Translations under genes and position numbers: made by a program
The notes under the pieces: generated by a model
Database searches by the model: none
Told to the model about the DNA's origin: nothing
Seen by the model: only the letters and a program-made list of their open reading frames with translations
From: Malacoraja senta
Lineage: Eukaryota
Assembly (NCBI GenBank): GCA_038087875.1
Contig: CM075992.1
Coordinates: forward strand, 312,001 to 376,000
Reading direction: 5' to 3'
DNA length: 64,000 nucleotides
In this document: positions 1 to 64,000 of the stretch, one piece after another
How the letters are laid out: each line of letters opens with the position of its first letter
Numbering within the stretch: position 1 is the stretch's first letter

Positions 1-1860
1 CTCTCTCTCTATCTCGCTGCGTCCAATCCTTAAACACACAATGCTGCACTGATACTGAAACGATGCTCTTGTGCAGCACGAAATGCCCAGCCTCAGTTCA
101 TGGCTACGCTCGTATCATCTAGCACTTGCTAAAATTAAACCATCTATTAATGGAACCTAGTTACCACGTTACAGATATACCAGAGGCTTGTTATAAGACA
201 ATTCCATTCGCCCAGCAAGATCAGTCCGTCTGTGGGTTCATTTCTCACAAAATAGTAATGGTGGCACATCATTTTGAAGAACGCTGACCCCTCGACGACT
301 GAGGGAATCTGCCCTCAGGGTGTGGGATGCACTCGAGCTGTGACAGCTGAGAGCACCTCCCCGAGATACAATGTGAATCCAGGACTCTGGCTTACCCTCA
401 ATGGCAGCTCCGAGTGAAACAGACACACTTGCTTTACAAGTCGAGACCCTTCTTCAGTCTGAAGAAGGGTCTCGACCCAACATGTCACCCATTCCTTCTC
501 TCTGGAGATGCTCTCTGCCCCGTTGAGTTACTCCAGCTTTTTTGTGTCTATTTTCGGTTTAACCAGCATCTGCAGTTCCTCCCTACACAGACATCTCTGG
601 TCGAAAGGCCATTTGCAAATGGGACGTGTTGTAGTGGGGTAGCGGAGAGTGGAATTGACTCAACAAGAATAGCTGCAGATGTCTATCAAGGTTGAAAAAC
701 GACACAAATTCATTTCCAAAATATGCAATATAGGAAAGGATAGCAACAGGGCAAACCAAGGAACAAATATCAGTTCAGTTTGAGTTTAGTTTATTGTCAC
801 GTGTACTGAGGTACAGTGAAAAGCTTTTGTTGCATGCTATCATAAGTAGAGTGTAGAAATATCTAGGATAAATTGATTATTTCCATGCAGTTTAGTCTGG
901 GGATTTTGAACTGATGGTCAGTGTGGGAGGAACAGGATCGCTGATGGTCGGAAGAGGGGGAAACAGTTTATCTGTGAGTGTTGGACAGATTGAACAAGGC
1001 AATACAGAAGCACTAACGCCACAATTCATCTTTGCTTCAATATAAGATCTGGCACAGATTATCTCTCCCTTCTAACCCCATTCTCCTGCCTTAGCCCATA
1101 AGCCCTGACACCCGTATTAATCAAGAATCTGTCTATCTCTTCCTTTAAAATGTCCACTAACTTGTGGCCTCCACAGCCTTCTGTGGCAACAAAATCCACA
1201 AATTTCACCAGCCTCTGACTAAAGAAATTCCTCCTCATCTCCTTCCTAAAAGAACAAACTTTAACTCTGAGGCTGTGACACTGGTCCTGGACTCTCCCAC
1301 TAGTGGAAACATCCTCTCCACATCCACTCTATCCTAGCCTTTCACTATTCTGTATGTTTTAACCACGTCCCCCCTCATCCTTCTAAACTCCATCTAACAT
1401 CCATTGACCAAACCAGACAGTAATGCACACATTTTTTCAACATCGCCCTATTTGATATGGTGGTACCTTGTCTTCTGTATCTGAATAACTTTTACTGGAA
1501 TAATTTAAGTTTATATATGTTGTTTTCTAAAAATGAATTCACAGTTTGTTCCTTGCCACCTTTTTAAAGCTCTGCAAAGAAATGTAGCTCAAGGAGAAAC
1601 ATTTGAAGTTTATGTTCTCTGATGAATAATTAATAGATTACATTTACCGTTGCTCCTAATCAGAGTTCTGGTAATGGTACAAGAACTTCACATCCCTCTG
1701 ATGAAGACAAACTCCAACATTAATATAGATCCCGGTGCTCCAGATGTCAGGAATCGGAGCTGCAGCCATGTTGGATAATAATGCAATGGAGATTGAGATG
1801 TGATGGATAGTTATCCAGTGATACAGCACAGACACAGTTCCTTCAGTTTAGTTCCTTCAC

Positions 1861-2176
1861 GCGGGGGCAGCGGTAGAGTTGCTGCCTCATAGCTCCAGAG
1901 ACCCAGGTTCGATCCTGACTATGGGTGCTGTCCGTACGGAGTTTGTATGTGCTCCCTGTGACCGCATGAGTTATCTCCGGGTGCTATTGTTTCCGCCTAC
2001 ACTCCAAAAGACGTATAGGTTTGTAGGTTAATTGGCTTCAGTAAAAATTGTAAATTATCCCTAGTGTGTAGGATAGTGTTGGTTTACGGGGTGATAGCTG
2101 TTTGGCACAGACCTGGTGGGCCGAAGGGCCTGTTTCCATGCTGTATCTCTAAAGTCTTTAAAGTCTAAAGTCTAAA
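1861..2176 (+). mobile_element. tRNA-derived SINE (HE1/V-SINE type)
   Basis: A-box-like gcagcggtagag, B-box ggttcgatcc, central ggttaattggc..taaatt.ccctagtgtgt, CR1-like 3' end and (ctaaagt)n tail. Other copies near 8226-8430, 11340-11540, 14855-15072, 23320-23575, 40500-40770, 61890-62075. Confidence 0.8.
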
Positions 2177-2845
2177 AGTCCAACTAAGATGCCCGGTCTA
2201 AACTAGTTCCATTTACCCTCGTTTGTCCCATTTGCATCTAAACCTCTCCTATCCATGTACCTGTCCAAAGGTCTTGCAAATGTCAGTTAATCTTCGCACG
2301 AGTGGACCCATGTTCCCCTGAGGGAGGCAACACAGTATCATTGCAACAGCACCAACAAGATCCCCTTCACAACATTGCTCTTGGCAGGAACAAAGGCTGA
2401 AGGGAGATTTGATGGAGTGGGTCAGGACAGTGTGGAGAGCAGGAGGAATGGGCACTGGTGGGCAGGTCACCATCGATAAAGCAGTGACCAGTGGGCAGTG
2501 GTGGGCAGATCACCATGGATGGAGATGTGACTAGAGAGCACTGGTGCAAACTAACGGGGAGCAGAGTGAAGAGTGATGCAAGGAAGGTCTGCTTCACACA
2601 GTGTGTTGTTGGAACGTGGACCACAACCTGAACCTGGAGCCAGTTCCATTGTGTCTATTGGACAATGACAAGATGAGGAAAACCTTCCAAAGTTGCAGAG
2701 ACCGGGCTGGGTGCATTAGGGGGTGGGATGGGGCACCTGGGGTGGGGCAGACCTGGGAGTTGCTCTAGAGGGGGTAGCAGGAACAGGATGTGTTGAATAG
2801 CCTGATTCTGTACCGGGACCATTCTGTGCGATTGTGGGAACAGTG

Positions 2846-3072
2846 GGGGAATGGGAGGAGGAATGGTGGGGGGATGGTGGGGGAACGGTGGGGGGATGGT
2901 GGGGGAATGGTGGGGGGATGGTGGGGGGACGGTGGGGGGATGGTGGGGGAACGGTGGGGGGGGAATGGTGGGGGAATGGGACGGTGGGGGGGAACGGTGG
3001 GGGGAGAATAGTGTGGGCGGACGGTGGGGGGGGAATGGTGGGGGGAAACGGTAGGGGGGGAACGGTGGGGAG
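2846..3072 (+). repeat. G-rich minisatellite (about 13 bp, ggtggggggaa[c/t])
   Basis: More than 15 runs of G4-G8 with short spacers. Confidence 0.9.
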
Positions 3073-3445
3073 GGCGCAGTGTCAGGAACGGAGGTACCTT
3101 CCTCAGGCGGCTGTGAGAGAACTCATCCATTCCTCGTGACCACACTACTAGGTGCTAAAGCAACATTCCAACAACTGCAGGGCTTCACTGACACAGCAAT
3201 AAACAAGTTATGTATTTATTTCCGTCACAGAACAGTTATATAATACCTTCCACAGTGTTTGGAGGTTTTGAAGCAATTTTCAGACAATATAATGCTTTGA
3301 TTTCACTGCAGCAGGCGGGTAGCTAGGAGTGGAGTTACTCCGTCCAGCGAGACCGCTTTGCTGCTGATGCTGATTTAGGGGAAATAATGGGCCGCAAACC
3401 TACAGAACATAGAGCAGTTCAGCACAGGAACAGGCCTGGATAGAT

Positions 3446-3805
3446 TGTGTAGGAAGGAACTGCAAATGCTGGTTTACACTGAAGATAGACACAAAATGCT
3501 GGAGTAACGCAGCGGGACAGGAGAGAAGGAATGGGTGACCTTTCGGGTCGAGACCCTTCTTCAGGGGAGAGGAAGACATAGAGATAAGGAATGAAGTGTG
3601 AAAACAAGATATCAAAGTGGATGGCGATCAAGGAAAATGTAGAATAGATCATTGTTAGCTGGGAGAAGCTGACAACGAAGCAAACAGAGGTAAAATGTAA
3701 TCGGGGGACAGTCGGACTGGTCGGAGAACTAGGATGGGGGGAGGGATGGAGAGGGAGGGAGAGCAAAGGTTACGAAGTTAGATAAGTCAATATTCATACC
3801 GCTGG
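3446..3805 (-). mobile_element. Penelope-like element 3' end (ORF terminus, pLTR, hammerhead-like motif)
   Basis: Minus strand reads (P)SGMNIDLSNF, resembling the PxGxN end of GIY-YIG-bearing PLE ORFs. Then a pyrimidine-rich UTR, CTGAAGAAGGGTCTCGACCCGAAAGGTC, and the terminal ...ccagcatttgcagttccttcctaca. Confidence 0.7.
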
Positions 3806-4947
3806 AGATAGAGTGGATGTGGAAAGGATGTTTGCACTAGTGGGTCTAGAACCAGAGGTCATAGCCTCAGAATAAATGGACGTTTCTTTAGGAAGAAGAT
3901 GAAAATTAATTTATTTAGTCAGAAGGTGGTGAATCTATGGAATTCAATGGATATTCTTAAGGCAGAGACATGTAGATATATTCTTGATCAGTACGGGTGT
4001 CAGGGTTAAGGGGAGAAGGTAGGAGAATGGGGTTAAGAGGGAAAGATAGATCAGCCATGATTGAATGGTGGAGTAGACTTGATGGGCCAAATGGCCTAAT
4101 TCTGCTCCTATCACTTCTGACCTTATGAACTCAATCCACCATGTCCATGCTGAACATGATGCTGTTAAATTAATCTGCTCTGCCTGCACGTAATCCATAT
4201 CCCTCCATTCCCTGCATATCCATGTCACTATCCAAAAGCCTCTTAAATGCCACTATTGTATGTGCCTCCACCACAATCCCAGTCAACGAGTTCCAAGCCC
4301 CCACTATCCCTTGTGCAAAGATCTTGCCTTAAAGCTATGTCCTCTGGTCTTTGACATTTCCACCCTGAGAAAAACATATGACTACGACACCTTATCCACG
4401 CCTCTTGTAACTTTATTTATTTCTGTCTCCCCTCAGCCTCAAAATAATCCAAGTCTGTCCAACCTTTCCTTATAGCTGAACTTCCCAGCCGTTCCAAAAC
4501 AAAAACATGCCATGGGATCATTCACATTGCAGTTTCATGTCTCACCAAAAGGATGGGTTGTGTTGGTAGGAATAATGTACAAGGCGACAGAGAATTGGCC
4601 AGGGGCGGAAGTGTACGGCACAGTACGATGGGCCGACTGGCCTTCGTCTGTGCTGAACCTTGTATGAGGTTCCATCCAATTGTGACTTAGACACAGGTGA
4701 CCATCACTCCTTCATCACCTCCCAAGGTACAGGGTTGTGAGAGTAGCCACAGTGTTGGTCAAGGCCATGAGGCTGGGACGTAGAGGCAGGAGTGTGGTCT
4801 CGCCATCTGTACCCAGCATGGCATGGTGCGGAAACCTCCTGGGTGTTCCAGATGTACCCAGTCACTGATAAACAAGCTGGCTTCTCCGTAAACGTTGTGG
4901 AGAAATCGGAAAATAAACGCGGGTTGTTTGAGGCTGAAACAACTCGT

Positions 4948-5287
4948 CTCTGTGTCTCTGTTTGTGTCTCTCTGTATCTCTGCGTCTCTGCGTCTGTGTG
5001 TCTCTGTGTCCCTGTGTCTCTGTGTCTCTGTGTCTGTGTGTCTGTGTGTCTGTGTGTCTCTGTGTCCCTGTGTCTCTGTGTCCCTGTGTCTCTGTGTCCC
5101 TGTGTCTCTGTGTCTGTATGTCTCTGTGTCTCTCTGTCCCTGTGTCTCTGTGTCTCTGTGTCTGTGTGTCTCTGTGTCTCTGTGTCTGTGTGTCTGTGTG
5201 TCTCTGTGTCTCTGTGTCTGTGTGTCTCTCTGTCCCTGTGTCTCTGTGTCTCTGTGTCTGTGTGTCTCTGTGTCCCTGTGTCTCTGC
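4948..5287 (+). repeat. (TCTGTGTC/TCTGTG)n compound microsatellite
   Basis: Directly visible; produces spurious CVSL/TQRH ORFs. Confidence 0.95.
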
Positions 5288-5718
5288 GACTCTGCATCGC
5301 TCTACAACTGACGTTGTGTGGAATATTTCTCAGACCAATGTCGTTGGCTTGAGTTTCCCCAGACAAGCTGAGGATATATCTTCTCAACAAAAGGCCAATC
5401 ATTTGCTGCAGATTTATCAAGGAATACGCTCTGCGGAAACTGTTCCCAGAACGAGAGGGAATGTTTCATAACAACTCCATGAGCAAGGTCATGCCTGCCT
5501 CCCATTGGTGGACGCACTGCTGATCCTGATTGGTCCACTCTTGTTATTGTCTGTGGTTGGTCTTCACACCCAACCTTTCTAACCAATCCAATTGGCTGGG
5601 ACCCAAAACATGTTGTAGCAACAAGGAACTGCAAATGCAGGCATACCAAAAAATCCAAAAGTGCTGGAGGAGCACAGTTTCAAACTGAAGAAGGCCCCCG
5701 ACCCAAAATGTCCCCCAT

Positions 5719-6296
5719 CCATGTTCTCCACAGATGCTGCCTGACCCACTGAGTTACTCCAGCACTCTGTGAAACGTCACCTATCCATGTTCTCCACAGA
5801 TGCTGCCTGACCCGCTGAGTTACTCCAGCACTTTGTGAAACGTCACCTATCCATGTTCTCCACAGATGCTGCCTGACCCACTGAGTTACTCCAGCACTCT
5901 GTGAAACGTCACCTATCCATGTTCTCCACAGATGCTGCCTGACCCGCTGAGTTACTCCAGCACTTTGTGAAACGTCACCTATCCATGTTCTCCACAGATG
6001 CTGCCTGACCCACTGAGTTACTCCAGCACTCTGTGAAACGTCACCTATCCATGTTCTCCACAGATGCTGCCTGACCCACTGAGTTACTCCAGCACTCTGT
6101 GAAACGTCACCTATCCATGTTCTCCACAGATGCTGCCTGACCCGCTGAGTTACTCCAGCACTTTGTGAAACGTCACCTATCCATGTTCTCCACAGATGCT
6201 GCCTGACCCACTGAGTTACTCCAGCACTCTGTGAAACGTCACCTATCCATGTTCTCCACAGATGCTGCCTGACCCGCTGAGTTACTCCAGCACTCT
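5719..6296 (+). repeat. 66-bp tandem array (about 8.8 copies) derived from the Penelope-type element
   Basis: Unit ccatgttctccacagatgctgcctgaccc[a/g]ctgagttactccagcact[c/t]tgtgaaacgtcacctat. Opposite-strand arrays at 7585-7930, 10234-10430, 32552-32740 and 47360-47585. Confidence 0.95.
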
Positions 6297-6408
6297 TTGT
6301 CCCAAACTATATTGCTTGATATAGAAATAGTTTCCCTCCCTTCACACAATTCAGTTCAAGTAGCAGATCCATTGAGTACCAACCACTGCCTGGGATGCTG
6401 GCAGAGTC

Positions 6409-6638
6409 CCAGGGCCCTCTCTGTCCCAGTGGCCCTCTCTGTCCCAATGGCCATCACTGTTCCAGGGCCCTCTATGTCCCAGGGCCCTCTCTGTCCCAGG
6501 GCCCTCTAGTCCCAATGGCCCTCTAGTCCCAATGGCCCTCTAGTCCCAATGGCCCTCTCTGTCCCAGAGCCCTCTCTGTCCCAGAGCCCTCTCTATCCCA
6601 GAGCCCTCTCTGTCCCAGGGCCCTCGCTGTCCCAGGGC
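6409..6638 (+). repeat. About 17-bp minisatellite (cccagggccctctctgt)
   Basis: Directly visible degenerate tandem copies. Confidence 0.88.
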
Positions 6639-9600
6639 CGCTGGTACAAATCTTCCCCCTTTCCCATCACTTTAGCCGAGTTAAAGTAAAGCCCAGAATG
6701 AATCCTGACCCTCCCTGGTACGTCTCGTTCAACAACACGTTCTGTGAACTCCCTGACCCCATCAGCAATGATGACAACTCAATGAATGACAAGCTGAGTT
6801 CTTGCGACAGCGAGGAGCCAAAGACAGGTCAATATCATTCCCTCAACACAGCCTGACTCAGCCCACAGCTACTCTCATATAATCTCAACCTCACCGCTAA
6901 GACAGATGCCACTTGGCCCATTGTTCCTGTGCCAGCTCTTTGATAGAACACTCACCTTCCTCTTCATGTATTTATCCAACAGGCATTCACCAAGATCATG
7001 GTTAAATCTGACTCCCACAGTCATTCCAGCACTGTATTCCATGTAAACCCTGGGAAAGGTTCTGACTCTCTACCCTGTCCATGCCTCTCACAATGTCATT
7101 TACATCTATCAGGTCTCCCTCTGCCCCTGACACTCCAGAGAAACCAATCCAAGTTTATCCAACCTCTCCCTGTATCTAATAGCCTTTAATCCAGGCCACA
7201 TTCTGGTAAACCTCTTCTGCACTCACTCCAAAGCCTCCTCAGACTTCCTGTAATGGGGGGATCAGAACTGCACGCTTACTCCAAATGCTTATACACAATA
7301 ACTACAAAGTCTTATAAATCTACCACATGATTTTTGACTCTTCTATCCCCTTCTGTAGCCAAAGAACAAGCCTGGCAAGTGAGTTTCTTGTAATATATCA
7401 GTCTGGCTTGTTTGTGAAATGCTGGAGCAACTCAGCGGGTCAGGCAGCATCTGTGGAGCGAAGGAAATGGGCAACCTTTCGGGCTGAAACCCTGAAGGAA
7501 ATAGGCAACGTTTCGGGCCGAAACCCGGAAGGGTTTCGGGCCGAAACGTTGCCTATTTCCTTCGCTCCATAGATGCTGCCGGAACATGGATAGGTGACGT
7601 TTCCCAGAGTGCTGGAGTAACTCAGCGGGTCAGGCAGCATCTGTGGAGAACATGGATAGGTGACGTTTCACAGAGTGCTGGGGTAACTCAGCGGGTCAGG
7701 CAGCATCTGTGGAGAACATGGATAGGTGACGTTTCACAGAGTGCTGGAGTAACTCAGCGGGTCAGGCAGCATCTCTGGAGAACATGGATAGGTGACGTTT
7801 CACAGAGTGCTGGAGTAACTCAGCGGGTCAGGCAGCATCTCTGGAGAACATGGATAGGTGACGTTTCACAGAGTGCTGGAGTAACTCAGCGGGTCAGGCA
7901 GCATCTGTGGAGAACATGGGTAGGTGATGCTTTGGGTTGGAACCGGCTCTGTGGCATGTTTGTCAACACCCAGCCTGTGGATTGGATGTCTGGCACTCCA
8001 GTGGCGTGCTGGGAGAATGCTGCAATGTCAGACACTTCTATGCTCTCGATGCTGAGGTCTAACAAAGCCCTTTCTCCCACTGCAGCAGATATCTCAACCA
8101 GCATCACCAGGAACATACAACAAGGTCATGGCCATTAGGTCATAAGATCATAAGGAATAGGAACAGAATTAGGCCATTCGGTCCATCAAGTCTACTCCAT
8201 TATTCAATCATGGCTGATCTATCTCTCCCTCCTAACCCCATTGCACAGCGGGTATTGCCAGTGCCCCGCAGCATCTCAGAGTCAGGTTCAATCCTGATCT
8301 CGGGCACTGTCTTTCTGGAGTTGGCACGTTCTCCCAGTGACTCTGTGGGTTCCTTGGGTTGCTCCTGTTTATCCCACATCCTAAACATGTGTGGGTTGGT
8401 AGGTTAATCGGCCGTCTGTAAATGGGCAAGTGGGGAGAGTCGAGTTTTTCTAATTATATATTTTTGCACATATTTTATTTACTTTTATTTCACACAGTTT
8501 TTGTGTAATTTATGTTTTGTGCACTGCCTAAATCTATGTGTTTGTGATGCTGCTGCCAGCAGATCACGGTACTTTGCATCTGACTATAAACTCGGCTGAA
8601 GTCAACGTGGATGTGTGGGGAATAAAGTGGGTTTGGGGAGGACTAGTGTAAAGGACTGGTGGGTTAAAGGGCTGTTTCCATGCTGTTGTTCTCGATGATT
8701 CTCTCTTTGATAATTCATTGCTGTTGTGGGATCGCTCAGCTACAACATGTCTGCATAGGTTTGGAAAACAACCAGAGAGATCGGTGAGAGTGTGTTGTAG
8801 TCTGCGCTATGCTTTAGTGGTCGAGTGGCCAAGGGACTGTGTCAATGCCTCTGGTATCTCCGTGAGCTTCTGGCCATGTTCCTCCCCTCCCCCCGCCTCA
8901 CACAGTTCACATCCACTCCCTCACTCACTGGAGGTCATCAGGTCACAAGAACATCAGAAAACACAAGCGAGGTAAGGCCACACGGCCCATCAATACTATC
9001 TCACTATTCAACGTGATCACGGCTGCCGACCCTTGCCTCATCCCCTCCTCTGTCCCTGTTGCCCATACCCCTCAATCCCTTGATCTGTCAAATGTTATCT
9101 GTGTCCTCTTTAACTACTTCAGTGATCCAGCCTCCACACTCACTGGTGTGGACTTCCCAGATCCACCACCATCTGTAGCGAGACGTTCCAATGCTCCCTG
9201 GTTTAAATGACCGGCACCTCACCTGTATCTCTGATCGCCACGGCTCAGCCCCAGTTACACCAGCACCACTTCACACCAGATACAGATCAGTTTAGTCTAG
9301 TTTTTGTCACGTGTACCGAGGTACGGTCAAAAGCTTTTTGTTGCGTGCTATCCAGTCAGCGGGAAGACTGGACATAATTACAATCGAGCTGTCCACAGTG
9401 TACAGATACAGGATAAAGGGAATAAAGTTTAGTGCAATATAAAGTTCAGTAAAGTTCGATTAAAGATAGTCCGAGGGTCTCCAATGAGGTCGATGGGAGG
9501 TCAGGACCACTCTCTAGTTGGTGATAAGATGGTTCAGTCGATATCAAAGTACCATTTGTGACATCATTTCTATCATTCACCGAACCCCACAGAAATAAGA

Positions 9601-9872
9601 TGTCACAGGTTCACCCATTCCCAAATATCGGGGATCTTGCCATTAGCACATTGATTCAGTCTCTCACCGAATTATTGGGGATGTGGGGAGAATGAAATGG
9701 TTTAGGGTAGGATTAGTGCACGTGGATACTGTTGGCCTGAGCAGAGACGATGGGTTAAGGGATAATTCCCGAGCTGTTGTAATCCCATTCCCACCAGGAA
9801 GCACCTGGCCGTTTACAAAATTGCTGACATTAGCCTGTGCTCCAACTCATAGCCTTTGTCTTTCTACTTTAG

Positions 9873-10139
<267 letters not shown>

Positions 10140-13100
10140 TAATCGTGGAGGTGTTATGGCTCAGCAGGAGATCGTTCAATCCACTGAGTGCAGGAGTTAG
10201 GAAGTCACAGTAAACCTTTACAAAACAATAAAGGACAGAGTGCTGGAGTAACTCAGCGGGTCAGGCAGCATCCCTGGAGAACATGGATAGGTGACGTTTC
10301 ACAGAGTGCTGGAGTAACTCAGCGGGTCAGGCAGCATCTGTGGAGAACATGGATAGGTGACGTTTCACAGAGTGCTGGAGTAACTCAGCGGGTCAGGCAG
10401 CATCCCTGGAGAACATGGATAGGTGACGTTTCAGGTCGGGACCCTTCTTCAGGCTGGTCTTTACAACACAACGTTTTGGCCACAGATGGAATACTGTGCC
10501 CAGTTTTGGGTGGAAAGGTGTGAAGGTTTTTGAGAGAAGGCACAGGAGAAATTTACTTGAACGATTCTAATCACGTAGGATTTTAGCGATATGGATCCCG
10601 TCTTCCTGGGGATCGAGGGGGAATGTGACAGAGGTACTTTAAATCATGACTGTGCAGACAGATTCATTGTTCCTATTGGCTGAAAACAACCAGGTCTCTT
10701 AGAATGAAGATGATTGGATTACAAAAACAAAGTGGACTTTTATGTTTTGAGTTTACTGCCAGGATTAAAAAAAGCAAACCTAAAAAGGAGTTTAATTATG
10801 TTGAATGGAAACAGTGCAGAGGTACATGCAGAGGGAAGAAGTAGGATTGGTTGCAAGCCCTAAGCTAGGATAGCATTGAGGGGCAGAATGGTCTCCTGCT
10901 AAAGAACTCAATTCGTCCCACACTATGTTTTTCCCCGTTGAAATGACTATCTCACTCAGTTTGAGTGCACTGCCCTTGGTGATGGATTAACCTCCTCCTT
11001 TGTTAATCACCTACTCCCCAAACTCCGGTGATTATCTAACAGTAGCCAAGTCAAGCTGACAGTTTTGCACAGATGCTTTTCAAAGCCTTGGGTTACTGAA
11101 GTCACTGTGCTGCCGATGACGTACTTTCAAAGTGTCCCAACTGTGACCACATGGGATAGATGGCGGCCCCATTTACACACAGCATGCTCCAAATACAGCA
11201 GGTGATAACAGTCAAATCCTCTGTTGTTGTGATGTTAGCTGAGGGAAAGGTGTTAGACAGTATAAGGTGAGTAAGGACAGAGAGATGGAGAGATTCAGTA
11301 GGGAAACAGACCATTCGGCCCATCAAGTCATCGACACCAACCACAACCTCCCACTTACACTGACACCCCTTCCCCCCTCCAGATTCTAATCACCTACACA
11401 CCAGAGACAGTTTACAGTGGCAGGAACCACATGCAGTCACAGAGAGAACGTGCAAACTCCACACAGACAGTGCCCAAGGCCAGGATTAAACCCAGGCCAC
11501 TAGCACTGCGAAGCCACTGCTCTATTCGCTGTGCCACTAACCTGGTGTTTCACATCTACCTCAGCACAAAGTAGTTCCCAAGACAAATCCTGAACCCAAC
11601 ACTGACATTCAGAGACAAGGCAGCCCATCCCTGTGGTCACTGCTACCTCTGAGAGTTTCCACTAAAAATCCCAGGCCTTGTCCATTCCAGGCAACTCATC
11701 ACAATTGGACAATTTGGTGAGAACCACATCACAATCTTTTGCAGATAAACCAATATATTCACAACATTAACAACTTTCATAAAACTCTTTGCAGCTTCAT
11801 TTCAACATGTAAACTGGGAGATATATTTTTAAAAAGCCATCATTCTGTGACATTACAGATTCCAAGAGGACTTACCTGGTCAGTGGTGGAGGGAAGCCAT
11901 TCTCTGTCCCCCTATGTCACTTCCTGTGGACAACAGGAAATTCTATTTCATCATTGTGTACAGCAGACAGGAAGTTGTCCTATTCTATTCAGTAACAGGA
12001 ATTGATTTATTCAGTATGTTATGAATAAAAATAAAAATAAACAAAAGTCATCATCATTGAGTGATACAACACGGAAACAGGCCCTTAGGCCCAACTTCCC
12101 CACACAGGCCAACACCAGCCAACATGTTCCATCTACACTCGTCCCTCCTGCCTGCGCTTGGTCCATATCCCTCCAAACCTGTCCTGTCCATGTACCTGTC
12201 TAACTGTTTTTTAAAAGTTGCGATAGTCCTTGCCTCAACTACATCCTCTGGCAGCCCGTTCCGTACACCCACCACCAAAAGTGTGATGATTAAATTGATA
12301 TTAGGGGGACAAATGCCTGTATTCTCCTCACATATATCACCCTTCTGGTCAAAGGCAAAGAAATTAGTTTGAAATGATGTACTGTTCGGGACCAATGTGT
12401 GAATAGACTGGGCAGAAACAGCAGCTTGGAGTTGTACATTAATCCCACACAGGACCCAGTGTCATTCCTCAGAGCACTCTGGCCATGGAGAGGACTTTCT
12501 CTGATCGGTTTGTTACTGTTAGTGACTGGATGAACCCATTGTGTAGCTCACTCCACATTGAGGAGGACATGTTGCTTGTTAATTATGGGCCCAGGGCATT
12601 CTCAGATAGAGGAAGAAGTTAGCAATGCTTGCGAAACCCAAAACATCAGACAGAAACATTCCAACGTCTTGTAATTTCTCATTCGTGATGTTAATTCATC
12701 AGCAACCTCAGGCCTTGAGACATATTGACGATACATCAGCTCCATATTTAGAACTGGGCTTTTATTGTCTCACAAGGTGCCTGGTCCATAATCAGATGCT
12801 GGTGCTCAATATAATAGAAACATAGACAATAGGTGCAGGAGTAGGCCATCCCCAATCAGTACCCCGTTCATCCTTTCTCCCCATATCCCTTAATTCCGTT
12901 AGCCCTAAGAGCTAAATCGAACTCTCTCTTGAATACATCCAGTGAATTGGCCTCCACAGCCGTCTGTGGCAGAGAATTCCACAGATTCACAAGATTTTTT
13001 TCTGGGTGTAAAAGTTTTTCCTCATCTCAGTCTTAAATGACCGACCCCTTATTCTGAAACTGTTACCCCTGGTTCTGGACTCCCCCAACATGGGGAACAT

Positions 13101-16100
13101 GTTTCCTGCATTCAGCCTGTCCTATCCCTTAAGAATTTTATATGTTTCTGTAAGATAATGGGTGATGGATTCGATGATGACGGGTTGTGATATCCCAACA
13201 TGTGGAGTGACGGAAGGGGTCATCTGAGCAGAGAGATCTGTCCTTTCATCTTTCTCAATGATGCGGAGGAAGAGACAGTGCATAGAAAGCACTGGACAAA
13301 AAGACACAGTGTCAGGCAGTCTGAAGAAGGGTTTCGGCCCGAAACGTTACCTATTTCCTTCGCTCCATAGATGCTGCTGCACCCGCTGAGTTTCTCCAGC
13401 ATTTTTGTGTACCTTCTAGCATCAGCAGTTCCTTTTGTCCCCATTCTCTCTTTCTTTCTCTTTTTTTCTTCTTTTATCTGTCTCTACCGTAAATATATTG
13501 AATAATCCATCCTCCACCATCTCTGGGGCAATGAATTTCAGAGATTCATCCGTTTCACTTTAGTTTATTGTCACGTGTACCGAGGTACAGTGAAAAGCTT
13601 TTGTTGAGTGCTAGCCAGTCAGCAGAAAGATAATACATGATTACTATTGAGCTCGACACAAAATGCTGGAGTAACTGAGTGGGACAGGCAGCATCTCTGG
13701 AGAGAAGGAATTCCTTCTCTCCAGAGATGCTGCCTGTCCCGTTGAGTTACTCCAGCATTTTGCGTCTACCTTCGATTTAAACCAGCATCTGCAGTTGTTT
13801 CCTACACATTACAATCGAGCCATTCACAGTGTACCGATACATGATAAGGGAATAACGTTTACTGCAAGGTAAAGCCAGCAAAGTCCAATCAAGGATAGTC
13901 CGAGGGTCACCAGCTCTGAGAGGAGAGGGTTCCACGCACCTCCATTTTAAATGGCAGTCCCCTGGTTTGGGTTAGTGTTGTGTGTTTTTGCGGCTGTCTT
14001 TGTGTACTTGCTAGTAAATAGCTCAAAGGCAGGACTTTGGATTTAATATAGAAATTAATTTATCTTTAATCTGTTCCATTTATTGAACTCAGCAGGTGAT
14101 TTAGATCGAGTTGGCCAAATACCACAAAGTTTAAAAACTGAAGGAGGTAGAACCATTAACGGCACATTCAGTGGGGTGTTGAATAGTGAAATGATGGGAC
14201 AGAATATCAGAAGCTGTGGTAGGTTGGACCTCAATATCCAGAGTGTAAACACCAATGTTGTCTGGTTGTGGAGGACAAGGCCAGGCAGTCCTCCATTACC
14301 TCCATAAAGATGTTATCAAAATGTTACATTTCTGGCTCACATTTTACTTATTTGCTTTAATTTCGCGTAAATTCTGTGAGAGTGAATTTTAAGCCGTATC
14401 TTGAATGTTTGGGTCATGATTTGTGAATTCCCTCGGGTGAATTTGTGGAATGGCAATGGTCAGATTATGAGATGGTCAGTAGCTGTGACCAGCAATACTG
14501 GACATCAGGAGCAGCTGGTCAAAGCTTCAGTTATAATACAGGACTTTATTTCTCTGGTTTATTTTGGTTTGTTTTGTGGACATTCATAATGAGTGCAGCA
14601 AAGTCAGTTAGGTTTGGTTGCTCAGAATGCTTCAGTCAATATGATGCCGAGACTTTGGTTTTCTGTAAGTACAATGAACCCAAAACAACAAGTGATCTGT
14701 CTGTCGCACAATTCACATCGAATCAGATCCCTGATTTGAAATCTCATTTCCCTGATTTCAGACGACCACATATGGGAGTCTACCATCACTGGTCAGACAC
14801 GCTGAGAAAGGTTGGCCTCGGCTTTAAGGAGTTGGCGGCTTTGACCAGCTTTTGGCCGGCACGGCGGTGCAGCGGTAGAGTTGCTGCCTCACAGCGTCAG
14901 AGACCCAGGTTCAATCCTGACTACCGGTGCTGTCTGTACGGAGTTTGTACGTTCTCCCCATGACCGGACTGCTTTCACCGGGTTCTCCACTTTCCTCCCC
15001 ATTCCAAAGACATGCAGGTTTGCAGGTTAATTGGCTAAAAATTGTAAAATTGTAAATTGTCCCTAGTGTGTACAACACCTGAGGCAACACTGACCACACA
15101 TCTCAGCAACAGAGGAGGCTAAGGGACACAGAATGATGAGAGGTGAAGATAGAGTGGCTACTGAGAAACCTCTCCCCAGCCATAGGTTGGGGGTGAAAAT
15201 AAGAGGCTTAGAGGGGATCTGAGGAAGAGGTTTGTTTGGAGCAAGAGGTGGTGGTAACCTGGGGTGCACTGCCTGAGGGACTCACACAACATTTAAGAAA
15301 CATCTGGACAAGTTCTTGAATCCTTGAGGCAATGAAGGCGAATGACTAAGTACAAAAACAGGATCTGTATTGATAAACGGTGGTCGGCATGGACAGGTTG
15401 GGCTGAATGGCCTGTTTCTGTGTATGGACCGTAACTCTTCAACTGGGTGGGACTTTGTGAGGATGGAGAAGGCACTGGTTAAATACATTTAATTGACAAA
15501 TGTTCAGTTCAGGGCCTGTAAAGTAGCAGGTGCGATAGCTCGATGCATTCCAACAAGGATGAGAGGAATTCTGGTGACTGGGTGTAAAGTTAGACTCAGT
15601 GATTCAGACAAATGTTTTTAAATATTCTGGGTGAATTGCAGACATTACAGAGGCAGCCAAAACATTGATTTACTGGGTGAATTTGATCGTCTGTGAAAGA
15701 TTTTGTACCTGCTGACAGGAGGAGGCTACACACATGCACAATTTGTGTGGTATCGTCATGACAACACAGCACTCTATAAAAAAAGTGAGCAAAAATAGCA
15801 TCACAAAACCTCGACAATATTTTTTGGGCAGGAGATCTTTGCTTCCAATGCGCGATCATTTACAGGAAGTGTCTCTGAACTCCGCCACCCACACATCCAG
15901 GAGATTTGTACATTTTCTTCCCGACCAAGGAAGCAGGTCAGATTCCAAAGGCCAAGGCTGACTGAGTCTTGCTCAGTCTGTTCCCGCCGTTACAGGCAAG
16001 GAGTCATGAGATGACAGAGCTGTACAGACTGGAAACAGGCCCTTTGGACCACCTTGTCCATGCCGACCGTCCCTTATTCCTGCATTTGGCCCATATCCCT

Positions 16101-16808
16101 CAAAACCCATCCTATCCAAATATCTGTCCAAATGTCCTTTGAAAGTCATAATTATATCCACATCGATAGCTTCCACTGGCAGCTCATTCCAGATACAGAG
16201 GACCCTCTGAGTGAAAGAGTTGCCCCTGACCTCCCTCACAAGGAGGCCCCTCAGGCCAGGAATGGCCAATGATGAGGACAACATCCCTGGATCTGGGCTC
16301 CCACCAGCCTGGAGCCCCAACACTCCAACATTGCCTATGCTAACAGAAGGCCACCTCCCACTGAACAGTGGATCATGGGATGTTGGCCAATAGCTTTGAT
16401 ACCCATGCCTCACATTTGAGTACTTGGCATTGGATTTACGGTAGGAACATTGAAGGTCATGGAAAGTCAAGAAGGCCAATTGGTCCATCATCCACGTAGG
16501 TATTTAGCAATATCCCCTCCCGACCCCTCTGGTGGGGCGTTGAGTGTTCAGATTGTCTTTTCAGATGCACTTTTTAATCTGCACCTATAACATAAATTCC
16601 TGCACCCTGTCTCCTTGCTCTGTCACTTCCTGATGTATCATGGATGGGTTTCATTGTAATTAGGTATGGATTTTGTTTGTTACCTGGATAGCACATGAAC
16701 CAAAGTGCGAACTCCTGATATTGGGATTGGCATATTGTTCTCACACGTACAGATATACAGCGATTAATCTTGCTTTGCCTGCTATCCAGGTAAATCACCC
16801 TTACATGA

Positions 16809-19034
<2,226 letters not shown>

Positions 19035-20376
19035 AACTTGTGGTAACGTCTTCCATCTGCCACAATAAACTGTGCAGGGAGAGAGCGGAGACACTGCGTA
19101 GGCTAATGATGCAGTGAAGGACCTTCTCTGGAGCAGAACATGGCATGAGCTTGATTGGCAGATTGGCTGTGGCACAACTGATACATGGTCTGTGATTCTT
19201 CCCTTTGGTCCAGCTCAAACACTAGCGACTGCACCTCCTGCCCACCTCTCCCATTGCCTCTGTCCCCCAAAGCCCACCTCACCCTTCCTCGAGCTCCAGA
19301 ACCCAGTCCACTACCTCCCACACTTCCAACCAGCTCAACCCCTCTGTCCCATTTCTCTATTCCCCTCCTCATCTCCCGCTCCCAATTCCTCACTTCGCAC
19401 TGCTCCTGCATCCTTCTCTCCAAAACCCACCCTAACCTCTCCTCATCCCCTATCTCCCCATCTCTCATCCCCACTATTCCCACCACCACCTTGCTTCCCC
19501 CCACGCCCACCCACACACAGAAAGGCACAGGTCTGAGCCGTACACTCTCTCACCCCAGCTATGGTGCCCTCTCTCCATGTGCCTTGAAGCCAAAAGCCAA
19601 AGAACTCCACTATGAATACATTCAACCTCAGGACATCCATGGCTTTCTGGGGGAGTTCCAATGTTGTTCCCAGTGAGTCCCTCTCAGATCCAATTCCTCC
19701 CACATTTACCCCAATGCCAGCCCCAGCTCTGAGCTCCCTGCCTCAGCCCGAATACTGATCGTGGGCTCACATTGAGAGGGTAATGGCCCACGACGTCACT
19801 CAGTCCCAACTCCCAGCAAGTTCTCAGCTGTGGAACCATGAGGGAGGGGCAGCAGGGGCTCGACCTACAGCCAGGGTCTGAGGACCTACCCTGGGCCTTC
19901 TGTTGGACAGCAGAGAGAGGAGGGGAACTCAGACAGGAGCCAACAATCTGCATGTCAGAGACACAAAGTGTGCACTCACCACCCAATTACATAAAGAGCT
20001 GTGACAGCAGCCCCATGAATAATCACACTGGTTGCTATTTATAAAGCAGAGATAGAAGATTCTGGGTTATGCTATTCTGGGAGAAGATTTAACGTGATGC
20101 TACACATGTTCACTGAGCTGTCAAAGCAACTCTCTTCAGCAGCACGAGCCCCACATCTCTTCACAATTATGTATTTGGACTCGATATCTTTCCACGCTCC
20201 TCCCCATATACAGCGGAGAAGAGAGGCCTCGGGAATTGCGTAGCTTCCTCTTGCTGCTGTAACGCAGGGAGCTCATATTCCTGCCTCACATCCTGACACC
20301 CCACGGTTCTCAAACCATCAACAAAGCACGGGTCAGGAGAATGATCACCACTACCCACAGCTCCAGCAATGGTCAA

Positions 20377-21368
20377 AGACAGAGACACAGAGACACAGAG
20401 ACAGGGTCGCACAGACACAGAGACACAGAGTCACAGTCACAGAGACACAGAGACACAGAGACACAGAGACAGGGTCGCAGAGACACATACATAGACACAG
20501 ACACAGAGACACAGAGACATAGACACAGAGACATAGACACAGAGACACAGACACAGAGACACAGACACACAGAGACAGAGACACAGAGACACAGACACAG
20601 AGACACAGAGACACAGAGACACACAGACACAGAGACACACAGACACAGAGACACAGAGACACAGAGACATAGTCACAGACACAGAGACACAGAGACATAG
20701 ATACACAGAGACACAGAGTCACAGAGACACAGAGACACAGAGACACAGAGACAGGGTCGCACAGACACAGAGACACGGAGTCACAGAGACACAGAGACAC
20801 AGAGACACACAGACACAGAGACACAGAGACACAGAGACACAGAGACACAGAGACACAGTCACAAACACAGAGACACAGAGACACAGAGACACACAGACAC
20901 AGAGACACAGAGACACAGAGACACAGTCACAAACACAGAGACACAGAGACAGACAGACACAGAGACACAGAGACAGAGTCGCACAGACACAGACACAGAG
21001 ACAGAGACACAGAGACACAGAGACAGGGTCGCAGAGACACATACACAGACACAGAGACACAGAGACATAGACACAGAGACACAGACACAGAGACACAGAC
21101 ACACAGAGACAGAGACACAGACACAGAGACACAGACACAGAGACACAGACACACAGAGACAGAGACACAGTCACAGAGACAGAGACACAGAGACACAGAG
21201 ACACAGAGACACAGAGACACAGAGACACAGAGACACAGAGACACAGACACAGAGACACAGAGACACAGAGACACAGAGACACAGTCACAGAGACACAGAG
21301 ACACAGAGACACAGAGACACAGACACAGAGACACAGAGACACAGAGACACAGAGACACAGAGACACAG
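20377..21368 (+). repeat. (GACACAGA/GACACA)n compound microsatellite, about 1 kb
   Basis: Reverse complement of the 4948-5287 motif. Confidence 0.95.
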
Positions 21369-24300
21369 ATGGTGGAGGCACATACAATAGTCTCTTTAAA
21401 AATACTTTTAGACCGGCACGGATATGCAGGGAATGGAGAGATATGGATCGTATTCAAGCAAAGACGATTTAACTTAACGTTTAAACATGTTTGGTACAGA
21501 CATTGTGGCCGAAGGGCCTGTTCCTGTGCTGTACTCTTCGATGTTCTATACAGGATGGGTGATATGATTGATGTGAAATGTAACATTTACATAGATATGT
21601 GCCCATACGGAACATCCAAAGTATTTGTCAATGATGGATCTTTTGTACCGATGTTGAAAAATAAATTACGTGACACATGTAACGATGGACAGAAAATGAC
21701 AGAATTGTCATGAAAATGCAGTAACATTTAGATAGGTACATGGATAGAGGTTTGAATGGATATCGGCTAAATGTAGGTGGGACTAGTGTAGCTGGGGCAC
21801 GTTGGTCGGTGTGGGCATGTTGGGCTGAAGGGCCTGTTTCCACGCTGTGAGACTTACTCCAGCATCATTCCAAACAATCTCATTCTTGTTTGTGGGATGT
21901 TTCTGGCACTAGTTATCTGCAGAGTTCCCATTCTTCAAAATCTCTACCATTGTACTCTCTCATTCAAACTCACACAGAATGTAAAACAGTACAGCACAGG
22001 AACACAGTGCCAGTGCCGAACATCATGCCACCTTAAATTGATCTCATCCGCTGCTGGTGATCCATATCCCTCCGTTCCCGATATATCCACGTTCCTATCT
22101 AAAAGCCCCCTAAACACCACTATCATATCGGCCCCCCCCCCTCACCCCATCCTCTGAGCCCCACACATCTCCTTTAAACGTTGCCCCTCTGCTCTTAAAG
22201 CTATGCCCTCTAGTCTCCGGGAATGAAGGTTCTGACTGTCCACAGTGTCTAGGCCTCTCATAATGTTATGTTCTTCTGTCAGGTGTCCCCATAGCCTGTG
22301 ACGTTCCACAGTTTGTCCGACCTCCTCTTGTCTTTGAAGCAATATTCAGGGTTCCCCTTCATTGCAGGTGGGGTTATTTTCTCCACAGTTTCGGGACAGA
22401 TTTGGCAAATGAGCATAAAGTTGGCAGGGTGAGGGGGAGAGAGAGTTTCCGTCACTGGGCCATTGTCCCGTGACCCTGCTGAGTGTTTGCTGGTACACAT
22501 ATGTTGCTGGCCATATGGCAGAAAGTGGGGCACAGATAGAGCACACATCAGAGCATACGTCACGGGACCCAGGCGTGTCGAATCCCATTCCCCAGTGAGG
22601 GCCTCTCCCCTCACGAGCCACGGCAATTAGCTTCTCCCAGCACCAGATGGGACCTCAGCAAATCTGTTCCAAACCCAGGCTGCCACTTAATTACAACCCC
22701 CACTAAACAGGAGGTAACAATGATGTACTTGTGACCCCAGAGATATTGTCCAAACCACTATCGATCCTTGCTGTCTGGCTTGCCGGCAGTCTGCAGGTGA
22801 ATAGAAAGGAGGAGAACTGTTGTTTAGTTAAATAAAGACACAGAGTGCTGGAGTAACTCAGCGGGTCAGGCAGCATCTGTGGAGAACATGGATAGGTGAC
22901 GTTTCCACAGTGCGGTTTCTGAAGATGAGTCACGACATGAAACGTCACCTAACCATGTTCTCCAGAGATGCTACCTGACCCGCGGAGTTACTCCAGTACT
23001 CTGTGACTTTTTTTGTAAAGCAGCATCTGCAGTTCCTTGTTTCTACATTGTTGTTTTATTACAGTTAGCATTAGATTCTGAGTTTACGTGGCAACGTTAG
23101 ACTATCCACTAGCCGAGCTGCCCCAGCCCAGTCATGGTTAGAATGTGGAAGTCAATCACCAAGCTGTGCACAGCAAGATCCCACTAAGACAAAGGAATCA
23201 ATATCTGATAGCTGGTGTTCAGCTGTAGGAGGGGTTATGGCATATTGGCCTTGGCATAGTTCTCATATAGCAGGGAAACAGGCCCTTCAGCCCATCGAGT
23301 TTACACTGGCCCACAAACACCCACTTACACCTGTCTCATTTGGTCATCGACCACAGCCAGTAACTTTCCACAAATCCCCACACTGACCGGTGGGAGAGAG
23401 AAAGTCCAGTGGTCAGTTAACCTGTTGACCCTTGAACCTTTGGGCTGTGGGAGGAGATTAAAACCCACCCGGTCACAGGCAGAACGTGCAAACTCCGCGC
23501 GGTCAGAACCCGGGGTCGGGATTGAACCCGGGTGACAGGATCTTTGAGGCAATGGTACTACCTGTTGCACTGTTGCCTCAAGTACTGCGGGTCATAGGTT
23601 GATTCACCATCTTACATCAGTGCTGAGCTTCTGGTTGGATTATGGGACTTGGAGGCCAAGGTTGGGACCCACTGCGGCACCAACCACAGGAACTGTTGAC
23701 AGACCACTGACCAACAATGACCCTCCTGCTCCAACACTCCAGATGGTCAGACACACAGCCACATGTCCATCTCTCTGACCACTGACCAAGGCCAGGTAAT
23801 GGAGAGACCACACATGGCCTTGCCGAGGTGACAAGTTCTCCCGTGAACAATACGTTCACCTTCAGCCCATTGTCTCCCCACCAAAGACCATAGATCACCG
23901 CTGTCCCTCCCGTGTCAGTCACCCTGCTTCATCTACGTTTAGTTGTTGTAAGGATCGGGAGGCTGAGTCTTTGATGGAAAGGATGTGCGTGTGTTGGAGG
24001 TTGCCATGGAGACCAGGGTCCCTTAGGGTTAATTTATGAAACAATTTGCACCTCGTCCCATGGGATGTCACTGTAATGAGTGCCTTAGTTCATAACGCTG
24101 GCCTTTCTTTGCCTTCTGTGCATCGGATTAGATGAGCGACTTTTTTAAAAGCCAATTTGCCCGACAGATGGAGGAATTGCATTATTACCGTGGCAAAATT
24201 AGCCTAGGAATTCTCCGGGGATGGAGCTTGGATTGTGATGTGTGATGGATTATGGGGAGGTCACTTCAACAAGACTCCACTGCTCAATCTGTTCACTGTA

Positions 24301-25193
24301 GCAGGCAATTAGTGGCTTATTTTAACACATCAGCAACATCGGCTGAAAGAGAGATTCAAACCTTCTCAATATATTATCAGTGTTCGCCTTTCATTTCGAT
24401 TTAGCCAAACCTTTTCAAAACAGCAGTCGCTGAAACCTTTATCCCGCCACATCTTTCACATGGGTGGATATTTAATTGGACTGATTTTCAAATAAACATT
24501 GTTGCCGGAGGTCCCCATTGCGTACAGAACAGTCATATGTATCTCCAATGTATCTCCAAGCAAGGGTGAGCTTTAGTGGGACAACTGTCCTACCACAAGA
24601 CCCATGGAAGTAGCAGCAAGAGTAGACCACCTCGTCCCACCAAGTGACTCCACTGACGCTGTTATGATGTTTTTCACTCTGAGCTTGCGGGTTTGGGAGA
24701 AGTGGGTAGGCTGGGACTTCATTCTTTTGAGTGTTGGAGGCTGAGGGATGACCTTATTGAGGTGTACAACATCATGAGGGGCCCGGATAAAGTGGATGCC
24801 CACAGTCTTTTGCCCAGGGTAAAGGATTCTAGTACTAGAGAGCACAGGCTTCAGGTGAGAGGGGCGAGTTTTAATAAGAATTTAATAAGGACCTCAAGGG
24901 CATTTTTCTTTCACTCAGAGGGTAGTTCGTATCTGGAATGAGCTGTCAGAGGAAGCTGATATCCAGATACATTTACAACTTTTAAAAGACCTTTGGATAG
25001 ATGTATGGATAGAAAGGGTTTAGAGGGATATGGGCCAAATGCAGGCAAATGGATATAGCTCAGTCACCATGGACAAGGTGGGCAAAAGGACCTGTTTCTC
25101 TGATATTGTGACTCTGTGACTCTGTGACTCCGTTACACTATGACTCAGTCTGTGACTGCATGACACTATGCCACACATATTGAGCACAACTGA

Positions 25194-25391
<198 letters not shown>

Positions 25392-26179
25392 TAGGGCCAC
25401 TGGAAACAGAGACCGTGATCTTGGATGCAGTCCTGCTCACTGCCGACACCATCATCACAAAATGCTGGAGTAACTCAGCGGGACAGGCAGCATCTCTGGA
25501 GAGAAGGAATGGGTGACTTTTAGGGTAGAGTCTGAAGAAGAGCTTTGTCTCCCATTCCTTCTCTCCAGAGATGTTGCCTGTTACTCCAGCCTGAGTTACT
25601 CCAGCATTTTGTGTCTATCTTTGGTGTAAAGCAGCATCTGCAGTTTCTTCCTACACATGATCAGATATAAAATACACTCATTCCATCATGTTCTTTTCTT
25701 TAGAGAATGGTGTAAAGAATTGTTCATTCTTCTTACCATGATGCTGTTCTATATAGACCAACCATGTCATGGCAACCATGTATTAGGGATTACAACGCTT
25801 AGTTTACCAAGACTATTTCTACAGTTATATATTATTGTGGTGAGGTATTGTTCCTTGTCTTTGCCTCATCTTCAATGAGATTCATTCCCGGTTGGGACTC
25901 TCTTCACTTAAAGAGATTTAAATTTACTCTTCACTGTCTTAAACCTTTGACATCTTGCTTCTGTCTGAGTATATGTTCAGATTCCACTCACAGGTCTTCC
26001 TATACATTCACTGTTCACACCTCTTCATGAGGATCTTTCAGTCTAATCAAAGTTAAAAGACAGCCAGCAACCAAAACTATCCACCTTGCAATGTGGTGGA
26101 GCCATAGCCTCGGCAAGCGAGGATCAGACTGCAACTCCGAGGGAAGTTTAAGGAGAGAGTGTAAACTATACTCCAATGA

Positions 26180-27190
26180 GATAATAATAATAATAATACA
26201 TTTTATTTATGGGCGCCTTATACCAAAGTCTCAAGGACACCTTACAGAATTTAACAAGTAAGAAACATATAATCGGAGTAAAATAAATTATAAAGACATC
26301 ACCAATACACAAATTAAAGACAGAATTCAATCCAAAGACAAAAAAATCAGAAACACTATGTGAAGAGAGAGCAGCGGCAGCTAAACCGCGCTAGCGTCCA
26401 CTCTCCCTTCCGACCGCCATCTTGGACACAGACTAAAATATACACTACACACAAAAATCATCCCCCCACAATGGTTACCACTGTGGGGGAAGGCACAATG
26501 TCCAGTCGCCATCCCCAGTTCTCCCAAAGTCAGGCCTATTGAGGCCTCCGCTATTGCCTCTACGGAGGCCCGATGTTCCTGGCCGTTCTCACCGGGTGCT
26601 GTTGCCCCGGCGTGGGGAGAGTCCTCTCAGCGGCTGGGCTGGGCCACCTGGAACGGCCGCATTCCTGACCGGAGGCCTCGGCTTCCGAAGCCGACAAGGC
26701 CGCGCCGGTTTGGAGCTCCCAGGCTTTCGATGTTGAAGTCGATAATAGAGTTGGCGCCGCTGCCTGCGGCTGGCCGCTCCGCAGTCCCGCAGCCCGGAGG
26801 TGTTGACCTCGGTGGTCACAGCTCACCAGAGCTCCAGCGCGTCGATCCAGCGCGTCGACCCAGGCAAGGCATCGCCCGCTCTGCTCCGCGATAGCGCTCC
26901 AGCGCTGTGCCGCCACCGAAGCTGAAGGTGCTGGGCAGTCCCCGCCAGGAAACGCCGCTCCAGGCCCGTTGGTAGGCCGCAAGGATGGGTCGACGGGGCA
27001 GCCCGGAGAAAAAGCTGCCTCACCGACCAGGTAGGGACCTAGTTTCCCCCTTACCCCCCCCCCCCCCACCCCACATGAAAAGTCAAAATTCCCCAACAGA
27101 CATAGACACAAAAAACTAAAAACTAAGAAAAAAAGTGAATTTAACGGACAGCTGCTGGTTAGCAGCCGTTCCCCAAGATGGCTCCCCCTC
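26180..27190 (-). mobile_element. CpG-rich interspersed repeat with LINE-like (TAT)n tail
   Basis: Shares sequence blocks with 48141-48940; minus strand ends ...aggcgcccataaataaaatgtattattatt. Confidence 0.55.
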
Positions 27191-27361
27191 CTCCGATGAG
27201 GGAGGGAGAAGAGGAAACATTGGGAGGGTAGGAAGGGAAAGAGACAAAAAGAAAAAAGAAGTGAAAGACAAAAATAAATAATGGAGAGTTTAAAAAATGA
27301 GAGATAGAATGAGAAAGAGAGAAAAAAGAGAGAAACCTTTTGAGAGAAGATTGTAAGGGTC

Positions 27362-27561
27362 NNNNNNNNNNNNNNNNNNNNNNNNNNNNNNNNNNNNNNN
27401 NNNNNNNNNNNNNNNNNNNNNNNNNNNNNNNNNNNNNNNNNNNNNNNNNNNNNNNNNNNNNNNNNNNNNNNNNNNNNNNNNNNNNNNNNNNNNNNNNNNN
27501 NNNNNNNNNNNNNNNNNNNNNNNNNNNNNNNNNNNNNNNNNNNNNNNNNNNNNNNNNNNNN
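27362..27561. other. Assembly gap (200 N)
   Basis: Run of exactly 200 N; a CR1 copy runs into its right edge. Confidence 0.99.
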
Positions 27562-29353
27562 TCTGGTGAACCTTCTCTGCACTCCCTCTATGGCTATAAT
27601 GTCCTTCCTCAGATTTGGAGACCAAAACTGTACGCAATACTCCAGGTGTGGTCTCACCAAGACCCTGTACAACTGCAGTAGAACCTCCCTGCTCCTATAC
27701 TCAAATCCTTTTGCTATGAAAGCTAACATACCATTCGCTTTCTTCACTGCCTGCTGCACCTGCATGCCTACTTTCAATGACTGGTGTACCATGACACCCA
27801 GGTCTCGCTGCATCTCCCCTTTTCCTAATCGGCCACCATTTAGATAATAGTCTGCTTTCCTGTTTTTGCCACCAAAGAGGATAACCTCACATTTATCCAC
27901 ATTATACTGCATCTGCCGAACATTTGCCCACTCACCCAGCCTATCCAAGTCACCTTGCAGTCTCCTAGCATCCTCCTCACAGCTAACACTGCCCCCCCAG
28001 CTTAGTGTCATCCGCAAACTTGGAGATGTTGCCTTCAATTCCCTCATCCAGTTCATTAATATAAATTGTAAATAGCTGGGGTCCCAGCACTGAGCCTTGC
28101 GGTACCCACTAGTCACTGCCTGCCATTGTGAAAAGGACCCGTTTATTCCTACTCTTTGCTTCCTGTTTGACAGCCAGTTCTCTATCCACATCAATACTGA
28201 ACCCCCAATACCGTGTGCTTTAAGCTTGTATATTAATCTCTTATGTGGGACCTTGTCGAAAGCCTTCTGAAAGTCCAGATACAACACATCCACTGGTTGT
28301 CCCCTATCCACTCTACTAGTTACATCCTCGAAAAATTCTATAAGATTCGTCAGACATGATTTACCTTTCGTAAATCCATGCTGACTTTGTCCAATGATTT
28401 CACCACTTCCCATCTTTAATAACTGACTCTAGCAGTTTCCCCACAACCGATGTTAGACTAACTGGTCTGTAATTCCCCGTTTTCTCTCTCCCTCCCTTCT
28501 TAAAAAGTGGGGTTACGTTTGCTACCCTCCAATCCTCAGGAACTACTCCAGAGTCTAAAGAGTTTTGAAAAATTATCACTAATGCATCCACTATTTCTGG
28601 AGCTACTTCCTTAAGTAATCTGGGATGCAGCCTATCTGGCCCTGGTGATTTATCGGCCTTTAATCCATTCAATTTACCCAACACCACTTCCCGACTAACC
28701 TGGATTTCACTCAGTTCCTCCATCTCCTTTGACCCGCGGTCCCCTGCTATTTCCGGGAATATTTATTTATGTCTTCCTTAGTGAAGACGGAACCACAAGT
28801 AGTTATTCAATTGGTCCGCCATATCCTTGTTCCCCATGATCAATTCACCTGTTTCTGACTGCAAGGGACCTACATTTGTTTTAACTAATCTCTTTCTCTT
28901 CACATATCTATAAAAACTTTTGCAGTCAGTTTTTATGTTCCCTGCCAGTTTTCTTTCATAATCTATTTTCCCTTTCCTAATTAAGCCCTTTGTCCTCCTC
29001 TGCGGGTCTCTGAATTTCTCCCAGTCCTCTGGTATGCTGCTTTTTCTGGCTAATTTGTACGCATCATCTTTTGCTTTGATACTATCCCTGATTTCCCTTG
29101 TTATCCACGGATGCACTACCTTCCCTGATTTATTCTTTTGCCAAACTGTGATGAACAATTTTTGTAGTTCATCCATGCAGTCTTTAAATGCCTCCCATGG
29201 CATATCCACCGTCAACCCTTTTAGAACCAATTGCCAGTCAATCTTGGCCAATTCATGTCTCATACCCTCAAAGTTACCTTTCTTTAAGTTCAGAACCATT
29301 GTTTCTGAATTAACAATGTCACTCTCCATCCTAATGAAGAACTCAACCATATT
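27562..29353 (-). mobile_element. CR1-clade LINE, same family, inverted, cut by the gap
   Basis: Highly similar reverse complement of 17041-18555, plus about 290 bp further 5' (..MVEFFIRMES..). Lies in the PRKCSH intron after coding exon 4. Confidence 0.95.
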
Positions 29354-29364
29354 AAGCTTTTGGT

Positions 29365-29665
29365 CAGCATAGTGGCGCAGCGGTAGAGTGGCTGCCTTAC
29401 AGCACCATTGATCTGGGTTCTATCCTGGCTTCGGGTGCTGTCTGTACAGAGTTTGTACGTTCTACCCGTGACCTGCGTGGGTTTTCTCCGGATTTCCGCC
29501 ACATTCCAAAGACGTGTAGGTTAATTGACTTCTGTAAATTGCCCCTAGTTTGTCGGATGCAAAACTGGGTCACAGAACTAGAGTACGAGTGATCATTAGT
29601 CGGCACGGACTCTACGGGCCAAAGGACCTGCTCCCACACTGTATCTCTAAACTAAAACTAAACTA
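29365..29665 (+). mobile_element. HE1/V-SINE-type SINE
   Basis: gtggcgcagcggtagag head, conserved core, (ctaaa)n tail. Confidence 0.8.
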
Positions 29666-30089
29666 ATGCTTCACTCAAACAACCCCTACTGGAGCTTCTG
29701 TGGAAGCTCAACTCAAATGGACAGAAAGAATAAGTCATTGGCTGAAACTGAAGACATGCCCCAGAATAATCACCGGCTTAAGGACAGATGTTCAATACAC
29801 ATCTGCAATTCAGACCAAGTTTGAAACCAGACAATCACAGGGGCAGCCAATAGCAGCAGTAAGGATAGGACAGGGAGGGGGTCGTTATCTTGATATTTTC
29901 AGGAACAAAGGCAAGTCACAGCCAGAGCTACGGGAAGTATGAGCCAAATTCACAATTATTCACAAAGACATGGTGTTTGTTGCATTAACACTAATCTTCA
30001 CGCAACAATAAACATACCATTTATATTCTCCCTCAAATTCCACCCTTCATGCAGTCACTGACAATAAAGGTTCACCTGGGTCTACTTAC

Positions 30090-30147
30090 TTGCAGGTGTT
30101 GAGACACGTAGCACCACTGTTATACTCGTCTGTAGTGTCACAGCAAT
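30090..30147 (-). CDS. PRKCSH: Glucosidase II beta subunit, 4th coding exon (58 nt)
   Basis: ctacAG|(D)CCDTTDEYNSGATCLNTC(K)|gtaagt; matches the DCCDGTDEYNSG..CENTC motif of PRKCSH. Confidence 0.92.
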
Positions 30148-31235
30148 CTGTAGAGGTGATGATAGAACAATGTACACTCGCACAATGACAACAGACAGGG
30201 TAATCACGCAGTGGTCCGCACCGCGCAGTAACCAAGGCAACTTAGGCTAAGTCTGCCACAGTTTACAGGGGAGGACCTGTCAAATTTCTAGAAAGAGCTT
30301 CACATCTACTGAAACCAGATCTGAGTCACATCCATTCACTCGGACAATTCACATTCAGACAAGAGCACACAACTCTTCCCAAATACTACTTGCAAGGGAT
30401 GTTAATAATTTTCTCTCACATTAGGACAGTGAGAGCAGAATTCAGAGCCCAGCCTGTGGACTCAAGATAAAGGGAATGAAGAATGTGGAAGAGGCGAGTT
30501 TAAAGTGTAAAGGGGAGAAGAGGGAACGGCACGGTGGCCCAGCAGGTAGTGCTGCTGTCTCACCGCGCCAGAGACAGAGGTTTGGCTGGGACATTGTGGG
30601 CCAAAGGGCCTGTTCCTGTTCTACATTCTAAGTTCACGTCTCCTTTAAACTTTCCCTTCTCTCCGTAAAGCTATGCCCTCTGGTATTTGACATATCCAAC
30701 CAGGGAACAAGGTTTTGGCTGTCTACATCTATAAATAAACCTTTGTGTCCCAGGAAAGGTTGTTAACTGAAGAACCAAAATCTGGAACTGAATTAATATT
30801 TCTTTATAAACATTAGTAACCCAATGTGTAGATTGAAACAAGGATTTCAGTCCTGTAACCCAATCATACATTAATGTACAGTTGGCAGGAGACATTTTAT
30901 ACAATTATATTGACGTTGGAATGGACTACTTATCCTTCATCTGCACCGTGAACGGATTGGTGGCAATCACGTAGTCTTTTCTATGACTGCATAGCACGCA
31001 ACAAAGAGTTTTTTACTGTACCTTGGTAAACGTGACAATGATAATAAACTAAATTTAAAACTGGCAGCAGTTTAAAAAAAAAAAAAATTGGAATATTTTA
31101 ATCTCCCAATCAGGCACACATATTGCAAAAAAAAAGAAAAAGTGTTTAGAGAACAGGGAAGATTAATGGACGACTCCGGGCGAGTAGCAAGCTTCAATGT
31201 GCGACAAGGGTCAACTGGCTGAAGCCAAGTCAGGG

Positions 31236-31505
31236 GTTTAGTTTAGAAACAGGCCCTTCAGCCCACCGTCCGCAAATTAACACTATCCTGCACACCACAC
31301 CAAGGACAATTTACATTTTATACCAAGCTAATTAACCTACAAACCTGCACATCTTTGGAGTGTGGGATGAAACCAAAGATCGTTGAGAAAACCCATGCAG
31401 ATCATGGGGAGAACGTACAAACTCCGTACAAACAGCCGTAGTCAGGATCGAACCCGGGTCTCTGGCGCTGTGAGGCAGCAACTCTACCGCTGCGCCACCG
31501 TGCTG
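31236..31505 (-). mobile_element. HE1/V-SINE-type SINE
   Basis: Reverse complement of gcacggtggcgcagcggtagagttgctgcctcacagcgccagagacccgggttcgatcc. Confidence 0.82.
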
Positions 31506-32300
31506 CCCTAGCGCAATGTCAGTGGTTATGAGAAGTCAGGAGAATGGGGTTGAGAGGGAAAGGTAGATCAGCCATGATTGAATGGTGTAGACGTGATGGG
31601 CCGAATGGCCTCGTACTGCTCCTATCACTTATGAAGACAGGTTTCAAGCAGCATCTCCCTGGGTCACCAGGACCCACATTTCCTGCTGCTGCAACTCCTG
31701 CACAGGCAGTTCACAAACCAGCAGCCAACTCTGCTGGCAGCAGCTCAACCAGCAGCTAAAGTTGTGAAAGTTGCCAGAACTACTTCATCCTGCAGTGAAT
31801 AATCATCGAGGTGACCTGGACCCAATGACTGCCCCAACAGCTGGCTCTATGCCACATGGCGCAATGAAGGGAGAGGCTGATGCAAGATAGCAGTAAAATG
31901 AAAATAAATATATTTTTGCTGAGTTCTGTAACTAAATTCTATTTGATGGGGGAAAAAAAGCAAAAAATCATCGATTACAGGATGTCAGTTCAGTTATTTA
32001 GTTTATTGTCACGTGTACCGATGTACTGTGAAAAGCTTTTGTTGCGTGCTAACCAGTCAGCGGAAAGACCATCCAGGATTACAATCGAGCCATTTACAGT
32101 GTATTTACAGATACATGATAAGGGAATAACGTTTAGTGCCAGTAAACCCAGCAAAGTCCGATCAAGGATAGTCCAAGGATCACCAATGAGGTAGATAGTA
32201 GTTCAGGACTGCTCTCTAGCTGTGGTAGGATGGTTCAGTTTAGCCCATTCCCAAGATCAAGTTGCTTCCATTACTGGCCAAGCCTGGCACGAGAACTTAC

Positions 32301-32396
32301 CGCAAATGCCGTCATTCACGTGGGAAGAGGGAATGTACTCGGATCTGTGGCCAGCGTTCGAGCAGTGGTAGCTGCCGTTTGGACAGGCCGATGTTC
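32301..32396 (-). CDS. PRKCSH: Glucosidase II beta subunit, 3rd coding exon (96 nt)
   Basis: ttttgccAG|(G)[31 protein letters not shown]|gtaagt; phases agree with the flanking exons. Confidence 0.93.
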
Positions 32397-33958
32397 CTGG
32401 CAAAAAGAAAGAAGATCAGGCATTTCCATGGCGACCTTCATGCAAGTACCTCAGCGAGCCTTCCCGTGTGACCGGCAGAGGGGGCAGACTGTGCAGGAGC
32501 TGGGCGCACAGAGACTGTTGGCGGAGTGATTGAATGGCCAAACCGACATTAGGACAGTGCTGGAATAACTCAGCGGGTCAGGCAGCATCTCTGGAGAACA
32601 TGGATAGGTGACGTATCAAAGAGTGCTGGAGTAACTCAGCGGGTCAGGCAGCATCTCTGGAGAACATGGATAGGTGACGTATCAAAGAGTGCTGGAGTAA
32701 CTCAGCGGGTCAGGCAGCATCTGTGGAGAACATGAATAATGGACATTTTGTGTCGAGACCCTTCAGACGGAAAAAGGGTCTCAACCTGAAACACCACATC
32801 AAAGTTCTCCAGGGATGCTGCCTGACCCGCTGAGTTACTCCAGCACTTTGTCCCTTTTGTGTTTTAACCAGCATCCCCACTGTAAAAGAGGAGACTCACA
32901 GTTCTATCACACAACTATCGACCGCGCCACAAGGAACAGGCAGGTTTAATATCCGATACATTAACAAATCTGCAGGCAAATTAAATTTGCACTTGAAAGT
33001 AAGCGACAGTCTTACATTCAGACTTCTGGCCAAAAATAAATCTGCAAACAACACTTGCAAGAACACCAGAAACAGGTTTAAAGATAGCACGTCTGGAAGG
33101 AACTTGAAACAATTCAAGCTGCAATTTTAAAAAAAACTATTTTAAAATTACATGACATACCACGATTACTTAAATGTGAATCTTAAGTTTCACATGTAAC
33201 CCAGCTGCAAATTTTTGTGAAATCATTTGCCCCATACTCAGTGAACTTAAACTGATAGTTCTTGTTAGGTTTTCTGGAAAGATCATTGATACACTTACCC
33301 AATCATCTGCTTTACCTGGTAAATATATTTCACCAGACGTTGGATCATTGTTTGCAAATCTGACACTTACTGTCTCTGCCCTCGGGTGTTTTAGAAATTA
33401 GTTCCACAATGGCCCACGGAGAATGAAACAGGCAAGTGCACATAACTTGGTCAAAAAATTATTTACAGAAATTCCAACCACTAATTGTTATAGCGTACTG
33501 GCCTTGGAAAATGCCTGTGTTCCAGTCCATTAACAATAGGCCTCATTACAGCAGTTCGAGAAAAGGAAATTCTCTTTCACAGAATTCACTACCCAGAAAT
33601 TTGAGGTATGGAATAAAGTTTGTTCTCATGGAACCCTCATGAGAAAAGTGCAACTAAAGCATCTGAAGGGTCTCGACCCAAAACGTCACCCATTCCTTCT
33701 CTCAACCTGGAGAGGAATGGGTGACGTTTCGGGTCAAGACCCTTATTCACACTCAAACTTCCCATCCCGTTCCTGTCCCACAGAGCTACTCCAGTAGTTC
33801 GTGTCGTTTTTTAGGGTTAATAATGAATGACCAAGGACACTTCAATTATCCACTGGACATGTTTTGTGTGCAAATGTCAGGCTGTGGGGCAGATTCTCAG
33901 ATGCTACCTGCAATAATACAATGCGCCACCAGGAGGTGCCGCAAGAGGCAGCACTAAC

Positions 33959-34075
33959 CTGGTTCATCTGAGCCGTCCCTGCAGTCACAGTAATCATCGT
34001 TCACCTCGTGGAATGGAATAGTCTTGGAGCCGTCCAAACACGTAAATGGTATGTTCTCCTCATAAAAGTGTCGAT
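33959..34075 (-). CDS. PRKCSH: Glucosidase II beta subunit, 2nd coding exon (117 nt, LDLa-like)
   Basis: cttgtAG|(N)[38 protein letters not shown]|gttagt. Confidence 0.94.
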
Positions 34076-35779
34076 CTACAAGGACAGGAAGAGTTATGGG
34101 TCAAAATCTGTTCTTTTTCCCTTGTAAATAATGTTTCTGCAGCAGATCGATTGTGAGAGTCAAAGCACTGAAGGTCAAGGTTTAATGCTACTTTGTCACA
34201 TGTACCTGGGTATAGTGAAATACCTTTTGTACATGCAGTTCAGTATAAACCTTATAATACACAGGCACAACATACTCAAATACAAGAGTGTAGGTAAAGA
34301 AGATCACACACAGTACAGCAGGATTGTCAAATTTCCAGCACCATTTTCTACGATTTAAACCAAAAGTTTTTTAAAATGTAGTCTTATGAGCATGAGCATA
34401 AAGGCCCATTGTCCTGGCCAAGTATTTTTACTTTCCTTAAACCTATTGCTAAATATCTGCATTCAGCACATAGGCAGGGAATTCCACTATGTGTTCAGGA
34501 TAGGGAATTTTTAAAAATTGCCATTCTTAAGAGTAAACGGTAGAGATCACCGGGCAACAAGTTTGCGTCACTCACAAGAGTAAATGAGCACAAATGTTCA
34601 GCAGAGGACTTGTCGCTTGAGAGCCCCCTGTATGCCCTGCATCTTTCACAACTCCAGGAAAGCCCAAGTGCTGATCCTCTGCTGATGAAATACCAACTCC
34701 ACCACAAACAAGGAGCATGCTGGCTTTAAGCAAATATCCCACAATCAAATAATATTCAGGTAAATTCCAAAAAAGCCACAAAGCTCTGTCTCATTTCTCA
34801 GCGATTCACAGCATCACTATTCCCTTTCAACATCTGCCTTCCCTTCACTTACTCAGCTGCATTTTAACTACATTGTGGACATCTTTCCCGCTTCACACTC
34901 CTGTGATCGCTGAGGCTTGAAAGCCCAGTTTTGTTCTCAGCAAGAATCTAATTGCACCAACAGTGGCACTTCACAGTTGCAGTACCTACACCAACGGCCG
35001 GCCGAGCACCTCATGTGCAGCTTGATAAATCCCCAGATTAACCAGGTCCAGATACCAGCAACTGCATCCTCGTAGTTGCCAACATGCCTCATAAAGAGCA
35101 AACTAACTATCACCACACTGGCAACTTACCCAGTGTTGTTTACCTGGAACTGAGATTGAGATACTTTTAAGATTAAGTGCCTCACACTGAAGTACTGTGG
35201 CTGTTACACATGCATCAGATAATTAACATGTTGAAAAGGCTCCAAAACAAAGTCAAGTCCTGGAAACAGAAACATGGTCCTGGAGTGGGATTGGAGCTGC
35301 TGCACAGTTTAACATGATCATGACTGATCATCAAAGTTCACTGCCCAGTTCCAGCTTTCTCCCTTTAACGCTCAAGCCCTCCATCTTTGTTTGGAATACA
35401 TTTAGTAGTTTAGGAAAGGATTCCACGGGTTCACCACTGTCTGGGAGAAGAAACTTCTCATTCCTTCGTAAATAGAGTCCCATTGTCCCAAAAGGCAGGA
35501 CCCCTGTTCTAGAATCACCAGCCACGCAAACATTCTTCCGGCATCTAAAATATCCAGTCCTTGTGGAATTTTGTATATTTCTGAGAATCTATGATCAACA
35601 TAGGGTGTGTTAGCAGACAATTGAAAGAACATTATTTTTCATCAACAGTGCCTGTATTAAGGCACATGTTGGAATCTGGTGCAAAACACAAACTGCTGGA
35701 GCAACTCAGCAGGTCGGACAGCATTTGTGGAGAGGACAGGAATTGTCAGCATTTTGGGTTTGACCCTGCATCAGGGTGA

Positions 35780-36143
35780 AGGGAGAAAGTCGGTATAAAG
35801 AGTGGGGGTGAGACTAAGGGTCGGTAGCATTGTAGGGAAACATGTTTCTGGCTTGTGTGAATGTGGGAGTAATGAGACAGTTAAGCATGTTTTCCTAGAA
35901 TGTAAAAAGTATAGGGTAGAAAGAAAAGTATTGTTTGTTAGACTGACAGGACTTGGAGTTGAGGCTTTTTCTGTTTTATCTTTGTTTGGACACAATGAGA
36001 AACATCAACTGATATCCAGGGCTGTTCTTCAATTCCTGCAAGTTACAGGACTGTATGTAAGAATTTAGTTCAAACTTTGACCTGTGGAGGGCAGTAATAC
36101 GCTTAGCAGCGTCTACACTGCCGGAATCCTACAAGAAGAAGAA
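35780..36143 (+). mobile_element. LINE 3' end with CCHC zinc knuckle (I/Nimb-like)
   Basis: GLCECGSNETVKHVFLEC..Y..ER, stop, short hairpin-like UTR and (aag)n tail. Confidence 0.7.
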
Positions 36144-36817
36144 GGGTCGGTAAATGATAGTTGGACCAAGGAGGATGAGGGATGATAGACAGAAGGAGTC
36201 AGGTGAGGCAGGGAGGGGTGGAGTTGGGAAATGAGGCAAGTGGGTGATTGGACATTGGTTCAGAAGATGCCGGGGAGGGGAGGAACCAAAATCCCAGTTT
36301 CAGCCACACCTGGGGTCCCCACTACTGACTGCCATGCTTCCTAGTTTTGTTATTCTCACAGCTGTGTCAGGAGCAGAGTCCAAAACCAACCGTGGCCATG
36401 ACACCATCCACAACTGGCTTCTGTCAGTCAGAATTGGCCTCCACAGCCTTCTGTGCAAAGGAATTCCAGATTCACCACCCACTGATATCAATTAGTTCCT
36501 TCCTACTCATTTCCCAATACATGGCCCCTCGTGCACTTGGCCTGTAGACATTGTGGAGTCTACAATCCAACTATAGACCCCACTAATAAATTCTGCCTCG
36601 TCTACGCTTTTTGCACCAAGAACCTTGGGAAAGTTAAGTTTTACGAAGAGCCTGTAGCTTTTGTATCTGGCCAGATATCTCTTCCTCTATCTCCCACTGG
36701 GTGTTGAGAGGCCTGTAGTACAATCCCAAAGTGGTGGCACCTTTCTGATTTTTTTTTTACTGTAATGTATTCCAGATGTGCAGCAGAGTGGGCAAGCTGG
36801 CAGCGTTGCATTAGTTG

Positions 36818-37330
36818 CAATTTGAGGAAGGACATTATTGCTATTGGGGGAGTGCAGCGTGGGTTCACCAGGTTAATTCCCGGGATGGCAGGACTAACAT
36901 ATGAAGAAAGAATGGATCGCCTGGGCCTGTATTCACTGGAATCTAGGATGAGAGGGTACCTTCAGAAATATACAAAATTATTAAGGGATTGGACAGGCTA
37001 GATGCAGGAAACATGATCTCGATGTTGGGGTGTTCCAGAAACAGGGGTGGCAGTTTAAGAATAAGGGTCGGCCATTTAGGACTGAGATGTGGTAAAAACT
37101 TTTTCACCCAAAGTTGTGAATCTGTGGAATTCTCTGCCACAGAAGGCATTGGAGGCCAATTCACTGGATGTTTTCAAGAGAGAGTTAGATTTAGCTCTTG
37201 AGCAAACGTAATCAATGGATATGGGGAGAGGCAGGAACGGGGTACTGATTTTGGATGATCAGCCATGATCATACTGAATGGCGGTGCTGGCTCGAAGGGC
37301 CGAATGGCCTATTCCTGCACCTATTGTCTA
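36818..37330 (+). mobile_element. CR1 LINE 3' fragment
   Basis: NLRKDIIAI.GVQR.FTRLIPGM and the same 3' UTR and tail as 17041-19034. Many shorter CR1 3'-end pieces occur, e.g. ~1040-1395, 3805-4125, 12815-13155, 24690-25100, 39392-39790, 55610-55835. Confidence 0.88.
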
Positions 37331-37495
37331 TGTGTCCATGCATGCATGCCCTGTTGCATCAGTCACAGGCAGCAATGCAGGCCGCTTCCTGCAGCATTGT
37401 TACATTCCACCCTCTGCACGGTTGCTAGGCAGCGCGCCTTTAAAATCAACACTAGTTGCAGGGCCCGGGGGCCCGGAGGCCCGGCGTGTACTCAC

Positions 37496-37610
37496 TCTGC
37501 AGGGAGACGCCGCGGAGCCGCTTCACCTCCAGGGCGGCGACGGCGACGAGCAGCAGCAACAGGCCGAGGCCCAGGCTCCGGCCACCCAGCACGGCCACTC
37601 TCACCGCCAT
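37496..37610 (-). CDS. PRKCSH: Glucosidase II beta subunit, 1st coding exon (signal peptide)
   Basis: ATG at 37610; MAVRVAVLGGRSLGLGLLLLLVAVAALEVKRLRGVSLQ, then A|gtgagt. Hydrophobic leader followed by the EVKR.RGVSL mature N-terminus. Confidence 0.9.
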
Positions 37611-38153
37611 CCGAGCAGCGCGGCAAGGTAACGCAGGGCCGAGAGAGAGCGAGGGATTTGGAGGGAGGGATCGACGGGCAAGGCCTGAGGTGAGGGCTGC
37701 GGAAGCGAGAGCGAGCGAGCGGCCCGGTCCGATCCCACCGGCCCACAGTACGAGCTGACGCCCGAGCGCGAAGGACCTCCCTCCACGGCACCGCCCACCC
37801 GCCAACTGAGCCGCCGCCGTCCGCACGCCGCGTCATCAACCCCCCCGCCGCGCCTGATTGGTCGCTGCCCCAGGCCGCACGGCGCATGCGCCTCTGCCAC
37901 TCGGCATTGTGGGAAATGTAGTTCCTTGGGGGGGGCTGATTGTGGCCACACAGTGAAGCTTGACCCGCTCAGTTACTGCAGCTTGTGTGTGTTTTAGACA
38001 GTTCCTTCTCCATCCAGTTCACCGGCAACATTCTAACTGCGGGGATTGCACGGGCGGCTACACAAATGCACAGGGTTGTTGTTGTGTCAAACCTGCGCGG
38101 GAAATGCTGCATTTGAACCAGGAAGTGGAGGGTGGGTGGAGGGAGTGAGGGTG
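37611..38153. promoter_or_regulatory. Bidirectional CpG-island promoter PRKCSH/SWSAP1
   Basis: Divergent ATGs about 540 bp apart in CpG-rich DNA. Reverse CCAAT ctgattggtc 37854-37863; NRF1 palindrome GCGCATGCGC 37882-37891; ZNF143-type motif (rc AACTACATTTCCCACAATGC) 37904-37923; ETS-like caggaagtg near 38119. Confidence 0.8.
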
Positions 38154-39317
38154 ATGGCGGCGGCGCTGCTGCACGTCCTCGGCTTCTTCAGCAGCGCCGA
38201 CCGGTGGGTGGGCAACTCCAGCGGGCCTGAGATCACCGGTAGCACCGCGGGCCCCGGAATAAGAGGCGCTCCCGGGGGTCCCGGAGTTACCGGGGGTCCC
38301 GGAGTTACCGGGGGTCCCGGAGTTAGTGGGGGTCCCGGAGTTACCGGGGGTCCCGGAGTTACCGGGGGTCCCGGAGTTAGTGGGGGTCCCGGAGTTAGTG
38401 GGGGTCCCGGAGTTACCGGGGGTCCCGGAGTTAGTGGGGGTCCCGGAGTTAGTGGGGGTCCCGGAGTTACCGGGGGTCCCGGAGTTAGTGGGGGTCCCGG
38501 AGTTACCGGGGGTCACGGAGTTAGTGGGGGTCCCGGAGTTACCGGGGGTCCCGGAGTTAGCGGGGGTCCCGGAGTTAGCGGGGGTCCCGGAGTTAGCGGG
38601 GGTCCCGGAGTTAGCGGGGGTCCCGGAGTTAGCGGGGGTCCCGGAGTTACCGGGGGTCCCGGAGTTAGTGGGGGTCCCGGAGTTAGCGGGGGTCCCGGAC
38701 TTAGCGGGGATCCCGGAGTTAGCGGGGGTCCCGGAGTTAGCGGGGGTCCCGGAGTTGGTGGGGGTCCCGGAGTTGGTGGGGGTCCCGGAGTTAGTGGGGG
38801 TCCCGGAGTTAGCGGGGATCCCGGAGTTAGCGAGGCTCCGGGTATCACCGGCGGGACCGGCCTCTACCCCGACGCCGGGCTGGGGTGGATCCGGGCCGGC
38901 AGCAGCTGCCTGGTGCTGGGCCAGCGCTCCGTTGCTCGGACATCGCTGCTGTTCCAGGCGGCGGCAGCAGCGGCCGAGCAACGGGGCGGGCGGGTGCTAT
39001 TCCTGGCCCCTCGGCCCATCCAGGCGCTGCCCGCCGCGCTGCTGCCACTGGAGCCGCGCTGCCTGCGGCGGGTAGAGCTGGTGTACCCGCACTCGGTGCG
39101 GGACCTCCTGCACACCCTGGCCTCTCTGCACCAGAGCCCCGGACCCCCACCTTCACTCCTGCTGCTCGACGGTGCCGACGAGATGCTGGCGGGCGGCGGC
39201 GGGCGGGACATGGCCGGTAAAGCGGCTCTCCTCGCCGCCTTGCTCCGGGACTGCGCCGCCTGGGCGACCCAGGCTCTGGGACCCTCTACACCGTGCCAGC
39301 TCATTGTAGCCCTACAG
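38154..39317 (+). CDS. SWSAP1: SWIM-type zinc finger 7-associated protein 1 (RecA-fold Shu complex subunit), exon 1 with coding tandem repeat
   Basis: MAAALLHVLG...(GGPGV[ST])x31...CLVLGQRSVARTSLLFQAAAAAA..GRVLFLAPRPIQALP..LEP..L..V...YP.S.RDLL..LASLH..PGPPPSLLLLDG...AALLAALLRD....CQLIVALQ|gtatat. Colinear with SWSAP1 and adjacent to EPOR as in mammals. Confidence 0.88.
38274..38831 (+). repeat. 18-bp tandem repeat x31 inside the SWSAP1 reading frame
   Basis: gggggtcccggagtta[cc/gt/gc], no indels, 558 nt. Confidence 0.96.
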
Positions 39318-39528
39318 GTATATCAGAGCCAGCCTCGCCCTCTTCCCCAGTACCACGGGTCACCCACCGCTCGTTCAGAAGTGAGCGATATTTAGTGGAA
39401 TTCTCTGCCACAGAAGGCGGTGGAGGCCAATTCACTGAATGTTTTCAAGAGAGTTAGATTTAGCTCTTTGGCCTAACGGAATTAAGGGATATGGGCAGAA
39501 AGCAGGAACGGGGTACTGATTTCAGATG

Positions 39529-39732
39529 TGTAGGAAAGAACTGCAGATGCTGGTTTAAATCGAAGGTAGACAAAAAATGCTGGAGTAACTCAGCGGGACA
39601 GGCAGCATCTCTGCAGAGAAGGAATGGGTGACGTTTCGGGTCGAGACCCTTCTTCAGACTGAAGTAACGTCACCCATTCCTTCTCTCCAGAGATGCTACC
39701 TGTCCTGCTGAGTTACTCCAGCTTTTAGTATC
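39529..39732. mobile_element. Penelope-derived palindromic element inserted in a CR1 tail, 15-bp TSD
   Basis: tactgatt(t/c)agatg-type duplication at 39514-39528 and 39733-39747 (1 mismatch); intact hammerhead-like core on the minus strand at 39630-39657. Confidence 0.75.
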
Positions 39733-41560
39733 TACTGATTTTAGATGATCAACCATGATCATATTGAATGGTGGTGCTGGCTCGAAGGTCGGGGTATGCG
39801 GGGGGAGTGAACTTTATCATTGCCCTTATGTGGCGGCTATATGCATACCATGCATATGCAAGCAAAGAATTTCACTTGTGACAATAAAATCTTCATTCAT
39901 TCAGAATTGGGTCATTCAGCCCATCGAGTCTACTCCGACATTCAATCATGGCGGATCTGTCTCTCCATCCCAACTGCATTCTCCTGCCTTCTCCCCACAG
40001 CCACAACCCGTGACACCCGTACGAATCAAAAATCTATTTAGTTGCGTTTATTGTCAAGTGTACCGAGGTACAGTGAAAGCTTTTGTTGCATGCTAACCAG
40101 TCAACAGAAAAACAATACATGATTACAATCGAATCGTCCATAGTATACAGATACATCTACCTCTGCCTTAAAAATATCCATTGACTTGGCCTCCACAGAG
40201 GTCTGTAGCAATGGCCTCCACAGATTCATCACCCTCTGACTAAAGAAATTGCTCATCTCCTTCCCAAAGGAAGGTCCTTTAATTCTGAAGCTGTGCCCTC
40301 TGGTCCCAGACTCTCCCACTAGTGGAAACATCCTCTCCACATCCACTCTATCCAGGCCTTTCACTATTTGTGTGGTGTGTTGTCTCACATGACACGTATG
40401 GTCACAGTGACACGGATAGAGTGAAGTCTTTCTATTCAGGGTAGAGGATTCTAAAACTAGAGGGCACAGGCTTAAGGTGAGGGGAGAGATTTAGGCTTTA
40501 GAGATACAGCATGGAAACGGGCCCTTTGCCCATCGATCACCCTGTTCACGAACACTATCCTATACACTAGGGACAATTTACAGAGCCAATTAACCTACAA
40601 ACCCACACGCTTCTGGCATGTGGGGGTAGAAACCGGAGCACCTGGAGGAAACCCACGCTGTCACAGGGAGAATGTACTAACTCCAAACGGACAGCACCTG
40701 AGGTCAGAATCGAAGCCAGGTCTGGCACTGATAGGCAGCAGTTATACCCGCCACCCCACTGTTCTGCATCACTGTGCCTTCCCTAAATGCACTTCTGCAC
40801 CAAACACCATCAATCTCAGTTTATAATTGTCACATGTATGGCATGTTGTTGCACAGGATATATATGGTCATGGTGACATAGATAAAGTGAACACTCACAG
40901 TCTTTTTCCTGAGGTTGAGGATTCTAAAACTAGAGGGCACAGGCTTAGGGGGAGAGATTTAAGAGGGACCCCAGTCTGTATCTGGAACGAGCTGCCAGAG
41001 GAAGCTATAGAAGCAGATACGATTACAATTAGGTTTAAGATAATTGGACAAATATGGACAGCAAGGGTTTGGAGGTATCTGAGCCAAATGCAAACAAATG
41101 GGACAGTGTGCCAACAGTTAGCATGGACAGGATGGGCCAAATGGCCTGTAGCCACGCTGAAGCATTCCATGAGATGCAGAGAAAAACTTTGCATTCTCCC
41201 AGTCAGGTCAGACCACCCATGACAGACCGGGCGGGCAGTGCTCAGAGAAATGCATCAAGAACAAGGACAACAGTGTGTAACTCTTGCTCTCGACTTGTTC
41301 TGAGTTTTCACCCCAAGTTGTTGCAATTCTCAATTTAAAACTTTGCCTTAAAAGTTTGATCAGGGAAAGATTTTGAGAACAGAAAATGCAATAGAGGTCA
41401 ATGTAAAACAGATGGAAATATATGGGGGCGATGTAATTACAGGAACACATCCCAGATCGGATTTTGAGAACATTTTGGATTTTAAGGACAACATTTGTGA
41501 GCGTTTATATTAATAAATTTGTTACGAGGGATTCACAGAAAAACTCAGCTGTTCAGACAA

Positions 41561-41974
41561 AGATGCTGGAGAAACTCAGCGGGTGAGGCAGCATCTATGG
41601 GGCGAAATAGGCAATGTTTCGGGTCGAGACCCTTCTTCAGACTGATGTGAGGGTGGGGCGGGAAAAAGAAAGGAAGAGGCGGAGACAGTGGGCTGAGGGA
41701 GAGCTGAGAAGGGGAGGAGAAAGGGACTACCTGAAATTAGAGAAGTTAGGGTAGTCCCTGCTTTCTCCTCCCCTTATCAGCTCTCCCTCAGCCCAATGTC
41801 TCCGCCTCTTCCTTTCTTCTTCCCACCCCCCCACCCTCACATCAGTCGGAAGAAGGGTCTCGACCCGAAATGTTGCCTATTTCCTTCGCTCCATAGATGC
41901 TGCCTCACCCGCTGAGTTTCTCCAGCATTTTTGTCTACCTTCTATTTTCAAACATCTGCAGTTCCTTCTTAAAA
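41561..41974. mobile_element. Non-autonomous Penelope-derived palindromic element with 15-bp TSD
   Basis: About 170-bp inverted arms around a spacer that reads DFSNFR* on the minus strand; flanked by the direct repeat cagctgttcagacaa (41546-41560, 41975-41989). Confidence 0.75.
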
Positions 41975-43229
41975 CAGCTGTTCAGACAACTTCTGTGACA
42001 AGAGAAAATGCAGGGTTTGAGGTCTAGGCCTTGTACAGAACTGGGAAAGAGAGAAACAGAAAGAAGATGTGTCATGACCTGAAACGTCACCCATTCCTTC
42101 TTCTCCAGAGATGCCGCCTGTCCCGTTGAGTTACTCCAGCATTTTGTGTCCATCTATGAGAGAAACACGTTAGTTTTGGCAGCAGACTATGTGACGTGAT
42201 AGACAAGCACGAGGATTCCACTGGGAGCATGAAACTGAAATAATTAACGTAGATAAAGTCAGATGAAGTTTCTTTGATCAGTATTGTGTGCAATTCGGGT
42301 CACCCCATTGCAGGAAGGATGTGGAGGCTTTGGAAAGGGTGCGGAAGTTTACCAGGATGATGCCTGGTTACTCCAGCACATTGTCTTTTATTGTGAACCA
42401 GCATCTGCAATTCCTTGTGACACCAGGTGACTGTCAAAGGTGGAGGATAGACGTTAGCCTCACCAGGAAGGCCCACAGCCCACAAACATTTATTGTCTCG
42501 TTTTCACACCTTACCCTTCCTTATCTCTGTCTCCCTCTCCCCTCACTTTCAGTCTGAAGAAGGGTCTCGACCCGAAACATTACCTATTCCTTCTATCCAG
42601 AGATGCTACCTGTCTTGATGAGTTACTCCAGCATTTTATGTCTATCTTCATTGTAGACTGTTCATTCACCAGTTCGCTTGTGTTAACATACATTTCACTA
42701 GAATGCTGCCTGCATGAGGGAGTATTAACTACAAAAAGGTGTACAAACATGGATTGGTGTACAAACTGGAGCATCAGAGTCTGATGGGCACCTGATAGAC
42801 GTTTATAGAATACGTATATGTGAGAGGCATAGATAGGGTAGACAGTCTGAACTTTTGTTTTTCCGGGGTGGAAATTCAATGCCGAGAGGCCATAGGTTTA
42901 AAAATTAAATGTGGGGCAAGTTTAAATTTTGTAAAATTAAACTTGTTCAAACCAGAGCACAAGAAAGTGCTGGAGGAACTCAGTGGGTCGGGCAGCATCT
43001 GTGGAGGCAGAGGGACAGTCGAACCTGCTACACTCACCGTCTCCAAAGATGTTGCCCGACCCGCTGAGTACCTCCAGCTGTTTGTGTTACACTGCGGTTT
43101 ACAGCATCTGCGGCTCACAAACCACACGTCGAACCTTGACCGCTCCTAGCCTGTCCCCTCGCTCACCGCTCTTTCAGTCTGCGCATCGGTCAATAACGTA
43201 TTTTCACTTCTAACCCCACCACCCCCCAG

Positions 43230-43496
43230 ACACAGGCTGAGAGGGAGAGCGCGGCAGACCTGGGCCTTCAGGTGATGGAGCGATACTTCCCAGTGAGGTG
43301 CAGAGTGAGCGAGCAGCAAAGTGCGGTGGCCGGTGCTCAGAGCTTCCGCGTTTCGTTCTCTGGACTGGAGAAGAGAGAGGCCGGAGAGACGAACGCCCCT
43401 CACAACCACACCTGGGAACTGCTCTGTGATGCCGACAACATCTCACACATCCGTCGTGTAACAGGGGACGTGGGGACCACAGGAAGGAACAGATGA
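43230..43496 (+). CDS. SWSAP1: SWSAP1 exon 2 (C-terminus, stop TGA)
   Basis: accccccAG|TQAERESAADLGLQVMERYFPVRCRV...HTWELL...GRNR*. Continues VALQ|TQ in phase 0 and contains the RYFP..C motif. Confidence 0.85.
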   Translation, partial: TQAERESAADLGLQVMERYFPVRCRVSEQQSAVAGAQSFRVSFSGLEKREAGETNAPHNHTWELLCDADNISHIRRVTGDVGTTGRNR

Positions 43497-44515
43497 ATGA
43501 TTTATGGCCCACGTCGAAGACAAGAACATTTAGGAACTGTGTAGAAAAGAACTGCAATGCTGGTTTAAACCGATGATAGACACAAACTGCTGGAGTAACT
43601 CATCGGGACAGGCAGCATCTCTGGAGAGAAGGTCTCGACTCGAAATGTCACTCATTTCTTCTCTCCAGAAATGTTGCCTGTCCTGCTGAGTTACTCAGGT
43701 TTTTTGTGTCAAACATTTAGGAACTCATTGGATCAGAAAGAAGGTCCTGAACCGAAACATTGCCTGACCATACCCTCCACAGACGGTCTGACTCGCTGAG
43801 ACACTCCAGCACTTTGTTTACAGCTGCAAACCACAACAGAAGAACGTATTCTTCTGCTCCCTCAGTCATTCTCAACTTTAATTACAGACCTTGGGTTAAC
43901 AGCTATTTGTTTTACAATTACTCTCCCACTGACAACTCTACCACAAGCCCAGTTTGCTAACACAGGCTCTGAATCCTTACTTTGGAGATAATTAATATGC
44001 TGTGAAGCCCACTGGTGTACCGTTACACATTGTTGTTCCTTTCTAAAACCAATATAGATGGGGCAGGGCTGTGGCTTCCCAGGAGAGGTGAGTGATCATT
44101 GGAGGATGGTCTGGTTTGGAAGTGTGAACGACTAGGATCAGATTGGTCAACATTCAGACCAAATGGATACTAGAAACATAGACAATAGGTGCAGGAGTAG
44201 GTCATTCAGCCCTTCGAACAAGCACCGCCATTCAATATGATCATGGCTGATCATCCAGAATCAGTACCCCGTTCCTGCTTTTCTCCCATATCCTCGATTC
44301 TGTTAGCCCTTGATGTAGGAAATATTCTGTAATGCAGGCAGCATTCTAGTAAAATGTACGTTAACACAAGCGAGCCGGAGAAGGAACTGTCTACAATGAA
44401 GAAACTGAATGTATCAATGCCCCAGGGGACCTCTGCTTACTGTTGCCACATGGACAGGCACAAGGCACACGCCGGGTCTAGTATCAGTGGTCAAAGGGAC
44501 AGCTGTTCACAAATG

Positions 44516-45041
44516 GGTAGATCTTCACAAAGGGGCAGATCTTCACAAATGGGCAGATCTTCACAAATGAGATCTTCACAAATGAGATCTTTACAAAGGG
44601 GGAGATCTTCACAAAGGGGCAGATCTTCACAAAGCGGCAGATCTTCACAAATGAGATCTTCACAAATGAGATCTTCACAAAGGGGGAGATCTTCACAAAG
44701 GGGCAGATCTTCACAAAGGGGCAGATCTTCACAAATGGGCAGATCTTCACAAATGAGATCTTCACAAATGAGGATCTTCACAAAGGGGTAGATCTTCACA
44801 AATGGGCAGATCTTCACAAATGAGATCTTCACAAAGGGGGAGATCTTCACAAAGGGGCAGATCTTCACAAAGGGGGAGATCTTCACAAATGAGATCTTCA
44901 CAAAGGGGCAGATCTTCACAAATGAGATCTTCACAAAGGGGAGATCTTCACAAAGGGGCAGATCTTCACAAATGAGATCTTCACAAAGGGGGAGATCTTC
45001 ACAAAGGGGCAGATCTTCACAAAGGGGGAGATCTTCACAAA
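44516..45041 (+). repeat. 15-18-bp minisatellite with invariant core agatcttcacaa
   Basis: Core followed by atg, aggggc, aggggg or atgggc spacers. Confidence 0.93.
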
Positions 45042-46485
45042 GGAGACACTGGTTACTCTTCTCGTGAGGTTTAAAAGAAACCAAATGAGTTATGTTTTTC
45101 TAATTGCAAGGAAGAGTTGTTTTTGATGTTACTCGTTGACTTGACTGGAATAAAAGCAGCTGTTTGTTCTTTTATTTGTGTTTCTCTCCTGATGGACATC
45201 TGTCACACTTCCCCACCAGCAGCGAGTGTCTGCTCTCTCACGTCTAACAAACAACATTATAAAAGAAAATACAATTACACGTGATTTAAAACATCTGAAA
45301 ACGGCACTAATAAAAAGCATTATAATAAACTACAATAAGCGATAATATAAGGAATCACTTGGTTGAACTGGCCATTGCCATGGGGCTGTGACCTGCCTCA
45401 GTGAAGAGGGAGGTTGGACAGGCAGCCCTGGAGGGGAAGAGGGGATGGAGGGGGGTGATCATCCCATGGTCTCTGCAGTAGGATGGTACTCCAGTGTGGA
45501 GACCAGCTGTGAAGACAGTCATACATCTCGCCATTCAAGAAACATTTGGACAGGTACATGGACAGGACAGGTTTAGAGGGATATGGGCCAAATGCAGGCA
45601 GGTGGGACTAGTGTAGATGGGGCATGTTGGTCGGCATGGGCAAGTTGGGCCGAAGGGCCAGTTTCCATGCTGTATGACTCTGACTATACAGCAGTGGGAG
45701 GAAACCGGAGCATCCAGAAGTAACCTACTTGGTCACAGGGAGAACGTGCAAACCACACAGACAGCACCCGAGGTCAGGATCGAACCTGGGTCTCCAGCGC
45801 TGTGAAACAGTGGCTCCATCCGCTGTACCATTATGCTGTCTAAAGTCTACAATCCTTGGTTTGGCCGATACTTGCCACCAGGCTCCCCTGTGCCTTTGGG
45901 TATTAAATACCCCAGGAAAAAGTCCAGCAAGTCCTTCACTTCAAGATCCTGAACAACCAATACATAAATAAGGAATCTTTAACTGCAGTAAAGGCACCAT
46001 GCACACACATGTTGTTTTTCAAATGCCTGATCTCCATCTACAACAACACTGCTGTGTCCTCGAGAGATAACAGCGTCACTCCAGTAGTACACAGGAATGT
46101 ACAATGTGGTTTCAGCGACCGACGGCTTTAAAATGGGCACTCGTTATTTCTGTGTTGTGTTCCAGGGATTGAGGTGGGAATTTGACACCACAGAGGTAAT
46201 TGGTTCATGAGCTTGGGGATTTCTACTGTGCAAGAACTCATGGAGAAAATGTTTCATCTTCAATGGCAGGGTTCCTCAGAGATCAGTCCTCTCTCCCGCC
46301 ACCAGCCTTGCCGTCAGGAATGACCTTCCATCTTATCGTCATGACACATTTGACCCAGTGTGTCTCACAAGGGACGAGCGAGTGCAGAACTACGAGGGAT
46401 GTGGGAGGAGGAGATAACCGATCGTGCATGTGAGCACATTGCATCTGAACACACACCCTGATGTGGCCTCACCACTGTGTCTCAT

Positions 46486-46945
46486 TTAGTTTAGAGATAC
46501 AGCGCTGAAACAGGCCCTTCGGCCCACCGGGTCCCTGCCGCCCAGCGATCCCCGCACATTAATACTATCCTACGCACACTGGTCTAGCGACTATTTTACA
46601 TTAATACCAAGCCAATTAACCCCACCCCCTATCAGTCTGAAGAAGGGTTTCGGCCCGAAACGTTGCCTATTTCCTTCGCTCCATAGATGCTGCTGCACCC
46701 GCTGAGTTTCTCCAGCATTTTTGTGTACCTTCGATTTTCCAGCATCTGCAGTTCCTTCTTTAACACAATTAACCTACAAACCTGTACGTCTTTGGAGTGT
46801 GGGAGGAAACCGTAGATCTCAGAAAACAAACCACACGGTCACAGGGAGAATGTACAAACTCCGTAGACAGCACCCGTAGTCGGGATCGAACCAGGGTCTC
46901 TGGCGCTGTGGGGCAGCAACTCTATCGCTGCGCCACCGTGCCGCC
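46486..46945 (-). mobile_element. HE1/V-SINE-type SINE interrupted by a Penelope-derived insert (46622-46765)
   Basis: The SINE resumes after the insert; 9-bp duplication caattaacc at 46613-46621 and 46766-46774. Confidence 0.8.
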
Positions 46946-48140
46946 CAGCTCCAGCACTCCACTTGCTTTCAACATGTGCTTGTTTAAACGGATCATGACA
47001 TCTTCCTTGGTAATCCTTCCCCAGTCTGAGGGTGTTGGCAAGAGGGAACCTGGTTCATCCTCCCTTCCTTAATTGTGGGAAGGGGTGGAGGTGGGGGTTG
47101 GCAGCAACTAGCCATGGAGATGAACCTCACCTCCAGGTCAGTTACTAGCTAGCAGAAGTGGCCTTGTGATGGAGCCCATGATCAGAAGGTATGCAGAACA
47201 CTGGGGAAGGTCAAGGCCATGTGGACAAAGCCACCCAGTGATGAAAGGCCAGACAACAACATTTCAACAATGATTACCTGCTGATGAGCAAGTTGACAGC
47301 ATATCCAGGAGACGAGGAGTTCAACAGTGCTCTAAATCAAACATTCTCATCAATTAAAGATCTCTGGAGAACATGGATAGGTGACGTTTCACAGAGTGCT
47401 GGAGTAACTCAGCGGGTCAGGCAGCATCTCTGGAGAACATGGATAGGTGACGTTTCACAGAGTGCTGGAGTAACTCAGCGGGTCAGGCAGCATCTGTGGA
47501 GAACATGGATAGGTGACGTTTCACAGTGCTGGAGTAACTCAGCGGGTCAGGCAGCATCTGTGGAGAACATGGATAGGTGACGTTTCAGGTCGGGATCATT
47601 CTTCAGACTTGAAACGTCACCTATCCACGTTCCCTAGGGATGCTGCCTGCCCCGCTGAGTTACTCCAGCACTTTGTACCTTTTCTTTGTAAACCAGCAAC
47701 TGCAGTTCCCTGAGTCTACATTCTCGTCAGTATATTGTTTTGCTTCACTGCTGTGGCCTGTCCATGGACTCCGCGAGTTCACACCATGTCCACCTTCCCT
47801 CTGTACAAACCTCAGGCACAGAACTGCCCCTCACTGTTTTTAAAATGACGCAAACATATTTTATAGATTTAAATAAGTGCAAAGATGCGAAATAAATCAA
47901 TTTCAGGTTTATTTATATAAACAAATCTGTACAAAATAAGGATCAGGTAATAGTTGAATAAAAACATTTACAATAAGTTTGTAATAAAATATGTTTTGTA
48001 AGAAAATACTTCTATAAATCAGTTATATTTACAGTAATGTGCTCTTCGAACCAAATGATTTTGGACTAACAAATGGAAAAGGTTGTTTAAATAGTGAGCA
48101 GTCCCTCACCAAACATCTGCTGCTGGACTGACTGACAGTA

Positions 48141-48940
48141 CAAGATACAAGATACATTTATTGTCACATGTACCAATAGGTAGTGGAATGTGTGGTCGCC
48201 ATACAGCCATACGAATAATAAAGAGCACAGAACACGATAGTTTTTTAACACAGACATCCCCACACAGCGGGATCAAAGTTTCCCCACTGTGAGGGAAGGC
48301 TCCAAAATTCAGTCATCCTCCTCTGTTGTCCTCCCGTGGTCGGGGGGCTCCTGAACCTCCCGCTTTCGCCGCTACGGGCGGCCCGATGTACAAGCCCGCT
48401 CGCCGGGGTGATGGAAGTCCGACGTCGGGACTGGAGGACATCGCAGCTTGGACATCCGAAACGGCCACCTCCTACCAGAGTCCGCGGCTCCCGAAGTCCA
48501 CAGGCCGCGCCGGGCGGAGATTCAACGCTGGCGGCCCTCGGCAAATGGCCACAGGTCTCCGCAATGTTGAAGACAGCGCCGGCCGCGCTGGAAGCTCTGC
48601 AGCTCCGATGTAGATGCAGCAGGCCCAACCCTCCGGAGCCTCCACGGCGATCCCAGGTAAGGCATCGCCCGCTCCGCTGTGAATCCAGTGCTGCGCCGCC
48701 GCTGCTGGAGCTCTGGTCCCGGTCCCCGGCAGGAAAGGCCGCTCCAATCCAGGTGGTAGGCCGCGAGGAGGAGGGGGCGACTCGGAGAATAGTCGCGTCC
48801 TCGCCAGGAAGTGACTGGGAAACGGTTTCCCCCTTACCCTACACCGCTCCCCCACATAGAAAAGTTAGAGAAACTAAAGAAACATACTTTTAAAACTAAC
48901 TAAAAATAAAAAAAGATAGAAAAACAAACAGACTGTAGGC
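48141..48940 (-). mobile_element. CpG-rich interspersed repeat, relative of 26180-27190
   Basis: Shared cccagg.aaggcatcgcccgctc and caggaaa.gccgctcca...ggtaggccgc blocks; minus strand ends gtacatgtgacaataaatgtatcttgtatcttg. Confidence 0.55.
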
Positions 48941-49940
48941 AGACAGTAGTTTTGTAAAACTCATTAATGATAGTTTCTTGCTGACGGTTTGATGTGGATG
49001 CGTTTCGTTCCCATCTGTGGAGCGATGGCAAACTCACATGGATATTACACATCTCTGTCCCAGGTTTGAACTGCTGAGTTCCTCCAGTTTGCTTGTTTTC
49101 TCCAGAAGGCGGGAGAATGGGGTTGAGAAGGAGAGATAGATCGGCCATGATTGAATGGCGGAGTAGACTCGATGGGCCGAATGGTCTAATTCTGCTCCTA
49201 TAACCCTTTAAACATGAGGTTTAGCTCTGGGATGCAGAAGTTGGTTGTGCTGTTTGTTGCTGAGCCAGTAGGGCAAGGAGCCAGTTTCCCCAGGTGTATC
49301 AGCGTCTCAGAGCAGGTGACCCACAGTGCAATGCGCTCGGATGGTTCATCTCCAGAGAGGGTGTGGAGACCACACCCTCACCGTCAGACCTCACTGAGAG
49401 GCAAGAGCTCGCAGCCAAGGCAGAGTTAGCACTGTGGGCTCCCACTGAGGCAAATGTAACTCAAGTCACCCAACATCCTTGGGATTGGTCCTGAATGTGG
49501 TTGATGTGATGTGGTTTCCCCAGAAAGGAACCTTGTCTGCCTGTCCACCATCTCCTCGGCATGTGCGTCCTGCAGGTATAATTGTCCATCTCTCACCGTC
49601 AGGTTCATCGTGAGGCCTCCATCTCTCCCTCCTCTCCGCCCCACTGCATGGACTTGTACTGAGCAGACTGTTTTATGGGTGTTGTTTTGGAAAGATGCAG
49701 GTTCCATGTGGAAGTCCCTCTGTGGCCCAAAGTTGCAGCTGTCCCTGTGTAAGTTGCACGGGTCTATCAACCCTGCACGTCAAGGTGAGTTGGCCGCTTC
49801 ACCTGTAGAGTCCCCAGGTAGCAGGTGGTGCCACCTGTGTGCCCTGCCCACCTTCTGGGCTAACAATAGGTGTCTGAGTGAAGTTCAGCTCTGTGTTGCC
49901 CCACTGTGGGCAACCTCTCTCTAGCATGGTCTTTTGCCAC

Positions 49941-50696
49941 TCAGGCCTGGACATGGAAGGCATTTGGGGCAAGGGTGTTCTCACGGACATCTTCCCTTTT
50001 ACAGAGATTGGTGTAAATGTCAGCGTCTGACTTACTGACGTATGATGGGAAGTAGTTGAGGCTGAAATCGGCAGAGACACCGGAATCCAGCATGAGGAGA
50101 TAAGGGTGGTTTGTGTTCCCCAGAACTCCCTCCGAGGGATTGGGGTACAGGAGACGTCCAGTGGGATCACACTTGGCATAGTCGAACGTTCCACAGGAGT
50201 CTGGACTCTCCTGGCCAATCCCGCTGGACTGTGAGGACTGCAGGGAGAGGGAGGGGTGTTGCAGGGAGATTCCCTCCCCCTCCTCGGGGATGGGCTCTCT
50301 CCGACGCTTTGTGCCAGGATTCATGAACAACAACTGTAGTGGCATCTCCTCCTCCGACACGTCGCTGCTGCCCTGACCGGGGCTATGGGCCTCAGGAAGC
50401 CCGTGGTCACTGGGCAAGAGGTTCTGGTTGAGGACCACGTAGGCTGCCCTGCTGTTGGCTGTTGACACCAGGGGGTCTGGGGCCTTGCTCCCATCCATTG
50501 GTCCCCACTGATGCTGCAACTTGAAGGCTTCAGACTCACACAGCAGGAAGGTGCGATCATCGTGGAAGATATCGTGACGTTTGCTCCAGGCCAAGCGTGG
50601 CGGAAACGTCTTGATCTCGGACAACACCTCCAGGGCCATGGAAGGGTCATCGGTGCTGAAGAACTGCTGGTTCCACCAGACACCACCAAGCCACTC
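49941..50696 (-). CDS. EPOR: Erythropoietin receptor, exon 8 (cytoplasmic tail, stop)
   Basis: ctctgcAG|EWLGG..LEVLSE (Box2)...AYVVL...FDY...DP...YLLMLDSGVSADFS...FHVQA*. Confidence 0.92.
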   Translation of the reverse strand, partial: EWLGGVWWNQQFFSTDDPSMALEVLSEIKTFPPRLAWSKRHDIFHDDRTFLLCESEAFKLQHQWGPMDGSKAPDPLVSTANSRAAYVVLNQNLLPSDHGLPEAHSPGQGSSDVSEEEMPLQLLFMNPGTKRRREPIPEEGEGISLQHPSLSLQSSQSSGIGQESPDSCGTFDYAKCDPTGRLLYPNPSEGVLGNTNHPYLLMLDSGVSADFSLNYFPSYVSKSDADIYTNLCKREDVRENTLAPNAFHVQA

Positions 50697-50785
50697 CTGC
50701 AGAGAGGAAACAGTGCAGTCACTCACAGGAAAAGTGGACACGGTGAAGTTAGCACACTGGAAATGGATCAAATGGTGAGACACAA

Positions 50786-51530
50786 TGAAGATAGACACAA
50801 ATGCTGGAGTAACTCAGTGAACAGAATCACCAAATGCTGGAGTAACTCGGTGAAGAGAGACACAAATGCCAGAGTAACTCAGTGAAGAGAGACACAAAAT
50901 TCTGGAGTAACTCAGTGAAGAGAGACACCAAATGCTGGAGTAACAGTGCAGATAGACACAAATGCCGGAGTAACTCAGTGAAGATAGACACAAATGCTGG
51001 AGTAACTCAGTGAACAGAATCACCAAATGCTGGAGTAACTCGGTGAAGAGAGACACCAAATGCTGGAGTTACCCAGTGAAGAGAGACACCAAATGCTGGA
51101 GTAACTCAGTGAACAGAATCACCAAATGCTGGAGTAACTCAGTGAAGAGAGACACAAATGCCGGAGTAACTCAGTGAAGAGAGACACAAATGCCGGAGTA
51201 ACTCAGTGAAGAGAGACACAAAATGCTGGAGTAACTCAGTGAAGAGAGACAGAAATGCTGGAGTAACTCAGTGAAGATAGACACAAAATGCTGGAGTAAC
51301 TCAGTGAAGAGAGACAGAAATGCTGGAGTAACTCAGTGAAGATAGACACAAAATGCTGGAGTAACTCAGTGAAGAGAGACACAAATGCCGGAGTAACTCA
51401 GTGAAGAGAGACACAAAATGCTGGAGTAACTCAGTGAAGAGAGACAGAAATGCTGGAGTAACTCAGTGAAGATAGACACAAAATGCTGGAGTAACTCAGT
51501 GAAGATAGACACAAAATGCTGGAGTAACGC
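50786..51530 (+). repeat. 32-33-bp tandem array derived from the Penelope-type element arm
   Basis: Unit gaagagagacac(a)aatgctggagtaactcagt, about 23 copies, in EPOR intron 7. Confidence 0.93.
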
Positions 51531-51652
51531 AGTGCGACCGGCAGCAACTCTGGAGAAAAGGAATGTGTACTATGCTTCATTGTTGGCTGAGGGGAAGGTG
51601 ACAATGAGGCATACAATCAGGAGGGGGAGAGGGAGAGGGAGAGGGAGAGGGA

Positions 51653-51689
<37 letters not shown>

Positions 51690-51912
51690 GCCATGAATTA
51701 GGCCATTCGGCCCATCATGTCTACTCCGCCATTCAATCATGGTTGATCTATCTCTCCCTCCTAACCCCATTCTCCTGCCTTCTCCGCATAACCTCTGACA
51801 CCCGTACTAATCAGGAATCCCTCAATCACAGTTTTAAATAAACCCACTGACTTGGTCTGCACAGCCCTCTGTGGGAATGAGGTGGCGACGGAGGAGAATG
51901 AGAAGTATTTAC

Positions 51913-52000
51913 CTGAAAGTTTCCCATGTACACGGTGAACAGTCCGTCAAACATGTTGTCCGGGGAGGGGATCCGTGGCCAGAAGATTTCTTTTATCATC
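51913..52000 (-). CDS. EPOR: EPOR exon 7 (Box1, 88 nt)
   Basis: cacAG|(R)MIKEIFWPRIPSPDNMFDGLFTVYMGNFQ|gtaaat. Confidence 0.94.
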
Positions 52001-52262
52001 CTGTGAATGACAAGGATTGAGTTCAGCGCTGAACCAAGATAAACCTTGCATTTCCCGTCCAGGTTTGGACCTGGCTCTCCAATGTAGCGCGATGTACTGG
52101 GGTCATGCACGTCATGGTCAGGTTTACTCGGAATACCCCACAATGTGTCGTGTGTTTATAGTTGTTGTGGTAACATACCAGTAAAGCTGCAGCAAGGAAG
52201 AATTTCATCCTTCCCCTTCATCTCTGGTGCGTAGAAATAAAGAACTGCAGTTGCTGGTTAAT

Positions 52263-52836
52263 ACCTGCAGTGGGAGAGGTGTACCTGTGGTGGAACAGGT
52301 GTACGTGCCGGGCAGGTGTGTATCTGTGGTGGGAGGGGTGTACCTGTGGTGGGAGGGGTATACCTGGCGGGGCAGGAGGGTATCTGCAGTGAGAGGGGTA
52401 TACCTGGTGGGGCAGGGGTGTACCCGCGGTGGAAGGGGTGTACCTGGCGGGGCAGGTGGGTACCTGCGGGGGAGGGGTGTACCTGCGGAGGAGGGGTGTA
52501 CCTGCGGAGGAGGGGTGTACCTATGGAGGGGTGTACCTGTGGAGGAGAGGTGTACCTGTGGAGGAGCGGTGTACCTGTGGAGGAGGGTGTACCTGTGGAG
52601 GAGGGGTGTACCTGTGGAAGAGGGGTGTACCTGTGGAGGAGGGGTGTACCTGTGGAGGAGGGGTGTACCTGTGGAGGAGGGGTGTACCTGTGGAGGAGGG
52701 GTGTACCTGTGGAGGAGGGGTGTACCTGTGGAGGAGGGGTGTACCTGTGGAGGGGTGTACCTGTGGAGGAGGGGTGTACCTGTGGAGGAGGGGTGTACCT
52801 GTGGAGGAGGGGTGTACCTGGCAAGGACAAGTGTAC
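52263..52836 (-). repeat. 19-bp minisatellite abutting the EPOR exon 6 donor
   Basis: Plus-strand unit gtacctgtggaggaggggt, about 30 copies. Confidence 0.93.
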
Positions 52837-52924
52837 CTGCGATGGGAGAGGAGAACCATCAGCAGCAGCAGGGCGGTGATCAGGATGAGCACGGTGGTTA
52901 GGCTGATGATCAGCGGGTCCAGGT
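52837..52924 (-). CDS. EPOR: EPOR exon 6 (transmembrane, 88 nt)
   Basis: ttgcAG|(D)LDPLIISLTTVLILITALLLLMVLLSHR(R)|gtacac; DLDPL...LLSHRR is the EPOR transmembrane signature. Confidence 0.95.
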
Positions 52925-53086
52925 CTGCAAGACAGCAACACACAGTGTTAGAGTTAGTGTCAGTGTTTGAGTCCCCCCTCTCTTGTCTTCCCCCCTCTGC
53001 TCCCTCCCCCCCTCCCCCTTTCCGGGCAAGAAACAGGATTTGGTGCTGAGCAGTAGATCACCAGGTGAGGTGGCTGAGATCAGTAC

Positions 53087-53240
53087 CTGAATCAGTGAAG
53101 GCAGACACTGGCTTGGACCAGGACGTCCAGTATCCGTCCATGGACACTCCATCTGGCTTTGCCCGGATACTGACCACATACTCCGACTGGGGCTTCAGCT
53201 TCACGATGATACACTCCGTCTTCCCTTTGACGGTTTCCAC
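53087..53240 (-). CDS. EPOR: EPOR exon 5 (FnIII D2, WSXWS-type motif, 154 nt)
   Basis: ctgtAG|VETVKGKTECIIVKLKPQSEYVVSIRAKPDGVSMDGYWTSWSKPVSAFTDS|gtactg. Confidence 0.94.
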
Positions 53241-53671
53241 CTACAGAGGAGAGATGTTACTGATACCTGTTCCCCCATGGCCACGTGTACAAGAGTTCAA
53301 GAGGCCTCTCTCCTGCATCAGGTGTGGATTTACATATTCACCACACAGCGGGACCCAGACAGGTGTGACCCGCTAGTCCCAGGTACCACACAGGTGATGT
53401 CTCACTTCCTCCATTAACCTACGCTGCCTTAATTTTCATAAGTTCATAAGTGATAGGAGCAGAATTAGACCTTCCTGCCCATCAAGTCTACTCCACCATT
53501 CAATCATACCTGATCTATCTCTCCTAACCCCATTCTCCTGCCTTCTCCCCATAACCTCTGACACCCGCACTAATCACGAATCTATCTATCTCTGCCTTAA
53601 AAATATCCACTGACGGCCTCCACAGCCTATTTTGTGTTGATAATTTGCATTGTCCACCTCTCACTGTGGTC

Positions 53672-53930
53672 CGACGGAGTAAGTGGACAGTGGACGCATT
53701 GAGTGGACGGAGTAAGTGGACGCTGTGAGTGGATGCAGGGAGTGGACGGAGTGAGTGGACGGAGTAAGTGGACAGTGGACGCATTGAGTGGACGGAGTAA
53801 GTGGACGGAGTGAGTTGATGCAGGGAGTGGACGGAGTGAGTGGACGGAGTAAGTGGACAGTGGACGCATTGAGTGGACGGAGTAAGTGGACGGAGTGAGT
53901 GGATGCAGGGAGTGGACGGAGTGAGTGGAC
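53672..53930 (+). repeat. 12-13-bp gtggac-based minisatellite with higher-order pattern
   Basis: gtggacggagtaa / gtggacgcattga / gtggatgcaggga units in EPOR intron 4. Confidence 0.88.
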
Positions 53931-53952
53931 ATGGGCAGACTGCGACCAGTAC

Positions 53953-54104
53953 CTTTTGCACACTGGAGCCAACCATGGAGACGTTGACCTCGTACATCAA
54001 GGAGTTTCCCAGGTATTTAAAGGGAGGCGGTGACCAGTGGATGTGAAGCTGACCAGCTTTCCCTGTCGGCCGCACCGTCACATTGGCGAGAGGGTCCAAC
54101 ACCA
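53953..54104 (-). CDS. EPOR: EPOR exon 4 (152 nt)
   Basis: ctcctcgtcAG|(V)VLDPLANVTVRPTGKAGQLHIHWSPPPFKYLGNSLMYEVNVSMVGSSVQK|gtactg. Confidence 0.92.
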
Positions 54105-55235
54105 CTGACGAGGAGAAGTCACAGTTAGATACAGAGCCACACAGCTCGGACACAGCCCCTTCAACCCAATGACCTCTGCCCAACAAGATGCCCCATCTAC
54201 ACCAGTCCCACCTGCCCATGTTCAGCCCATATCCCACACCACTCTGGCCACACTCTCATTTCACTCCTGCCATCGGGAAGAAAGTACAGAAGCCTGAAAA
54301 CTAACGTTCAGGTACAGGAACAGCTTCTTCCCGACAACCATCAAGCTATTGAACACTAGAAATACATTTCCATCTACAAACTGCAATGATTGCAACAGGG
54401 ACTTGGAGGCCATTGGTTTTGGCTTTATACAGTATTGTTTGTTTATATATATTGAACCATTTGTTTTACAACGGTGTCTAGAGTACGATGTTTACCTTTC
54501 TGTTGCGCTGCCGCAAGTATCTATTCCATTGTTCCGTTTTGGGACTTTGGCCAATTGTGAAGGCAGAAACAATTGTGTAGAAAGGAACTGCAGATGCTGG
54601 TTTAAACCGAAGATAGATACAAAATGCTGGAGTAACTCAGCGGGACAGGCAGCATCTCTGGGGAGAAGGAATGGGTCTCGTCCTGCTGAGTTAGTCCAGC
54701 ATTTTATGTCTATCTTAGGTAGCATTGAAGAGCATGTGGGATGTGTCTGAAGGGAGGGGAATAATTACAGGGCCACAGAGAGAGGGTGAGTGGGTGGGGC
54801 GCACAATTGTCCCTTTTTGGAAATCAAAATATTGGCAATCTGAAACAGAAACAGAAAATGCTGGACACTGAGCAGGTAAAGCAGCATCTGTGGAGAGAGA
54901 AACTGAGTTCACGTTTCAAGTCAAAGATCCCTCGTCCAACTTAGAAAGTGAGAAAACAGCTTAGTTTTAGGTTGAAGAGAGGGTTGGAGAAAGGTGGGAC
55001 AAAGGGAATACGTCTGATAGTCTGACAGTATGGACTCAATGGGCCGAATGGCCTGGTTTCCCAACAGCATTTATGGAGTGATTCTAGACATTGTGATATT
55101 TGTCACTTGGGCCATGAAGCTTTGATACCTTGTGGACTACAGGCCAACTGAATTGATCTCAAGTGGACTAGACGTGAAACAAGGGCCGGACCTTGTGATC
55201 CCAGGGATTGGGCAGAAGGTCAAGGATGGACCTAC

Positions 55236-55414
55236 CCATGTGGTTTATGTACAAGTCCTTCTTGCTCATGATGATGCTGGTGTTTAGCAACACCTCGATG
55301 TCCAGCGGGGCAAACAGAGACACCTCCACTAAGGGCAGAGTGCAGATGTGGCGCGTGGTGTTACCGCCGATTGTCTCCACCGACAGTTGACATTCTTTCT
55401 TCGTTTCGCCATCC
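55236..55414 (-). CDS. EPOR: EPOR exon 3 (179 nt)
   Basis: accatAG|DGETKKECQLSVETIGGNTTRHICTLPLVEVSLFAPLDIEV...LYINHM|gtaggt; conserved Cys pair and F.PL motif. Confidence 0.9.
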
Positions 55415-56029
55415 CTATGGTAACAAGCAACATGTCAGAGAGCAGCTGAGAAACGAGGGCAGGGGCAAGTATACGATGGGCCGAATGGCCTCTTTCAGCG
55501 GTGCTAATTCATAGAGAGGCACCAGGTGGATACAAAAATGCTTTAACATCCGCCCACTCAGTTCTGTCAGTCTGGAGGATTCAAGTTCTTTGGTTTAGCA
55601 TTGCTCAGGCTAAGAATAAAGGGTAGGCCATTTAGGACCCAGAGAGTTTGAATCTGTGGAATTCTCTGCCACAGAAGGCAGTGGAAGCCAATTCACTGGA
55701 TGTATTCAAGAGAGAGTTAGCTACGCAAGCAGGAATAGGGTGCTGATATTGGGTGATCAGCCATGATCATATTGAATGGCGGTGCTGGCTTGAAGGGCCG
55801 AATGGCCTACTCCTGCACCTATTTTCTATGTTTCAATCCCACGAGAGGTTCCAGAGCAGCTTTTATACTTTCACCAGATGCGGAGATTGCTGCCAATGCC
55901 AGCCCTTATTGTCCACCCTGAGCCGTCCCCAAACTGGGAAATGCTACAGGTGAGTCTGGGTGTACCTGCTGGTCAAGCCATTGGCTGCCCTCCCCTGGTG
56001 TGAGAGGGAGCCGGTCACTCAGAGCCACG

Positions 56030-56604
56030 CTGGTATCGCCCTGGGGCAGGGGATTGTGTCAGACTGGGGCAGGGACTTGTGTCAGACTGGGGCAAGGGCT
56101 TGTGTCAGACTGGGGCAGGGGCTTGTGTCAGACTGGGGCAGGGGCTTGTGTCAGAATGGGGCAGGGACTTGTGTCAGACTGGGGCAGGGGCTAGTGTCAG
56201 ACTGGGGCAGGGACTTGTGTCAGACTGGAGTAGGGGCTAGTGTCAGACTGGGGCAGGGGCTTGTGTCAGACTGGGGCAGGTATCGGCCTGGGGCAGGGGC
56301 TTGTGTCAGACTGGGGCAGGTATCGGCCTGGGGCAGGTATCGCCCTGGGGCAGGGGCTTGTGTCAGACTGGGGCAGGGGCTTGTGTCAGACAGGGGCAGG
56401 GACTTGTGTCAGACTGGGGCAGGGACTTGTGTCAGACTGGGGCAGGTATCGCCCTGGGGCAGGGGCTTGTGTCAGACTGGGGCAGGTATCGCCCTGGGGC
56501 AGGGGCTTGTGTCAGACTGGGGCAGGGACTAGTGTCAGACTGGGGCAGGGACTAGTGTCAGACTGGGGTAGGGACTTGTGTCAGACTGGGGCAGGGGTTC
56601 AGAC
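56030..56604 (+). repeat. 23-bp minisatellite ([a/g]cttgtgtcagactggggcaggg)
   Basis: Tandem copies interspersed with a shorter tatcgccctggggcagg variant, in EPOR intron 2. Confidence 0.92.
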
Positions 56605-56611
56605 TACCTAC

Positions 56612-56747
56612 TGGTACTGGTAGTGGTAGAAGAATCGGTACTGCCTGCCGTCACTCCAGTCCTGCTCGTCCCACACGCAGGTGAAGTCCTCCAGCGTCTG
56701 CGTGAAGCATTTCAACTTGTCCGCTGCTGCTGTCGTTACCTGTAGGA
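56612..56747 (-). CDS. EPOR: EPOR exon 2 (136 nt; alternative in-frame donor would end at 56618)
   Basis: ctcaccAG|(I)LQVTTAAADKLKCFTQTLEDFTCVWDEQDWSDGRQYRFFYHYQY(Q)|gtaggt; CFT..LED..C.W cytokine-receptor motif. Confidence 0.9.
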
Positions 56748-59633
56748 CTGGTGAGAGACGTTAGGTTTAGCTTAGTTTACAGATACAGCGCGGGTGGGAG
56801 GTGGGGGAGGGGGGAGGTGGGAGGGGATGTGTGAGGTAGGTGGGGTAGGAGGGAGTGGGAGTGGGGGGGAGGTAGAGGTGGGTTGGGAGGTGGGGTTTGG
56901 GTGGGGGGGGGCGTGGGATTATCTGGGTGTCAGGGAACAGCTCCCATTGTTTTCAATGACAAGCAGGCCTTGGGTTACACAGAACAGTCCAGCAGAGGAA
57001 CAGGCCCTTCGGCCCATAATGTCCATGCCGAACATGATGCCAAGATATACTAATCTCCTCTGCCTGCACGTGATCCATATCCCTCCATTTCCCTGCATAT
57101 CCATGTGCCTGTCTAAAAGCCTCTTAAACGCCCCCACCCCACCCTGTGTAAACACAATCTTGCCCCACATATCTCCTTTAAACTTTGCCCTGAAAGCGAT
57201 GCCCACTAATAATTGACAGTTCCACCCTGCGGAAAAGTTTCTGGCCGTCTACATAAGAGTTCTGTTCCTAAAAGAATTCTCCATCAATCAGAGATTCCTT
57301 GTTTGTATCATGACACGTATCAATAATTCAATCGTCTGAAGGAGGGTCTCGACCTGAAACGTCACCAATCCTTCTCTCCAGAGATGCTGCCTGTCCCGCT
57401 GAGTTACCCCAGCATTTTGTGTCTATCTTCGGAATACAGTACATACTGTATCCACATAGGATCTACTGAATCCCACGACAGAAAGCCCCTTTTACCCACA
57501 TTCTCACCAATCATAACCAACGTGCAGATAAGGCCATTTAGTGCATCTGACCTTGGAGTTGTTATTGAGTTATGGATGAACCTTCTCGTGAGGCTGCTGG
57601 TGAGTCGCCAGCGGTGACAGGCTGTTTGCAAAAACCAACGTGGGCATGAAGGAGCCACATACTTGTCAATAAACACCGTTAATATCTTATTATTATGTCA
57701 CCATCTTGAGAACTGCTTTAAAAAATTTGCAGAGTCAGGTTTACGTAGTCAAGTTTGTTGTTGTTTACTGATATAGGGTGGAACTGAAGAGTGGTACAGA
57801 TCTAGCACGAGGCAAAGTGGGCCAAATGGCCCGACCACACTGGAATCATGCTCTGAATCCCCACTATACAAGGACCTGTATCTACTGTGTACCTGGACCT
57901 GTTTCCTCATCCACAACACTAGATAACGCAGATTCTGGGAACATTGGGTGCAGTCCCAGGGGAGATTGTACCGACCACAGCTCTTTGTGCCTCTCTGAAT
58001 GGGAGGTGGGGAGCAGATCATCCAGAGACGCAAACATGAAATCAATTAATTACAACGCTGGCCACACTTGTCAGGGAGCCCTTATCCAGAGACTCCCATG
58101 CCCATTCCCAGTCATCAACGAGACACATGTGTGGTTAGATAAGGCCCACTGCTAACATCACTGCTGGTAATTGTGACAAACAAGCTCTGCTCACAGTTTG
58201 TTCTGCTTACAGTTAATTGTGTTATCTTGCTGCAGCAGAGAGAAAACATTCTGAAAACCATGCGTTTGTGTTTTTGCAAATTTTTGCATTTGTTTTCTTG
58301 TTCGAGTCCAGCTGAGGATGTTGCAATCCTGGTCTCCAAAACTACATGCTAAATTATTAATAAATGTACAGCTGACGTGACAAAACCATTAAAGTTGTTG
58401 GATGGCACAGGCACTATGTAAATGCAATGTGGAGTTAACATATAGGTGTAACTGATAGGGTAGTGAGCATTTAAAAGCAAGCCTTATTGAAAATAAATAA
58501 AACAACAGCCTCTAACAAAGGAACTTTGCTCAGCTGGTACATTAGCAATTTTAATCCCTGGAACATTGGACTGGCACTTCAGGGCTGGAAGGGTATGGTC
58601 ATAGAGAGATAGTATGGAAACAGGCCCTTCGGCCCAACTAGCCCACCCCGAACAACATGTCCCAGCTACACTGCCCGCGTTTGGCCCACAGCCCTCCAAA
58701 CCTGTCCTATCCATGTACCTGTCTAACTGTTTCTTAAACATTGGGGTAATCCCAGCCTCAACCACCTCCTCCGGCAGCTCGTTCCATACACCCACCACCC
58801 TCTGTGTGGAAAGGTTACCCCTTAGATTCCTATTAAATCTTTTCCCCTTCACCTTAAACATCAGCTTTTTCATTAAAGTCTCCAGACCCATATTCCCATT
58901 GTGCTATTTATTGTAACAGAGGTCTGGCTTGGGACCAGACAAACAAAAAGTCGTCCCCTACAGGTGGGCCTCAGGTGGTCCACAATTCATGAAGTAATTC
59001 TGACCGGGGCCATTTCTAGGTTAGAACAACCAGAGGCAGCAGCAAGCAAACTGCAGACTGATCGTATAAAACCATCCGTGTTATTTGTCGATTGAGGAAT
59101 GGACATTGGCCACGATATCAAAGAGCTAGCAGGGGGTGGGGGGCTGAATGGCCTTGTTGGATTCAGTGTGAGTCACAACAAAGTAATATTTCTCCGGCAA
59201 CAGCAACACAAACTAACAACACAGTCCTCCCATCGAAAGTATTGATCACTAATTCAAAACATTCTGCAAAGCAATTAAAGAGAAGGGCACCACTTCAGGC
59301 CACTCTCCCTCCCACATGTTGTAAAACACGAGAGAAATCAGTCACTGTGCAAAGTTAGACCCTCTAGTTACAAGTTCAATGCTTACCAGGGGCAATATCA
59401 CCCATATAAACAGGGTATGTTTCACAGTAAAACAGCATGGTGCTCTCTTTAAACTAAAGCACCCTGCCTTCTTCTGCCTGTGCAACATCTCCAACAATTA
59501 ACAGCAATGCTGTTTGTATTTTCACCTGCGACAATTCCAGTCATGGCCAGCAAACATCAAGGCCCCTTGAGAAGGGTTTTTATCATGAGGCTTACATGGG
59601 CTAAGGATCTAAGGTCTACAATAACAAACTCAC

Positions 59634-59730
59634 TCTTGACATCCAGGTTGGAAGGAGTTTCTCTCAGAATGGCTGCCACACTCCACATCAGAGGGTAGAG
59701 CCCCAGCCTCCAGGCACAGGTCGCCACCAT
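59634..59730 (-). CDS. EPOR: EPOR exon 1 (signal peptide, 97 nt coding)
   Basis: accATGg Kozak; MVATCAWRLGLYPLMWSVAAILRETPSNLDVK, then A|gtgagt. Phase 1 joins exon 2, and the eight exons sum to 1650 nt (549 aa plus stop). Confidence 0.82.
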
Positions 59731-60716
59731 GGTCCGAGGGTTCTCGCTGCCGACTACTCTGCTGGTTTAGGAAGGCGCTCTGAGCCCAGTAACCACAGAC
59801 TGCTTTCCAATCTCTCAGATCTGGAGGGAAGGAGGTTGGGTCACGGGTGGGGTCAGGGCACTGGGAGGTGGAGCTAAAGGCAAGGACTCTTGCAAACCAC
59901 AGCCAAGGTTGCTGAGAAAGTATTCAAACGCCAGCTTAATCTGACCGCTTCTAGCCTGGGTTGGGGATCAGTCATTTTGGAACATGCTTCTACTAGAGAG
60001 CGGAATGTGTTCACCCCCCCCATCAATATCAGAAGTACACAGCAGTGAATAGAGGGCCTTGGGATTGCAATACCATTTCCTAGTGTTAGAGTCATAGAGT
60101 CAGTGTGTGGAAACAGGCCCTTCAGCCCAACTTGCCCATACTGACCAACTTGCCCCATCTACACTAGTCCCACCTGCTTGCATTTGGCCCATTTCCCTCT
60201 AACCCTACCCTATACACCGACCTATCAAAATGTTTCTTAAACATTGCACTCACATCTCACTCACTTGCAGCTGGTGCACTTACAGCCCACTCACTCACTC
60301 ACTCCCCCCCTACCCTCCCCCCTTCTTCCCTTCCCCCCCTTCTCCCCACTCCACTCTTCTCCCCCTTCTCCACTCCCATCCCTTCCCCTCACATCCCCTT
60401 CTCCTCCCTTCTCCCATTCACCAACTCCCCCCCCCCCCCACTTTCCCCAATACCCCCCATTTGTGGACGTAGTCTGTGGCAGCTAGATCCCACTAATGGT
60501 ATTGCACAAAGGCCACATCATCTGTTTTAGTAACATTGTCTGTGGGATAAATGCAGATGTTGGGGACAATTTATACTTATACCAAGCCTTTCAACCAAGA
60601 GTTAGGGCTAGGGCTAGGGTTAGCGTTAGGTTTAGGATTAGTATAAATTGTCCCTAGCATGTGTGGGATAATGTGCAGTGGATCGCTGGTCGCATATTTT
60701 ACAGCCTATCTGTGGT

Positions 60717-61034
60717 CCCTAACTCTAATCCTAACCCTAACCCTGACGCTAACCCTAACCCTGATGCTAACCCTAACCCTGACGCTAACCCTGATCCTAA
60801 CCCTAACCCTAACCCTGACGCTAACCCTAACCCTGATCCTAACCCTAACCCTGATGCTAACCCTAACCCTGACGCTAACCCTGATCCTAACCCTAACCCT
60901 GACGCTAACCCTAACCCTGATCCTAACCCTAACCCTGATGCTAACCCTAACCCTGAACCTAACCCTAACCCTGATCCTAACCCTGATCCTAACCCTAACC
61001 CTGATCCTAACCCTAACCCTGAACCTAACCCTAA
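60717..61034 (+). repeat. Degenerate telomere-like (CCCTAA)n array
   Basis: CCCTAA with CCCTGA, CGCTAA, TGCTAA and TCCTAA variants in strict 6-bp register. Confidence 0.92.
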
Positions 61035-62759
61035 CGGGGCATCACCCGCTGGACAGCATACGTCAGCGTGTATGTCGTACAACTTGACGGTTTTATGGGC
61101 ATCAGTCACTGACGCTCGCAGTTGCTGCAAAGTGGGACAGGCCCTGTACTGTGTAGGAAGGAACTTACTTACTGCAGCACCACAGGTTTGCAAACACGGT
61201 ACTCAATAAATAATACAACAAATGAACAAAACAAAAAAAAGAACTTCGACAACTAAAAAAACTCTATACAGTGCAAAAGCTAAACGAAGCCCATTGTCCC
61301 GAGTGCAAGCCAGTTCGTAGTTTGTAGTTTAGTTGGGGTCTGTAGCGTTCTTTTGCCTGATGGTGGTTGAGATAAGCCTTTCCTGAACATGGACGTTACA
61401 GTTCGCACCGTGTTACTAACTCCCCACAGCACTTAATGTTTTATTTTTAATTGTCTACTGTATATCGTGTTGTTACTTGCGAGCAAAGCACCCAGGCAGA
61501 TTCATTGTATGTATACATACTTGGCTCATATAATTTATTCAAATGTATTCAATGCTGAGTGCCACAGTAACTATGAATCGATGTATAATCTGCTCAGTAA
61601 ACATCCCACTCCTGATGAAGCGGTGCTGGTTTACACCAGGGTGTTGACTTGTTGACTCTGGGTCTGGGTGGTCACGAGGTTGTGTGGCTGCCACATGGTT
61701 GGATGGAGATGTAGTAGGAATTGAGCAGAGGTGTGTGTGAGCTAGGGCCTCTCAGCTTTCGCTGGTGCCGAGCGGGTCTTGTGGTTTTGTCTGGTTGGTA
61801 AAGATAAACAAAACAACACAAGGGTGTGGCAGTGAAGTACTGAGTCAGAGGCCCACTCAGTCCCACATAGAACATTGGACAGATTGGTTTACAGATACAG
61901 CGCAGGAACAGGCCCTTCAGCCCACCGAGTCCGCGCCGACCAGCGATCCTACACAGTAGGGACAATTTATAATTATACCAAAGCCAATTAACCTGCAAAC
62001 CTCGTTGCACGTCTTTGGAGTGTGGAAGGAAACAGAGGCACCCAGTCACAGGGAGAACGTGCAAACTCCACACAGGCAGCAGCAAAAAGTAATTAAATAA
62101 TATGCCAAACATAATGCCTAAACCAACTCTGACTTGCCTGCACAAGTTCCATGTTCCTCCGTACCCACACGCATTGTAAAAGTCACTGAAATGCCACTCT
62201 GGTATTGGCCTCGACCACCGTGCATCGGTGACCTCCCCGTACAGTACATCTCTGGGGTTACGTCCATTTCCCATCCTATGGATGAGTCCAAGCCAGCGGA
62301 GACACTTCTGCTTGAGGATCTATGAAGAACTATACACCGAGTCGTTAGTTGCATTATAGACATTTTTTACGTTAATATCATTATAAATTTACTGATATTT
62401 TGATTAATGCATTTTTATGTTGTTGGAATTGGAGGTTTGTTAATCCACAGCAAGAAATAATTTAAATGTTCTGTTGCCTGTACACATGACAATTAAATAA
62501 TTAAAACAGTACAATACAAGCACTGGGGGCCTTCGGCCCACAATGTTTGTGCGGAACATAATGCTAAGAACAACTGCACAAATTCCATATCCTTAAGTCC
62601 TGCCAAATGCAACTTCTGCATCCCTCCCACCCCCCCCCTCCCACCCTCCCAACCACCGCCACTCTGCAGCATATTTCCAGGCACTCACCACTCTCTACGT
62701 GAAAAACCCTGCCTCACACATCTCCTCTGCTCAATCCTATATAACTGTATCTCCCATTT

Positions 62760-63160
62760 CCTAATCAGCAGACCACAATCAGCCTTAGGTCCTCCATCAG
62801 CAGAAATGGGCAACACCTTCTCCTCTGTAACCAACACAGGACCAGCTCAAGGCTGTGTGCTCAGTCCCCTGCTCTATGACCAGGACTGCACAGCCAGACC
62901 ATTCCAATGCCGTCTTTAAATTTCATGGAAGATTCCACCGTTGTTGGACAAATGATGGGTAATGACGAGTCAGAGTATAGGAGAGAGATTGATAATCTGA
63001 GGGAATGCTGCCAGTGCAGACGTTTGTTCTCAATGTCCGCAGGACAACAGAGCTATTTGTTGACCTCAGGAGAAAGCCGCAGATCCACAAACTTGACTTC
63101 ATTGATGGGACAGTGGTGGAGAAAGTTATGTTCCAAGATCCTGCTTCAAGTTCCTGGGCG
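62760..63160 (+). mobile_element. Degenerate LINE RT fragment (Rex1/Babar-like)
   Basis: caaggctgtgtgctcagtcccctgctcta encodes QGCVLSPLL; also F.EDSTVVG...NDESEYRREI and TELFVD.R. Confidence 0.65.
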
Positions 63161-63299
63161 TTTGGTTACCATATCTCTGTCCTGCTTCCGACGTGGGTCC
63201 CATTTTGTTCTCCACATCACTCCTCGTCCAACCTCCGACACCCACCGCGGGCCCGTCCTAGGCTGCCCACCGCCGGGTCCTCTCTTGGGTCCTCTCCCA

Positions 63300-64000
63300 T
63301 TCATTTACTGTTCTTGATGCAGGTAAGTCGCCCAAGCTTCACTGCTGTACAGTAACGTGTTCAACACTCACGTGTTGTAGACAGTTACCTTGGTCTTCAT
63401 TGTGAGTTTCCTGTTCTTCCATGTCCACTTGCTTAGTCTCCCGAAGGTGGGTGTTGTAGAGGAAGGTGTTTTACTGTATGTGAATTAGTTTCCTCATCCA
63501 GAGAGTGGCTGTCAGTCACCGTAGATCCTAGGTGGGTGAATTAGACATTTTCCAGTGGAGTGGTGTTTATGGTGATTTCAGAGGGGAGTGGAATGCCCTG
63601 ACCCATGACAACAGTCATCTTAACGCTGATTGCCAGTTGGCCTTTGGTGCAAGCACGAGACAGTCTGTCCATCAGCCCCTGAAGTCCTTCTTCTTTTGGG
63701 GAACTGAGTGCAGCATCATCAGCGGGCTGGAGTTCACTTACAAGCACAGTTCTCACAGAAGTCAAAGGACAGAAAGGCAGATCGGAAGATGCCGAACAAC
63801 ATGGGAGTTGGGACACAGCCTTGCTTCACTCCACTTCTCATGGGGAAACTGTCCGATGTAGCTTCATCAAATTCCCCTGTAGATGCATGTTCTCATGGAA
63901 GGACCAAGTGAGATTTAGAAGACGTGGTGGACATCTACTGTTCTCCAGTAGAGGCCGTATCTGCTGACAGAATCAAAAGCTTTCGTACATCCACAAAGGC
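63300..64000 (-). mobile_element. RTE-clade LINE fragment
   Basis: ELQPADDAAL..EEGLQGLMDRLSRAC...ISVK.T.VMGQ, FT.LGS, LNTLLY motifs; a related piece MGNGRNPRDVLYGE at ~62200-62280. Confidence 0.75.

What the first reader, a model, noticed from the sequence alone, without database searches (positions are those of the whole stretch)
39529..39732. High-copy Penelope-derived mini-elements carrying a minimal hammerhead-ribozyme-like core
Seen: the motif CTGAAGA-A-GGGT(ctcg)ACCC-GAAA-CGTC recurs about 15 times in 64 kb. Best copies are 39630-39657(-), 13321-13348(+) and 46637-46664(+); degenerate ones lie near 459, 3536, 7505, 10424, 33663, 41612, 41846, 42554, 47577 and 57336. A second subfamily reads GGGT(ttcg)GCCC-GAAA-CGTT, so the hairpin pairing is kept (U-A to U.G) while the loop and cleavage triplet vary (GUC/GUU). 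At 3446-3805 the motif lies in sense downstream of a PLE-like ORF end. Known: the hammerhead core is CUGANGA-stem II-GAAA-stem III-NUH, and Penelope-like elements carry minimal type I hammerheads with tiny palindromic stem III proposed to act as dimers; here stem III is the palindrome ACGU. Inference: an elasmobranch retrozyme-like non-autonomous family has placed ribozyme-like cores in introns of all four genes. Caveat: helix I shows only about 2 clear base pairs.
Basis: partly seen in the sequence, partly recalled or inferred. Interest (0 to 1): 0.72.

Follow-up and report, generated by a model that had tools for sequence, protein, structure and literature searches.

The report
Penelope retrotransposon stubs with minimal hammerheads
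These short repeats are cut-off end pieces of a recently active Penelope-type jumping gene in a cartilaginous fish and carry an already described kind of tiny self-cutting RNA motif; they were copied from uncut RNA and break off just in front of the motif, which likely marks where the element's RNA begins.

Summary
In detail: 12 near-exact copies in the window, none expected by chance. The motif is the known minimal type I hammerhead of Penelope-like elements (Cervera and De la Pena 2014). I found the parent in the own genome: a young element with an intact RT + GIY-YIG ORF of 1,226-1,290 aa and the motif in both terminal repeats. The minis are not retrozymes. They are target-site-duplicated, 5'-truncated ends of such elements, about 690,000 tail pieces by extrapolation. 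In the young family, 53% of exact copies are lost over seven bases just before the core, but only 3.6% across the predicted cut site, so the copied RNA was almost never cleaved. Helix I has only 2 bp, no compensatory pair was found, and folding favours another hairpin; cleavage is untested. The 5' edge is likely a transcription start (inferred). This scan has noted the same family, edge and 66-bp arrays in other genomes. Verdict: new member of a known kind, modest interest.

The parts
39514..39528 (.). left target-site duplication of the flagged insertion
   Evidence: 15 bp, repeated with 1 mismatch at 39733-39747
39529..39662 (-). pLTR stub: 5 nt before the core, hammerhead core, about 65 nt downstream and the 36-nt Penelope 'tail'
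   Evidence: tail defined on full-length copies
39630..39657 (-). minimal hammerhead core: CUGAAGA, extra A, 4-bp stem II, GAAA, palindromic ACGU, predicted cut after GUC
   Evidence: exact match; passes strict descriptor
39659..39732 (+). inverted second arm, joined at the short palindrome before the core; stem II missing
   Evidence: the pair folds into a long hairpin, -70.7 kcal/mol for the stretch folded
39733..39747 (.). right target-site duplication
46620..46766 (+). stub of the young family with intact core at 46637-46664
   Evidence: 99.3% identical to full-length element L112
13317..13434 (+). stub of the young family, intact core at 13321-13348, between exons of the ELAV-like gene
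3453..3805 (-). longer 3' fragment of an older family: last ORF codons, 3' UTR, core with one change, tail
41554..41973 (.). inverted pair of stubs that include part of the 3' UTR; cores at 41613-41640(-) and 41847-41874(+), both mutated
42493..42655 (+). stub with mutated core at 42554
57334..57431 (+). stub with mutated core at 57336
430..580 (.). inverted pair of stubs joined at the palindrome; core at 459 mutated
33660..33753 (.). short inverted pair between two PRKCSH exons
5685..6296 (+). old stub followed by a 9-copy array of a 66-bp unit (cleavage half of the core plus downstream part; no CUGAAGA, no stem II)
10235..10458 (-). intact core at 10425-10452 followed by 66-bp units
7417..7937 (-). 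66-bp array joined to a fold-back cassette of young-family pieces
   Evidence: 217 of 219 bases identical to a locus on another contig, L061
47360..47609 (-). mutated core at 47579 followed by 66-bp units
32556..32764 (-). old stub followed by 66-bp units

Best explanation
The motif is the minimal type I hammerhead in the terminal repeat (pLTR) of autonomous Neptune-type Penelope-like retrotransposons, and the minis are short insertions of that pLTR end, copied from uncut RNA, likely by the parent's own reverse transcriptase running from the tail to a barrier just before the core that is probably the RNA's 5' end. Shown: the parent with its intact ORF and two hammerheads, fixed 3' ends, a 5' edge at -6 to +1 (C3 of the core = 0), target-site duplications, and almost no copies starting at the cut site. 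Inferred: reverse transcription starts at the two tail ends (from the published Anolis Poseidon result); transcription starts at the initiator-like TCAGT; run-off cDNAs of about 95 or 130 nt are inserted as they are, often after fold-back at short palindromes. Predicted, untested: a lone stub does not cleave, and any cleavage needs a dimer or the element's protein, is rare, and is not required for transposition.
For: Parent: 91 scored matches to a whale-shark RT + GIY-YIG protein; all 30 fetched differ by 0-8 of 1,359 nt, and the listed stop is the ORF's own end. Of 6 stretches fetched, 4 show pLTR(core)-ORF-pLTR(core), one of them also with an inverted copy; a fifth is a partial tandem. The core starts 116 nt after the stop. 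In older families 22 of 30 GIY-YIG loci have the motif downstream. 3' ends: 37 of 73 young copies end at +90..95 and 28 of 73 at +120..131, like the two RT start sites that bound the tail in PMC11167929. TSDs: 14 of 27 non-inverted short copies share 10 or more nt between their flanks, against 1 of 702 mismatched pairs. 5' edge: 56 of 191 evenly sampled copies start at -5..-1 and 4 of 191 at +25..29. Genome-wide exact counts for the young family: 22,994 reach +1, 10,691 reach -6, 8,847 reach -11. Across the cut site 25,258 fall to 24,347. Between three family representatives the core region is 91-100% identical, the ORF end 67-74% and the UTR 36-66%.
Against: The 5' edge is a zone, not one base: only 2,290 of the 12,303 copies lost end exactly at -3. 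A cap-derived G is not clear: G at -4 in 38 of 100 listed against 27% expected (p = 0.012), but only 1 of 11 rows with a clear TSD has a lone extra G. The initiator consensus is short and recalled, and no transcription start was measured. Full-length copies carry sequence upstream of -3, so they need read-through or a template jump. Among dispersed copies the core is no better kept than the tail (0.92 against 0.94) and no compensatory pair exists at subfamily level, so catalysis is not shown to be what is conserved.
Confidence: 0.72

Rival explanations
1. The 5' edge is not the RNA's start. The RT stalls or folds back at the TCAG-T-CTGA palindrome and at the hairpins of the hammerhead region on a longer RNA. 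Identity as Penelope stubs is unchanged.
For: 28 of the 56 copies that start at -5..-1 have an inverted partner, many joined at this palindrome. A second cluster at +10..15 is mostly inverted, 12 of 13. The edge is spread over about 7 nt. PMC3846280 (passages) reads palindromes at inverted junctions as self-priming.
Against: 15 of the 19 young copies starting at -6..-1 have no inverted partner. Density falls abruptly upstream of -6, whereas a stall would be expected on the 3' side of a hairpin (general RT behaviour, own knowledge).
Confidence: 0.25
2. In this lineage the hammerhead is vestigial. The sequence is kept as promoter or RT-recognition signal and no longer cleaves in any context. This can hold together with the best explanation.
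For: Helix I is 2 bp in all six copies examined. The designed dimer scores -6 to -7 kcal/mol against -21 to -27 for the best dimer folds. An alternative hairpin pairs the 5' strand of stem II with the 3' strand of helix I. No footprint of cleavage.
Against: All invariant core bases are kept in each family representative while the UTRs diverge. A 2-bp helix I is described for the D. virilis Penelope hammerhead (PMC4209133). The Anolis hammerhead cleaves only with the element's protein and also leaves no trace in RNA-seq (PMC11167929). The folding had no positive control and ignores the core's non-canonical contacts.
Confidence: 0.3
3. The minis are a separate non-autonomous retrozyme-like family that spreads through self-cleaved, circularised RNA.
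For: Very high copy number and short length; retrozymes are reported to derive from pLTRs and one chondrichthyan genome holds some (bioRxiv 10.64898/2026.07.22.740005, parts 1-2 of 5).
Against: No tandem of units that each hold a whole core was seen in the window or in 600 kb sampled evenly. Copy ends are not in register with the cut site. Young minis match an intact ORF-bearing parent at 99% and grade into longer fragments: 12 of 73 reach more than 330 nt upstream.
Confidence: 0.06
4. The edge is a 3' splice site (pyrimidine tract plus CAG just before the core), as in D. virilis Penelope, and splicing supplies a longer helix I.
For: All families have a pyrimidine-rich UTR ending in CAG one base before the core. 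In D. virilis the intron ends at the 5' end of helix I (PMC4209133).
Against: TSDs often abut the edge, leaving no room for a captured exon, and the upstream flanks of edge copies are unrelated to each other and mostly to the element. Ends are spread over -6..+7 rather than fixed at -1.
Confidence: 0.07

Closest known systems
Minimal hammerheads (min-HHR) in pLTRs of metazoan Penelope-like elements, Cervera and De la Pena 2014 (PMC4209133; parts 1-2 of 4 read, supplement PDF searched by words)
   Same: Type I core, unpaired base between 9 and 10.1, G10.1-C11.1, palindromic 15.2-16.2 with no loop III, located in both pLTRs, mostly dispersed as single or opposite-strand copies of truncated elements.
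   Different: Helix II is 4 bp (7-8 in S. mansoni) and helix I is 2 bp (4-5 there; 2 in D. virilis). About 107,000 intact cores by extrapolation against about 4,000 and 9,000 reported for coelacanth and Xenopus with a different descriptor. No cartilaginous fish is named in the parts read or found by word search in the supplement (its figures are not searchable).
Neptune-clade EN+ Penelope-like elements (PMC8557442, passages read)
   Same: Single ORF with RT, CX4CX2C linker and C-terminal GIY-YIG; partial tandems, inverted 5'-truncated copy, 36-nt tail, heavy 5' truncation.
   Different: ORF of 1,226-1,290 aa with a Pro/Thr-rich repeat region; most listed relatives are 700-1,000 aa. Neptune versus Nematis was not resolved by a tree.
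Poseidon element of Anolis carolinensis, PAc (PMC11167929; parts 1-2 of 4 read)
   Same: Two preferred 3' ends bounding the tail; uncut RNA is the main template; no ends at the hammerhead cut site.
   Different: In PAc the ORF starts inside the hammerhead; here the first Met lies about 165 nt after the core. A fixed 5' edge before the core is not described in the parts read.
Non-LTR retrozymes (bioRxiv 10.64898/2026.07.22.740005; parts 1-2 of 5 read)
   Same: Non-coding, pLTR-derived, hammerhead-related, very abundant.
   Different: Retrozymes are tandem units each with a whole hammerhead. The minis are single or inverted, and the 66-bp tandem unit lacks half the core.

Membership tests
min-HHR of metazoan PLEs | CUGANGA ... 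GAAA ... UH core in type I order | tested here: met
   48 of 134 sampled copies keep all 11 invariant bases and H17 (sample pre-filtered at 70% core identity)
min-HHR of metazoan PLEs | unpaired base between 9 and 10.1, G10.1-C11.1, palindromic 15.2-16.2 | tested here: met
   A in 129 of 134; G-C in 95 of 134; C-G in 77 of 134, most losses being CpG transitions
min-HHR of metazoan PLEs | located in both pLTRs of a PLE | tested here: met
   L111, L112, L113, L116
min-HHR of metazoan PLEs | helix I of 4-5 bp (2 bp in the D. virilis variant) | tested here: inconclusive
   2 bp only in six copies of four families; third and fourth pairs broken in 115 and 114 of 134. Fits the D. virilis variant, not the usual form.
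min-HHR of metazoan PLEs | covariation of the helices among families | tested here: not met
   0-3 two-sided changes per pair in 134 copies; subfamily changes are one-sided. One genome only, so power is low.
min-HHR of metazoan PLEs | self-cleavage as dimer or with protein | not testable with these tools
   needs an in vitro assay
EN+ Penelope-like elements (Neptune/Nematis type) | one ORF with RT and C-terminal GIY-YIG | tested here: met
   RVT_1 E 6.6e-6 and GIY-YIG E 1.5e-3, both below the curated cut-off; 68% identity over 451 aa to a whale-shark protein with the same domains; 896 relatives
EN+ Penelope-like elements (Neptune/Nematis type) | CX2-5CxxC linker between RT and EN | tested here: met
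   CX4CX2C in the translation
EN+ Penelope-like elements (Neptune/Nematis type) | pLTR partial tandems, inverted 5' copy, 30-40 bp tail | tested here: met
EN+ Penelope-like elements (Neptune/Nematis type) | RT phylogeny places it in Neptune rather than Nematis | not tested
   no clade-labelled references were at hand
Non-LTR retrozymes | tandem repeats with at least two consecutive whole hammerheads | tested here: not met
   no such array in the window or in 600 kb sampled evenly; the 66-bp units lack CUGAAGA and stem II
Non-LTR retrozymes | no coding parent with the same sequence | tested here: not met
   99.3% identity to the pLTR of an intact element
Non-LTR retrozymes | circular RNA monomers | not testable with these tools
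   only assembled contigs were available

The most novel reading that the evidence does not exclude
In this lineage the Penelope transcript starts three bases before the hammerhead, which is why helix I has shrunk to 2 bp. The RT starts internally at the tail of the 5' pLTR and makes a retrovirus-like 'strong-stop' cDNA that is inserted on its own hundreds of thousands of times. The cap-proximal ribozyme acts as a protein-gated switch that removes the capped 31-nt leader. A 66-bp unit holding only the cleavage half has become a parasite that spreads by landing in register inside older stubs.
Probability: 0.15. Interest if true: 0.62.

Novelty: new member of a known kind. Interest (0 to 1): 0.28.

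Why it matters
The role of hammerheads in Penelope elements and the steps of Penelope retrotransposition are still open. This genome holds a very young family with an intact ORF and more than 30,000 exact copies of a 33-nt tail probe, whose ends can be read base by base. They show in vivo what one in vitro study found for a lizard element: copying starts at the tail and uses uncut RNA. They add a fixed stop just before the ribozyme, testable by CAGE and by an RT assay. The ribozyme class itself is not new, and the intronic copies are unlikely to affect the host genes.

Tried and rejected
Rfam: no hammerhead family matched in the window (67 matches at E up to 5, mostly miRNA-like hairpins) or in an intact pLTR (0 matches); minimal forms are evidently outside those models. 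A degenerate core pattern found nothing in viral contigs, so I have no cross-species hammerhead alignment. No RNA holder was listed among 24 runs; this says nothing on expression. Contigs of three guessed-RNA runs (one flagged probably DNA) and one other run showed no GT..AG joint among the 15 of 122 joints shown; contigs cannot show starts or splicing in such a repeat. A type III reading with a cut site just before the core was rejected by eye: stem III would open with a mismatch. A cap-derived G was tested and is inconclusive. For the 66-bp unit, a rod-like circle is not supported (z -1.5 and -0.3), and a cis pseudo-dimer of head plus unit costs about 10 kcal/mol more than the best fold. The ORF-end comparison for family C (L007) was dropped because the stop was misplaced. 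Lunse et al. on dimeric cleavage is not held; I saw only its title and the summary in PMC6765202 (passages). Paper searches for a description in cartilaginous fishes: 1 paper, 'shark' only as a simile; 2 genome papers, listing only; 0. The library lacks most subscription papers and Repbase/Dfam, and the bioRxiv supplements, which name the one chondrichthyan species, are closed.

Full report
Observation. The motif is real. Pieces of the family make up 37 segments and 5,276 bp of the window. The flagged stretch 39529-39732 is one insertion between 15-bp target-site duplications. It consists of a minus-strand arm with the whole core and a plus-strand arm without stem II, joined at the short palindrome before the core. 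Below, positions count from C3 of CUGAAGA = 0; the predicted cut lies between +27 and +28.

Abundance. The window is G000:C16:312001-376000 of a 1.94-Gb genome. One 31-mer of the older subfamily has 13,276 exact matches, and a 33-mer from the young subfamily has 30,259. In 60 evenly spaced 10-kb stretches a profile of the downstream part finds 213 hits in 599 kb, and 33 copies pass a strict core descriptor. That extrapolates to about 690,000 and 107,000; both arms of inverted pairs are counted. The host is a cartilaginous fish by inference: the nearest named relative of the ORF end is a whale-shark protein.

The parent. Sequence upstream of 3537(-) continues, in other copies, into a GIY-YIG domain, and 22 of 30 such loci have the motif downstream. 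Searching with the whale-shark protein gave 91 scored matches; the 30 fetched differ by 0-8 of 1,359 nt. Of six longer stretches, four show core-ORF-core with ORFs of 1,226-1,290 aa from the first Met, one of them with an extra inverted copy; a fifth is a partial tandem and the sixth is 5'-truncated. [quoted passage not shown] This is the architecture of Neptune/Nematis-type EN+ Penelope-like elements in PMC8557442 (passages). The window copy at 46620-46766 is 99.3% identical to this parent.

The hammerhead. It has every diagnostic of the min-HHR in PMC4209133: the extra base after A9, G10.1-C11.1 and the palindromic 15.2-16.2. Across three family representatives the core region is 91-100% identical, while ORF ends are 67-74% and UTRs 36-66% identical (single copies; the fourth family's ORF value was dropped). 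Against function: helix I has 2 bp in all six copies examined, its pairing probability is at most 0.02, and an alternative hairpin usually wins; the designed dimer is 15-21 kcal/mol worse than the best dimer folds (no positive control). In 134 sampled copies two-sided changes number 0-3 per pair, the core is no better kept than the tail (0.92 against 0.94), and most losses are CpG transitions, as in neutral decay. In the flagged insertion the inverted arm buries the cut site in a long hairpin.

How the minis arise. I examined 73 young copies from 70 loci: the first 30 of the 100 listed and 40 of the other 70, leaving out most members of two tandem segmental clusters and the last 8. Their 3' ends fall at +90..95 (37) or +120..131 (28), 36 nt apart. 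Their 5' ends fall at -6..-1 (19), 0..+7 (13), +10..15 (13, of which 12 inverted), +19 to +30 (6), or further upstream (22). Of 27 non-inverted short copies, 14 share 10-17 nt between their flanks, against 1 of 702 mismatched pairs, so they are independent insertions. In the even sample, 191 of 213 hits could be aligned; 56 start at -5..-1 and 4 at +25..29, with a few copies counted twice. Exact genome-wide counts agree: 53.5% are lost between +1 and -6, 17% over the next five bases, and 3.6% over the three bases spanning the cut site, which includes mutation. So the templates were almost never cut. This fits PMC11167929: internal RT starts at the two tail ends, unprocessed RNA as main substrate, and protein-assisted cleavage.

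The 5' edge. TCAGTCT at -5..+1 fits the initiator consensus (recalled) with its A at -3. Internal promoters with an initiator are reported for D. virilis Penelope (PMC2377424, passages) and an initiator-like TCACT for a rotifer pLTR (PMC3846280, passages). A start at -3 would also explain why helix I has so little 5' strand. Against this, only 2,290 of 12,303 lost copies end exactly at -3, and the cap-G test is inconclusive. Fold-back at the palindrome explains part of the cluster. I put the start-site step at about even odds; the identity of the elements and the uncut template are much firmer.

Retrozyme reading. It fails the defining test: no tandem of whole-core units was seen, the ends are not in register with the cut site, and a coding parent exists. 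The nearest thing is a 66-bp tandem unit with only the cleavage half, in five arrays here and in seven other loci on four more contigs, but in none of the 600 kb even sample and in 1 of 20 further stretches. Complete units differ by 0-4 bases while their heads are old and diverged. Contigs across the junction occur in all four runs laid, two with at least 31 letters on each side. This looks like later insertion in register into older stubs; the mechanism is untested.

Host genes. Exons of an ELAV-like gene (9873-10139, 16809-17123, +), PRKCSH (32260-32415, 33957-34100, -) and EPOR (55171-55434, -) were found among 201 ORFs scanned; no fourth gene was identified. Copies lie in both orientations, as expected at this density.

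Novelty. Hammerheads in fish Neptune, Poseidon and Xena pLTRs and their dispersed truncated copies were described in 2014. My searches found no description for cartilaginous fishes, within the library's limits. Earlier unreviewed notes of this scan report the same family, the same 5' edge and the 66-bp arrays in other genomes; my readings were written down before I saw them. Verdict: new member of a known kind; interest 0.28.

Noticed in passing
window 5706-6296, 7582-7927, 10235-10433, 32556-32738, 47360-47587; L016, L018, L061, L074, L213, L219, L295: A homogeneous 66-bp tandem unit (cleavage half of the hammerhead plus downstream part) sits in register inside older, diverged stubs on five contigs; one array-plus-fold-back cassette is 99% identical between window 7417-7937 and L061.
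   Followed up: partly
L111-L113, L116 (ORF, e.g. L112:2933-6649): The young element's ORF is 1,226-1,290 aa, with a variable Pro/Thr-rich repeat region in its first half, longer than most listed relatives.
   Followed up: no
L018, L193, L214 (5' junctions): Some copies carry a short duplicated piece of the core directly upstream, which would lengthen helix I to 3-4 bp by accident.
   Followed up: no
window 50786-51534: A second minisatellite (33/65-bp period) contains a piece of the same Penelope tail.
   Followed up: no
window 60717-61035: Degenerate CCCTAA telomere-like array about 373 kb from the contig start.
   Followed up: no
window 17942-18775 (+) and 26563-28428 (-): Two other reverse-transcriptase ORF fragments (Pfam RVT_1), not matching the Penelope references; probably LINEs.
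   Followed up: no
L106, about 250 nt after the ORF end: The sequence after this insertion reads like an intronless coding stretch, possibly a processed pseudogene; not translated or searched.
   Followed up: no
G000:C1 3.870-3.893 Mb and 4.002-4.035 Mb: Tandem segmental repeats of about 2.0-2.45 kb, each unit holding one young stub.
   Followed up: no
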